Notes: a model not told the origin generated them from the letters alone. A stretch of 64,000 nucleotides of DNA from Nemertoderma westbladi (GCA_032718475.1 JAUCBJ010007366.1:1-64000), one strand, 5' to 3'; shown: positions 1-64,000, counted from the first letter of the stretch. Numbers and translations: made by a program.

Positions 1-756
1 TGCGGTATGCAAATGTTAAGATATAGAAGAAACATTTGACCAACAGAAGCTATATATATAGCAGGTTTACTCAAAGCAATAATATGGACCAATAAGACGT
101 CAGGAATCTCAGTGAACAATTCCTTCACAATTAGAATATGGGTATAATGGCACTAGTGGCATGAAAAACCCTTACCAGAGAATAATCCAACAAGGACAGA
201 TAATATTAATAAATTTTTTTAAACTGGCCCTGCAACATGGACCTACTGACCTACATATCTGTACAGTGTACATTGACTTAGCAGCTATGAACTACCTAGG
301 TATGGTAGCTATTAATTAATATTAGCTTTGTACGTCTGTAACTTACCAATAGCCACTAAAAATAATAATATGAGTTAGTTACTCAGCCAGGCTCAGAAAG
401 TTTGACCAACATTGCCCATGGACTTGTTGGACTTTATCTTAATGCAGAAGTAACAAGCAAAGAGAGGTACAACTTTTGCAAAATAACTTATTAATAATTA
501 CTTACTATTTGTATGTATTTAATTTATAATAGCTTTACTCAGATAATTATCAGTATATATAATTATATTAACTGTAACTAAATTATCTTGCTAGCCCTAT
601 TCCTATGAAGTTTGATGTCAGTGTGACACTATTACAACAACACAATCGAACAAAACAGGTTAATTAAGCACAATAGCTTAACAATACATTTACGGGCACA
701 ATAGCTGTCAAGCTGTCAAGCTTTAACTGTCATTGCGACCGACTTTTGTATTTCAG

Positions 757-941
757 AGCTAGTTATTCCCAAGTTCTGTGGAATGCGGAATTAGAGCAAA
801 TATTTGAAGATTAAGAAACTTGGCCTCTGCGATAACCCTATTGATGTTCTATCGCTCTACAAGTTCCACGTCATCAGCAACTTACCCGAACTCGCAAACT
901 TTGATTTCAGTCCAGTAACTCGTGGCAGTATTTTCGAGTGA
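757..941 (+). pseudogene. Possible LRR/LRRcap exon remnant (LRRC51-like)
   Basis: After the acceptor TTTTGTATTTCAG (ends 756) the frame reads ...MRN*SKYLKIKKLGLCDNPIDVLSLYKFHVISNLPELANFDFSPVTRG. This fits the LRRcap pattern LxxLxLxxNPI...YRxxVxxxLPxLxxxDxxxVT. There is an in-frame TAG at 792-794. Confidence 0.4.
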
Positions 942-1492
942 AAGCCAAACACGGAATAAACTGAGATCGCGAAGAGAAAAGAATACGATTACTGATTGAA
1001 TGCTATCGCGTATGGATAATGAATTGTTCGCATTAATAATTAACAAAAGTAATTGTCAATTTCTGTTAGTAATTTGTAGCTTTGTGCTATTACCAAAATT
1101 AGTGGTTTTCGTATTAATGGAATGGAAAGCCACAAATAAATGATTTTAAACTTTTGGTTGGTTGGAACAAGGAATTTTTACTTAATGTCTAAATGTGTTC
1201 TATGTCTATGAATTGGACTAATGTGAATTAATTACTCTTTACTTAATGCTATACATAATGTAGTTAATTTGTGCGAAATAGTGATGAATTATCCACATAA
1301 AATTTAATATTGGGAATATAAATAATATGGAATATGAGATAAATTTGCATTTGGCAAATTTACAATTATACATAAACTCTATCTTTTATGCCTTATGTGA
1401 TTATAATTAGTTGAATAATTTTTGGTAGTTTTTAAGTGTTTAGTTCCTTATGGTGTTAGTTAATTTCGCATTATAGACATATGGGTGTATGG

Positions 1493-1688
1493 ACATACAC
1501 CATGTCCTGGAATATAGTGTCGAACCTTATAGCGATTTGTTGATATTGTCGGACTATCGGACGGGACTATTGACGGCTATCTCTGGTTCAAATTTCATGG
1601 AATCTCATTAAGATTTGTAGAAAACTTTGGGGGGGGGGGGGTCCAGGTACCTGAATAACTACACTATATACCTGGACATGGTGTATGT
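1493..1688. mobile_element. Small MITE-like element with terminal inverted repeats
   Basis: ACATACACCATGTCCTGGAATATAGTGT at the left end is the near-perfect reverse complement of ACACTATATACCTGGACATGGTGTATGT at the right end. Confidence 0.6.
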
Positions 1689-2599
1689 ATGGGGAGAGTC
1701 AAAACTGCGAGCCATCAGCGAACTGTTATAATAAGCGGCCATCGGGGGCAGTCTGTCTATATGTAAAATTTCTAAACTATTGATAGACTACATATACCAA
1801 GTTTGGTTTCATTTTATCAAAGTTTGACAGATTTATTAGTGTTCCAATATTTCCAACAACAGAAGGGTATTTATTAGGTTTATTATGTATTTATTATTTA
1901 GGGGTAATTATACCCCTAGGCTAAAGGCCCACATGGGCTTACATGGCTCGCCACTCAAGACTTTGTATGAACAACTCAACACCAAATGAAACAAAAAATG
2001 CAACTTTGTCGCCAAAAGAAAAAAATACACGTTTAATTAATGTTTTTTTAAAATGTTTAATTGACTTTTAACCAAACGTTTATTAGGCATGTTACGGCCG
2101 CACAAAATTTATGTTTATTTTATGTTTGTTTCAAACGTTCCCACCAAACATTGATTAAGCGTGTTTCGGCTGGACAAAAACTCCGAGTACAAACGCTTAT
2201 CACAAACATAATTCAAACGTTTTCAACGTTTTAAAAAAATGTTAGTTTAATGTTTAAAATGCATTTTATGGTTTGCAGGGCTAGTCATGGTTAAAGATAT
2301 ACTGTGGGTGCCTTGCAAGTGGCCCGTAAGACTGTGATGTATTATAGGCTATAGTGTCATCATTAGTCAAATTATTTAATTTCATGTTGTGCAATTTACT
2401 CATATTGTGAAATTTATTCATGTTGTGCAATTTATTCATGTTGTGCAATTAATTTATGTTGTGCAATTTATTTGTTTAGAATAAATCTAAATACATTTGT
2501 ATAATAATTATATATAATTAAATTAATAATATCGCACCCTCCACCCACGCCCAGACTCAACTTCATCCCAAATAGTCCTTAATAAGACTAAAATTTGCC

Positions 2600-2970
2600 C
2601 CAAATAGGTTGTTAGGACACGAACAGACATGTTAGGACAACGATACGGGACACAAACACCCTATATGGGACAAAAACAACCTATTTGCGACAAATTGAAA
2701 TTAAGGCAATGATAATGAATTCTATATTCTTTAGAAACTAAACTATTTAAATTCACTAAGCAATTCACACCCTATACGGGACACAAACACCCTATATGGG
2801 ACAAAAAACACCATATATGGGACACATGCAAACCTATTTGGGACAAATATAAATTAAAGCTCTGATAATGAATTCTATATTCTTTTGAGTATTCCATTAC
2901 ATTTAGAAACTATTTAATATCATTATAAGCAATTCACACCCTATAGGCCTACTGGACACAAACACCCTAT
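2600..2970 (+). repeat. Degenerate tandem/direct repeat cluster
   Basis: Recurrent GGGACACAAACACCCTATAT and GATAATGAATTCTATATTCTTT blocks. Confidence 0.6.
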
Positions 2971-4179
2971 ACAGCTACAGTATGTACGTAGTAAGTACGA
3001 GTAGTATAAGTAGTAAGTACTGTGTATTATTCGGATTAAGAATGGAGAGTGGAGAAAGAATTGTCATTATATTATACATACACATCATTAAGTCCGTTAT
3101 GGTGAGGGAGTCATTAGTGCCCGCACCCCGCGCTGAATTTGGAAGTTAGCATAAGGCAATCCGTTTTTCTTCTTACTTCTACTTACTGTACGTACAGTGC
3201 GATACACTGCCGAAATTTATTACTTTACATACTGTACAGGTGTGACGTAATTGGTATTTTTCTAAATGACGTAAAGTAAAGTTAAGGAAGGAAACAAGAA
3301 GTAACGGGAGCTTCTTTCTCTCTTGGATGTTACCGGAAAAGAATGGTTACGCAACACAATCTCCCAAGGATGACCACTTCATAACTATTCAATCTTTTCT
3401 GTATCCCCATAAGCCAGGCGGCATATTATACTGTTGGATTTGTTAACATAAGACGTTGCCTTAACTGGCTTTAAAATTTATTGCTAATGCAGCTTTTTGT
3501 TTTCATGTTGGCATTTACTTTAGGGAATTTGCGCAACCGAAACAAAAAACTGTGCCCAGCCCGTGAGAATGCAGAGGCGTATTATATAGCCTATCGTATA
3601 CGATATTACAGTATGCTGTTATGTGTGACTTTTGTACTTATACCTACCCATATTGGTGTATTGATTGATGAGTTGGTGGAAAATAATATTGATCGATTAG
3701 AAGATTGATTCATTAAATTATATATTAGTTTACAGATATATTGGTTTACAGATATATTGGTTTGCAGATATACCAGTTTTCCAAAATTAAATTAATTCTA
3801 CATAACTGTAATAACGAACCTGCATGTACAGTATATAGGCGGGGTGAGTATTTTGTCAAAACTTATTGTATCATGTATCTATCTATCTTATGTATGCATC
3901 CATCTGCCATAAATCAGCAGTTACTTGCACAGTTTCGAGACTTCTCATAGTTATAAAGGTCGTCGTCTGCGTAGAAAAAATATTTTATGACAAAACAGGA
4001 TGAGCACAACGAGGCTTATAATGAAGAGTAGTACTACGTTGACTTTATACTCCTATAAACCACCTGGTTTCGGATATTATTGAACACAATATACCACAGT
4101 TTGTTCAGTACCGGTAGTGGAATGTTGCATATATACATCTATGTTGAGAATGATATGATGTCTTGTCGACAAACATACC

Positions 4180-4371
4180 AACCATGACATTTGCTAGATC
4201 ATCCGCATCTTCAAAGACAGTGTCCTTTAAGATGCATCTCAAGAAAATCATGGGCTGTCCACCATGCTTATTCACTCCTTGAGACTCCCTAAATACGAGA
4301 TTGTGCACTGGCTGGTCCTCACGGCGAAAGCAATGTCCTGCAAAGCGGAGGCGGCTTTGTTCTAGTGTCAA
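4180..4371 (-). mobile_element. RTE-clade LINE 3' fragment
   Basis: Translation SRLRFAGHCFRREDQPVHNLV...GGQP..FLR.ILKDT is the typical RTE C-terminus. A near-copy lies at 6962-7160. Confidence 0.75.
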
Positions 4372-4799
4372 GCTTTGGGGGACTATAGAGACACTTCCAA
4401 TGTTTTATAGTGTATTATTGGAGATGTTTTCATTATACTATACAGTGTACTTGACACAATTAATGACTAACGTCTAAACTGTCCATTTATGTGTTACTAT
4501 AAAGACTTTGCCGTAACTGGCTTTAAAAATTATTGCTAATGTAGCTTTTTGTTTCCGCTTTTTACCCTCAAACCGACAACCAGCCACTTCGACAAACATT
4601 TACTTTTTAACATTTACTTTACATTAATTGCATTATCATTATATAAATTTATACGTTTTAGGATACATGAAGTGTACAGAAAGACTCGATTAAATAAGGA
4701 GGACCTGACTGAGTTGAAGGAATGCGCAGCCTCTGAAGAATTGCTGTTACTTACATACAGAGTCGTCCTCCCGCCACTCATTAAAGAAACTTTGGTCGA

Positions 4800-4970
4800 T
4801 AAGAAAATATACAATAAAGACAACCAAGCAAAGAAAATATTAGAAGAATGTCATCCACACATGCCTAGAGATTACGCGCCACTACAAAGTGGCTGGTGAT
4901 GGAAACTGTCTCTATCGCGCTGTATTTCAAGGCTTTTACGGGAGGCTAACCCACGTTCGCCGCTACGAGT
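4800..4970 (+). pseudogene. Vertnin-like OTU cysteine-protease domain fragment (frameshifted)
   Basis: DNQAKKILEECHPHMPRDYAPL is followed, after a frameshift, by VAGDGNCLYRAVFQGFYG, which is the OTU catalytic GDGNCL motif. Confidence 0.6.
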
Positions 4971-5389
4971 CTGTCTGTAACTCTTATGAGTGTTATCAAG
5001 TGCCTTGGGGTACCTGCCGCACAACAGGAACACTCACGAAAGTTTGTTTATATACATATATTATCTAATATACATATCAATCAATCACTGTAAGGATTAG
5101 TTTCGGCGCTTATAAACTGATTCAAGGGAGTAAAGTGACAGTTACGTGTAAACCGTTCCGTTATATTGTGTTGTTGGCGAGTAAATGTACGTGTGACTTA
5201 CATATATTACAGAGGTAGGACACTATGTTGGACTTAGTGCGTGGTAAGCGCACAGTTCACTCGTGCTGCATATATAGTGTTAATAGATGATAGTTACTAG
5301 TTGGGGAATAATATTGCAGTACTATGGACGCACACACTCGCACTAAAATGAACCGAATCTATTACAGACAGGGCGCAGTCAGCACTAAC

Positions 5390-6569
5390 TGTTCGCGCTT
5401 TTAGACCTTTAGCAGTTTAACCTGCCAAATTTAGGTGTCTTCTAGGTTATAAATCGACTTTAGCCTATAACAAGTATTTGATACACATAAGTTACATTAG
5501 CCGAAGCCAGCCTATGCGCGATCATTCACCCACGGTTAAGGGAGACTGGATTCGGATGCTCTGACCTTATTGCGGTGTAGGCCTACTGTACTATTCGATT
5601 GATCGTTAATATATAATCTCGGACAAATATTATTCACTTTCGGGAAATATTAACAGTTCCTTTAGGACGTGGCGCTCTAAGTATGTAAACAGAGTTATGA
5701 CTTACACTAAACACAACGGGGTGGCTAATGATTCACGTATAAAGCGCATTCTTTAGGAAATGCTTTGTTATCTATCACACTCATGCACAATACCGCACAC
5801 TGCTGCACACTGATCTGCCGACCTTCACTAATTTTAATCATATATAAGGAGAACAGCAACTGACACATGTAGGGTCTATGAAATAGCATTCAATTCACTC
5901 CAAAACCACTATAAGGTAAGTCGCAATTGCTATATGTAACCGGTCTCTCTAACCTTCGGTATATCAAGAAGATTGGGGTTTTCTGATTATTTATCGATAT
6001 TCTCCAAATATAACAATATTCCATCAACTGATACAATTAATAACAGACAGTAAATAGCAGTAAAATAATGCGGTGAAAGGTATGTATAGTTATGATATGA
6101 CAAGTGGTAGATAGAGTTGATTTGATAACAGGTATACGTTTCTATGATCAAAGCCGTTCTAATGTTTGGCTAAAGTCTGAAACACAGAATAATTCCACAG
6201 CCGATGTTCTAGGCTTAGGAAAAAAGGTAAACAAAGACCATAATGCATTGCGCGATTTCCCGGAGGCTTCTGTGCAAATAAAATGAAAATCGCTCTGATT
6301 GGTCGAGTAAAAAAAGAACAAAGAAAGCTCTACGTGGACATATCAGCTGATAGATGTCGTCATCTGAACTACACTGTATCAAGAGTATTTTGTCGTATTG
6401 CGGCATAAAATCGCTAGTTATGTCCGCTAAAGTACACATACAGAAGAAATGGCTTTTTATGTCCACTAAAACACCTACACAGTAGGAAAACGGCTTTTTA
6501 TGTCCGCTAAAACACCTACAGAGTACTTTGCGGGGAAAATGACTAGCTAGATCCGCAAAAGCTTTTACA
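5390..6569 (-). mobile_element. Solo LTR of a subfamily related to the BEL/Pao element at 36356-54330
   Basis: The reverse complement begins TGTAAAAGCTT and ends GGCAGGTTAAACTGCTAAAGGTCT...AAGCGCGAACA, like the full element's LTR. Many internal blocks are shared (CCTAAAGGAACTGTTAATATTTCCCGAAAGTGAATAATAT). A 5-bp TSD CTAAC lies at 5385-5389 and 6570-6574. Confidence 0.9.
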
Positions 6570-6961
6570 CTAACCGTGTGGAAATCGAGTTGGTTTGATC
6601 TCTGGTCTTGTATATTCATCAACAATGGTAAAGCAATAATAGTAAATAATGTAATACAGCAATCTTAATATGATGTTAGGTTATGCCTGAGAGTAATGGG
6701 ATGAACATCGACTATATACACAAGCAATACTGCAAAAATAGAACAGCCAATATAGGATGCAAGAATACCTGTACCGGTTATAGTTACCAATGAGAGTTCA
6801 GCACTACCACAACTGCTGCTAGGCAACATATAAACAAGGTTCACGGTGGTATACAACATGAGTTAGACATAAATATCATACGCAGAGAAATTGAGTGATT
6901 CTCTGATAAAAATATAAGATTTCGATATACAGTTAGCGTGTGCAGCAAAAGCAGCTGCATT

Positions 6962-7160
6962 TTTAAGAATGCTGTGCCGGCTTGTCGACAAAATTGTGCC
7001 GCCACAACTCCCTATCACCCATGACATTTGCTAGATCATCCGCATCTTTAAGGCCAGTGACCTTTAAGATGCGTCTCAAGAAAGTCATGGGCTGTCCACC
7101 ATGCTTATTCACCCCATGAGGCTGCCAAAGCACAAGATTATGCACTGGCTGGTCCTTACG
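6962..7160 (-). mobile_element. RTE-clade LINE 3' end fragment
   Basis: RKDQPVHNLVLWQPHGVNKHGGQPMTFLRRILKVTGLKDADDLANVMGDRELWR; same family as 4180-4371 and 33224-33351. Confidence 0.75.
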
Positions 7161-7630
7161 CATCCTTACGCTGGTCCTTACGCTGGCAGTTAGCGTGTGC
7201 AGCAAAACCGTTCCCTAAAATTATATACAAGTTCAACAATCGTTCTATGAGTAACACAATATTGAGTTTTTTCGGAAATTTGCATGGAAAAGAGTATTAT
7301 ACAATCTTTCAACGATCAAAGGTGACTTCGATATCAAATACTCGCTACGTACAATTAAATGCGATAAACAATCTAACTAAAATTAAACGAAATTAATTAA
7401 GGTAGATCAACTTCCTCATATAAAACAATAAAGTTCGTTAAGTCACTTCCGGTAGGACTAAATATAGTATTCGATATATTTAGTTTTTTGACATTATTTT
7501 GTCGGGTTTCACATTATTTTGTCGCGAAATTAAAAGCAATGGTAAAATAACAGCTGGTGTTCATGATGAAATATGGCTTAATATGTTATACACAGTCATA
7601 GTAAAACTTGTTAGTTGCCAAGTTTTACTA

Positions 7631-9259
7631 CAGTAACGCTTTCAAATAACGTCCTATTGGATCCTAATAGGATCCTAATAGGAACCTAATAGGAAATAAA
7701 TAGCCTTTAGGAAATCACTTGGAATTTGCCTAATGCAAGTCTACCTAGAGCGGCTAAATATCAAAGCTAGAGGTGTCTGTCAATCAACCTCCCGGGATAG
7801 CTGAAAGTAGTAAAGAGAGCCGCTTTGTCTAGTGGTTGAGTTGTATTTCCCTTCCCCTGACTTATCTTACAACAATACTCCCCATAGGCTAATGTTAAAT
7901 ATACAAAGTTTTACACTACTGGCTTTAACTCAACATCTGGACACATTAACTGACCATACGGTAAAGGATCGCCGCTTGTGTAAAATAGGCCGGCCAACAC
8001 GTTGAGTGAGCCTCAACAAGTAGTTGGGCTGCTAAAGCGTAATCTGATTATATTCGGACGTCAAACTTTTAATAATTTTATTTAAATTATTGTGCGAACT
8101 TTTTAGATCTGGCAATTTTACCATTTCCATGGTATAATAAATATAATTTATAATTAATATTAATATGAATATGCCAAGAGGTTAAGTTTGTTACAAACCA
8201 CTAAACTCTGTTAATTCCTGTAGGATGTTATGTCATTTATTTGTCGTAGTGGTAGCGATACGGGTTGTGACATGTTGCGGAATCTGCTTGGAGAGTGTAA
8301 TGTGCTTTGTGGGTGTTATGTTTAAATACGGAACTATACGGGGGCTAGTCCCTAGCCCTCCTTGGGGACTAATCAATGACTTACTATTGGCCGAACGGAT
8401 ATTTAACTACACAATGAGATACAGCGTGTTAGGCAGTAAGTGGGCTGCTAATATATTTATTTTTAAGACTATAATAATAATTGAACACCCAATTATCTAC
8501 CCCTGTACTCCTCTTACAGCAAGCAGTGTTTGTATATAGTAAGCAGAATGTCAATGTGTATAGGAATTTCCCGTGGATAACATACATTTAATTAGTCGCC
8601 CAGTTTTAGCCCCTGTCTAATTGTTAATTAAACTAATAAATGAAAATAAACTAATATTTATTCTATTAATAATTACACAAACATTGTGTTTTACTCTTTG
8701 TTACTCAAAATATGTTGAATAGTAATAAATACAGTGTGTGATCCTAAATTTATTTGTAAGTTCAATACGATTTCAAATTATTCCAGAGCCCACCAGCCCA
8801 CGGACACGTTAACTATGTGCGGATGTGTGTGGATTTCATCTATTAGAGTTTATATTTCAAATAATTATTATTTACGTCAGAGGCTGGCAATACAAGGTAC
8901 AGTAGGAGGAGTGTAATTTTCCATCGATATCCATACCTCAATGTAATGAACTGAACACTACGCAAACTTTAGGCTGAGTCTAGTCCATTCTATACAACTT
9001 AATGATTGACAGGATAGAGAAGAAGTAGACCAGCACAAGCATAGTCTGAGTCAGTCCACCTTCAGACATCAAAGTAAGCGCCGATTTCCAAGTAAATTCC
9101 TAATGAAATCCAAGTCAAATCCTAAGTGCCTCCAAGTCTGGAATTTGGGCTAAATTTCATTTCCAATTAAATCCTAACTCCAATAGTAGTGAATCAGTGA
9201 CTTGGATCCTAATAGGATCCTATTAGGAACCAATACGACGTTATTTGAAAGCGGTACTG
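7631..9259. mobile_element. Non-autonomous TIR element flanked by TA
   Basis: TA|CAGTAACGCTTTCAAATAACGTC at the left end and GACGTTATTTGAAAGCGGTACTG|TA at the right end. Subterminal GGATCCTAATAG repeats occur at both ends. Confidence 0.75.
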
Positions 9260-9989
9260 TAGTAGGCTATAAGGAAAGGCAATGTTTACTCACACATAAA
9301 GCTGTTGGTTTCTAATGTATTACCCCATAAGCTGATTGCTCTCCCAGTGCTTCCTAAGGGTATATCTACAATAAGGTTACTCACTCTGCTATGTTAGGGG
9401 GTGGATCAGGAGAATGAATTTTAGTTACACAAAGCAGTGTGTTGTGTCCTATTGCAGTTGTTACTCACTGTGGATTGCAAAATCTTTTATAGTTGACCTA
9501 CAGTATAATACAGTAGTTGCATGTATTTAAGGAGCCCGCTCTGGCCTACCGCCTAACTTAGCAGGAGTACCTATATTACATATTCACATAGGATTCACGG
9601 GAAGAGATATTCCGCTTGACGACGGGGTAATACCTATAGAAGGAAACTAAATTTGTTATTTGGCTCTATTCGTTGTTATTTATCTGGTCGTGCATCATGG
9701 GCATTTTTTATAGATATTCGGTAATCGTATCTTATATCTTGTAAACGTGCTTGATAATGAAATTATTTGCTTCATATTATATTTTTGTTTGTGGTAGCTA
9801 AGTTGCATTTTTAATTTTGTGGGGCGAGCCACAAAGTCAGCTAGTCTCACGCCTTGCAGTTTAGACAATTGTTTAGTTTACTTACTGATGACTGACATAG
9901 TTCTTTGTAATAGTCTTGGCTAGGATTTTTCCCCCGGGCTCCTTCCAGCAGCTTGCTGGATTTCTAGTTCATAGAAGCAACTTTCCTGA

Positions 9990-10510
9990 TCAATTGCAAA
10001 TATTTCTTCTATGGTGCAAGATCATCCGTTTGTGCAACATGTACTGCATTCTAAGAATGAAGTGCCAACTGTTGTACTCTTTACTGATGATCAAATGCGT
10101 GATGTTAATAATTACTGTTGCACTGGTCGATGTGTCCTGGCGTTCGATAAGACATACAATTTGGGGGATTTGTATGTAACACCTTCAACATTTAAATGTA
10201 TGTCTGTCATAAACACAGATAGCAACGATCACCCATTATTCTTAGGACCCACAATGGTTCATGCATCCTCCAACTGTCACACTTAAAAACCTTCTTCCTA
10301 AATTCAATAAAAAGCAGGCTTGGGGAAAATTTTATAAAACTTATAATTGGTTCAGATGAGGAAGGTGGATTACATAAAGTTATTAAAGATGTATTTCCGT
10401 ATCCTATTCTACTCTGTGGTTTACACATTAGAAAGAACATCAGCAAAAAAATCACCGATATAGGATTGGATAAGCCGGCGCGTTTCAGAATTCTTGAGGC
10501 AATTTATGGA
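9990..10510 (+). pseudogene. Mutator-like DDE transposase core fragment (frameshifted)
   Basis: LAFDKTYNLGDLYVTP...HPLFLGPTMVH (first D), then in another frame IGSDEEGGLHKVIKDVFP..ILLCGLHIRKNI (second D plus CxxH motif). Confidence 0.65.
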
Positions 10511-11494
10511 ATTACTTTTTTTGACTTACGGTCTTTTTACATTACACGGCAGAATTGGTGTTATAATATCTTCACAAGGAAATAAGCAGAAAGCCAACAG
10601 TGATAGAGTCGTCTAAGAGTGTCGGTTTGCCATTTTGTTTGTCGGTTTGTGTTTATTGCTGCCGGTGATTGTCGGTTTGAGGGTTGACTACCAAAGGCAA
10701 CTTTTACATAGGCCTACACCGATATAAACAAAATAATTCCCTATTTCATAATGGCAAAATGCCACTTGCACCCTCCCTCAGAGAGACCACTATCACCACA
10801 CTTAGCTATTCATTTCTTCCGGAGTAATTTTTATATTTTGAGAATTACTTACAGTGTATTATGTAGAATGAATTTAATTTAGGAAAATATAGATTTTTGA
10901 AGTCTATCTGTCAACCAATCTTTCAATCGATCAATATATTATTCCACCAACACATCAATCAATTACATCAATATACACTGTATACAGTAGGTATACCTGA
11001 ATTGTATAAGTAAAAAAGTAACAAAAAGTAAAACACATTATCTTATAATATGCTATATTGCGCCTCTTCATTCTCACGGGCTGGGCAGTGGGCACCGTTT
11101 TTTGTTTCGGTTGAGCAAATTCCATAGTATTTATAATACCAACACAAAAACAAAAAGCTGCATTAAACATTTTAAAGCCAGTTAAGGAAAAGTCTTATGT
11201 TAACAAATCCAACAGTACAATATGCCGCCTGGCTTATGGGGATACAGAAAAGATTGAATAGTTATGAAGTGGTCATCCTTGGGAGATTGTGTTGCGTAAC
11301 CATTCTTTTCCGGTAACATCCAAGAGAGAAAGGAGCTTCCGTTGCTTCTTGTTTCCTTCCTTCACTTTACTTTACATCATTTAGGTAAATACATACCAAT
11401 TACGTCACACAATGTGCAGCTGTATGTAAAGTAATAAATTTCGGCAGTGTATCGCACTGTACTGTATGTTAGAGTAGGCCCTATAGGAACGGAT

Positions 11495-11900
11495 ACCGCA
11501 GAAATATACCACCGACAAAAGTCTTACAACCACCGACAAAAACTAATAATAAAAGAAACACACCGACATATGAAAAACACTAACGATTTTTACCATTACG
11601 CTATGCAATATAATAATTAAAAACAGATAATGTATGAAGGCGGTATTTTATTTTAAAGAAATTATCATGACTAATTATACCACCGACAACAGGCCGACAG
11701 TGGACAATATAATTTGTTATAAATATTTGGATTGTAAATAAAAATTGTATATTCATGTACAGAAATAGTTTACTAACATTGCCGAAGTTATCGATATACT
11801 GTCGGTTTGCGATTTTATGTGTCGGTTTGTTTCGGCTTGTGTCTTTTGTTGTCGGTGGTATGCGAAAGGTGTCGGTGGTTGTCGGTGGTGTATTTAGTCA
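11495..11900. mobile_element. MITE-like foldback with inverted ACCGACA/TGTCGGT subrepeats
   Basis: CACCGACA repeats on the left mirror TGTCGGTG repeats on the right. Similar motifs occur at 10615-10720. Confidence 0.5.
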
Positions 11901-12810
11901 AACCCATATTAATGATAGATACTGTAGTTATCCCAACGATGAGATTCTAATTCTCAAATTAATTTATACTGTACAGAATTTTATGGCGATTCTAATGGCA
12001 TAATTTTTAGAATGCCAATGTTAAAATTTCACTGCCGGTTTCCAAATGAAATTTAGCAATATTTTCTATCTGTCTATGGAGAAATTTCATTCTGAGAGCG
12101 TTTTCCGCGGACACATTCTGGCTGTAAATTGGACAAATTGTGACCAGTGTTCCTGATTGAATTACCCCAAAATAGTTGTTTTTGAGCCTTTGTTTTGGAA
12201 ATTTTATTTACCCCAAAATATGGCAAAATGACGAATTACCCCAAAAAAATGACGAATTTTACCCCAAAAAAATTAAAAATTTTTTCTTCACTCTCGTTTA
12301 TTGTTTTGGTTAAAAAAAAAACTTGCCACGGTAACCTGCTCCTTTCCCTTGCCGTTAATATACATTGTTGGCTTATTTTGGGGTATTTTGGGGTGATCAG
12401 GTGATTTATTTGCTTCAAAATTGCATCGTCGCGTGGCGCGCATAAAATATCGTCGGCGCGCTATCCGGCGCACTTTTTGGATGGATTCAATTTCCATACA
12501 GGTACCGCAGTACAGCAGTACCGGCAGACCGGTATCAGACAACTGCAGTACTGCCTAGTGCATACAGGCATAGCTGCCTAGTTCTGCTACTGCACTGCAG
12601 TACCGGTACTGCCAAACAGGACTGCAATATATCCAATTGCTGAATTGTCAGATTGCAGATTGGGCAGTTGGGCAGTTGGGTTTGATTTCAGGTTCAGCAT
12701 CAGCAGTGCAGTGCTCACGTTCCACGTTCAGACAGTCAGACGTATCTGCGTATCGTTACCCTGTCAGCCTGTTACCGTTTACCGTATTCGTGAAATTTAG
12801 GCCTACAGAG

Positions 12811-12982
12811 ATGAGTTTCTTATTTGGAAAAAAGAAGAAGGTAGAATCAGCTTCTCCCCAAGAAGCGATTACAAAACTCAGAGAAACTGAAGAGATGTTG
12901 AATAAAAAACAAGAGTTTCTCGAAAAGAAGATTGGTCAGGAATTACAAATAGCAAAAATTCAAGGAACAAAAAATAAACGAG
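12811..12982 (+). CDS. CHMP4: CHMP4/Snf7 (ESCRT-III subunit) coding exon 1
   Basis: MSFLFGKKKK...SPQEAITKLRETEEMLNKKQEFLEKKIGQELQIAKIQGTKNKR; phase-1 GT donor at 12983. Confidence 0.95.
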
Positions 12983-14266
12983 GTTATTTATTACAGTATT
13001 AATAAAAAAAATGTTATTAATAGGCCTAAATAACAAAGTGTGTGAGTGTCTGCGTGTAGCTGTGTAGCATTAATTTAACTACTGAACTACCGGTCTGCCG
13101 GTACCGGTCTGCCGGTCCGGTAGCATACGGGCAGCATAGGTATATGTTAGCGTAGTATTTCTGTATTTGACTGTTTGATTAGGCCTACAGGATTACTTTA
13201 GTTCAGTACCGTTAGTCTGGTAGTTCAGTAGTTAGAAATATAATGTAGGCCCCTACAGCCCTATAATAATAGGGTTATTGAGCAGTTGAGGGCTAGGCTG
13301 CTAGGGCCGACAGGGCTCATTTAAGCCGTAACCCTTAAATTGTAATATAACCTTCTGACCTAGCAGGTGCAGCCTTGGTTTGATATTCTCGTTTTTAGAA
13401 GAACTGAAGAATCAAGAATGCAGAGCAGAATGCCAAAATAAAAGTACTGTATTATGTAGGCCAAGGCCATAGGCCTAATGAATTTTTTATCTACATTTAG
13501 TTACCGTATCTTGATGAATAAATTTATGATTCCAATTAGGCCTAGCCGGTAAATTTAATTTTTATAAGTACTACAGTACTATGATGCCAAGTGCCAAGGA
13601 CAGAAGGATGTGAACGTGAACGTGAACCTAATTTATTAGGCCTATTTTATTTAGTAATGTATTTTATTTAGCTAGGGGCCTACCGTTATTTAATAATCAG
13701 ATAAAAATAGTAATATTTTTATTGTTTATTGTTGTATTTACATTTAGGGGGCTTAAGTGGTTTAGGGCCTAATTTCTTTCTGTGCAAATTATCTTACTGT
13801 CTTAAGTAGTTATTAATTAGTTTCTTGAAGCGACCTTGTGTCTTTACTAAGCCTGTCGTACTGGTTCAGAGAGAGTATGTGTGTATGTAAGCATTCATCA
13901 TTCATTCTGTCGGTCATTGCATGTAGTGTAGTGTACAGGTGTAGGTACTGTACAGTACACTATAGGTTGCCCACAAACCTAGACGATGGCGATACATTGA
14001 GGTGGACTAAAGCTTTAAAACACTACAGAAATGTCTAGCTGACAGGCAGACGGATGCAGCAATGCAGTTAATGGAACATAAAAGTTTTGTCAGTATGATT
14101 TATACATAGAGCTGTACACTGCACAGTACCCCTTCGCCAGCCCTTACACTGCTTACAGCACTGGTAGATGGACTGGAAGCACTGGTAGGGGTTTTTATTT
14201 TGTAATCCGTAGTTACCGGTAAGCGCAGCTTACCGGTAGTAACTTTATTTAATTTAATTTTATTAG

Positions 14267-14444
14267 CTGCGCTTCAGGCGTTGAAAAGAAAGAAGCGATT
14301 AGAGAAGCAATTACAGCAGATAGATGGAACTTTGACTACCATAGAATTCCAACGCGAAGCCTTGGAGAATGCGCAAACCAATACTGAGGTTCTTAAGAAC
14401 ATGGGTTACGCTGCTAAGGCGATGAAGGCTGCGCACCAGCATCT
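14267..14444 (+). CDS. CHMP4: CHMP4 exon 2
   Basis: TTTTATTAG acceptor; AALQALKRKKRLEKQLQQIDGTLTTIEFQREALENAQTNTEVLKNMGYAAKAMKAAHQH; GTAAGT donor; phases match both neighbouring exons. Confidence 0.95.
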
Positions 14445-14619
14445 GTAAGTTACAAAGCGTCTTGTGGGGGGGGGGGGGGGGGGGTGGGTTCACATATGAA
14501 TCGAGTGGCAGAAAAATTAGGTTTAAGTTAACGCCATGAACTTGACTGCCTCCTAGGATAATTGCTAAAATTGTATTATAAATGGTTTGCTATGGTTGCT
14601 TGTGGGGCCATGACTCAGT

Positions 14620-14930
14620 GGCAAGACAAAGGGGATAAGTCATCGCGACGTGCTGTCACAGCTGCTGTGAATCCACTACTTCTCCTCTGCACCTTCGACC
14701 ACGGACATAGGAGAGCGATTCAAGAACGACTTGGCGTCAAGGTTGGTTGACCTAATATCAATCAACGCCTGAGTCTGCACATTGAATGCTCCCCTTATCC
14801 CCAAAGCGCAGCGCAGTCCGGATCCATCGCCGTCCTCTAGTTGCTCCCTCACAACTGGTTCCCGTGGCATTTCGGGGTCTAAATGTCAGACTTGCCAGAT
14901 TGCCGCCCGATGGTATCACGTAGTTGGTTT
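14620..14930 (-). mobile_element. Restriction-like endonuclease (RLE) domain fragment of a CRE/R2-type non-LTR retrotransposon
   Basis: REPVVRE...GLRCALGIRGAFNVQTQALIDIRSTNLDAKSFLNRSPMSVVEGAEEK matches the R.D......W/F....A..D.R..N.DA.S......V...AE.EK pattern. Confidence 0.6.
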
Positions 14931-15516
14931 AAAGTTTGTTTCGTTCCATCTTGTTTTTTCATTACCCGTAATTAATATTCTACAATTGAGTGAACAATCA
15001 TTAGAATTATATCGATTTACTTTGTAGAACCAAATCTTTTTAATTAGCGGGAAAGTAGACCCTTTATTCATACAATTATCTCAATTATCTCAATCTTAAT
15101 GGCATCTTTCCGGAAGGCATTTCGTCTTGCAAAATTTATATTATATACCTTTGAATGTTGATAATATCTCAGGAAGTTTTTGGTGAAATTGAAAACGGTT
15201 TTCAGATTCGGAATCTACAGTTGAAGGTGATTCTAATGATATAATATAGGGTGATTAATCGAGGGGTGGCGTTGTTTAACATTGCGTTCTTTTTCTAGTT
15301 TTAACATTTTATGCCCAGGCCCTTTTGAATATCCATCCAAATACATGATTTATTTGAACCTCACCAATAGGTGCAAGAAGGACAAAACTTCAAATAAATT
15401 GTATTGCAGTTCTGTAGAGTGTTAGAATAGAAGTCAAAGTCATACATATGTGAAAATATTATATTTACTATAAATTTTTAGTTTTTCAGTTTTCATCTTA
15501 GAATATTTTGTTATAG

Positions 15517-15631
15517 CGATGTTGATAACGTCGACGAATTAATGGACGACATTCAGGAGCAACAACAGATCGCGGATGAGATATCGAACGCAATCAGCCA
15601 ACCCGTTGGTTTCGGTCAGGATTACGACGAG
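15517..15631 (+). CDS. CHMP4: CHMP4 exon 3
   Basis: TTATAG acceptor; LDVDNVDELMDDIQEQQQIADEISNAISQPVGFGQDYDE; GTGAGT donor. Confidence 0.95.
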
Positions 15632-15749
15632 GTGAGTTTCAACCTTGGGAGAGTGTGTGTGATACCACTATCAAACCTTAGATCTAAACTTGTAGGAAAG
15701 GCAGTGGCTACAGAACCAGATATCTGAATCTACATAATTTATGCGAACA

Positions 15750-16815
15750 CTTGCAAAGTTCTTACCGCAAACACATTGGGACTGAAACAGCACTGTTGAA
15801 GGAATATAACGTCATACTTATTGGGGTAGATAATGGACAGGCGGCCCTGCTTATGATTCTAGAACATGAAGTCGGTGTAACTGATGTAGCGCTCAAGTGG
15901 TTTCGTTCATACCTTTGCGGATCGCACTCAAAAAGTTAAAGTTGTTACCGCTAATGTTTACTCGAAGAACAGGTCCCTGAGATTCGGTCTGCCACAGGCT
16001 TCACATTTAGGACCTTGTCTCCAACTCAGTGGATTTAAAATCGGCAGTTACAATTTCTGAAAAATGTTTAGTTGATATTCAATAGTGGATGAAAAATTAT
16101 CTATTGAAGATGAATAGCTATAAAACAGAAATACTCGAATACGTCGAAGTTCGGGCCAACATTGGGTGGTACAGAAACCCGCATCGGTGATGATATCATA
16201 ACCAGCAGCCCTTGTGCTAGGAACATCGGGGGGATCATGGATACACATATATCGTTTGATAAACAGATTATAAATGTTGTTAAGGAGTCATTTTTTAACC
16301 TGGGCAACCTAGCTAAAATTATGAGATTTCTCAGTTGAACCGATCTGGAGACCCTGGTTCATAGCACAGTTCTGTGTAGGATCGACAACCACAACTCTCT
16401 ATTTTATGGCCTGCCGTACAACATCTTGAAAAAGCTACAGTATGTGCAAAATGCTTCAGCACGACTAATTTCTGGTCTGCGGAAACGAGACCACATAACG
16501 CCAGCTTTAAAGCAGCTTCACTCACTGCCTACCTGTAGGACGCATTGAATTTTAAATGGCATTGAGATAACGTACAAATGCTTAAATGGAACTGGTCCTC
16601 AATATCTAGCGGATCTAATTTCGTATTATAGACCAGAACGAACACACGTTCCAGCAACCAGCAATTGCTAAACCAGCCGCTTTATAATTTAGTGAATTAT
16701 GGTAAACGTAGCTGCTCCGTCAATATGGAATAAATTGCCCGTGAATAAAAGCATTGCAGATACAGCCAAGATATTCAAAATCGATTAAAAACTCATTTAT
16801 TCCAAGAAGAGTACT
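15750..16815 (+). mobile_element. Decayed L2/CR1-group LINE RT and 3' region
   Basis: Broken-frame motifs QSSYRKHIGTETALLK, VTDVALKWFRSYL, DHITPALKQLHSLP and LKTHLF. Confidence 0.8.
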
Positions 16816-16912
16816 TACAATTAGAAGAAAAATATATATATCTGGTACATCTTGAGTATATATACTTGCACTTAGTACAATAGGTTTATTTGCGCCTAGA
16901 ACACTCTCCCCT

Positions 16913-19900
16913 CCTCTCCTCTCTAACTCTTTTAATCCGTTACTTGCCTCTCCTCTCTAACTCTGTTAATCCGTTACTTGCCTCTCCTCTGTAACTCTGT
17001 TAATCCGTTACTTGCCTCTCCTCTCTAACTCTGTTAATCCGTTACTTGCCTCGCCTCTGTAACTCCTGTTAATCCGTTACTTGCCTCTCCTCTGTAACTC
17101 TGTTAATCCGTTACTTGCCTCTCCTCTGTAACTCTGTTAATCCGTTACTTGCCTCTCCTCTGTAACTCTGTTAATCCGTTACTTGCCTCTCCTCTGTAAC
17201 TCTGTTAATCCGTTACTTGCCTCTCCTCTGTAACTCTGTTAATCCGTTACTTGCCTCTCCTCTGTAACTCTGTTAATCCGTTACTTGCCTCTCCTCTCTA
17301 ACTCTGTTAATCCGTTACTTGCCTCTCCTCTGTAACTCTGTTAATCCGTTACTTGCCTCTCCTCTGTAACTCTGTTAATCCGTTACTTGCCTCTCCTTAA
17401 CTCTGTTAATCCGTTACTTGCCTCTCCTCTGTAACTCTGTTAATCCGTTTCTTGCCTCTCCTCTCTAACTCTGTTAATCCGTTACTTGCCTCTCCTCTGT
17501 AACTCTGTTAATCCGTTACTTGCCTCTCCTCTGTAACTCTGTTAATCCGTTTCTTGCCTCTCCTCTCTAACTCTGTTAATCCGTTACTTGCCTCTCCTCT
17601 GTAACTCTGTTAATCCGTTACTTGCCTCTCCTCTGTAACTCTGTTAATCCGTTACTTGCCTCTCCTCTGTAACTCTGTTAATCCGTTACTTGCCTCTCCT
17701 CTGTAACTCTGTTAATCCGTTACTTGCCTCTCCTCTGTAACTCTGTTAATCCGTTACTTGCCTCTCCTCTCTAACTCTGTTAATCCGTTACTTGCCTCTC
17801 CTCTCTAACTCTGTTAATCCGTTACTTGCCTCTCCTCTGTAACTCTGTTAATCCGTTTCTTGCCTCTCCTCTCTAACTCTGTTAATCCGTTACTTGCCTC
17901 TCCTCTGTAACTCTGTTAATCCGTTACTTGCCTCTCCTCTGTAACTCTGTTAATCCGTTACTTGCCTCTCCTCTCTAACTCTGTTAATCCGTTTCTTTCC
18001 TCTCCTCTCTAACTCTGTTAATCCGTTACTTGCCTCTCCTCTCTAACTCTGTTAATCCGTTACTTGCCTCTCCTCTGTAACTCTGTTAATCCGTTTCTTG
18101 CCTCTCCTCTCTAACTCTGTTAATCCGTTACTTGCCTCTCCTCTGTAACTCTGTTAATCCGTTACTTGCCTCTCCTCTGTAACTCTGTTAATCCGTTTCT
18201 TGCCTCTCCTCTCTAACTCTGTTAATCCGTTACTTGCCTCCCCTCTGTAACTCTGTTAATCCGTTGCTTGCCTCTCCTCTGTAACTCTGTTAATCCGTTA
18301 CTTGCCTCTCCTCTCTAACTCTGTTAATCCGTTACTTGCCTCTCCTCTGTAACTCTGTTAATCCGTTTCTTGCCTCTCCTCTCTAACTCTGTTAATACGT
18401 TACTTGCCTCTCCTCTGTAACTCTGTTAATCCGTTACTTGCCTCTCCTCTGTAACTCTGTTAATCCGTTACTTGCCTCTCCTCTCTAACTCTGTTAATCC
18501 GTTACTTGCCTCCCCTCTGTAACTCTGTTAATCCGTTACTTGCCTCTCCTCTCTAACTCTGTTAATCCGTTTCTTTCCTCTCCTCTCTAACTCTGTTAAT
18601 CCGTTACTTGCCTCTCCTCTCTAACTCTGTTAATCCGTTACTTGCCTCTCCTCTGTAACTCTGTTAATCCGTTTCTTGCCTCTCCTCTCTAACTCTGTTA
18701 ATCCGTTACTTGCCTCTCCTCTGTAACTCTGTTAATCCGTTACTTGCCTCTCCTCTGTAACTCTGTTAATCCGTTTCTTGCCTCTCCTCTCTAACTCTGT
18801 TAATCCGTTACTTGCCTCCCCTCTGTAACTCTGTTAATCCGTTGCTTGCCTCTCCTCTCTAACTCTGTTAATCCGTTACTTGCCTCTCCTCTCTAACTCT
18901 GTTAATCCGTTACTTGCCTCTCCTCTGTAACTCTGTTAATCCGTTTCTTGCCTCTCCTCTCTAACTCTGTTAATCCGTTACTTGCCTCTCCTCTGTAACT
19001 CTGTTAATCCGTTACTTGCCTCTCCTCTGTAACTCTGTTAATCCGTTACTTGCCTCTCCTCTCTAACTCTGTTAATCCGTTACTTGCCTCCCCTCTGTAA
19101 CTCTGTTAATCCGTTACTTGCCTCTCCTCTCTAACTCTGTTAATCCGTTACTTGCCTCTCCTCTCTAACTCTGTTAATCCGTTACTTGCCTCTCCTCTGT
19201 AACTCTGTTAATCCGTTTCTTGCCTCTCCTCTCTAACTCTGTTAATCCGTTACTTGCCTCTCCTCTGTAACTCTGTTAATCCGTTACTTGCCTCTCCTCT
19301 GTAACTCTGTTAATCCGTTACTTGCCTCTCCTCTCTAACTCTGTTAATCCGTTACTTGCCTCTCCTCTGTAACTCTGTTAATCCGTTACTTGCCTCTCCT
19401 CTGTAACTCTGTTAATCCGTTACTTGCCTCTCCTCTGTAACTCTGTTAATCCGTTACTTGCCTCTCCTCTGTAACTCTGTTAATCCGTTTCTTGCCTCTC
19501 CTCTCTAACTCTGTTAATCCGTTACTTGCCTCTCCTCTCTAACTCTGTTAATCCGTTACTTGCCTCTCCTCTCTAACTCTGTTAATCCGTTACTTGCCTC
19601 TCCTCTGTAACTCTGTTAATCCGTTACTTGCCTCTCCTCTCTAACTCTGTTAATCCGTTACTTGCCTCTCCTCTGTAACTCTGTTAATCCGTTTCTTGCC
19701 TCTCCTCTGTAACTCTGTTAATCCGTTTCTTGCCTCTCCTCTGTAACTCTGTTAATCCGTTACTTGCCTCTCCTCTCTAACTCTGTTAATCCGTTACTTG
19801 CCTCTCCTCTCTAACTCTGTTAATCCGTTACTTGCCTCTCCTCTGTAACTCTGTTAATCCGTTTCTTGCCTCTCCTCTGTAACTCTGTTAATCCGTTACT

Positions 19901-22296
19901 TGCCTCTCCTCTGTAACTCTGTTAATCCGTTACTTGCCTCTCCTCTCTAACTCTGTTAATCCGTTACTTGCCTCTCCTCTCTAACTCTGTTAATCCGTTA
20001 CTTGCCTCTCCTCTGTAACTCTGTTAATCCGTTACTTGCCTCTCCTCTCTAACTCTGTTAATCCGTTACTTGCCTCTCCTCTGTAACTCTGTTAATCCGT
20101 TACTTGCCTCTCCTCTCTAACTCTGTTAATCCGTTACTTGCCTCTCCTCTCTAACTCTGTTAATCCGTTACTTGCCTCTCCTCTCTAACTCTGTTAATCC
20201 GTTACTTGCCTCTCCTCTGTAACTCTGTTAATCCGTTACTTGCCTCTCCTCTCTAACTCTGTTAATCCGTTACTTGCCTCTCCTCTCTAACTCTGTTAAT
20301 CCGTTACTTGCCTCTCCTCTGTAACTCTGTTAATCCGTTACTTGCCTCTCCTCTCTAACTCTGTTAATCCGTTACTTGCCTCTCCTCTGTAACTCTGTTA
20401 ATCCGTTACTTGCCTCTCCTCTGTAACTCTGTTAATCCGTTACTTGCCTCTCCTCTCTAACTCTGTTAATCCGTTACTTGCCTCTCCTCTCTAACTCTGT
20501 TAATCCGTTACTTGCCTCTCCTCTGTAACTCTGTTAATCCGTTACTTGCCTCTCCTCTCTAACTCTGTTAATCCGTTACTTGCCTCTCCTCTGTAACTCT
20601 GTTAATCCGTTACTTGCCTCTCCTCTGTAACTCTGTTAATCCGTTACTTGCCTCTCCTCTCTAACTCTGTTAATCCGTTACTTGCCTCTCCTCTCTAACT
20701 CTGTTAATCCGTTACTTGCCTCTCCTCTGTAACTCTGTTAATCCGTTACTTGCCTCTCCTCTCTAACTCTGTTAATCCGTTACTTGCCTCTCCTCTCTAA
20801 CTCTGTTAATCCGTTACTTGCCTCTCCTCTGTAACTCTGTTAATCCGTTACTTGCCTCTCCTCTGTAACTCTGTTAATCCGTTACTTGCCTCTCCTCTCT
20901 AACTCTGTTAATCCGTTACTTGCCTCTCCTCTGTAACTCTGTAAATCCGTTACTTGCCTCTCCTCTGTAACTCTGTTAATCCGTTACTTGCCTCTCCTCT
21001 CTAACTCTGTTAATCCGTTACTTGCCTCTCCTCTCTAACTCTGTTAATCCGTTACTTGCCTCTCCTCTCTAACTCTGTTAATCCGTTACTTGCCTCTCCT
21101 CTCTAACTCTGTTAATCCGTTACTTGCCTCTCCTCTCTAACTCTGTTAATCCGTTACTTGCCTCTCCTCTCTAACTCTGTTAATCCGTTACTTGCCTCTC
21201 CTCTCTAACTCTGTTAATCCGTTACTTGCCTCTCCTCTGTAACTCTGTAAATCCGTTACTTGCCTCTCCTCTCTAACTCTGTTAATCCGTTACTTGCCTC
21301 TCCTCTGTAACTCTGTAAATCCGTTACTTGCCTCTCCTCTGTAACTCTGTTAATCCGTTACTTGCCTCTCCTCTCTAACTCTGTTAATCCGTTACTTGCC
21401 TCTCCTCTCTAACTCTGTTAATCCGTTACTTGCCTCTCCTCTGTAACTCTGTAAATCCGTTACTTGCCTCTCCTCTCTAACTCTGTTAATCCGTTACTTG
21501 CCTCTCCTCTGTAACTCTGTAAATCCGTTACTTGCCTCTCCTCTGTAACTCTGTTATCCGTTACTTGCCTCTCCTCTCTAACTCTGTTAATCCGTTACTT
21601 GCCTCTCCTCTCTAACTCTGTTAATCCGTTACTTGCCTCTCCTCTGTAACTCTGTAAATCCGTTACTTGCCTCTCCTCTCTAACTCTGTTAATCCGTTAC
21701 TTGCCTCTCCTCTGTAACTCTGTTAATCCGTTACTTGCCTCTCCTCTCTAACTCTGTTAATCCGTTACTTGCCTCTCCTCTGTAACTCTGTAAATCCGTT
21801 ACTTGCCTCTCCTCTGTAACTCTGTTATCCGTTACTTGCCTCTCCTCTCTAACTCTGTTAATCCGTTACTTGCCTCTCCTCTCTAACTCTGTTAATCCGT
21901 TACTTGCCTCTCCTCTGTAACTCTGTAAATCCGTTACTTGCCTCTCCTCTCTAACTCTGTTAATCCGTTACTTGCCTCTCCTCTGTAACTCTGTTAATCC
22001 GTTACTTGCCTCTCCTCTCTAACTCTGTTAATCCGTTACTTGCCTCTCCTCTCTAACTCTGTTAATCCGTTACTTGCCTCTCCTCTCTAACTCTGTTAAT
22101 CCGTTACTTGCCTCTCCTCTCTAACTCTGTTAATCCGTTACTTGCCTCTCCTCTGTAACTCTGATGATCCGTTATTCACCTCTCCTCTGTAACTCTGATG
22201 ATCCGTTATTCACCTCTCCTCTGTAACTCTGTAAATCCGTTACTTGCCTCTCCTCTGTAACTCTGTTAATCCGTTACTTGCCTCTCCTCTGTAACT
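16913..22296 (+). repeat. 34-bp minisatellite array (~158 copies) in CHMP4 intron 3
   Basis: Unit AACTCTGTTAATCCGTTACTTGCCTCTCCTCT(G/C)T; period 34 (e.g. CCGTTA at 17581 and 17615). Confidence 0.98.
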
Positions 22297-22337
22297 ATAT
22301 GTATAATAAATTAACTGAATTTGATTGTTACATTTAG

Positions 22338-22455
22338 GACGATCTTATGGCGGAGCTGGAAGAATTAGAACAGGAGGAATTGGACGAAAAGTTAATAGGG
22401 GTGCCTTCAGCGGGAACAGAACTTCCATCGGTTCCTTCAGCGGAACCAAAAAAAG
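22338..22455 (+). CDS. CHMP4: CHMP4 exon 4
   Basis: CATTTAG acceptor; DDLMAELEELEQEELDEKLIGVPSAGTELPSVPSAEPKK (MIM2-like LPSVP); donor AAG|GTAAAT. Confidence 0.93.
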
Positions 22456-23537
22456 GTAAATTAGTTGGGCTGCTATCTCCTACACAAAGGTAAGATAGTT
22501 GGGCTGCTATCTCCTACACAAAGGTAAGTTAGTTGGGCTGCTATCTCCTACACAAAGGTAAGTTAGTTGGGCTGCTATCTCCTACACAAAGGTAAGTTAG
22601 TTGGGCTGCTATCTCCTACACAAAGGTAAGTTAGTTGGGCTGCTATCTCCTACACAAAGGTAAGTTAGTTGGGCTGCTATCTCCTACACAAAGGTAAGTT
22701 AGTTGGGCTGCTATCTCCTACACAAAGGTAAGTTAGTTGGGCTGCTATCTCCTACACAAAGGTAAGTTAGTTGAGCTGCTATCTCCTACACAAAGGTAAG
22801 TTAGTTGGGCTGCTATCTCCTACACAAAGGTAAGATAGTTGGGCTGCTATCTCCTACACAAAGGTAAGTTAGTTGGGCTGCTATCTCCTACACAAAGGTA
22901 AGTTAGTTGGGCTGCTATCTCCTACACAAAGGTAAGTTAGTTGGGCTGCTATCTCCTACACAAAGGTAAGTTAGTTGGGCTGCTATCTCCTACACAAAGG
23001 TAAGTTAGTTGGGCTTTTATCTCCTACACAAAGGTAAGTTAGTTGGGCTGCTATCTCCTACACAAAGGTAAGTTAGTTGGGTTGCTATCTCCTACACAAA
23101 GGTAAGTTAGTTGGGCTGCTATCTCCTACACAAAGGTAAGTTAGTTGGGCTGCTATCTCCTACACAAAGGTAAGTTAGTTGGGCTGCTATCTCCTACACA
23201 AAGGTAAGTTAGTTGGGTTGCTATCTCCTACACAAAGGTAAGTTAGTTGGGCTTTTATCTCCTACACAAAGGTAAGTTAGTTGGGCTGCTATCTCCAACA
23301 CAAAGGTAAGTTAGTTGGGTTGCTATCTCCTACACAAAGGTAAGTTAGTTGGGCTGCTATCTCCTACACAAAGGTAAGTTAGTTGGGCTGCTATCTCCTA
23401 CACAAAGGTAAGTTAGTTGGGCTGCTATCTCCTACACAAAGGTAAGTTAGTTGGGCTTTTATCTCCTACACAAAGGTAAGTTAGTTGGGCTGCTATCTCC
23501 TACACAAAGGTAAGTTAGTTGGGCTGCTATCTCCTAC
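22452..23537 (+). repeat. 34-bp minisatellite (~32 copies) beginning at the exon 4 donor; each unit contains AAG|GTAAGT
   Basis: Unit AAAGGTAAGTTAGTTGGGCTGCTATCTCCTACAC. Confidence 0.97.
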
Positions 23538-23553
23538 GATTTAGGGAGTTGAA

Positions 23554-26500
23554 GGAATCAACTCCCTCAGTTCTCTCTCTCTGGCCGGAATCAACTCCCC
23601 CAGTTCTCTCTCTCTCTCTCTGGCCGGAATCAACTCCCTCAGTTCTCTCCCTCTGGCCGGAATCAACTCCCTCAGTTGTCTCTCTGGCCGGAATCAACTC
23701 CCTCAGTTCTCTCTCTCTGGCCGGAATCAACTCCCTCAGTTCTCTCTTTCTGGCCGGAATCAACTCCCTCAGTTCTCTCTCTCTGGCCGGAATCAACTCC
23801 CTCAGTTCTCTCTCTCTGGCCGGAATCAACTCCCTCAGTTCTCTCTCTCTGGCCGGAATCAACTCCCTCAGTTCTCTCTCTCTGGCCGGAATCAACTCCC
23901 TCAGTTCTCTCTCTCTGGCCGGAATCAACTCCCTCAGTTCTCTCTCTCTGGCCGGAATCAACTCCCTCAGTTCTCTCTCTCTGGCCGGAATCAACTCCCT
24001 CAGTTCTCTATCTCTGGCCGGAATCAACTCCCTCAGTTCTCTCTCTCTGGCCGGAATCAACTCCCTCAGTTCTCTCTCTCTGGCCGGAATCAACTCCCTC
24101 AGTTCTCTCTCTCTGGCCGGAATCAACTCCCTCAGTTCTCTCTCTCTGGCCGGAATCAACTCCCTCAGTTCTCTCTCTCTGGCCGGAATCAACTCCCTCA
24201 GTTCTCTCTCTCTGGCCGGAATCAACTCCCTCAGTTCTCTCTCTCTGGCCGGAATCAACTCCCTCAGTTCTCTCTCTCTGGCCGGAATCAACTCCCTCAG
24301 TTCTCTCTCTCTGGCCGGAATCAACTCCCTCAGTTCTCTCTCTCTGGCCGGAATCAACTCCCTCAGTTCTCTCTCTCTGGCCGGAATCAACTCCCTCAGT
24401 TCTCTCTCTCTGGCCGGAATCAACTCCCTCAGTTCTCTCTCTCTCTGTCCGGAATCAACTCCCTCAGTTCTCTCTCTCTGTCCGGAATCAACTCCCTCAG
24501 TTGTCTCTCTGGCCGGAATCAACTCCCTCAGTTCTCTCTCTGGCCGGAATCAACTCCCTCAGTTCTCTCTCTCTGGCCGGAATCAACACCCTCAGTTCTC
24601 TCTCTCTGGCCGGAATCAACTCCCTCAGTTCTCTCTCTCTGGCCGGAATCAACTCCCTCAGTTCTCTCTCTCTGGCCGGAATCAACTCCCTCAGTTCTCT
24701 CTCTCTGGCCGGAATCAACTCCCTCAGTTCTCTCTCTCTGGCCGGAATCAACTCCCTCAGTTCTCTCTCTCTGGCCGGAATCAACTCCCTCAGTTCTCTC
24801 TCTCTGGCCGGAATCAACTCCCTCAGTTCTCTCTCTCTGGCCGGAATCAACTCCCTCAGTTCTCTCTCTCTGGCCGGAATCAACTCCCTCAGTTCTCTCT
24901 CTCTGGCCGGAATCAACTCCCTCAGTTCTCTCTCTCTCTGGCCGGAATCAACTCCCTCAGTTCTCTCTCTCTGGCCGGAATCAACTCCCTCAGTTCTCTC
25001 TCTCTGGCCGGAATCAACTCCCTCAGTTCTCTCTCTCTGGCCGGAATCAACTCCCTCAGTTCTCTCTCTCTGGCCGGAATCAACTCCCTCAGTTCTCTCT
25101 CTCTGGCCGGAATCAACTCCCTCAGTTCTCTCTCTCTGGCCGGAATCAACTCCCTCAGTTCTCTCTCTCTGGCCGGAATCAACTCCCTCAGTTCTCTCTC
25201 TCTGGCCGGAATCAACTCCCTCAGTTCTCTCTCTCTGGCCGGAATCAACTCCCTCAGTTCTCTCTCTCTGGCCGGAATCAACTCCCTCAGTTCTCTCTCT
25301 CTGGCCGGAATCAACTCCCTCAGTTCTCTCTCTCTGGCCGGAATCAACTCCCTCAGTTCTCTCTCTCTGGCCGGAATCAACTCCCTCAGTTCTCTCTCTC
25401 TGGCCGGAATCAACTCCCTCAGTTCTCTCTCTCTGGCCGGAATCAACTCCCTCAGTTCTCTCTCTCTGGCCGGAATCAACTCCCTCAGTTCTCTCTCTCT
25501 GGCCGGAATCAACTCCCTCAGTTCTCTCTCTCTGGCCGGAATCAACTCCCTCAGTTCTCTCTCTCTGGCCGGAATCAACTCCCTCAGTTCTCTCTCTCTG
25601 GCCGGAATCAACTCCCTCAGTTCTCTCTCTCTGGCCGGAATCAACTCCCTCAGTTCTCTCTCTCTGGCCGGAATCAACTCCCTCAGTTCTCTCTCTCTGG
25701 CCGGAATCAACTCCCTCAGTTCTCTCTCTCTGGCCGGAATCAACTCCCTCAGTCTCTCTCTCTCTCTGGCCGGAATCAACTCCCTCAGTTCTCTCTCTCT
25801 GGCCGGAATCAACTCCCTCAGTTCTCTCTCTCTGGCCGGAATCAACTCCCTCAGTCTCTCTCTCTCTGGCCGGAATCAACTCCCTCAGCTCTCTCTCTCT
25901 CTGGCCGGAATCAACTCCCTCAGTTCTCTCTCTCTGGCCGGAATCAACTCCCTCAGTTCTCTCTCTCTGGCCGGAATCAACTCCCTCAGTTCTCTCTCTC
26001 TGGCCGGAATCAACTCCCTCAGTTCTCTCTCTCTGGCCGGAATCAACTCCCTCAGTTCTCTCTCTCTGGCCGGAATCAACTCCCTCAGTTCTCTCTCTCT
26101 GGCCGGAATCAACTCCCTCAGTTCTCTCTCTCTGGCCGGAATCAACTCCCTCAGTTCTCTCTCTCTGGCCGGAATCAACTCCCTCAGTTCTCTCTCTCTG
26201 GCCGGAATCAACTCCCTCAGTTCTCTCTCTCTCTGGCCGGAATCAACTCCCTCAGTTCTCTCTCTCAGGCCGGAATCAACTCCCTCAGTTCTCTCTCTCT
26301 CTGGCCGGAATCAACTCCCTCAGTTCTCTCTCTCTGGCCGGAATAAACTCCCTCAGTTCTCTCTCTCTGGCCGGAATCAACTCCCTCAGTTCTCTCTCTC
26401 TCGGCCGGAATCAACTCCCTCAGTTCTCTCTCTCTGGCCGGAATCAACTCCCTCAGTTCTCTCTCTCTGGCCGGAATCAACTCCCTCAGTTCTCTCTCTC

Positions 26501-28101
26501 TGGCCGGAATCAACTCCCTCAGTTCTCTCTCTCTGGCCGGAATCAACTCCCTCAGTTCTCTCTCTCTGGCCGGAATCAACTCCCTCAGTTCTCTCTCTCT
26601 GGGCGGAATCAACTCCCTCAGTTCTCTCTCTCAGGCCGGAATCAACTCCCTCAGTTCTCTCTCTCTCTGGCCGGAATCAACTCCCTCAGTTCTCTCTCTC
26701 TGGCCGGAATCAACTCCCTCAGTTCTCTCTCTCTGGCCGGAATCAACTCCCTCAGTTCTCTCTCTCTGGCCGGAATCAACTCCCCCAGTTCTCTCTCTCT
26801 CTCTCTGGCCGGAATCAACTCCCTCAGTTCTCTCTCTCTGGCCGGAATCAACTCCCTCAGTTCTCTCTCTCTGGCCGGAATCAACTCCCTCAGTTCTCTC
26901 TCTCTGGCCGGAATCAACTCCCTCAGTTCTCTCTCTCTGGCCGGAATCAACTCCCTCAGTTCTCTCTCTCTGGCCGGAATCAACTCCCTCAGTTCTCTCT
27001 CTCTGGCCGGAATCAACTCCCTCAGTTCTCTCTCTCTGGCCGGAATCAACTCCCTCAGCTCTCTCTCTCTCTCTGGCCGGAATCAACTCCCTCAGTTCTC
27101 TCTCTCTGGCCGGAATCAACTCCCTCAGTTGTCTCTCTGGCCGGAATCAACTCCCTCAGTTCTCTCTCTCTGGCCGGAATCAACTCCCTCAGTTCTCTCT
27201 CTCTGGCCGGAATCAACTCCCTCAGTTCTCTCTCTCTCTCTGGCCGGAATCAACTCCCTCAGTTCTCTCTCTCTGGCCGGAATCAACTCCCTCAGTTCTC
27301 TCTCCTCTGGCCGGAATCAACTCCCTCAGTTCTCTCTCTCTGGCCGGAATCAACTCCCTCAGTTCTCTCTCTCTGGCCGGAATCAACTCCCTCAGTTCTC
27401 TCTCTCTGGCCGGAATCAACTCCCTCAGTTCTCTCTCTCTGGCCGGAATCAACTCCCTCAGTTCTCTCTCTCTGGCCGGAATCAACTCCCTCAGTTCTCT
27501 CTCTCTGGCCGGAATCAACTCCCTCAGTTCTCTCTCTCTGGCCGGAATCAACTCCCTCAGTTCTCTCTCTCTGGCCGGAATCAACTCCCTCAGTTCTCTC
27601 TCTCTGGCCGGAATCAACTCCCTCAGTTCTCTCTCTCTGGCCGGAATCAACTCCCTCAGTTCTCTCTCTCTGGCCGGAATCAACTCCCTCAGTTCTCTCT
27701 CTCTGGCCGGAATCAACTCCCTCAGTTCTCTCTCTCTGGCCGGAATCAACTCCCTCAGTTCTCTCTCTCTGGCCGGAATCAACTCCCTCAGTTCTCTCTC
27801 TCTGGCCGGAATCAACTCCCTCAGTTCTCTCTCTCTGGCCGGAATCAACTCCCTCAGTTGTCTCTCTGGCCGGAATCAACTCCCTCAGTTCTCTCTCTCT
27901 GGCCGGAATCAACTCCCTCAGTTCTCTCTCTCTGGCCGGAATCAACTCCCTCAGTTCTCTCTCTCTGGCCGGAATCAACTCCCTCAGTTCTCTCTCTCTG
28001 GCCGGAATCAACTCCCTCAGTTCTCTCTCTCTGGCCGGAATCAACTCCCTCAGTCTCTCTCTCTCTGGCCGGAATCAACTCCCTCAGTTCTTTCTCTCTG
28101 G
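23554..28101 (+). repeat. 33-bp minisatellite (~137 copies) with variable (CT)n in CHMP4 intron 4
   Basis: Unit GGCCGGAATCAACTCCCTCAGTTCTCTCTCTCT; it produces the stop-free repetitive ORFs in the track. Confidence 0.98.
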
Positions 28102-28273
28102 TAAAAACCTTTTGGATTTCCACTATGGATGAAACAACACACGTGCTATCCGTGAAATCACAAATTCTTAATTTTTTATGGGATGGTAACGGGTAAAATG
28201 TGAATAATAGTGTTCTAGAATTATAATTGTGTCGTTGTTAACAAAGAACCCCCCCCCCCCCCCCCCCCCACAG

Positions 28274-28332
28274 CGAAAGCCCAAGAAGAAGAGGATGATG
28301 ATCTGGCCCAATTACAAGCGTGGGCCTCGTAG
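28274..28332 (+). CDS. CHMP4: CHMP4 terminal exon 5
   Basis: Poly-C tract plus ACAG acceptor; AKAQEEEDDDLAQLQAWAS* contains the CHMP4 C-terminal LxxLxxW ALIX/Bro1-binding helix; phase matches exon 4. Confidence 0.92.
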
Positions 28333-29706
28333 AATAACCAATCACAAGGCAGCATCGTAATTAATGATCGCCACTCCGGAGGATTGTCTATCTCTCAATT
28401 GGTTTGGTGTTGGCAATTGGTCTGCCTAACTCAAAGATCTGCCTAACTAAATTGCTACCATACTTCACTCGCTCTGCCAAATACCCTCTATTTATAATTA
28501 AAAAAATATATTTAAGGTCTAATAAACAATTAACATACTGTGCATTTACCTTACCGTGTTGTTTATTGTGCTGTATCCATAGATTGAAGAGTTGGTGCTT
28601 TAAGATACATGGGTTTATATTTTTTGAGAAATATAAAAGAACACCGTTTATAATCCTAACCAGACAAGACAAAATCTGTCAAAATCCGATGATCATAGGT
28701 ACTGCGATTGACATAATGTGTGGGACCAAAATAAATAATGGTCCCTCACATCCCATCTCCTCATTGGTCAATGTTGACGTCGTTATTTATCACGTATGTT
28801 CTTCTTTAAGTAATTATTGCCCTTGGATATTATTATATATTTTTATAATTTCTGATTGTCATTTTTCAGTTTAGTCAAAAAGTGTTTCTTTTCAACATCA
28901 AGATAAGTTATGATATCCAGGTCAGATCTAATTTATACTATTTTTGGTGTTTAAAAAAAGTATTTCTACAATCGGTTTTATTACTAGTTTCGTATTGCTG
29001 GTTAACTGTAACTTTGTCGGTAAGTAATTCTACTATTAATACTACTTTGTGAACTCTGAGATATTATTTGTTTTGTAAATCGAATTTAAAAATGGAATTA
29101 GTTGAATTCAAGAAAATCATTTGCGCTAATTCAACATTATTTGGAGGTTGCTTTACTATTTTATTTAACTTATTATTGTTTAGTAATATAACTTATTACT
29201 AAATAGAACATAATTTATTACAAACTAATATTGATGATGATTAAATTTACGTAATTTTTGTAACTTATGTCATTTATTTATTAGAACGGGATGTTTGGTG
29301 CTCACCTGCTAATTCTCAGTGTCTTTGACTGAGAATTAAGTCATGAAATATCAGCTCAGTTGAACCAGTTGCACCAGGCAAATATAGAAAGAAGCAAACA
29401 GTGTCATTTTTGTACTTTCAATGCTCATGGAGTTTTCTTCTAGTAGTGCTTTGGTTGATCATGACTGTTTAGGAATCCAGGAACACTGGTTGGATGCTAT
29501 TGAGTGTAGCGTTATTAGAAGGTTTAGATTATGATTTTAAATGCGTATATAAAACTAGCAACGTGATGTTGAACCCGAATCGGAAACGCGGTGCAGGCGG
29601 TGTTGCAATGATGACATTGTAGGGATCATTTTTGAAACAGTGGATGGTTGTCGCTATTTGGTGCTGTCCTGCTATGCTCCAGATAGAGGTAAAGAGGACA
29701 ACATGT

Positions 29707-30301
29707 GATGTACGGACAAATCCGACCCGGACAATTCTGATCCGGACAAATCCCCACCCGGACAATTGCGACACGGGCAATTCCGACCCAGACAATTCCG
29801 ACCTACTCATAGATCGAATGAAATTTTTATGGGTCGGAATTGTCCGGGTCAGAATAGGAGGGACAATTCCAACCCAAATAATTAAAAAGAAATAATAAAT
29901 AATAATATTATATAACATTACATTGTTTTTATTATTCAACATAAGATTTTTGTGTCCATGGATATTCTTCGTTCTAGACACGTTTGCTATGTAATTTTAT
30001 AGTATTAGTTTATAGTATTTTTCGAATTGATTATATTCGGTATTTAGTGTTTTTTTGGCACATTCCCCACCGAATTTTTAATACTAGCTAGTCTTTGCTA
30101 CTTTTATAGCTATCAATTGAGAAAAATATTAGTAGAGATTTTTCTTATTGATTACAGGTAATTTATATTAATTATTATTATTTATTTGGATCCGGACAAT
30201 TCCGACCAATGAAAATTTAATTCGATCTTTGAATGGGTCGCAATTGTCCGGGTCGGAAATGTCCGGGGCGGAATTGTCCGGGGCGGAATTGTCCTAGCTT
30301 C
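29707..30301. mobile_element. MITE with inverted GGACAATTCCGACC subrepeats and 8-bp TSD
   Basis: CAACATGT duplicated at 29699-29706 and 30302-30309. The termini are imperfect inverted repeats. Confidence 0.7.
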
Positions 30302-30305
30302 CAAC

Positions 30306-30589
30306 ATGTATAATAGCTATTTAGGTCGGTTAGATGCTGTTATTGACCACTACAAGAATTATACCCCAATTATGCTTTGTGATGCCAATGGAGACCCAGG
30401 GCCAGCGTTCACATCTACCACTGAACCCAGTGGTAGAGGAGTGATCCTTATGAAGGGTTGGATAGTAACAAATTACTGGCTGCCATAAAATTCGAAGGTC
30501 CACTCTCTACGTTCCATGGGAATGGTTGCACTTATATGTACCATATCATAATTCTCTGGGCATACTATGAGCATTTTGTCTCAGGGAGG
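30306..30589 (+). mobile_element. LINE APE-endonuclease fragment, split by two DNA-element insertions
   Basis: PIMLCDANGD (a GDxN-like motif) here, and HDPSVYFSDHAP resumes at ~33011 right after the hAT element. Confidence 0.55.
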
Positions 30590-30597
30590 GTATTCAG

Positions 30598-33001
30598 TAG
30601 GGTGGAGTGAAAAAAAAAATTTTCTTTAATTTTAAGGGAAGCACTATTTTTCTGATGCGAAATCGGTCTAAACTAACATTGCAAAAAAAAATTTTTGATT
30701 TTGAAAAATTCTAAGCGGGCCTCACGACACTTGAAAATTTCAAATTTTTGGGAAGGCAATGCCAGTTTTGAAATTCTTAGATATTTTGTATTTTTGATAA
30801 AAGTTAAGGAAGATGCAAATATTTAATGTCATATAGGTTGGAAACAAACACAAAGTGTGAAATTGTGATTTTCATATAAATCTACCCCAGCCTCATGGCG
30901 TTTAAAATTTTGCAAAATTTGCCAAATCTAGCCCTAAAAATACAGCAAACCTACTTCGTAGTCTGTATAGTTGAAATCGATTTACTGTGATTTGGACTCC
31001 TGATTTGATCACAACTATATTTCAATACTAGAAACCCAGCTAGCTGGCTGTGAATTTGTCTTAGAAACAAATTCCCAATAAGTATATTATAAACAACAGT
31101 AGGCCTAGGTCTAGGAAGAAGGATAATTCTAAATTAGGAAAACACAAGTAAAACACTAGAAAAACATATGAAATACACTGTAAAGCACCCGGAAAACATT
31201 AAAAGTATTGATCAACAACAGGAAATTTAATACATCGATTACACTGAATTGGTAATCTTAAATGTACTCCTCGCATAGCACACGTTAAGTAATCTCCATA
31301 AAATATGGGGAAAACACTATAAACCCTATGGACAACAGTGAAATTTTACCTATATTTCGCTAGAAAGCGGGGTAGCTCAATTGGCTGAGCGTCAGGCCTG
31401 CAATCGATTGGTTGTAGGTTCAGCCCCACCAGGGTCCACTCAGCCGCCTTTCATCCACTGGGGTCGATAAATCGAGTACCAGTTAAATAACTGGAATCTT
31501 GGGATAATAATCTTGGGATAATAGTAGCGCCCACCCCTACCCTTGGTAGCATCTATCGAAAGAGGAGCCTTCGGGTCGCCTCAACTGTTTGCTTGATATG
31601 CTGCTAATAATACTAGGTGAAAGAAGAAATCAATCAGCATGCTGCAGTTCAGCACTATCCTTGTTTTACTGGTCAGCCAGTAGTACCAGTGTTGATGTAT
31701 TTTGGTATTACTTCGTGTATTCCAGTATTGTTAGTGTTAGATCAATTCATCTGCTAAATGTTGGCAGTTGAAGTGCAGAAGTTGTGGTATTTATTATTAA
31801 GGATACCATTCATACCAGAAAACCGAACTGACTAGAAAATCATGTGTGATGTGTTCTAGATCTTGCATCCGCGCTTCTAGCCTCACTGGTATGCCACTTC
31901 ACTACAGTATCTCTGTATGTAGGACCTAACTGTGGCCCTCTTGCTGTCTTAATATTAAATACCGCAACATCAGCACTTTAACTGTTCAACATTTAGCAGA
32001 TGACAAGATCCAACACTAACAATACTTGAATACTGGAATACACTAATACACTAATACCAGAATACATCATTAATGTGCCTCTACTGGCTGACATGTAAAA
32101 CTGTTGAAATGCATGCTGATTGGTTACTGTTCCTTGGTTGCCGGGCAACAATGGCTTCTGTGTAGTATTAGACACTTTCAACTTATTTTTTAGCAGCATA
32201 TTAGGCAAAATTTAGTGCTATTTAATTCCAATCATTTTTTCACTGTTTTCTGGACAGTTTATAGTTGTCCCTATGTTTTACGTAGATTACTTAATGGTGT
32301 GCTATGCGAGGAGTACATTTAGGATTACCAATTCAGTGTAATACATGTATTAAATTTCCTGTTGATCAATATTTTTACTTTTTCCGGGTGCATTACAGTG
32401 TTTTTCATCTGTTTTTCTAGTGCTTTACTGTTTTACTAGTGTTTTCCTAATTTAGAATTATCCTTCTTCCTATACCTACTGTTGTTTATAATACTTATTG
32501 GGAATTTGATCCAAAGGTAAATTCACAGCCAGCAAGCTGCGTTTCTAGTATTGAAATATAGTTGTAATCAAATCAGGGGACTTGGTTTTCACTCAGGAAG
32601 AACTCCAAACTACAGTAAATCGATTTCAACTATAGAGACTACGAAGTAGGTTTGCTGTATTTTAAGGGTGAAATTTGGCAAATTTTGCAAAATTTTAAAG
32701 GCCATGAGGCTGGGGTAGATTTATATGAAAATCACAATTTCACATTTTGTGTTTGTTTCCAACCTATTTGACATTAAATATTTGCATCTTCCTTAACTTT
32801 TATCAAAAATACAAAATATCTGGGATTTTCAAAACTGGCATTGCCTTCTCAAAAATTTGAAATTTTCAAGTGTCGTGAGGCCCGAGTAGAATTTTTCAAA
32901 ATCAAAATTTTTTTTTGCAAAGTTAGTTTAGACCGATTTGGCATCAGAAAAATAGTGCTTCCCTTAAAAATAAAGAAAAAAATTTTTTTTACTCCACCCT
33001 A
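30598..33001. mobile_element. hAT-type foldback element with ~760-bp inverted arms
   Basis: Ends TAGGGTGGAGT...ACTCCACCCTA. An 8-bp TSD GTATTCAG lies at 30590-30597 and 33002-33009. The arms 30598-~31360 and ~32230-33001 are reverse complements. Confidence 0.9.
31366..31590 (+). mobile_element. tRNA-derived SINE with Deu/Nin-like central domain
   Basis: A box TAGCTCAATTGG and B-box-like GGTTCAGCCC, then CCACTCAGCC..TTTCATCC..GGGGTCGATAAA..GAGTACCAG (Nin-domain-like). It has no counterpart in the other arm of the foldback. Confidence 0.7.
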
Positions 33002-33223
33002 GTATTCAGTCATGATCCAAGTGTGTATTTTTCTGATCATGCACCTACTTCGATGCTTATCGACTAGAAGGCTGATAAAACAAGATTGTAGGAAGAAGGG
33101 AGCAGCCCTGCAAAGTGACAACTGCACTGGATAAGGAGTCTTGTTAACGAGTTAGATACTTTAATATGTACAGTTAGTAAGATCTAGATAAAATACTTAA
33201 CAAGGATAAATTAAACAAGTTGT

Positions 33224-33351
33224 TTCTTGAGACCCCTCTTAAAAGGACTGGCCCTGAAGATGTGTATAATCTCGCGAAAGTCACGGGGAACAAGGAGCTG
33301 TGGCGGCGCACAAATTTATCGATAAGCCGCAAGCCGGCACAGCATTCTTAA
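33224..33351 (+). mobile_element. RTE LINE 3' end fragment
   Basis: GGAGCTGTGGCGGC...AAGCCGGCACAGCATTCTTAA matches the reverse complement of 6962-7080. Confidence 0.65.
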
Positions 33352-35059
33352 TGCATCTTGCATTGGGGCATACCAATTGTGGATTGCATGGTGGTGGCAA
33401 TTTTTTTTGTTAATCCTTCATAGAATCCCAATGTAGGCCTACAGCTGCAGTGCAGCAATGACAGCAATAAGTAAGTGTAAGGTAGAACAAAAGTTTTATA
33501 TAATTGGATTTTTGTTTTGAGCGGCAACCGACTTTATTTTCATAAGACTTACTTATTAATTATGTCGGTCCACAATTTACCGATCCAATCTCACCCAATC
33601 CTCTATATCCTATCAGGCCCCTATACTATGGAATGGTCTACCTAAATACCTTCATAAACTCATTGACTTAAAAAAATTAAAATATAGTTTCCCTTCAGGC
33701 AGGCGGCATGAGTCGAAGCAATCAGGCCAAACCATCGGTGTAATTTCAATGAATATTATTATTTAAATTCGTTGTTTAAATATCTAGAAAAGTGTAACAG
33801 TGTAACGCCATCGTAGCCAAAGCGGTTGGCTTGGTCACACAGTAATTAGTTTAATACACATCATCAAACATTTAGTGATCATTAAGGAATGCAGCCTTGG
33901 ATTTGCTAATGGTTCCACGGTACAATTTGATAATGTCATTTGCCAATTACCAGAAGTAATTATTGTTACATTGTGCACCTGTTCCTTTACCAGTTATTGT
34001 ATTTTTGCTGTATCTGTTATCAGTCACTGTTGTAATGGATGAATTTTATTGTTGTGTACGCGTGCTGGTGCTGTGCTGTTCCGTGCAATGGATGGGAGGA
34101 CCGGTTTACTGTTGTCAGTAAACCGCTTTGAGCCCAGTCCAGTTTATTGTAGTTTTCAGTAACATGATACTGTAATATGATGCAATATTTTAATTTTATT
34201 TTACAGTATATTGGATACAGTATTTAAATTGTATTTAATCTCTAAGTTCATACTACTTCTAAGTTTATACTAGTGTTCAAGTTGAATTAATTAATTTTAA
34301 TAATTGATAATAATAAAATAATGGTAAAAAAAATATATTGGATACAGTGCATTGTGCCTGTGTTCTACATACTGTAATTTAGTACACTTACAATTTTTTT
34401 AGATCTGCATTTTTTGGAATGGGGCATCAGATTAAATTTTCACTTTGAAACTTAATTTTTCAATCGTTTAATATATGTATGTAGGCCCTATGTCTACCCA
34501 ATAATACTGCACGAATCGCACCATCATCGAACGCGAGTTATAGTGAGAAGTTGAGTCATTGTATCGCATAACCGTTATACGGCGATATAATCTAGGGATT
34601 AGGATCACGAATCCAATCAACACAGGATAAATTATTAATTAGTAATGTCACAGATGCAAATGGCGTTTACAGAATCCGATAACACGATAGATTAGTCGAG
34701 ATATATGATGCTGAAAAACATTCAAGTTATATTTTTTCTGGCCGTTCGGCTCGGTGTTAAATTTTAAGAGTTAATATCATTTGTACTGTATACTGTACTT
34801 ACAATTACTAATACAGTCATACCAAAGCGTATTTTATTCATAAATTGTAATCAGACAAGGATTATCTCTGTCTTTATACTGTACAGCTTAAGAAAATCTT
34901 GCCCCCAGTCACCGCCCCCAGTTAACTCGATGGCATGACCTTGTATATAGTACGCCTTATAAGTCATAATGGAAATTGATTATCGACAACATCCAGAAAT
35001 TATTAAATATTGAGTCTTTTACCAACAGGCGCATATGTAAATCGGGTCGGATGGGCATG

Positions 35060-36120
35060 TTATGTTAAGTCGTTTATTAACTTGTCAATTAACATTTCAC
35101 TTAATATTTTTATTAACTTGGTGATATCATTATCAGATAATAATTGGAAGGAGCTAAGTGACCCGGTGCAAGTAGTCTTATTATAGTCAAATTCATACTG
35201 CGGTGGTACAGGATCAGGACACAGTTCATCGAGTTCGTCCCTAATAATATAAACTTTGGAACTATAAAAAATCAGCGAATTGATTGGCTAATTGGAAAGA
35301 TGAGCTGGGGTTTGGAAACTTCATGCGATTTTTCAGTTTGGTTAGGGATTTTATTAGTGTAAAGAGTTTCTTTTGATCACCACCACAGTCGATAACTTTT
35401 CCTCGATAAAGTTTCTCGGGATTTGGTTAAGTTTTGGGAATAAATGTTACGAACTTTCTTAAAAGCAACTTTATCCGTAAGTAGACCATTTGATATCCAC
35501 TTTCTTTCAGCGCAGCGCCGTTGTTTGTTTAACTCTCAATTATGAGTATTGACCCATTTAAGGTCTGCGTGGGGTTTTTACGATGCGGGATTTAACAGGG
35601 GCATGTTTGTCCATTAAAGTAGTCAAGGTACGATTGTATTCCACGGCTTGAGATTCGAGGTCGAGGTTATTAAAACATGGAGTGCACAATATACAGTAAT
35701 AACTTGTTAAATACAGATACTTTTAAGTAATGACTAATGTCAAGTTCAAATCGGTTACGTTAAAGTTTTTCAAACATCGGAAATGTATGACCTTTTCAGC
35801 TGCTGCAGGCTTCACAACATTCACAGAGCAGTCTACAAAAGCATGGTCGGATATATATGGTGATGGTAAAGGAATGTGCATATCAATCTCGTTACAGTTT
35901 CTAGTAATTATCAAATCCAAGGTGCAACCTGCTTCATGTGTGGGTTCAGTAACGTGTTGAATCAACCCTAAACTTTCAATTATATCAAGGAAACGTGTAC
36001 CGTAATGATCATTCTTGTCATTAACATGAATATTGAATATTGAAGTCTCCTGAAATGATTAGACGTTCTGAACATGACAATATCGGTTCAATAAATTTAG
36101 GGAACTCACTCATGAAGCTA
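35060..36120 (-). mobile_element. Decayed L2/CR1-group LINE (endonuclease and linker region)
   Basis: GDFNI, QHVTEPTHEAGCTLDLIITR, SDHAFV and MDKHAP motifs on the minus strand. Confidence 0.8.
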
Positions 36121-36355
36121 CTGCATTTCAGTAATTCAGTACGGTAATTTATAAAATGACATTCTGAATGATAAATTATCCCACAATTGAAAACTAACAA
36201 GATACATTACTTGCAAAAATTACGAATTCAGTCATACCAAAGCATATTCATCAATTGCGGTCCGACGAATCTGTACAAAAAAATACAAAATAGTACAAAA
36301 GAGTACAAAGGAGTACAATAAAGTGCAAAAATAGTATAAAAGAGTGCAAAAATAG

Positions 36356-37618
36356 TGTAAAAGCTTCTGTGGGATATAACTGGCCCTTTTGCTTCGCAAT
36401 CCAGTTTCCCCCCTAGGCGCTGGAATACTCTAAAAGGCTCTATAACTATATATATATTCCCCTCGCCCGCAAGGTACCGTTATAGGTGTTTTAACGGACA
36501 TAAAAGTCATTCTGCTATATACGTGTTTTGGCGGACATGGTAAGGCAAAAAACCTGCAATGCACCAAATACCTTTCACAGCTTAGCCGTGATGATTCATA
36601 TTACGACATCTAACAGCTGGTTGCTGACATGGAAACAGCCATTGGCCACATGGTTCTTTGTTTAGCTTAAGCCAATCAGAGCGATTTTTTCTGTCGATGT
36701 GGAGCTTTTCGGCCGATCATACTAGGAGTGTTCAGTCTTACTGTTTTTTGTGATACTTTGTGTTGTTGCTTTCTAGGCCAGGAACACCGGCTCTAGAGTC
36801 AATTCGTTTCATACTTTAGAAGAAACATTAGTAGGCTTAAATTATAGAGCGTATAACTGTTATCACATCTCACATCATATATCAATTTATATCAACTTGT
36901 TTCTATTCTTGCATTATCGGTTCAACATACATTATTATACTGCTATTTACTGTTGTGTTTTGGTTGAATATTATTTGGAGAACATATATAAAGAACCCAA
37001 ATTTCCCAATTTTCTTGATACACTACAGGTTAGAGAGGCGGGTTATATATAGCGATTGCGACTTATATTGTTGTGGTTTGTAGTGAATTTAATGCTATTT
37101 GGTAAGCCCTACATGAGTCAATTGCTGTTCGCTTTATATATGATAAAATTCATTGACGGTCGGCAAATTAGTGAGCAGTATTGTGTGTTACCGGTAGTGT
37201 GCCTGATAGTGATTGATAACTAAGCATTTCCTAAAGAATGCGCCTCATACGTGAATCATAAGCCTTACCGACTTACCGTTGTGATTAGTATAAGTCATAT
37301 CTCTGTTTACTTAGATAGAGCGCCACATCCTAAAGGAACTGTTAATATTTCCCGAAAGTGAATAATATTAGTCAGAAATTATTTATTAACGATCAATCGA
37401 ATAATACAGTAAGCTTACACTGCAATAATAATCTAAGCCCTCAGAATCCAGTCTCCCGGGTATATCCAGCGGGTGAATGGACGCGCACTAGGCTGGCTTC
37501 TGCTAATGTTGTGTTTATTGGTATTAAATATTTGTCATCTTCTAAAGTCTATTTATAAACCAAAAGACATATAAATTTTGGCAGGTTAAACTGCTAAAGG
37601 TCTTCAAAAGCGCGTACA
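36356..37618 (+). repeat. 5' LTR (1263 bp)
   Basis: TGTAAAAGCTTC...AAGCGCGTACA. By eye it differs from the 3' LTR by a 7-bp duplication near 36865 and one substitution (CCACATCC vs CCACGTCC). Confidence 0.97.
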
Positions 37619-37683
37619 ATAACAGTTATTGACTTTATTGCAGTAAGCAGTAAAGTTGAAAGTACCGGTCGACCGGTAAACCT

Positions 37684-37810
37684 GAACCGGTACTTCTGTA
37701 GGTCAGTAGGCCCAACTGCCAGAACCGGTACTGCTGTAGGTCCGTAGGTCCAACTGCCAGAACCGGTACTTCTGTAGGTCCGTAGGCCCATCTGTCCTAA
37801 CCGGTACTTC
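37684..37810 (+). repeat. 38-bp tandem repeat (~3.3 copies) in the element leader
   Basis: GAACCGGTACTTCTGTAGGTC(A/C)GTAGGCCCAACTGCCA. Confidence 0.85.
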
Positions 37811-37974
37811 CAGTATAAGTACATTAGTATTATTCGATTTTGATTATTGTATACCGGTAGGTCTCGATATTAAATCGGGGACGCCTGGTTTTTATTGAGA
37901 TTTTACTTAGGTCTATTTCTGTCAGTTTTATTTCCTAGTAAGTTAATATTGAGCTGAAGACGTGTAAGTCTGCT

Positions 37975-38510
37975 CAGATTGTTCAGATAATTGTAGGCCT
38001 GACTGTTGTCGGATTGTTGTTGAGTTTGGAGAGATTGCGGCGTGTGTAGAGTTTGTCCGATAGAGTGCCAGTTAGTAAGTTGGGGCAGCCATAGCTGTAA
38101 GGTCAATCCCCTCTTAAAGAATAAGTCGTACTACCGTGTTAGAACGCATACTAACTAACCATTTTGGAATCTGCACATACTGTAGTTTATTTAGGCTTGA
38201 CAGTATTCTGCCAGCGTTTTGGCCTGTGTTTGTTTGTGTGGTCTGTTCAGGTACCGTAATAGTTATTACTCAGATATTTTGTAGGCTGGATTGTTGTCTA
38301 GCTATTATTAGGTCTGAAGAGATTGCTGCGTGTGTAGAGTTTGTCTGATAAAGTGCCAGTTAGTAAGTTGGGGCAGCCATAGCTGTAAGGTCAATCCCCT
38401 CTTAAAGAATAAGTCGTACTACCGTGTTAGAACGCATACTAACTAACCATTTCGGAATCTACACATACTGTAGTTTATTTAGGCTTGGTGGTAGTCTGCC
38501 AGCGTTTGGT
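37975..38510 (+). repeat. ~288-bp direct duplication in the element leader
   Basis: GGTCAATCCCCTCTTAAAGAATAAGTCG at 38101 and 38389, with long flanking identity. Confidence 0.85.
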
Positions 38511-39853
38511 TTGTATTTTGTTTGAGTATTCTGTACGGGTAGCGTAATATTTATTATTCAGAGTTTATGCGATTATTCGCAACATTCATGTCCCCAAGTT
38601 TATTCCTACAGTAATTGTGTTTGTTATACATACCGTTATAGTTAAATTAACCCCGGTACTACACGGGCTGCTTGGCGTAGGACAAGACTGGTGATTTTGT
38701 GCACCGGTCACTCCAGCAGATGCCGTGGTTCTTTTAACTGTTCAAGTATATTTAACTACTGATTATTTGTTGTACCAGTACTTGTACCTAATTTAGGGTT
38801 TAGTGTACAGTGCTTTCCGAGGTAATTAGTGTATAGGCAGTATATTTGTGTTGTAAAGTGGTTAATAGGCACGCTGGATCTGGTAGTCCGCGGTAATTAA
38901 CTTCTAGGTAGGAACACTCCGTGATCCATAACGTAGTACCTATAGCGATACGGTTATAGGTCGTCAGGCGGTGGTATTTTCCTATCTGGACAGTGCAATA
39001 TATTTACTACTACTTATTATTTCAAATACCGTAGTACCCTGTCCGTTGTAATAACCAGAAATCTAACCCTTTGTTAGACTGGTTTGTAGACTTCCTGTAA
39101 AATTACCCTAAAAATTCGTACGTAATATTTTTGTTGTGTTTAATTAGAGATTTAATCTCACCCGTATCGTAAGTAATTTGTAGTATTAAGTAACTTAGGT
39201 AAATTAGAATTATCAGTTTTTAGTGTCCAATAGGTAGCACTTCACTGAGAGCGAACAGCTTCTGTGTAGTGACTCCCACAGAAATAATAACATTTATTTC
39301 AAATATTGACAAAACCCCTTTTAAACGGGTATATATCTATTATAAATCAACTCAAACGATTTATAAATAGTAGGCCTGCCATACAACAACTAGGCCTCAA
39401 AATCAGTTGGACTACTGCTTAAATAACGGTAACAAAGTAAGTTAAAGTAAACAAGTAACCCTAAAATATTCAGAAATTCAATTATTCTAAAATAATTGAC
39501 ATACCGGTATTTACCATAGGCTTATTATATTTATTTCTATAAATTTGAGCTGAAATCATACCGGTACTCTGTAATTAATTCTAGTCCATAATTATACTTA
39601 TATATACTATCAGTGTAAGCTGTATACCGGTATTCACGATAGGCCTATTATATATTTATATATATTTGTGCTAAAATTATATACCGGTACTCTGTGACAA
39701 ACCTAGTTTACAATACTTATATATACTATAAGTGTATACCGGTATTCTAATATACTGTAATAAATTAACGATACTAGGCCAACGGTCATACTGAATTACT
39801 AGACTTGCTTTAACTGTAACTATAGCAGTAAGCATTCAACTGTATAGTTAAAC

Positions 39854-41953
39854 ATGTCTGACACTCAGCCATACCTGTCAGACAGTCTAATCGATACAAC
39901 CATCTGTGACACAGATAGGAGTGTGGAGCGATTAAGAAAGGAGTTCAGCTCACCTCCTACTGAAAGAAAGGTCATCCCTCCAGTAGAAGTATCAGACCCT
40001 AAGCTAATCCAACACCGTAGGTCTATCATCGGCACTCAGGCCCAAGTCAAACGGAACCAGGAAGCAGCTGTCCCACAGCAGCAACAGCCTAGTCAAGAAA
40101 CTTGTTCCCAGCAATCCGATAGCTCCAGTAATTCGGATACTGTCGAGCTGACCCCCGAACGCGGATTGCAGATGGCGGCTAAAGCCTACTCGGACCCCCT
40201 TCTCACCCTTCCTGCCGCAGTGCTAACTACTATATTGATTGCGGTGGAGGAACATCAAGCCAATTGGGCGAGAAATAAGCGAGCGACCCAAGATAATTAT
40301 GCGGGATACGCCAGGGAAGAATTGATGTCTATTGTCGAGTCACAATGGAACTTTCCCGGACCCGGACTCCCGTTAGATCTGTCCGAGGCTACTTGGGAAG
40401 ATATACACAGGATGGGAGTGGCTAAAGATACGATGGATCCAGCTGTTTGGAAGAGGTCGGCAGCTGGATATGTGCAGGGATTCTTCGGCTCCTTAGAGCG
40501 ATTAGAAGAACAACTGTTTCGACAACCCCAAGGACCTCAAGAGCAGGAAGAACTGCTATATCAAGTACGCGAAAGAACCCTACGCATTAGACTAATCCTA
40601 TCAGCCTTTGAGGAAACTTCCAAAAGAAGACAGGACACGTCGCTGCAGGTTGCTGTCAAAACTTGGTTCCAGCGGGTAGGTCTCAAAGTACAAGAAACAG
40701 ACCAGTGGAAATCCCAGTTGTCTGAGAGACTAACCTATGACGAACCAACCGATGTCACCCTTCCTCAAGTGGAAGGCGAAGAGACCGCAGAGAGACCACG
40801 AACGAGAGACGCCATCGACATTTATCTGTCCGACTATCAGCGATTCCTAGGAGACGAAGAGTTGAGGAGACGGCTGTCTGGACTTTCCCCTAATAGTGAA
40901 GGAACCCAGCGTGTGTTAGACTCAATCGATGCTGAAATGTTAGCGGCTAACCAAGCTGAGTTTGATGAAAAACCTCGCCTCACTAGAGTCCAAGAAGAAC
41001 TAGTAAAGAAAAAACGGATAGAGGACCGAAAGGCAGCTGCAGTAACAGCGGCAATGGCCGAAGTGGAAGCGGAAAGAAAAGCAGCGGCGGCAGAAGCAGA
41101 AGTAGAAAGAAAAGCAGCAGAAGCAGAAAGAAAGGCAGCAAAGGCAGTGGCAGAAGCAGAACGGAGAGCCTCTGAGGAGACTACCCAACTGGAGTTGGAA
41201 AATCTGCAAGAGACGCAAGACAACATAAATAAACAGTTAACTGCTAGTCGAATGCAGATGATGAGACGATCTACTCCAAAACGCCAGGGATACACATCAT
41301 CAGAGGAAAGCGAAACCACCGATCCTGAAGGCGGCGGAAATAGATCTCGTCTAAGCAGGCGTAGAAAAACATCTCACCGCCACAAATTGCCTGATTTGCC
41401 CCCGGCGGTTAGAAGACAATTAACTAGCACAGACTTAGGTAGTACAGAACCCACAGAACAAATTATTCAGGTCAAAAGACTCCCTACAATAGTCCCTACA
41501 ATAGTTCCCAAAGCCACTTCTGTGCTAGAGACCCCTGTACTTCCAGAGCTTAACTCTAAATTCCCTTTACACAGTACTACACTGCCTGTGCCCGGTAGAA
41601 CAGTCCATGAGAATATCCCTGTCCTGGAAGCTGAGAGAGAAATCAAAGATTTGTCTCCCGTCGTCCCACGTCAGCCCGCTACAATGTTGGCGACTCCCGC
41701 TTCGGCGGTCGAGTGGGTAGAAGAGGGACGGCGGGGGATGAATCTCCTGCTCGGACAGATGCAGGAGACTGTCTACCAACTTAAGGGAACAGTAAGGGAA
41801 GGTAGGGCCGAATTGCAAGAAGTGCAGCAAAGTATCGCGCTAGAACGCGACAAATTAGTCAATATCCAAAAGGGAATACCAATACCCCCTGTAAAATTGT
41901 GTCAACCTGTTAGGTCTGAAGTATTACATGCGCAAGGAACATGCGCAAGGTAG
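39854..41953 (+). CDS. 699-aa ORF: probable N-terminal Gag region or accessory ORF with coiled coil
   Basis: Long open frame with an AEAERKAA coiled-coil run, directly upstream of the capsid-like region but in a different frame. Confidence 0.6.
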   Translation: MSDTQPYLSDSLIDTTICDTDRSVERLRKEFSSPPTERKVIPPVEVSDPKLIQHRRSIIGTQAQVKRNQEAAVPQQQQPSQETCSQQSDSSSNSDTVELTPERGLQMAAKAYSDPLLTLPAAVLTTILIAVEEHQANWARNKRATQDNYAGYAREELMSIVESQWNFPGPGLPLDLSEATWEDIHRMGVAKDTMDPAVWKRSAAGYVQGFFGSLERLEEQLFRQPQGPQEQEELLYQVRERTLRIRLILSAFEETSKRRQDTSLQVAVKTWFQRVGLKVQETDQWKSQLSERLTYDEPTDVTLPQVEGEETAERPRTRDAIDIYLSDYQRFLGDEELRRRLSGLSPNSEGTQRVLDSIDAEMLAANQAEFDEKPRLTRVQEELVKKKRIEDRKAAAVTAAMAEVEAERKAAAAEAEVERKAAEAERKAAKAVAEAERRASEETTQLELENLQETQDNINKQLTASRMQMMRRSTPKRQGYTSSEESETTDPEGGGNRSRLSRRRKTSHRHKLPDLPPAVRRQLTSTDLGSTEPTEQIIQVKRLPTIVPTIVPKATSVLETPVLPELNSKFPLHSTTLPVPGRTVHENIPVLEAEREIKDLSPVVPRQPATMLATPASAVEWVEEGRRGMNLLLGQMQETVYQLKGTVREGRAELQEVQQSIALERDKLVNIQKGIPIPPVKLCQPVRSEVLHAQGTCAR

Positions 41954-42072
41954 AAACTCCTATAGCAAACCCTATTAAGGGTGATTAAAGACCTGTTATT
42001 AATGATATCCCTTATAGACCTGACAATGATCCGAGAAATTTATATACCGATAATTCGATATTAAATAACACG

Positions 42073-45000
42073 ATGGCCCAAGAAAGCTTTACGCGTCAGA
42101 TGGCTAGAACAGAAGCCCGCCAAGCGGTCAAAGTGGGAGAGATCGTTAAATTCAATGGAGATGAGATGAAATGGCTACCTTTCAATGAATATTACAAAGA
42201 TAGCATACAAAACTCTGTACTATCTAACGGAGAGAAACTTAGGTTCCTCATCAAATGCTTGGAAGGACCTCCCAGGTTAATGGCGTTAAAGTTTATTGGA
42301 CATCCAGAAGGATTAAGACAAGTATGGGATACATTAAACATCAGGTATGGTAACAAAGATAACATAGCTAAGTATTTGTATGCAAAATTAGTAGCCCCCC
42401 GACACTTCCTTAGTAGCGGGATTATAGAGTTTTCCGATGAGATTCAAGAGATCTGTAGACAATTGGACTGGTTAGGTAAGTCGCATGAATATCAGAGTTC
42501 CATGGTTATTGGAGCCGTAGTCTCTACTTTACCAAAGGGTGGAGTATGTACACGCTGGGACAAGAAAGTGTTGTACATGAATGAACAACAACGACGAAGT
42601 CCTACCATGGCTGATCTCATGTCCTTCTTAGATGGTGAAGTAAAACTACAACTCATCAAGCAGTCCAGAGAGAAAACATCGGAAAATAAGGTAAGTGAGA
42701 AACCCGCTTCTAGGAGAAGAGTAACACCGGTGTGTTACACTGACGACGGCGAAAGCCAAGCCTCTCAAGAAGAGGACAGCGGGAAAGACACAGATCGATC
42801 TTACAATGTTGACAAAACCTCAAAAGACGTAAGTAAATACAAGGCTCGAAACAACGATAGGAGAGAACAGGCTGCCAAGACCCCTCCTCAGTCTCCTAAC
42901 AGAATACACCGAAGAAAACCCGAAGAAAAAACGAGAGTGCATCAAGTTACCCAAGGTAAAGTGAGTAACATAAAACCTAACTGTGCGCTGTGCGACGGGA
43001 CCCACCGTTTGAGTGCGTGTGCTGAATTTCTAAAGAAATCCCTTGTAGACAGACGTGCAGTCGTATGGGATAAGCGGTTATGCTATAATTGCCTCAGACC
43101 AGGACACCAACGGCGAACCTGTTACTCCGACATAAAGTGTGCAAAGTGTGGCGCGAAACATCACATCTTGTTACACAGTGAGTTCGAACGAAACAAACTG
43201 AGTCAGGTAAGTGAGCCCGAACTACATGTCCAATTCAGTGATGTAAATGACACTGATCAAGAATCTGAGATGGAAGGATTCTATACTGACAAATTCTCCG
43301 ACGCCAACGAATCCTGTTATCTAATCAATACCGCAGTGTATCGAGCACTTACTTATGAAAAGGACACCAACGATGAGTTTCCCCCAACTACTTTTGCCAA
43401 ACAACCATCTTGGAAAGCTCCAACTTCCAACGTAGGAATCAGAGAATTTCCTGTAGTGCAGGTAAGAGTTCACGGTCTTAACAAAAGTTACATAGTGAAC
43501 GCCCTCCTTGACTCCGGCAGCACAGGAACATTCATTGATCAAGAACTAGCCGAAGATATCTTTGCTGGACAACCCAAGTTCCGGACTAAATTGAATATGT
43601 CAGGAATTATGCAGGTTTGGAAATCTACCCTAACGGCAGATTACTATGTAGGTGTGTTGTCCACCCCCCAGGATAAGTTAGGAGCACAAGGTATAAGGTC
43701 GGTAAAAATGGTGGCTATAAGGAACTTCGCTACTACTCAAGCAGACCTTTATAATTGGGACGAGGATGAGAGCATCCAACATCTTAAGATACCTCGATTC
43801 CAGATAGATTATCCTGGAGTGCAAATACTCATCGGCCAAAACGCGCATGAAGCGCTCGAAACATTGGAGAAATGGCCTGCTCAACCACAACCACTGCAAA
43901 CCTATGCGGTAAGAACTAGAGTAGGTTGGTACTTTACTGGCCCTTCCCGCAGGACTCTCGCAGAGAGAATGCCACAAGAACAAACATACCAAGTAAACGA
44001 TTGGGAAGTGGAGAGCAGTGAGGTGGACGAACTAACTGAGGGAACACCATACTCCTCAGATAATGACGACATCTACCAACTCTTCGAGGAAGAGAACACA
44101 ATCGACCTACTTACAGAAAACCAAACTTGGAAAAATCAGGTGAACCTATGTCAACTGATTCGCCCATCGGAACCCATCGCTTACAATGACGAACTAAACG
44201 ATGAGATAGAGCGCTACAACGCTAGAACTCGGGACGAACTAGCTGTACGATTCTTTACTCAGGAACTGGTAGAGCCCAATTCATATGATAAGGCTCTATC
44301 GATAGAAGAAGAAAGAGCCAAGCAAATCCAGGAAACAACTACACGTTTTTTAAAAGACCAAGGTAGATATGAAATCGGCCTACCATTTCGAAAACGAGAA
44401 CCTAGATTTATAAATAACAGACCTTTGGCAGAGAAAAGAATCGCTCAATTACATCGACGACTTACAGCTAATGCTTCAGCGAAAGAAATGTACCAAACTC
44501 AGCTGAAGAAATTTATAACAAAGGGATACGCGGAGCGAGTACCGGAAGGAACACCAGTGACTGAGAGAACGTATTACTTAACACATCATTACGTTCCCAA
44601 ACCCGGTAAACCACACGAAGTACGAGTCGTATTCGATGGCTCCGCCCTATATATGGGCCAATCCCTCAATTCCGAGTTGTTACCAGGACCCAACTTACTC
44701 CAATCTTTGTTGGGAATACTTTTAAGATTAAGACAATATTCCATCGCGTTCGCCTCAGATATAGAAGGAATGTTCTTACAAGTCAAGGCGCTGGATAGAG
44801 ATAGAGACAGCCTGAGATTTCTGTGGTGGCCTGAAGGAGACCTCAATCAGAAACCGGTAGAATACTGGATGACCATCCAGGCTTTTGGAATCATATCAAG
44901 CCCTTCCAACGCCTGCTCCGTGGTGCGAACCACTGCGAATGACAACCGAGACTCCTTCTCAAAAGAAGTGATAGACAACATAAAACGCAATATATACATG

Positions 45001-45654
45001 GACGACAATTTAAGGTCCCTTCCATCAGTAGAAGAAGCCATAGCTGTCGCGAAAGGAATGGTAGATTGTTTGAAAAGAGGTGGATTTCGACTGACGAAAT
45101 TCACTAGCAACTCCCGTGAGTTTCTGGAAGCCATACCAGTAGAAGACCGAGGAACGAAAGACCTAGACTTAATAAAGGACGATCTTCCTGAAACCAAGAC
45201 GCTTGGCTTGAAGTGGGACACTGAAAGATACATCCTGTTTTTTCAGTTAAAACAGCGAGATAATCCAGTTCGGACCAAACGGATTTGTTTAAGTATCCTG
45301 AGCACTTATTTCGACCCATTGGGATTTATTAGCCCAGTTATATTGATTGCTCGGAGTTTAGTACAACAAATGTGGCTTGAAAACCACTCATGGGACGATC
45401 CGCTTAAGGGAGAATTGTTAAAAAAATGGATGAAATGGGAAGATTCTCTACCTGCCATCGAGAACTTTATAATTTCCCGTGCATATTTTGGCCATGTTCT
45501 TCCTACGTATTCTTATCAACTCCATGTGTTTGGAGACGCCAGCGACATGGGAATAGGTATAGAAGCATATCTGCGAGTCAAAACCCCGGATGGAATCAAA
45601 GTCGCCTTGGTTACCTCTAAGGCATTGATTAACAACAAGTTAAAGGTTCCTCGC
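42073..45654 (+). CDS. BEL/Pao Gag-Pol: capsid-like domain, Zn knuckles, aspartic protease, RT, N-half of RNase H
   Basis: KFNGDEMKWLPF (DUF1759-like), CALC..H..C/CYNC..GH..C/CAKC..HH.LLH, ALLDSGS, RVVFDGS, DIEGMFLQV, YMDD, LHVFGDAS. Confidence 0.95.
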
Positions 45655-47866
45655 GGCTTTATACGCTACAGCCATCGGCCGGAACGTAACGGAACAAATC
45701 GACTATCCGCTGGAGAAAACGGTTTATTGGACCGACACTTTACTCGTGTTGGAGTATCTAACCAATGAAGTCTGTCAGTTCAGCGTTTTTGTTACTAACA
45801 GAGTAGCTAATATTCTTAGTCGCACAAAGATAGATCAATGGAGACATTGCCCTGGTACGATTAATCCAGCCGATATCGCCTCCAGGGGAGCAACTCCACA
45901 GGAACTGATAGATACTCCAGATTGGTTGGGTGGACCCGACTTCCTGAGCAAGGAAGAGGATGAATGGCCTCCTCACCTTACTACGGCAGAGATTAGACAA
46001 GCCAAGGGAGCGGAGACAGTCAAACCTAAAACCCGGGCGAGTAAATCGAAGTTATTTAAACCGACTATCGATCTATCTGTATTACATACTTCCGGGAATG
46101 ATGCTTCGGATCCACAATCCCTCAACACAAATAAGTCTGTTGTGGAAATTAGAGATAGAGATTGGAAATCTGGAATACCAGACGTCTCGCAAGGAATCTC
46201 ACCCATGCTGCAGAGAGCAATGCATCATTACAGTTCCTGGAATTGGCTCTGTAAAGCCGTCACATATTTAAGACGATGTTTTCATCATCACTACTCCAGG
46301 ACGAAGACCACTAGTGATAACGCTCCATTGACATCTGCACAAGTTCATGTTATTAAAAATTTACCCAAATATAAGACATCTGACCGTTTTCTAAAGGAGA
46401 AAATTAGTCACCAGGAGCATGAAGAAACCAATAAGCAGATATTGAGACTCCTGCAATGCTATGAGGATTCCGAAAAGTATTTCCTGCTGTTGAGAAATCC
46501 GCAGATGCGCTTAAGGGATCGATTCTCGAGCACAATGATAGATGGGCTAATACGTGTTGGAGGAAGACTCACCAATGCGCCCTTATCCTTTGACACCAAA
46601 TTCCCCATACTTATTAGAAATCTTGAAGTACAAATCAAGATGATTGTAGATGTTCACAGTAAACTTTATCATGCTGGTAGAGAACGAATTCTTAGCGAAA
46701 TTCGAACTCGCTATTATTTTGATAAACCCCGTAGAGCTCTGAACCAAGTTCTTAGGAACTGCATACCCTGTAGGAAAGCATTCAGTAGGCCTTTAACACA
46801 GCGAGAGGCAGAATTACCTAGGGAACGAGTAAGCTTCTATGAACCACCTTTTACTAATACTGGTGTAGATTTATTTGGCCCTATTGAAGTATATCGTGCT
46901 AGGACTATAGTCAAGAGATGGTGTGTCATCTTCGTGTGCATGACTTGTAGAGCCATCCATCTCGATATGGTGAACGATCTATCTACCAACAGCTTCGTCT
47001 TAAGTTTACGACGACAGATCGCTCGCTTCGGGACGAGTAATACCATGAGATCGGATAAGGGAACGAACTTCATTGGTGCCAACAACGAAATACAGGCTTA
47101 CGTGAAGGACTGGAACCAAAGACAGGTGGACGACCAGCTAAGGATAACAGCGTCTAGCTGGACCTTCAACGCCGCCGACGCCCCTTGGTGGGGAGGAAGT
47201 TGGGAGAGATTAATTCGAAGTGTCAAAACCGCATTTCACTTTATAATGCCATGCCGCGCGTATCTCACCGACGAACTTTTGCGGACGTTAATGGAGGAAA
47301 TAGCTGCCTACCTCAACGAGAGACCGCTTATGCCAGTCTCATCGAGTCCCGATTCCCTGGAAGCGCTAACACCCGCGCACTTCCTACTGAAGAAACCTGT
47401 AGCCATGCTCCCACGATCGGAGATTGCCGACGGAGACGAATACTGCCGTCGAACTTGGCAACTTATGCAGTTGCTATCCCGTCGTTTCGCTGACCATTTC
47501 GAGAAACATTATCTGCCCACGCTACAACTTCGAACTAAGTGGTTTGCGCAGCAAGAAAACGTCAGCGCCGGAGATATGGTGCTTATTGTAGATCCAGACC
47601 TCCCACGTAAACGGTGGCAGACAGGTCGTATCATCGAGACCCACATCTCAGATGATGGTTTAGTACGCTCGGTAGAACTCATCGTCATGCGGCGTAACTT
47701 CAAGAAGCCAGGCATAATCTTTGAGACGCAACAACTCAATCGCCCAGTTGGTCGTTTATGTTTACTGGAAAGAGACAGAGAACTCTCCGGGAACTATGGA
47801 AGGCAAGACACTCTTCCCATGACCACCTCCCTAATTCCTCAAACATCTAGGGACTCCCCAACGTAA
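45655..47866 (+). CDS. Pol continuation after frameshift: C-half of RNase H, integrase (HHCC, DDE) and C-terminal domain
   Basis: VYWTDT, FVTNRV, WRHCPGTINPADIASRG, H..LYHAG...CIPC, GVDLFGP, SDKGTNF, SWERLIRSVK, YLPTLQLRTKW, DGLVRSV. Confidence 0.95.
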
Positions 47867-49493
47867 CAGCGTCTGGAGTGGGTGTATGACTATATTATTT
47901 TATCTATTTGTTATATTTTTATATGCGAACTTTATTATGTACTTTATTATAATCGTTTTTATTCAATTTTATTTAGTAGAATGTTATTTTAGTGATTATT
48001 TAGTAGATTAGTGCAATATATTAGTGTTTATTACATACGTAATTACTTATAATATATATTTAGTGCGACGGCGAGAAAATAATTATTTTTCTCTATCCTT
48101 ACTGTCCGTATCATATTATAAATACGTGACTACAGTAAGATGAAATGTCCGTACTTCTTAAAGTACAATAAAGCCACTACTATATTCAAGTATTATTGGT
48201 AGGCAGAGTATTAGGAATGCAAAGTTCAGATCCTCGTGTCTCGGCTAAGCCAAGCTCTGGGTAGACCTTGGAAACGACTTGCCTCTTCACACTGACATTG
48301 CTTCGTGCGATATTGCTCTTCTACCTTATATTAAATAATACATATAGTAGCGTGATGTCCATATAACAGTAGCGTAAAACGCAAATAAATCTGTTAAACC
48401 TTTTGACCATCTGTAATTCTAGTCGATTAAGATATTGCGGCACCCACCGATATACTTGAAAGACCAATTCTAGAATCAGTGGTTAACGTCCCCAGACAAG
48501 TTCTGGAATAAATCGGTGCCCATCTTAAATATTAATTTAATATTTATTAAAATCTGTAAAATTCAGATCCGTTAACAATTCTAGTCGATTAAGATGTCGT
48601 AGCACTTACCGATACTCTTAAAAGACAAATTTCATAGAATTAAGGATCCTATGTCCCCAGACCTGCTCTGGAATCAAATTGTGTCAATTTTAACATCAAA
48701 TAATAAAATTCACGGGAATAAATTCAAATTCATATTTTAAATGAATTTCATAAATTGTCATTTTGTACAATTTATAACATTCCCAAAATTCCATTAATTA
48801 ATAGATCATGGGAGCGGAGATTCATCCTATTGAGTGTATTAGAGTGCGAGAATCTCCAACATATAGTCAATAGCCGATAAAATTAATAAAATCATGCATA
48901 AAGAGGATATTGACAATTAAAGAATTATTATTAAATAGCATCCCAGATCTGTATGCATGAGAATTACCCTAATTCTACCGCTAGCATTCCATAATGTCAC
49001 CATAGCAACACCCACGCTAGAATTAGAAGCAAGTTAAAAGAACAATAGAAAGCTTGTCCCATTGCATAGCATAGAGAATATAGCACACTGTTAGTATCCA
49101 AGGATACACAGTAATAACGTGACATTCTGGAAGGCACTGACTAACGGACAAATGGCCTGTATGTGTGCAGTTGGTGACAGTTGTGTGGAATTTGTGCGTT
49201 TATAGGTGAATGTTACTGCTAAAGTATGTTTACAGTAGCTAGTCGCAATTGTAAAAATAGCCCAACTCTCCTATAGAAAGAACCTAAGTGGATCCAAGCC
49301 TTTGGGACGGACAGTGGAGTGACTTGTGCCGGTTATCGTTGTCGTGCTGTTGCTACATGTTGGCGTAAACACCGCGACGACGGTACATCGGCGCTGAGAA
49401 TCCCACTGTCCGGGGGCAAAGAGAAGTAGGCAGCGACGCCCGCTCGCCTAAAATATAAACTTATTTGGATATTAATAAACTCAGATAGCAGAT

Positions 49494-50762
49494 ATGACGG
49501 AGTTGATAGAAGATGATCTTGGTATTAGGGAGCGATATACTCTACCTTTACAAGCATTTGTGGATAGCTTAATACGCGGTGAAGCCGATCCAACCATTAC
49601 GGAGGACGATGGTCGTTATATCGAACCGCCGATGTCCCAAGAGCAACTTGCACGTGAATTGGACTATCGAAAATTCACCACTCGCTATACGAATCGTAAT
49701 GGTACGTATATGGACTTCTTAACTACCGGCCATCCTATCGATTTGCATGATACGGACGATGTAGATACAGAGAGGGAAATGGTTCTATTTAAATATCATA
49801 CCCAGCGGAGTCGTAACGATAAACCGAGAATAGATCACGAAAATTCTATTCGTAATCGACTGGAAAGAGAAAACGTTGAAGAACCGGATAAACGCATCGA
49901 CTTCAACGAATACCTAGAATTTTTGAGAGAAACCTATCTCAACATCGCCAGTCAGCAGAACTTAGAGACTCGATATCCTCAAGGTATACATCACGACCCT
50001 GTGGTAGAACTCAAACGGCTCTATTTCACTATGATGTATCTTACCGCCGATCGTCCACTACCTGTTATCCCGGATAGTTTTGAACAAATGGAAGAATACT
50101 GCAAAACTGGAGAACGATCACCCGCGTTTCCTCTACAGGACGTACGTCTTTGGTATTATTGTGACGAATGCCCTAGACCCAACCAACAAACTGAAAGACA
50201 TAAACATCCGCGGAGACGTTGCGCTAAACACAGCTTTACGCGTTACACTTACGGGAGTTTCGAGCGAAACCTGTTCGACATACCACCTACGATCGCTCGT
50301 CTTAAACGATCACTGAATAAACCCATGATCAGAGTTCCGGAATACTCGGTCAGGCCTCCTCATTCCCTAGTGAGACCTCAAACTCTTGATCCTAACAGTA
50401 TCACTGATCCTCCCGAACTATATTCCCTGTTCAAAGACTTAGTGTTACCCGAACAATTAATCGGTGGTGCTCCGGTAGTGGGTTCGTTAGACATCCGCCC
50501 ATCCTACTTAGCCGGATTGGGACGCGGGCAGCTAATATCGCCCTTTGATCCTTACAATCGTCCAGGATTAAACCCGATGCAACCCGCCACAGAAGTCGAG
50601 GAGAGCGTTATAAGAAACGCTTTAGACGCCATTCGACAGAAAATCGGAAAGGGAACACAAGATTGTTTAGAGAAACGGAAATTACAACAACAAGTCCATT
50701 ATTTGAAGAAGAGAAAATACAAAGATATGGAAATGTGGAGACGTATACCACTCGGCACATGA
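49494..50762 (+). CDS. Accessory ORF-A (422 aa), unknown function, putative zinc-binding motif
   Basis: Uninterrupted ATG-TGA frame inside the LTRs; contains CDEC-x11-H-x4-C. Confidence 0.75.
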   Translation: MTELIEDDLGIRERYTLPLQAFVDSLIRGEADPTITEDDGRYIEPPMSQEQLARELDYRKFTTRYTNRNGTYMDFLTTGHPIDLHDTDDVDTEREMVLFKYHTQRSRNDKPRIDHENSIRNRLERENVEEPDKRIDFNEYLEFLRETYLNIASQQNLETRYPQGIHHDPVVELKRLYFTMMYLTADRPLPVIPDSFEQMEEYCKTGERSPAFPLQDVRLWYYCDECPRPNQQTERHKHPRRRCAKHSFTRYTYGSFERNLFDIPPTIARLKRSLNKPMIRVPEYSVRPPHSLVRPQTLDPNSITDPPELYSLFKDLVLPEQLIGGAPVVGSLDIRPSYLAGLGRGQLISPFDPYNRPGLNPMQPATEVEESVIRNALDAIRQKIGKGTQDCLEKRKLQQQVHYLKKRKYKDMEMWRRIPLGT

Positions 50763-52996
50763 AGTATAGTGATCTCCCTGACGCTAACCAATGCGCCACC
50801 TTGTGGCATCCAGTAGGGATGACCCTAGAGAACGCCACCAAGGAGTGGAATGAAACCCTTAATGTTATTGAGATGTATGGAGTTGTCACCTACGATAATG
50901 AAGGTAGCGTTCCGGTCGGAGAACTAGGAACTACGCGCATGATCCACATACGCGGATTAGCGGGTTCTACCCACTTGTTTACTCGAGCGTGTTCCGACGT
51001 GATTGATTATTCTTTTGAAACTCTCACCGAAACACAAAAGAATCTCCGACATGGACAATTCGAACTCGCGCAGCGTTACGTCATTGACACCGAACGCAAA
51101 CCGGCCATGGGCATCGATGGATCGATGTTACCCCAGCCCGTACTCGAGATGTTATTCAACGAAAGAATCCTTAAAATCGGCTCAGCTGTTTATGGAGATC
51201 TCCAAAACGACTTTCGGAATATGGAGAACATTCCATACCCTTTCGTTGATACTCAGTTGATTGCTCCCTGGGCAGAAGGTCGAGGTTTCTTCCACACCAT
51301 GTATGCTAATACGTCTAGCAACATTACAAAGGTGCAACGAACTTCCATCGGACATCTTGCCTTTCAGGAATACGGATGGAATTTCAAAGTCGGAAATCCC
51401 ATTAACTATCAACAAGTATACGGAGACCATTATTCTCGATTATACTTTGATGGACCATTGACCGCACCTGGCGCCGTGTATAGCTTCATGAGTGTTCCAC
51501 TCCGTCCCTCTTTAGCTATATACACGATCTTTGAAAACACCGCACTTGCCGGTTGGCTAGCCGATGTGTGCAGTCGTACTATACGCGCCCATCCATTAAT
51601 ACTTGGGACCAAACTCGCTAAGCTAGATGAACATAATAAATTCATCCATTTCGAATGTTTCCGGCGATTTTTAACCCCGTTCCGCAACATGGATAGCCAA
51701 TTTAAAGACCGCGCTTTGACCAAACTCAGCCTAAGAAACTCAGCTGCAGAGAAGTTGGATAGCGCTGGATTCGCCATTTTCAAAGAGATTTGTATATCGA
51801 ACTTGCACTCCTCTGTTATACAAAGACCTCGAATCCCCACAGGTTATTCTGTCGTGGAAATTCAGACAATAGGTCCCCCTGAAGAGACAGACGCACCCAC
51901 TTCAGCTATGCACTTGGAAGACGAACCAATATGTCTAGAATCTGAAGAGATTCAGCCTATCGCGCCCCGGAACAGCGACAACGATTACATCATAGAATGG
52001 TATCAAGGTCCACAGTGTCTCACTGCGTACGATTATCGACATGCCAACTATGTTTCTAGGCAACGTTGTCGGTTATGCGCATCGAGAGACCACGATACGC
52101 CCATGGACACCAACGTCCGCTGTTCCTATTTCCAAGAACAACCGACTATGGAAATTTATTGCGCATATTGCAGACTCAATAACTTGCATATCTTTGCGGT
52201 TTGCCCTCAATTTATGACTCAATGTCACCATTGTCAACTAAAGGGACATGCTAGTTTCGACTGCCCTTTTAATCACGATTTGGAAAGCGTAGATGAAATG
52301 ATCACACTACGTTACATCAGAGCTTGGGAAGCGAACGCTGATTTACATTGTGATTCGCGCCATCGCTATTATCCCGGACGCGCTTACGAAGGAGTTTATG
52401 CGTTCCATCCTTATCTATTCGCTTCGGTTGAACAGAAATCACGCATATCAAGTTACGAGCTACTGAAGCGCGTTGGAGAATGTATTTCAACCAAATTCGT
52501 ACGCAAATTTCTCAGGAGTGTTAATCCTAGCGACCTTCATTCCTATAACTTAATCAATTATATCCGTCAGGATCCGGACTATGGAGACTTGTTTGTTAAC
52601 TCACACCCCGAGTTACAGGAAGTATATCGACGGCCTTACGAATACCGAGCCCGCGAACGCGAGTTGGAAAGGACCATTAAACCCCGGAGGTTTCTAACTG
52701 CCTATGGTCCACCCACGGCCCTCGTTCAGACCACTCGTAAAGGACCCGTAAGAGCAGCTGTCTTGAAACGAGCTCTCAAAGCCGTTAGACCCCTCTCCCC
52801 GGACGTTGATGTCAATCAACCCGGTACTTCGACTGGCGGATACACCGACCATAATCCTACACCCTCTGATGCAATCATATTGCACCCTTCACCCAGGAGT
52901 TATAGCCCTCCTTGTAAAGTGGCTCGCCCCAAAGAGAAAAGGACTCTGGCTAGCTTTAAGAAACTGCGTAAACGCCGTCCGCGCAAGAAAGACTAA
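50759..52996 (+). CDS. Accessory ORF-B (745 aa from ATG 50759): DEDDy 3'-5' exonuclease-like domain, CCHC zinc knuckles and basic C-terminus
   Basis: ExoI VVTYDNEG, ExoII LFNERILKIGSAVYGDL...FVDTQLIA, ExoIII PLRPSLAIYTIFE. Knuckles CRLC..H..C, CAYC..H..C and CHHCQLKGHASFDC. It ends in the NLS-like KKLRKRRPRKK. Confidence 0.75.
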   Translation: MKYSDLPDANQCATLWHPVGMTLENATKEWNETLNVIEMYGVVTYDNEGSVPVGELGTTRMIHIRGLAGSTHLFTRACSDVIDYSFETLTETQKNLRHGQFELAQRYVIDTERKPAMGIDGSMLPQPVLEMLFNERILKIGSAVYGDLQNDFRNMENIPYPFVDTQLIAPWAEGRGFFHTMYANTSSNITKVQRTSIGHLAFQEYGWNFKVGNPINYQQVYGDHYSRLYFDGPLTAPGAVYSFMSVPLRPSLAIYTIFENTALAGWLADVCSRTIRAHPLILGTKLAKLDEHNKFIHFECFRRFLTPFRNMDSQFKDRALTKLSLRNSAAEKLDSAGFAIFKEICISNLHSSVIQRPRIPTGYSVVEIQTIGPPEETDAPTSAMHLEDEPICLESEEIQPIAPRNSDNDYIIEWYQGPQCLTAYDYRHANYVSRQRCRLCASRDHDTPMDTNVRCSYFQEQPTMEIYCAYCRLNNLHIFAVCPQFMTQCHHCQLKGHASFDCPFNHDLESVDEMITLRYIRAWEANADLHCDSRHRYYPGRAYEGVYAFHPYLFASVEQKSRISSYELLKRVGECISTKFVRKFLRSVNPSDLHSYNLINYIRQDPDYGDLFVNSHPELQEVYRRPYEYRARERELERTIKPRRFLTAYGPPTALVQTTRKGPVRAAVLKRALKAVRPLSPDVDVNQPGTSTGGYTDHNPTPSDAIILHPSPRSYSPPCKVARPKEKRTLASFKKLRKRRPRKKD

Positions 52997-53074
52997 CTGT
53001 TTAGAGTATTTACGTATATTAGAAACTGTGATTTTGTATATTTTATAGACTCAAATCCCATTTTCTGGGAGCGG

Positions 53075-54330
53075 TGTAAAAGCTTCTGTGGGATATAACT
53101 GGCCCTTTTGCTTCGCAATCCAGTTTCCCCCCTAGGCGCTGGAATACTCTAAAAGGCTCTATAACTATATATATATTCCCCTCGCCCGCAAGGTACCGTT
53201 ATAGGTGTTTTAACGGACATAAAAGTCATTCTGCTATATACGTGTTTTGGCGGACATGGTAAGGCAAAAAACCTGCAATGCACCAAATACCTTTCACAGC
53301 TTAGCCGTGATGATTCATATTACGACATCTAACAGCTGGTTGCTGACATGGAAACAGCCATTGGCCACATGGTTCTTTGTTTAGCTTAAGCCAATCAGAG
53401 CGATTTTTTCTGTCGATGTGGAGCTTTTCGGCCGATCATACTAGGAGTGTTCAGTCTTACTGTTTTTTGTGATACTTTGTGTTGTTGCTTTCTAGGCCAG
53501 GAACACCGGCTCTAGAGTCAATTCGTTTCATACTTTAGAAGAAACATTAGTAGGCTTAAATTATAGAGCGTATAACTGTTATCACATCATATATCAATTT
53601 ATATCAACTTGTTTCTATTCTTGCATTATCGGTTCAACATACATTATTATACTGCTATTTACTGTTGTGTTTTGGTTGAATATTATTTGGAGAACATATA
53701 TAAAGAACCCAAATTTCCCAATTTTCTTGATACACTACAGGTTAGAGAGGCGGGTTATATATAGCGATTGCGACTTATATTGTTGTGGTTTGTAGTGAAT
53801 TTAATGCTATTTGGTAAGCCCTACATGAGTCAATTGCTGTTCGCTTTATATATGATAAAATTCATTGACGGTCGGCAAATTAGTGAGCAGTATTGTGTGT
53901 TACCGGTAGTGTGCCTGATAGTGATTGATAACTAAGCATTTCCTAAAGAATGCGCCTCATACGTGAATCATAAGCCTTACCGACTTACCGTTGTGATTAG
54001 TATAAGTCATATCTCTGTTTACTTAGATAGAGCGCCACGTCCTAAAGGAACTGTTAATATTTCCCGAAAGTGAATAATATTAGTCAGAAATTATTTATTA
54101 ACGATCAATCGAATAATACAGTAAGCTTACACTGCAATAATAATCTAAGCCCTCAGAATCCAGTCTCCCGGGTATATCCAGCGGGTGAATGGACGCGCAC
54201 TAGGCTGGCTTCTGCTAATGTTGTGTTTATTGGTATTAAATATTTGTCATCTTCTAAAGTCTATTTATAAACCAAAAGACATATAAATTTTGGCAGGTTA
54301 AACTGCTAAAGGTCTTCAAAAGCGCGTACA
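53075..54330 (+). repeat. 3' LTR (1256 bp), preceded by a short PPT-like GGGAGCGG
   Basis: Near-identical to 36356-37618. Confidence 0.97.
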
Positions 54331-56243
54331 AATAGTACAAATGAGTACAAACGAGTGAGAAACGCATACAAAACGTGTATACCAGTGTAGCTGTGTATAG
54401 TAAGTATACACTACACTTACACTACACTTGTATACAAATATAATTATTTGTAAGCAAATGCAACGGCACCTGGAATATGCGCCGCTACAGTGTCAATCAC
54501 TAGCGGCCATGGTCTGATGGTTCTGTGGTCAGTATGAAATGATTGACAGAACTTTGATTCATGTAGATTTTGACTGGCATACAGTACAAGTATAAATAGG
54601 CTACAGTTCGTATAATACAATATAATGCAATAGGCCTACATATTATGTAGTGGGTCAGTGGGTAGATAAAACTCCTATACTGTAACTGTGATTCAAAATT
54701 TAGGTCATAGTCTTAAAGTAGCCCATATACTGCAGTACTGAAGGATAGACTGTATGCTACGTTATGTGGGCTATGTATGTCTGTATGTACGCCTCTATCT
54801 GCAACTTTATTGAGTTCTCCCTCTGTAATTTTGCGGGCTTGGGACCGTTTTTTGTGTTTTTTGAAAACAAAAAGCTGCAATAAAACTCATAAGATTGTAT
54901 TGTAATACTCTCTGACTGTCTGACTGCTAGATCAGCCCCCGCTCAATGCATGGCTCGCCCCACAATCAGAAAATGCTTTGTTTTATTTTGCACATCATGT
55001 GCGCCACTCTAAACGATTTGAACTACACTTGGATACACGTTTTGCAAGCGTTTCTCACTCGTATGTACTCTTTTGTACTATTTTTGCACTCTTTTGTACT
55101 ATTTTTGCACTTTATTGTACTCTTTTGTATTCTTTTGTACTACTATATTGTACTATTTTGTATTTTTTTGTACAAATTCGTCGGTACAACTTGTACTACC
55201 GGTAACTTACTGACATAAGGAAATCTCTGTATTAAAGCTTAAGAAAATCTGGCCCCCAATCACCGCCACCAGTTAACCCGATGGCATGGCCTTTGTTTAT
55301 AGTACGCCTTGAACACGTCGCTCTGGGATGGACAGCGACACGTCAGGCTGTCAGGGTATCCTGTACATCGTGTCGTTCTGTGTGTGGCCAAAAACAAAAT
55401 TACAAACACATACTGTACTGATGTAACATCATTATTTACTAACAGTATATCTAACACCAAAAAGGCGGGAAATTCAAATATGAAATAGAAATTAACAATA
55501 CAGCTGCTGAGCTGTACAGGCATAAGACTGATAGATTCATAGTGCATGCATAACACAGATCAGCAGACAGCAGATACCGGTACGTGCTGATCAGCTGATG
55601 GGTCAAGTGTTAGCGTACCCAGGTACCGGTACTGCAGTACTGCTGTACTTGTAACTTACTGTACTTTAGTTCCAGAGTTTGCCATCCAAGTCCAAGTCAC
55701 AAGTGGACTGTAAACGAATAGGGCCTAACTGTACAAGCAACTAGCAGACTAGTAGGACAGTAGGAGTGCATGAGTGGTAGCCTGGTAGGGCTGTAGGGTT
55801 AGGGTACAGGGTAGGCAGGTCAGCAGGTAGGCGCCTACTACCTGACTACAGTCTGACAGTACTACTGTACTACTGCCTGACTGCATACGGTCAGACGGTA
55901 GGCCTAAATTAATACTGTAAATACCTTAGCTTAATATTGTCTGATTGTAATACAGTAATAGGAATATGCCTACCTTCCTGAGTTCCACCTTACACAGAAC
56001 ACAGGCAGGGCAGACAGGTCAGCCACCAGCAGCACTCTGGCACTCAGCCAGCAGGTAGGCCTATCTGCCTATACGCTATACCGTACTGCACTGCACTGCC
56101 GTGGGCAGGTACAGAGGTAGGTCAGTAGGTACCGGTACGCGGTAGGGCGTAGGGGCGGTCGCGGTACCTACAGTGCTACAGACCTACGTCAGTATGTCGT
56201 GCAGTCAATATATAGGCCTAGCACCTAGCCATTCTGCTAAGTA

Positions 56244-56980
56244 GGGCATGTACGCCGAACGCGTTCGGCGCACAATTTTATCCAGAATTTGGAGCAGGCG
56301 CAGAAAATTGAGAGCGCAGCGCAGCGCCACGCAGCGCCGCGCAGCGCCACGCAGCGCCGCGCAGAGAAAATTTAGAGCGCGGCGCGACAGGCGCAGGCGC
56401 AGAAAATTGATAGCACGGCTCAGACTTGCACTACAGCACTAAGTCAGTACCGGTAAGTAGACCTACCCCTGGCAGTCTGCCGACTACCGGTAACAGGGTA
56501 ATGACAATACAGATAAGACGCATTTCTGTAAGAAATACTGAAATAATAAGCCTCCTACTTGCTACTTGGCTGCTTGGTGTGCTTTAGGCCAGTACAGCAG
56601 TAGGCAGGCAGGTACGTGGTAGGAGATTTCGCGCAGTATTTCTGCTGTGCGCGCCAATGTGTAATGTCAATGCTGTAATGTCAATAATATAATAAAGCGT
56701 CCTACTTCTGTACTTGGTGTGCTTAGGGCTTGCTTAGGCCAGTAGAGTAGGCAGGCGGGTAGGTGGTACGGTACAGTACCGGTACTACAGAGGTAGGAGA
56801 TTTCGCGCAGTATTTCTGCTGTGCGCGCCAATCTCGCGCAGAATTTCTGCTGCGCGCGCCAATCTCGCGCAGTTTTTCTGCTGCGCACGCGGATTTTGCA
56901 CTGTTTTCGACTGCGCAGGCGCACATTTTTTTCTGCGCCGCGTCGCGTTCGGCGCACAAAAAAGTCACTTAGCATACGGG
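56244..56980. repeat. GC-rich foldback-like repeat with GCGCAG subrepeats
   Basis: GGCGCAGAAAA-type motifs on the left mirror TTTTCTGCGCC-type motifs on the right. There is an internal direct duplication at 56545-56660 and 56690-56835. Confidence 0.45.
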
Positions 56981-57934
56981 GCACCTAGCAGCCTAGTGTC
57001 ATGCTGTGGCCTCCCCACTCACAGTAATTTGCACTCACACAGTCACAGTCACAAATTCACATTCATGCGCATGTCTCAGGCAGCAGGCAGGTCAGGTCTC
57101 ACCATTTTGCCAATACCGGTAGGCCTACTATAAACTGCAATAATCTGATACTGCCTCGCTCAGGCCTGCAGGCAGGCAGGCTGCGGCTGGCCATGCCGCC
57201 ATGCGTCCTTCGTAAAGCAGTAAAGTACTGCGTATATCAGGTTACAGGGTTATTAATTCAGTCAGTCAGTAATTGTTTCTGAATATATTGCTATTGCGGC
57301 ATTATTGGCCAGTCTTCCTGCCAGTTGGAAATCAGGCAATGCAGCAATGCAATGCTGCAATGTTATGATTGTGGATTGATTCAAATCATCTCACATAATT
57401 CATAATAAACAATAGACTCATTCGAACGGCAATGGCAGAATGGCACCGTCAACGGCTGCACGGCCACCGACTGACTGACTGACCGAATGTGCAGGAATTA
57501 CAAGTTCGCCACCTTCAAAACATTTACATATCTTCAGTACGTAAAGCAGCTCAACAGCAGTACAGCATTGTAGAATGTATGTAGCATAGACCTATCAATA
57601 TATATACCGGTCAGCCGGTAGTAAAAACCGCGAAATGGCGAAAAGGAAGCATTTTATGTCCCCCTGTATCAATACTGGTAGATGTGGTCTCTATAATACA
57701 GTAATATTCACCGGTAGTTGCGGTATATACGGTACAGCACGGCACAGAAATATATGCAGATACACCAGGCAGTCCTAATCTCAGACGGACTAAATTATTG
57801 GTATGTGTGACATAACATTATTATTAGTGACATAATCATTTTAACCTAAGTGCCATTGGTGGCTTGGTTCTGACGAATACGTCTACCAGTCTACTGGCAT
57901 TAATATTTTCTAGAAAGAAGGACCCGCCTGCAGG

Positions 57935-58013
57935 ATGTTTGAATTCTCCAAATTGCGGTTCCGGTTCATCTTCTCATACATTATGCTGCTGAGCTGTGGA
58001 ATTTTTCATTCAG
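57935..58013 (+). CDS. PRADC1: PRADC1 probable first coding exon (signal peptide)
   Basis: MFEFSKLRFRFIFSYIMLLSCGIFHS followed by CAG|GTAAGT; phase 1 joins the next exon in frame. Confidence 0.7.
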
Positions 58014-58289
58014 GTAAGTCTTATATACCTCATTAACTCATTACAATTTATGTACCGGTAACGTACCCACACCACACTACAGTTAACTATGAACTAAAGT
58101 AATCTCCTCAATTTATGGGTGGGGTTAGAAAAAAATAGATTAAACTATCCTGGTATCATCTCCTTGTGGTTGCTTCCAGCTGTCCAGATAAACAACAAAA
58201 TTGTTCTATAGAATTAGACCTCACATATAGAGAAACAGCTGTGTAAAAGCCTAAATTGTATTTTGACCAAATAGATAAACAATAGGTCA

Positions 58290-59020
58290 GATGCTTGCGC
58301 TACGGAGAATGGGTGAATGAATTACGTCGAAGACCCTTCCTGCAGTTCTGACATTGTGGACGTCAAGAAAGCATTTGACTCTATCCATATAGCTAAACTA
58401 CTGGAAATCCTAAGAGATATGGAATACCAGAAGTACCGGTAATCTTTAATAGCTCAGGTAATCTCATAATTTGAGTTATCAATCCTGGCTGGTGTCATGC
58501 AAGTTGGCACACTGGTTCCAATACCGGTACTATTTATTTGTAATTGTATTGGATTACGCAATGAGGACGGCCACAAATGGAGAAGATCTGGGATTCACAC
58601 TACAAGAACGAAGAAGTATCACATATCCGGCAACTACAGTCACAGACACCGAACTAATCTCTAATACGCTAGTAGATGCACAGCTTCAGCTGAACAAAGT
58701 GAAAATGGCTGCTAAGGAGTTTGGATTGCAAATAAATGCTACGAAGACCGAATACATACCGTATCTTTTGATGTTAATGGAAACTTGTCCACTATTTGTT
58801 TTTAGTTTTTGGTATTTTTATCATTTTAGTTGTATTATTTATTTGTTTGTTATATTTGCCTAAGGTTTTTATGTTTAAAATGCTGGTAAATATGTGTGCT
58901 GGAATATGTAATTGTCTGGAATATGTAATGATCGGCTATGACATATAGACCAACTTGGACGGGATACTGGACTTGAAAGCTGGAAGGATCTAATTTCCAC
59001 TGTCCGAGCTCGCTCGACCT
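58290..59020 (+). mobile_element. Decayed RTE-clade RT fragment in PRADC1 intron 1
   Basis: VDVKKAFDSIH, YLFVIVLDYAMRTATNGEDLGFTLQERRS and AKEFGLQINATKTEY. Confidence 0.75.
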
Positions 59021-59282
59021 TGTAGTAGTCTTAGTAGTATGTAATTGTAGAAATAATGCATAAAATAATTCATAGCCTCATGTGACGGGGTACTCGCGCC
59101 CCAGGGAAACATAAGGGGCGTCCTTACAGAGTAGTCATCTGCTGGGTACTCAGTACGCACACGCGTTCAGTTTGCTCTTATCCGGGGTGCCCCCCATTTC
59201 GTTCGCGCGTTGCGTATTAAATGGATGGGCCCGGGGTGGAAGATGGTACTGGCTGCCGCTCTAGGCCAGTAGTAGGCTAATT

Positions 59283-59500
59283 GGTTATCGTTCATATGCG
59301 TACCGACCTGACCGATGGTGTTACAGTGGTGGTGTTTTCTAACCAAAACAATAAACTAATCTCCATTACTTAATTAACGGAAAGGAGCAGGTTACAGTGG
59401 TGGGCTTTTCTAACCAAAACAATAAACATTATCTCAATAACATAGGGTATTTCATACTTATATCATATCGGTCAGGTCGGTACGGATATGAACTATAACT
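59283..59500. mobile_element. MITE
   Basis: GTTCATATGCGTACCGACCTGACCGAT mirrors ATCGGTCAGGTCGGTACGGATATGAAC. Confidence 0.65.
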
Positions 59501-59559
59501 GGCTAATTAAAGGTCGTACGTGACATCCTGACTAACAGGGGCTTGTTATATATATATAT

Positions 59560-59714
59560 ATATAAAAAATAAATAAACAGGTAAGCAATAGAGTCTTACA
59601 GCCCACAAAACAATAAAAAAACGTTTAATCAGGACATTACGCCCAAAATAGTACTCGGCCCTCGGGCCATCGACAAACCCCTCTCTTGCTTACCTGTTTA
59701 TTTATTTTTTATAT
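59560..59714. mobile_element. MITE within a (TA)n run
   Basis: ATAAAAAATAAATAAACAGGTAAGCAA mirrors TTGCTTACCTGTTTATTTATTTTTTAT. Confidence 0.65.
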
Positions 59715-60338
59715 AGTAGTAGGCTAGGCAGACAACATGTTTCCTGCTTCGGTTTATAAATTTCCCTCCATGCCACCAAAATTAAAAGTATTTAATCAAC
59801 TGGTAGTGGGTAAACTTACTGTTATAGTTCCAATTATAGTATATAGCAGTAAAACTATTGTTCCATGTCAAATGTTTGTATTCGAATCTTTAAAAAATTA
59901 TTGTATTGCGTAAGTTCATGTCTAGCCATTAAATTTGGTAGTTTTGCAAGTCGTAGTATAGTAGTTCTGTACCAGTCGCATACATAAAATGCGTCCTAAA
60001 CATCAGCTCGAGACAACACATGACAGCTTTATGGTCCAATACCACCTCTATCAACCACCCTCCGTGAACGCAGATTAAGATTCAGTAGACACTGCTGAGG
60101 TAGTAAAGACGAGGTAATACCAGGTCTAGTTTTCTGGCAACCAACACAAGGAAAGCGTAGCCGTGGACGATCGGCTATAACATATATACAACCTTGGAAG
60201 ATATACTGGACTTGGACTTGAGAGAAACAAAATGGCGTAGTTTAGTAGTAGTCGTCCGTGAATTTCACGCTCAATATGCAAAATATTGTTCTATTGCTAT
60301 TCTCTTAAATTACACTATATAATTATATTATTATTTAG

Positions 60339-60552
60339 TCTCTCACAGCATCAATGAGGAATTCTTAATGGAAGTTCTGTACCCCGAGGAAGTGGCATAC
60401 ATCTACAGACTGAGGCCATCTAGGAGTTTCGGTGGATATTTTAATTCTACTCTGGAGGGAGTAGAACTTATACCGGTTGAACCGGCTCACGGCTGCAGCT
60501 CATATATTAACAATGTTGACGTTAATGGACATGTGGCGCTTATAGACAGAGG
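60339..60552 (+). CDS. PRADC1: PRADC1 exon (PA domain, N-terminal part)
   Basis: TTATTTAG acceptor; ...YIYRLRPSRSFGGYFNSTLEGVELIPVEPAHGCSSYINNVDVNGHVALIDRG; GG|GTGAGT donor. Confidence 0.9.
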
Positions 60553-61346
60553 GTGAGTGGACATGTGGCGCTTATAGACAGGGTGAGTGGACATGTGGCG
60601 CTTATAGACAGAGGATGAATAGACATTGGCGCTTCTAGACAGAGGGTGAGTGGACATGTGGCGCTTATAGACAGAGGGTGAGTGGACATGTGGCGCTTAT
60701 ACACAGAGGGTGAGTGGACATGTGGCGCTTATGGACAGAGGGTGAGTGGGCATGTGGTGCTTATAGACAGAGGGTGAGTGGACATGTGGCGCTTATAGAC
60801 AGAGGGTGAGTGGACATTGGCGCTTTATATTGACAGAGGGTGAGTGGACAGGGCATGTGGCGCTTATAGACAGATGGTGAGTGGACATGTGGCGCTTAAA
60901 GACATAGGGTGAGTGGACATGTGGCGCTTATAGACAGAGGGTGAGTGGACATGTGGCGCTTATAGACAGAGGGTGAGTGGGCATATGGCGCTTATAGACA
61001 GAGGGTGAGTGGATTGGTGGCGCTTATAGGCAGAGGGGGAATGGACATGTGGCGCTTATAGACAGGGTAAGTGGACATGTGGCGCTTATACACAGAGGGT
61101 GAGTGGACATATGGCGCTTATACAGAGGGTGAGTGGACATGGCGCTTATAGGCAGAGGGTGGATGGACATGTGGCGCTTATAGACAGAGGGTGAATGGAC
61201 ATGTGGCGCTTATAGACAGAGGGTGAGTGGACTGGTGGAGCTTATAGATAGAGGGTGAGTGGACTGGTGGCGCTTATAGACATGAGGGTGAGTGGACTGG
61301 TGGTGGCGCTTATAGTTAGAGGGTGAGTGGACTGGTGGCGCTTATA
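60526..61346 (+). repeat. ~32-bp minisatellite (~26 copies) made of the exon 3' end plus the splice donor
   Basis: Unit GGACATGTGGCGCTTATAGACAGAGG|GTGAGT; the first copy is the real exon end. Confidence 0.95.
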
Positions 61347-61585
61347 TACATACAGAGGAGCGAATTAGTTCAGTAGCTGTGTACTACAGGTTATAAAACA
61401 TGAATAAGCGCTATAAAACACTTAATAAGGAAAAATTAAAAAATACAAATTCTTTATAAAATTCCAATAAAATTTTGACTGAAAATTAAAAACTTGGTAT
61501 TTTCACATCGGTGGTATTTCCAATTTCTTTATTATTTAATTTCAAGTAGGCCTAATCCAATATCCAAATTAACCATTTTTTGCAG

Positions 61586-61753
61586 TGAGTGCTCGTTTCT
61601 CAGTAAAGCAATGATAGCAGAGCGCAGTGGTGCCGTGGCGGCGATTATTTGCGATAACAACGTCAATAACGATAGAACAATGATTGATATGGTTGAAGAT
61701 GGTACAGAAAGACACACCAACATACCGGCTCTATTCCTATTGGGGAAAGATGG
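61586..61753 (+). CDS. PRADC1: PRADC1 exon (PA domain, C-terminal part); final exon not seen in the window
   Basis: TTTTTTGCAG acceptor; (RG)ECSFLSKAMIAERSGAVAAIICDNNVNNDRTMIDMVEDGTERHTNIPALFLLGKDG matches PRADC1. Confidence 0.92.
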
Positions 61754-63189
61754 GTTAGTTCAAACATTGGGATATGTAGGGAGGGATACACGTCTTTTTA
61801 ATCAGGGTACATGCTTAGAATTCATCATGGCGGTAATAAAACCTCGGACTCTCCTCGGTTATTTTATTCGACAGCTTTTTTAAATATCTTTTAAGATGTA
61901 CAATTTTATGGTGATTCTGAAGCTGAAAGCAGTTTTTCAATATGTTGTTTCGTTCACGAGTTATGGCAACATTTGTAATTTTCACTCAAAATTTGTAATT
62001 TTGACCACATTATTGACACCGAAATAAACCATCAAACACCCAACAATTTCAAAGTATTTTGCTATTTTCGGAATCAGCGCCGAAAATTACCCAATTAGAT
62101 ATTAAAACAATAAAGTAAGTTGATCATATTTGAAAAAACTGGAAAGGTTTTTACTTTTGGTTAATGTTTGGTCTGTTTTAATAAAAGGGAAAGTTTAAAT
62201 GTCATTTTTGTCGCTTTGCCTTTTTTGGACACTTTCTCTATCCACTTTTTATCCACTCAACCGATTTTCGTTCTGTTTGCAGAATTATGTAGATAAATAT
62301 TGCGCTAAAAAATTGTGGTGAAAGAATTTTGAAATTTTGTTTAAAAAAAAAAATATTTTTTGTGTAAAATTTTCGAATTTGTTCGATTTTTTGGTACTTT
62401 TGATACGTCAAAAAAAATGCCATAACTATTTTTCACCAAAATTCAAAATTCTTTGCGCGCAATGTTTATCTACATAATTCTGCAAACAAAACGAAACTCG
62501 GGTGAGTAGTTGAAACGTATACGGATAAAGTGTCCCATAAAAAAGCAACGCTAGAAAATGTTAATACTAAATACTGCTATATTATACCACAACGCTTATT
62601 TATTACCAACAAACACTTTCACGCAATACAATCCAGAATATGTGACCCAACACATAGAAAGGGGTCAATTGACAAAAAAATGGTTTTTAACTTTTTGTTG
62701 GTTTAATATAGATAATTTAACGGAGAATTTCCCATTGAAAACCATTTGTTAATATCTCTTTTCGTTTTTGAGTTATTGTAGATTTAGTAAGACAAGGTTC
62801 TGAGATAATTTCATAGCAACATTCTGAGAAAATTCGATTTAAAATTTTCAAACCTTCCCGCCATTTTCAGAAACCGCTGTGATTTTTCAAACATCATTTG
62901 AACATTTCTGAATGGAATGGATTGGGTATTCAATAACATCAACATAATTATAGCATTGGAAGTTTCCATGGACAGTTATTTAATATATTTTGTCAGTTTT
63001 AAGGTTTGACAGATTATTTACATGTATGTTTGTCTGTCTGTATGCATACCCTTATCTTATTTTGTCTATGAAATAATAAAGAAATTGCAATTACCTAGTC
63101 AAAATATTTGCTACCAGGGGATTTCTTGGTCGGTAATCTTTTTATGGTGTCAATTTTAATGTTTGTCAGAATCTACACGGTCAGTATGT

Positions 63190-64000
63190 TTGTATGTCAT
63201 TCTGTTTGTCTGTCTGTATGTATGTATGTCTGACTTACAGACATACATATAAACAGACAGTAAAGATGATGGTAAACGTAAAAACTGATATCGGAAATGT
63301 CTTCGCCGACATATAAAACCCCCATAGCCATATTTTGGTTAGGGTTAAATACTATTCTTAATTTTTTGACGGACATACATACAGACAAACAGACTGACTG
63401 ACTTACAGACCTACATAGAGACAGACAGTCAAGATTTCGTAAACATGAAAAACTGACATCGAAAATGGATTCACTGACCTGGAAAACCCCCCAGAGCCAT
63501 ATTTTTGTAAAGTTACATTATTTTTTCAATTTTTTAACTGACATACATACAGTTAAATAGTCTGACAGACAGACAAACAGACATACACAGAAACATACAG
63601 TTAAGATGATGTTAAACGTAAAAACTGATATCGGAAATGAATTCGCCGACCTAGAAAACCCCCATAACCATATTTTAGTAAGGTTAAATGATTTTCTTAA
63701 TTTTTTGACGGACATACATACAGACAAACAGACTGACTGACATACAGACATACATAGAGACAGACAGTCAAGATATCGTAAACATGAAAAACTGGCATCG
63801 AAAATGGATTCACCGACCTGGAAAACCCCCCAGAGCCATATTTTTGTAAAGTTAAATTATTTTTTCAATTTTTTCACTCACATACATACAGACAAACAGA
63901 CTGACAGACAAATAGACAGACATACATAGAAAAAGACAATTAAGATGCTCTCAAACGTAAAAACTGATATCGGAAATGAGTTCGCCAACCTAGAAAACCC
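63190..64000 (+). repeat. Complex tandem repeat (~339-bp period, two related ~170-bp subunits) with ACAG/ACAT microsatellites
   Basis: GGACATACATACAGACAAACAGACTGACTGAC at 63371 and 63710; recurring AAAACTGATATCGGAAATG. Confidence 0.8.

Follow-up and report, generated by a model that had tools for sequence, protein, structure and literature searches.

Retrotransposons of the Belpaoviridae have genomes of 4.2–10 kb encoding at most gag, pol and env, with an 18-nt primer site that is complementary to the 3' end of tRNA-Arg or tRNA-Gly (PMC8742986). Exonuclease genes of the DEDDy type have been described as cargo in several other groups of mobile elements and viruses: the rotifer retrotransposons Juno and Vesta (Ty3/Gypsy), as well as Athena/Terminon, carry such a gene as ORF3 in the env position (PMC5408684), and related genes are reported from Dada DNA transposons (PMC3706591) and from closterovirids (PMC8297929). 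For the transposon-borne domains, 3'-end processing has been proposed (PMC5408684, PMC3706591), while proofreading has been proposed for the closterovirid genes (PMC8297929); counter-silencing is not what the Dada and closterovirid authors proposed (PMC3706591, PMC8297929). The reason for the presence of DEDDy exonucleases in retroelements has been open since 2017, and the rotifer study reports no clear selection and no function (PMC5408684).

Two enzymes and one retrotransposon are also relevant. In TbRND, a nuclease of the DEDD type, zinc fingers hold on to the RNA substrate and thereby enhance its cleavage (PMC7797062). RICE1 is active with a Glu replacing the last Asp, and because its mechanism is non-canonical and metal-independent, it serves only as a loose precedent for the protein discussed below (PMC5451212). 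In the retrotransposon Tf2, the self-primer is cleaved by the reverse transcriptase itself (PMC5341516).

Architecture of an 18-kb BEL/Pao-lineage element

The window analysed is a stretch of 64,000 nucleotides from Nemertoderma westbladi, and it contains on its + strand a BEL/Pao element of 17,975 bp (36,356-54,330), with the following features.

36351..36355, + strand: 5' target-site duplication (AATAG), intact 5-bp copy
36356..37618, + strand: 5' LTR, 1,263 bp, TG...CA ends
36853..36863, + strand: LTR-internal 11-mer, candidate self-primer, exact complement of the bases after the 5' LTR
37619..37629, + strand: primer-binding position without the tRNA-type TGG, complement of 36,853-36,863, followed by a 13-bp hairpin
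37630..39853, + strand: leader, 2.2 kb, with 38-bp and 288-bp tandem repeats
39854..41953, + strand: ORF1, 699 aa, charged and of low complexity, in a frame that differs from gag-pol
42073..45768, + strand: gag-pol, with DUF1759 capsid region, three zinc knuckles, protease, RT and the start of RNase H (Peptidase_A17)
45644..47866, + strand: remainder of RNase H and integrase (Integrase_H2C2, DUF5641)
47867..49493, + strand: non-coding spacer, 1.6 kb, from integrase to ORF-A
49494..50762, + strand: ORF-A, 422 aa, with a Cys/His cluster, overlapping the start of ORF-B
50759..52996, + strand: ORF-B, 745 aa, uninterrupted, ending 78 bp before the 3' LTR
50759..51600, + strand: N-terminal DEDDy-like exonuclease domain of ORF-B (D46, E48, D147, Y255, E259)
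52067..52264, + strand: three CCHC-type zinc knuckles of ORF-B
52877..52996, + strand: basic C-terminal tail of ORF-B, putatively NLS-like, and stop codon
53064..53074, + strand: polypurine tract
53075..54330, + strand: 3' LTR, 1,256 bp
54331..54335, + strand: 3' target-site duplication (AATAG), partner of the 5' copy

An earlier reading of the sequence alone had assigned the long ORF before the 3' LTR to a BEL/Pao element, and this assignment is borne out by the hallmarks listed above, namely paired LTRs with TG...CA ends, target-site duplication and polypurine tract, as well as by BEL-type Pfam domains in the proper order (Peptidase_A17, 1.8e-27; DUF5641, 2.2e-20; DUF1759, 1.7e-12; Integrase_H2C2, 9e-8). 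The protease and RT matches are weak (E 0.016 and 0.035), yet they are positioned in the PR-RT-RH-IN order. The gag-pol reading frame is interrupted near 45,640 in this copy, ORF1 has no match in Pfam, and a search of Rfam gave no match inside the element other than U12 at E 0.42, taken as chance. A single substitution and a 7-bp indel separate the two LTRs; the element with ORF-B has inserted recently, and its family is young and multi-copy. The 18-nt tRNA-Arg/tRNA-Gly primer site expected of Belpaoviridae is absent, with no TGG after the 5' LTR, and because this site is missing we would file the element, by its enzymes, as a BEL/Pao-lineage variant and not as a typical member.

The same sequence-only reading located the ORF between the integrase and the 3' LTR. 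It does precede the 3' LTR, but it does not directly follow the integrase, since the 1.6-kb spacer and the overlooked ORF-A lie between. In the spacer, a PPT-like purine run directly follows the stop codon of pol; further on are a pair of 115-nt repeats that have diverged from each other (48,415-48,528 and 48,577-48,693), a long hairpin at 49,308-49,411 (z -5.66, 0/200 shuffles) and a TATAAA at 49,454. A nested inner LTR after pol was considered and ruled out, as the spacer resembles neither LTR.

Regarding ORF-A, no match was found in Pfam, NCBIfam or PHROGs, nor below E 1 in the PDB; it has no similarity to P0001, the homologue of ORF-B introduced below (130 of 300 shuffled sequences reach its score), and no transmembrane segment or fusion peptide of an env-like kind (best 19-residue hydropathy 1.2). 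Its stop and the start of ORF-B share the sequence ATGA, and a sub-genomic RNA carrying both ORFs might be translated by stop-restart at this overlap. Their fusion by a -1 frameshift is unsupported: the frame of ORF-B is open from 50,549, but 50,500-50,760 contains no X XXY YYZ heptamer.

The nuclease-like protein ORF-B and its relatives

ORF-B matches its initial description in several respects. It runs uninterrupted over 745 aa of the + strand, and its motif residues fall where they had been placed (D46/E48 at 50,894-50,902, D147 at 51,197, Y255/E259 at 51,521-51,535). The basic tail is present, as are the three knuckles, with the patterns CX2CX4HX9C (52,067-52,123), CX2CX5HX4C (52,160-52,204) and a perfect CX2CX4HX4C (52,223-52,264); the knuckles might derive from the gag of the element itself, a comparison in which 21 of 1000 shuffled sequences reach the same score. 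The view that ORF-B is not an env gene also stands, as neither a transmembrane segment nor an env-like fusion peptide was found (best 19-residue Kyte-Doolittle mean 1.1).

Among 1,835,955,588 representatives, the sole match to ORF-B is P0001 (E 1.1e-6, 28% identity, aa 103-278), which keeps D62, E64, D130, Y229 and E233 in register with ORF-B, has three knuckles too, and can be aligned over ExoI-ExoII without a long insertion. The ExoIII motif departs from the canonical Y-x3-D, being Y255-x3-E259 in ORF-B; the replacement of the last Asp by Glu had been recognised from the sequence, and because P0001 keeps the same D-E-D-Y-E set, the change is shared and not private to ORF-B. The knuckles of P0001 resemble HIV NC (E about 1e-4). 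In the Atlas, the three best-scoring neighbours of P0001 each belong to PF01612 (0.86-0.77, to be taken as leads only), and EXD1-like clusters are among the nearest.

Other searches place ORF-B close to the same group of enzymes. A weak match to RNase D (TIGR01388, E 0.0078) covers aa 126-171 around the ExoII residue D147, and in direct comparisons only aa 123-178 score. A profile built from ORF-B and P0001 matches fungal WRN-like exonucleases from ExoI through ExoII with an hhalign probability of 90.5 (E 1.3e-6), a comparison that, like those of the bridged profile and one of the direct comparisons, is partly circular because the fungal set was picked by a pattern from the ExoII of ORF-B itself. 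Enzymes of the PF01612 branch are the top PDB matches of both the bridged profile and the low-confidence model described below, both searches being alignment-biased. The nuclease domain of ORF-B has no match in Pfam, and a PDB sequence search gave none below E 0.8; the structure of TbRND (PDB 7C42) is a weak match at E 2.9. Word-indexed protein searches returned none of 4,039 candidates for ORF-B and, for P0001, only itself among 7,989, while DNA scans of viral contigs, genome contigs, phages and a first metagenome set gave no relatives. A second metagenome scan gave five short matches, of which the four examined are PF01612 proteins with mainly basidiomycete relatives; these serve as bridges and do not belong to the family. 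The rotifer exonuclease ORFs are not among the protein matches to ORF-B, P0001 or these bridges.

The placement of ExoI deserves comment, as ORF-B has another DxE at aa 110-112, 37 residues ahead of ExoII. D46/E48 is preferred because the second DxE lies too near ExoII for a three-strand core, and P0001 lacks the Glu there. Multiple and profile alignments place ExoI at D46/E48; taken by itself in a pairwise test, the ExoI region does no better than chance (448 of 1000 shuffled sequences reach its score). With random alignment subsets, D46 falls in a column with Asp in at least two rows in 121 of 253, and the best of the 253 has all seven test positions simultaneously in register.

The expectation of a DnaQ fold fared less evenly. 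A model from the two-sequence alignment of ORF-B and P0001 reached a pLDDT of 28.7, and a second, from an input alignment chosen for motif register, reached 45.3 with a pTM of 0.37; alignments A5, A7 and A8, which misplaced a motif, were left out of modelling. The best Foldseek match of the second model is indeed EXD2, at E 0.018 (VIA: Z 5.2, rmsd 7.1, 125 aligned), though these values come from an alignment-biased, low-confidence model. As no match reached E <= 0.001 and the alignment was picked for motif register, the model is no independent proof of the fold. Judged by its motifs and profiles, ORF-B probably represents a divergent exonuclease of the RNase D/WRN (DEDDy) type, in agreement with its original attribution to the WRN/EXD2/Mut-7 branch. 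The alignments argue moderately strongly for a DEDDy-type fold with a putative metal site formed by D46, E48, D147, Y255 and E259, and the domain would best be called DEDDy-like, a DEDE variant, and not a canonical member of PF01612.

The ORF is neither confined to this copy nor evolving neutrally, two of the outcomes that would have spoken against the sequence-only reading. Of the best 40 of 175 variants in the nuclease domain (50,790-51,640), 34 are synonymous, with omega about 0.05-0.08 (p <= 6e-13 against the site-based expectation), and the proposed catalytic residues are unchanged in all 40; variants beyond these 40 may be less synonymous. No indel occurs among the variants listed for this domain, from 3,397, 1,147, 12 and 37 contigs in four runs. 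Because of this synonymous excess and the lack of listed indels, ORF-B is under strong purifying selection across many diverged copies and is not a one-off capture. An element-wide control gave synonymous fractions of 3/6 for ORF1, 6/12 for gag-pol (one row lying beyond the frame break), 5/7 for integrase and 2/6 for ORF-A; it uses 31 of 40 rows, leaving out six non-coding, one in the integrase frame upstream of the first ATG and two in ORF-B, and it is not comparable with the nuclease-domain variants because its rows come from the best 40 of about 3,330 and are enriched for private changes of this copy. A deletion derivative without the entire nuclease domain appears in three of the four runs, and therefore ORF-B is not needed in cis.

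Candidate roles of ORF-B

The reading we prefer, with a probability of roughly 0.4, is that ORF-B is an active 3'-5' exoribonuclease that trims RNA to counter silencing, and a selected accessory gene of a multi-copy 18-kb BEL/Pao family. ORF-B may work as an RNase D/WRN-type enzyme, possibly active despite the Glu in the last position; single-stranded RNA would be held by the three zinc knuckles of the protein and its 3' end passed on to the nuclease, and the basic tail might mediate nuclear import. The protein would most likely blunt host small-RNA silencing, and its substrates might be small RNAs, products of slicer cleavage, or the non-templated 3' tails with which element RNA is tagged for silencing. 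Since DEDDy cargo occurs in Gypsy, Athena, Dada and closterovirids, whose replication chemistry is unrelated, a host-facing role would fit better than any one replication step. If true, this would be an animal retrotransposon enzyme directed against piRNA/siRNA defence.

The main alternative, possible though doubtful, is that ORF-B, packaged by means of its nucleocapsid-like knuckles, processes the replication intermediates of the element; where an LTR-derived RNA has annealed at the non-tRNA primer site, it might trim away the unpaired 3' tail of that RNA, giving a paired 3'-OH primer, or it might polish RNA or cDNA ends. The likeness of the P0001 knuckles to HIV NC and the 3'-end processing already proposed for transposon-borne DEDDy domains agree with this, as does the primer position. 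There, 11 of 11 bases after the 5' LTR, flush with its end, can pair with 36,853-36,863, this pairing ending at the LTR boundary, and a self-complementarity of 11 or more arose in 15 of 5000 resampled LTRs. In the MFE fold, 10 of the 11 bases are paired (pair probability about 0.2). The element thus appears to lack tRNA priming and is a candidate for Tf1-like self-priming. Against the primer version, the candidate primer is preceded, 121 bp upstream, by an initiator-like TCAGTC site, a related solo LTR, which carries no primer position, keeps 10 of the 11 bases with one change, and Tf2 RT cleaves its own self-primer, which would make an additional nuclease superfluous (PMC5341516). Packaging itself fits poorly with a separate ORF that has an NLS-like tail and lies outside the packaged polyprotein.

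It is rather unlikely that the nuclease is weak or dead and that ORF-B acts as an RNA-binding adaptor like EXD1 or Egalitarian, for germ-line localisation of element RNA or as a decoy for silencing factors. The Glu in both known members, the EXD1-like Atlas clusters and the long hairpin just upstream of ORF-A are compatible with such a role, but binding alone would presumably not need four acidic residues and a Tyr kept at only 28% identity, and RICE1 shows that a Glu in the last position need not abolish activity (PMC5451212).

A bolder combination seems improbable: a giant BEL/Pao lineage that gave up tRNA priming and uses its own LTR RNA to prime reverse transcription, this RNA being trimmed into primer by an element-encoded, knuckle-guided 3'-5' exoribonuclease, which might remove silencing tails as well. 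If true, it would be a retroelement making its own primer with a dedicated accessory nuclease.

That the N-terminal domain has some other fold than DEDDy, and that ORF-B is a different sort of conserved accessory protein with a 35-residue resemblance at ExoII, is very unlikely; the direct scores limited to aa 123-178 and the low confidence of both models allow it, while the ExoI-ExoII alignment of P0001, its PF01612 neighbours and the full register of the best random subset oppose it. Least likely of all, by analogy with large RNA virus exonucleases, is that ORF-B proofreads cDNA and so enables an 18-kb genome, as the size of about twice the family range (PMC8742986) and the same idea for closterovirids (PMC8297929) might suggest, but ORF-B lacks a fusion to RT, an ORF of this kind also occurs in rotifer elements with an ordinary layout (PMC5408684), and the copies are highly diverse, though their age confounds this.

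Comparison with described systems

The element shares with Belpaoviridae the DUF1759, Peptidase_A17 and DUF5641 domains, the PR-RT-RH-IN order, TG...CA LTRs, a 5-bp duplication and a polypurine tract (PMC8742986; PMC3118150). It differs in its 17,975 bp, larger than the described range of 4.2-10 kb, in its two extra ORFs, neither of them env, and in the apparent absence of tRNA priming from an 18-nt tRNA-Arg/Gly site (PMC8742986). As in Tf1, Tf2 and Tj1, the sequence after the 5' LTR complements a site internal to the LTR; those elements are Ty3/Gypsy, whereas this one is BEL/Pao and a self-priming candidate from sequence alone (PMC4600332, PMC5341516). A literature search outside subscription journals, Repbase Reports, GyDB and supplements found neither exonuclease cargo nor self-priming or loss of tRNA priming in BEL/Pao. 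The initial claim of a cargo new to BEL/Pao held in that search, but cargo of this type has already been described in other retrotransposon groups, namely in rotifer Ty3/Gypsy elements and in Athena/Terminon (PMC5408684), and what would be new is a variant of it in a BEL/Pao host.

Regarding the enzymes, WRN, EXD2, Mut-7/Nibbler, EXD1 and Egalitarian (the PF01612 branch) have the ExoI/II/III order and local context seen in ORF-B, which has about 10-16% identity to them and differs by an ExoI-ExoII insertion of 30-35 residues and the ExoIII Glu. TbRND resembles ORF-B in joining a DEDD exonuclease to tandem C-terminal zinc fingers, which in TbRND bind single-stranded RNA and support 3' trimming; it is a cellular mitochondrial enzyme with a canonical DEDD set and four fingers, so that the likeness is architectural, with no significant sequence similarity shown (PMC7797062).

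The closest counterpart is ORF3 of the bdelloid Juno, Vesta and Athena elements, like ORF-B a separate, intact RNase D-like ORF after pol that replaces env and has no transmembrane segment (PMC5408684). Each swaps one acidic residue from Asp to Glu, the third in rotifer ORF3 (DEED) and the fourth in ORF-B (DEDE), and ORF-B is distinguished by its BEL/Pao host, three fused CCHC knuckles, basic tail and coupled second extra ORF. Within the genome studied, rotifer ORF3 is reported to show no significant departure from neutrality (PMC5408684), whereas selection on ORF-B is strongly purifying; being strongly selected in a family that is young, has many copies and belongs to yet another group of retroelements, ORF-B is a good test case for the reason why retroelements carry such exonucleases.

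The carrier element and its surroundings

When the window was aligned against itself with BLAST, one long direct repeat was found (36,355–37,619 against 53,074–54,331, 99.4% identity), corresponding to the LTRs of a 17,975-bp retrotransposon with an interior of 15,456 bp. The features discussed here are:

36,356–37,618, forward strand: 5′ LTR, exact boundaries, TG start, CA end
49,494–50,762, forward strand: ORF-A, 422 aa
50,759–52,996, forward strand: ORF-B, 745 aa, between pol and the 3′ LTR
53,075–54,330, forward strand: 3′ LTR, exact boundaries, TG start, CA end
5,390–6,569, reverse strand: solo LTR (1,180 bp) from a related family, with an identity of 76% across its 3′ two thirds, duplication GTTAG

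The insertion is very young, its LTRs being identical but for a single substitution and a 7-bp indel. The target duplication AATAG lies on both sides, and a purine tract immediately precedes the 3′ LTR. Both target duplications in the window end in TAG. Judged from domain matches, the enzymes are of BEL/Pao type, with DUF1759, Peptidase_A17, DUF5641, and Integrase_H2C2 above or near the Pfam cut-offs, and protease and RT matching weakly in the expected order. The element is far larger than the 4.2–10 kb of the ICTV profile for BEL/Pao (PMC8742986). This copy is probably incapable of moving by itself, because ORF1 (39,854–41,953) is not in frame with gag-pol and the pol frame changes near 45,640. 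Directly 3′ of the pol stop, a purine run followed by TGTA (47,872–47,886) resembles the true PPT/LTR junction, and is possibly a central PPT or the relic of an older 3′ end.

An inverted-repeat element of 10-bp units (36,262–36,363 and 55,070–55,184), probably a non-autonomous DNA transposon, has received the retrotransposon in one of its arms. In this interrupted element, ∼500 bp outside the 3′ LTR, there is a Twister-P1 ribozyme match (54,815–54,886, reverse strand; 42.8 bits, E 1.3e-6, under the gathering score of 67.2). The window also holds three adjacent satellite arrays (16,913–28,101; units of 34, 34, and 33 bp in 158, 32, and 137 copies), whose repeats give rise to long ORFs, and long inverted repeats that are foldback-like (30,598–33,001 and 3,192–11,462).

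The genes between pol and the 3′ LTR

The pol stop at 47,866 is followed by a 1.6-kb spacer and then by ORF-A and ORF-B, which overlap as ATGA. The sequence-only reading had described ORF-B, all of whose motifs lie where it placed them, and had missed ORF-A. It was right that ORF-B is not env, and the same holds for ORF-A, since neither has a transmembrane stretch. ORF-A has no match in Pfam, NCBIfam, or PHROGs, and none below E 1 in the PDB; its C-x2-C...H-x-H...C-x2-H cluster may bind zinc. A hairpin at 49,308–49,411 (z −5.66; 0 of 200 shuffles as stable) and a TATAAA 40 bases 5′ of the ORF-A start suggest that both genes may be expressed from an internal transcript and read by stop-restart. 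Fusion by frameshift is not supported by any slippery heptamer. The spacer also contains two repeats (48,415–48,528 and 48,577–48,693; 73.5% identical to each other, no Rfam match) that fold alike, into nested stems with a small hairpin beside them (z −2.4 and −2.1); together they may form a tandem structured RNA element that serves sub-genomic RNA or translation from an internal site.

As to whether the cargo was captured once or evolves neutrally, the data argue against both. Sequencing runs from four studies, labelled with two organism names, contain the element stretch, and contigs from all four runs cover 30 of 30 bins of 39,800–53,070, one run alone (X1) giving 97,583 contigs aligned to the element at 80–100% identity. 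Over the nuclease domain (50,790–51,640), 3,397, 1,147, 12, and 37 contigs aligned, and the whole variant table (175 listed) has no indel. Among the best 40 of these 175 variants, 34 are synonymous and 33 fall in third positions, giving an omega of ∼0.05–0.08, a value that the other 135 could weaken. ORF-B is real, and by these substitution patterns it is under selection. A deletion derivative (junction 49,862/51,916) has lost 49,863–51,915, a stretch with the entire nuclease domain and the last part of ORF-A; it occurs in three of the four runs, and the gene is therefore dispensable in cis. A second derivative, lacking most of RT/RNase H (junction 44,069/45,831), occurs in all four.

The N-terminal domain of ORF-B

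We give a probability of about 0.9 that this domain has a DEDDy exonuclease fold, while another fold is very improbable. In direct searches the domain has no Pfam or PDB match, and the structure models are of low confidence, the unbiased one reaching a pLDDT of 28.7. Residues 126–171 match RNase D TIGR01388 (E 0.0078; 18,950 models searched), and the single HMMER match among 1,835,955,588 representatives is P0001, a 648-aa protein encoded on a 9.4-kb contig (E 1.1e-6; 28% identity across aa 103–270). Both proteins have a nuclease-like domain, a linker, and three zinc knuckles, CCHC-type in ORF-B, and their C-terminal match scores above 1000 of 1000 shuffles. D46/E48/D147/Y255/E259 align with D62/E64/D130/Y229/E233 of P0001; as the last-position Glu is found there too, it is a trait of both proteins and no defect peculiar to this copy. 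P0001 matches PF01612 faintly (E 0.2), and its three nearest clusters in the Atlas, a protein-cluster map, are PF01612 families (0.86, 0.77, 0.77; leads only).

The shared core led to five metagenome loci, of which the four scanned are all PF01612 proteins, and from these to 121 relatives, fungal wherever named. The set (L002–L005, P0002–P0121) holds a large basidiomycete family whose ORFs, ∼1,500 aa long, combine a WRN-like exonuclease with PF20499; as a guess, they may be carried by transposons. A two-sequence profile of ORF-B and P0001 aligned with these relatives from ExoI through ExoII (probability 90.5). A profile of 60 relatives gave ORF-B 16.6 bits and P0001 19.0, against ≤2.2 for 500 shuffles, a test that is partly circular because the relatives were found via the ExoII region. 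Alone, ExoI is not significant (448 of 1000 shuffles as high), and ExoIII is equalled by 10 of 1000. Of 253 random alignment subsets, 121 placed D46 in a column holding two or more Asp, and the best of the 253 put all seven test positions in register. The model from an alignment picked for motif register reached pLDDT 45.3 and showed one helix and three strands in aa 23–76; its top structural matches, all with E above 0.001, were EXD2, Nibbler, and further DnaQ proteins. Catalysis by ORF-B is likely, and in RICE1 activity is compatible with Glu in the last position, but by an unusual mechanism (PMC5451212, in part).

Priming, function, and known systems

The sequence that follows the 5′ LTR lacks an initial TGG. 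Instead, the 11 bases flush with its end are the exact complement of LTR-internal 36,853–36,863, and the pairing stops at the LTR boundary. The window has three occurrences of this 11-mer, all within the element (0.09 expected), and such a match arises in 15 of 5000 resampled LTRs. With the RNA assumed to start at 36,853, 10 of 11 bases pair with the site in the minimum-energy fold (probability ∼0.2), and a 13-bp hairpin adjoins the primer position; another initiator-like site lies upstream of this candidate start. The solo LTR retains 10 of the 11 bases and is without the primer site. The self-priming elements Tf1, Tf2, and Tj1 have the same arrangement of post-LTR bases complementary to an LTR-internal site (PMC4600332, PMC5341516, both in part), and it is rather probable that this element self-primes.

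ORF-B might process that primer or the element's ends, which we consider doubtful; that it is an RNA-binding adaptor is unlikely, and proofreading is the least probable role of all.

We tentatively prefer a host-facing role, in which the nuclease would trim small RNAs, slicer products, or silencing tails, because the known carriers of DEDDy cargo replicate in unrelated ways: Gypsy and Athena elements (PMC5408684), Dada DNA transposons (PMC3706591), and closterovirids (PMC8297929), each source in part. Exonuclease ORFs of this kind in retroelements are already described in the first of these, a finding repeated in reviews (PMC5718144, PMC6431247, PMC6338049, in part). A BEL/Pao carrier, of which the sequence-only reading knew no description, was not found reported, nor was self-priming in BEL/Pao, in a search outside which lay subscription journals, Repbase, and GyDB: the word exonuclease is absent from the main text of a survey of 7,861 elements (PMC3118150), and the parts covered of PMC12440569 and PMC3601003 have nothing on such cargo. 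The rotifer ORF3s show no significant departure from neutrality (PMC5408684, in part), whereas the ORF-B nuclease domain is under selection, a real difference. In TbRND, which like ORF-B joins a nuclease to tandem zinc-binding modules, the zinc fingers bind RNA and raise trimming (PMC7797062, in part).
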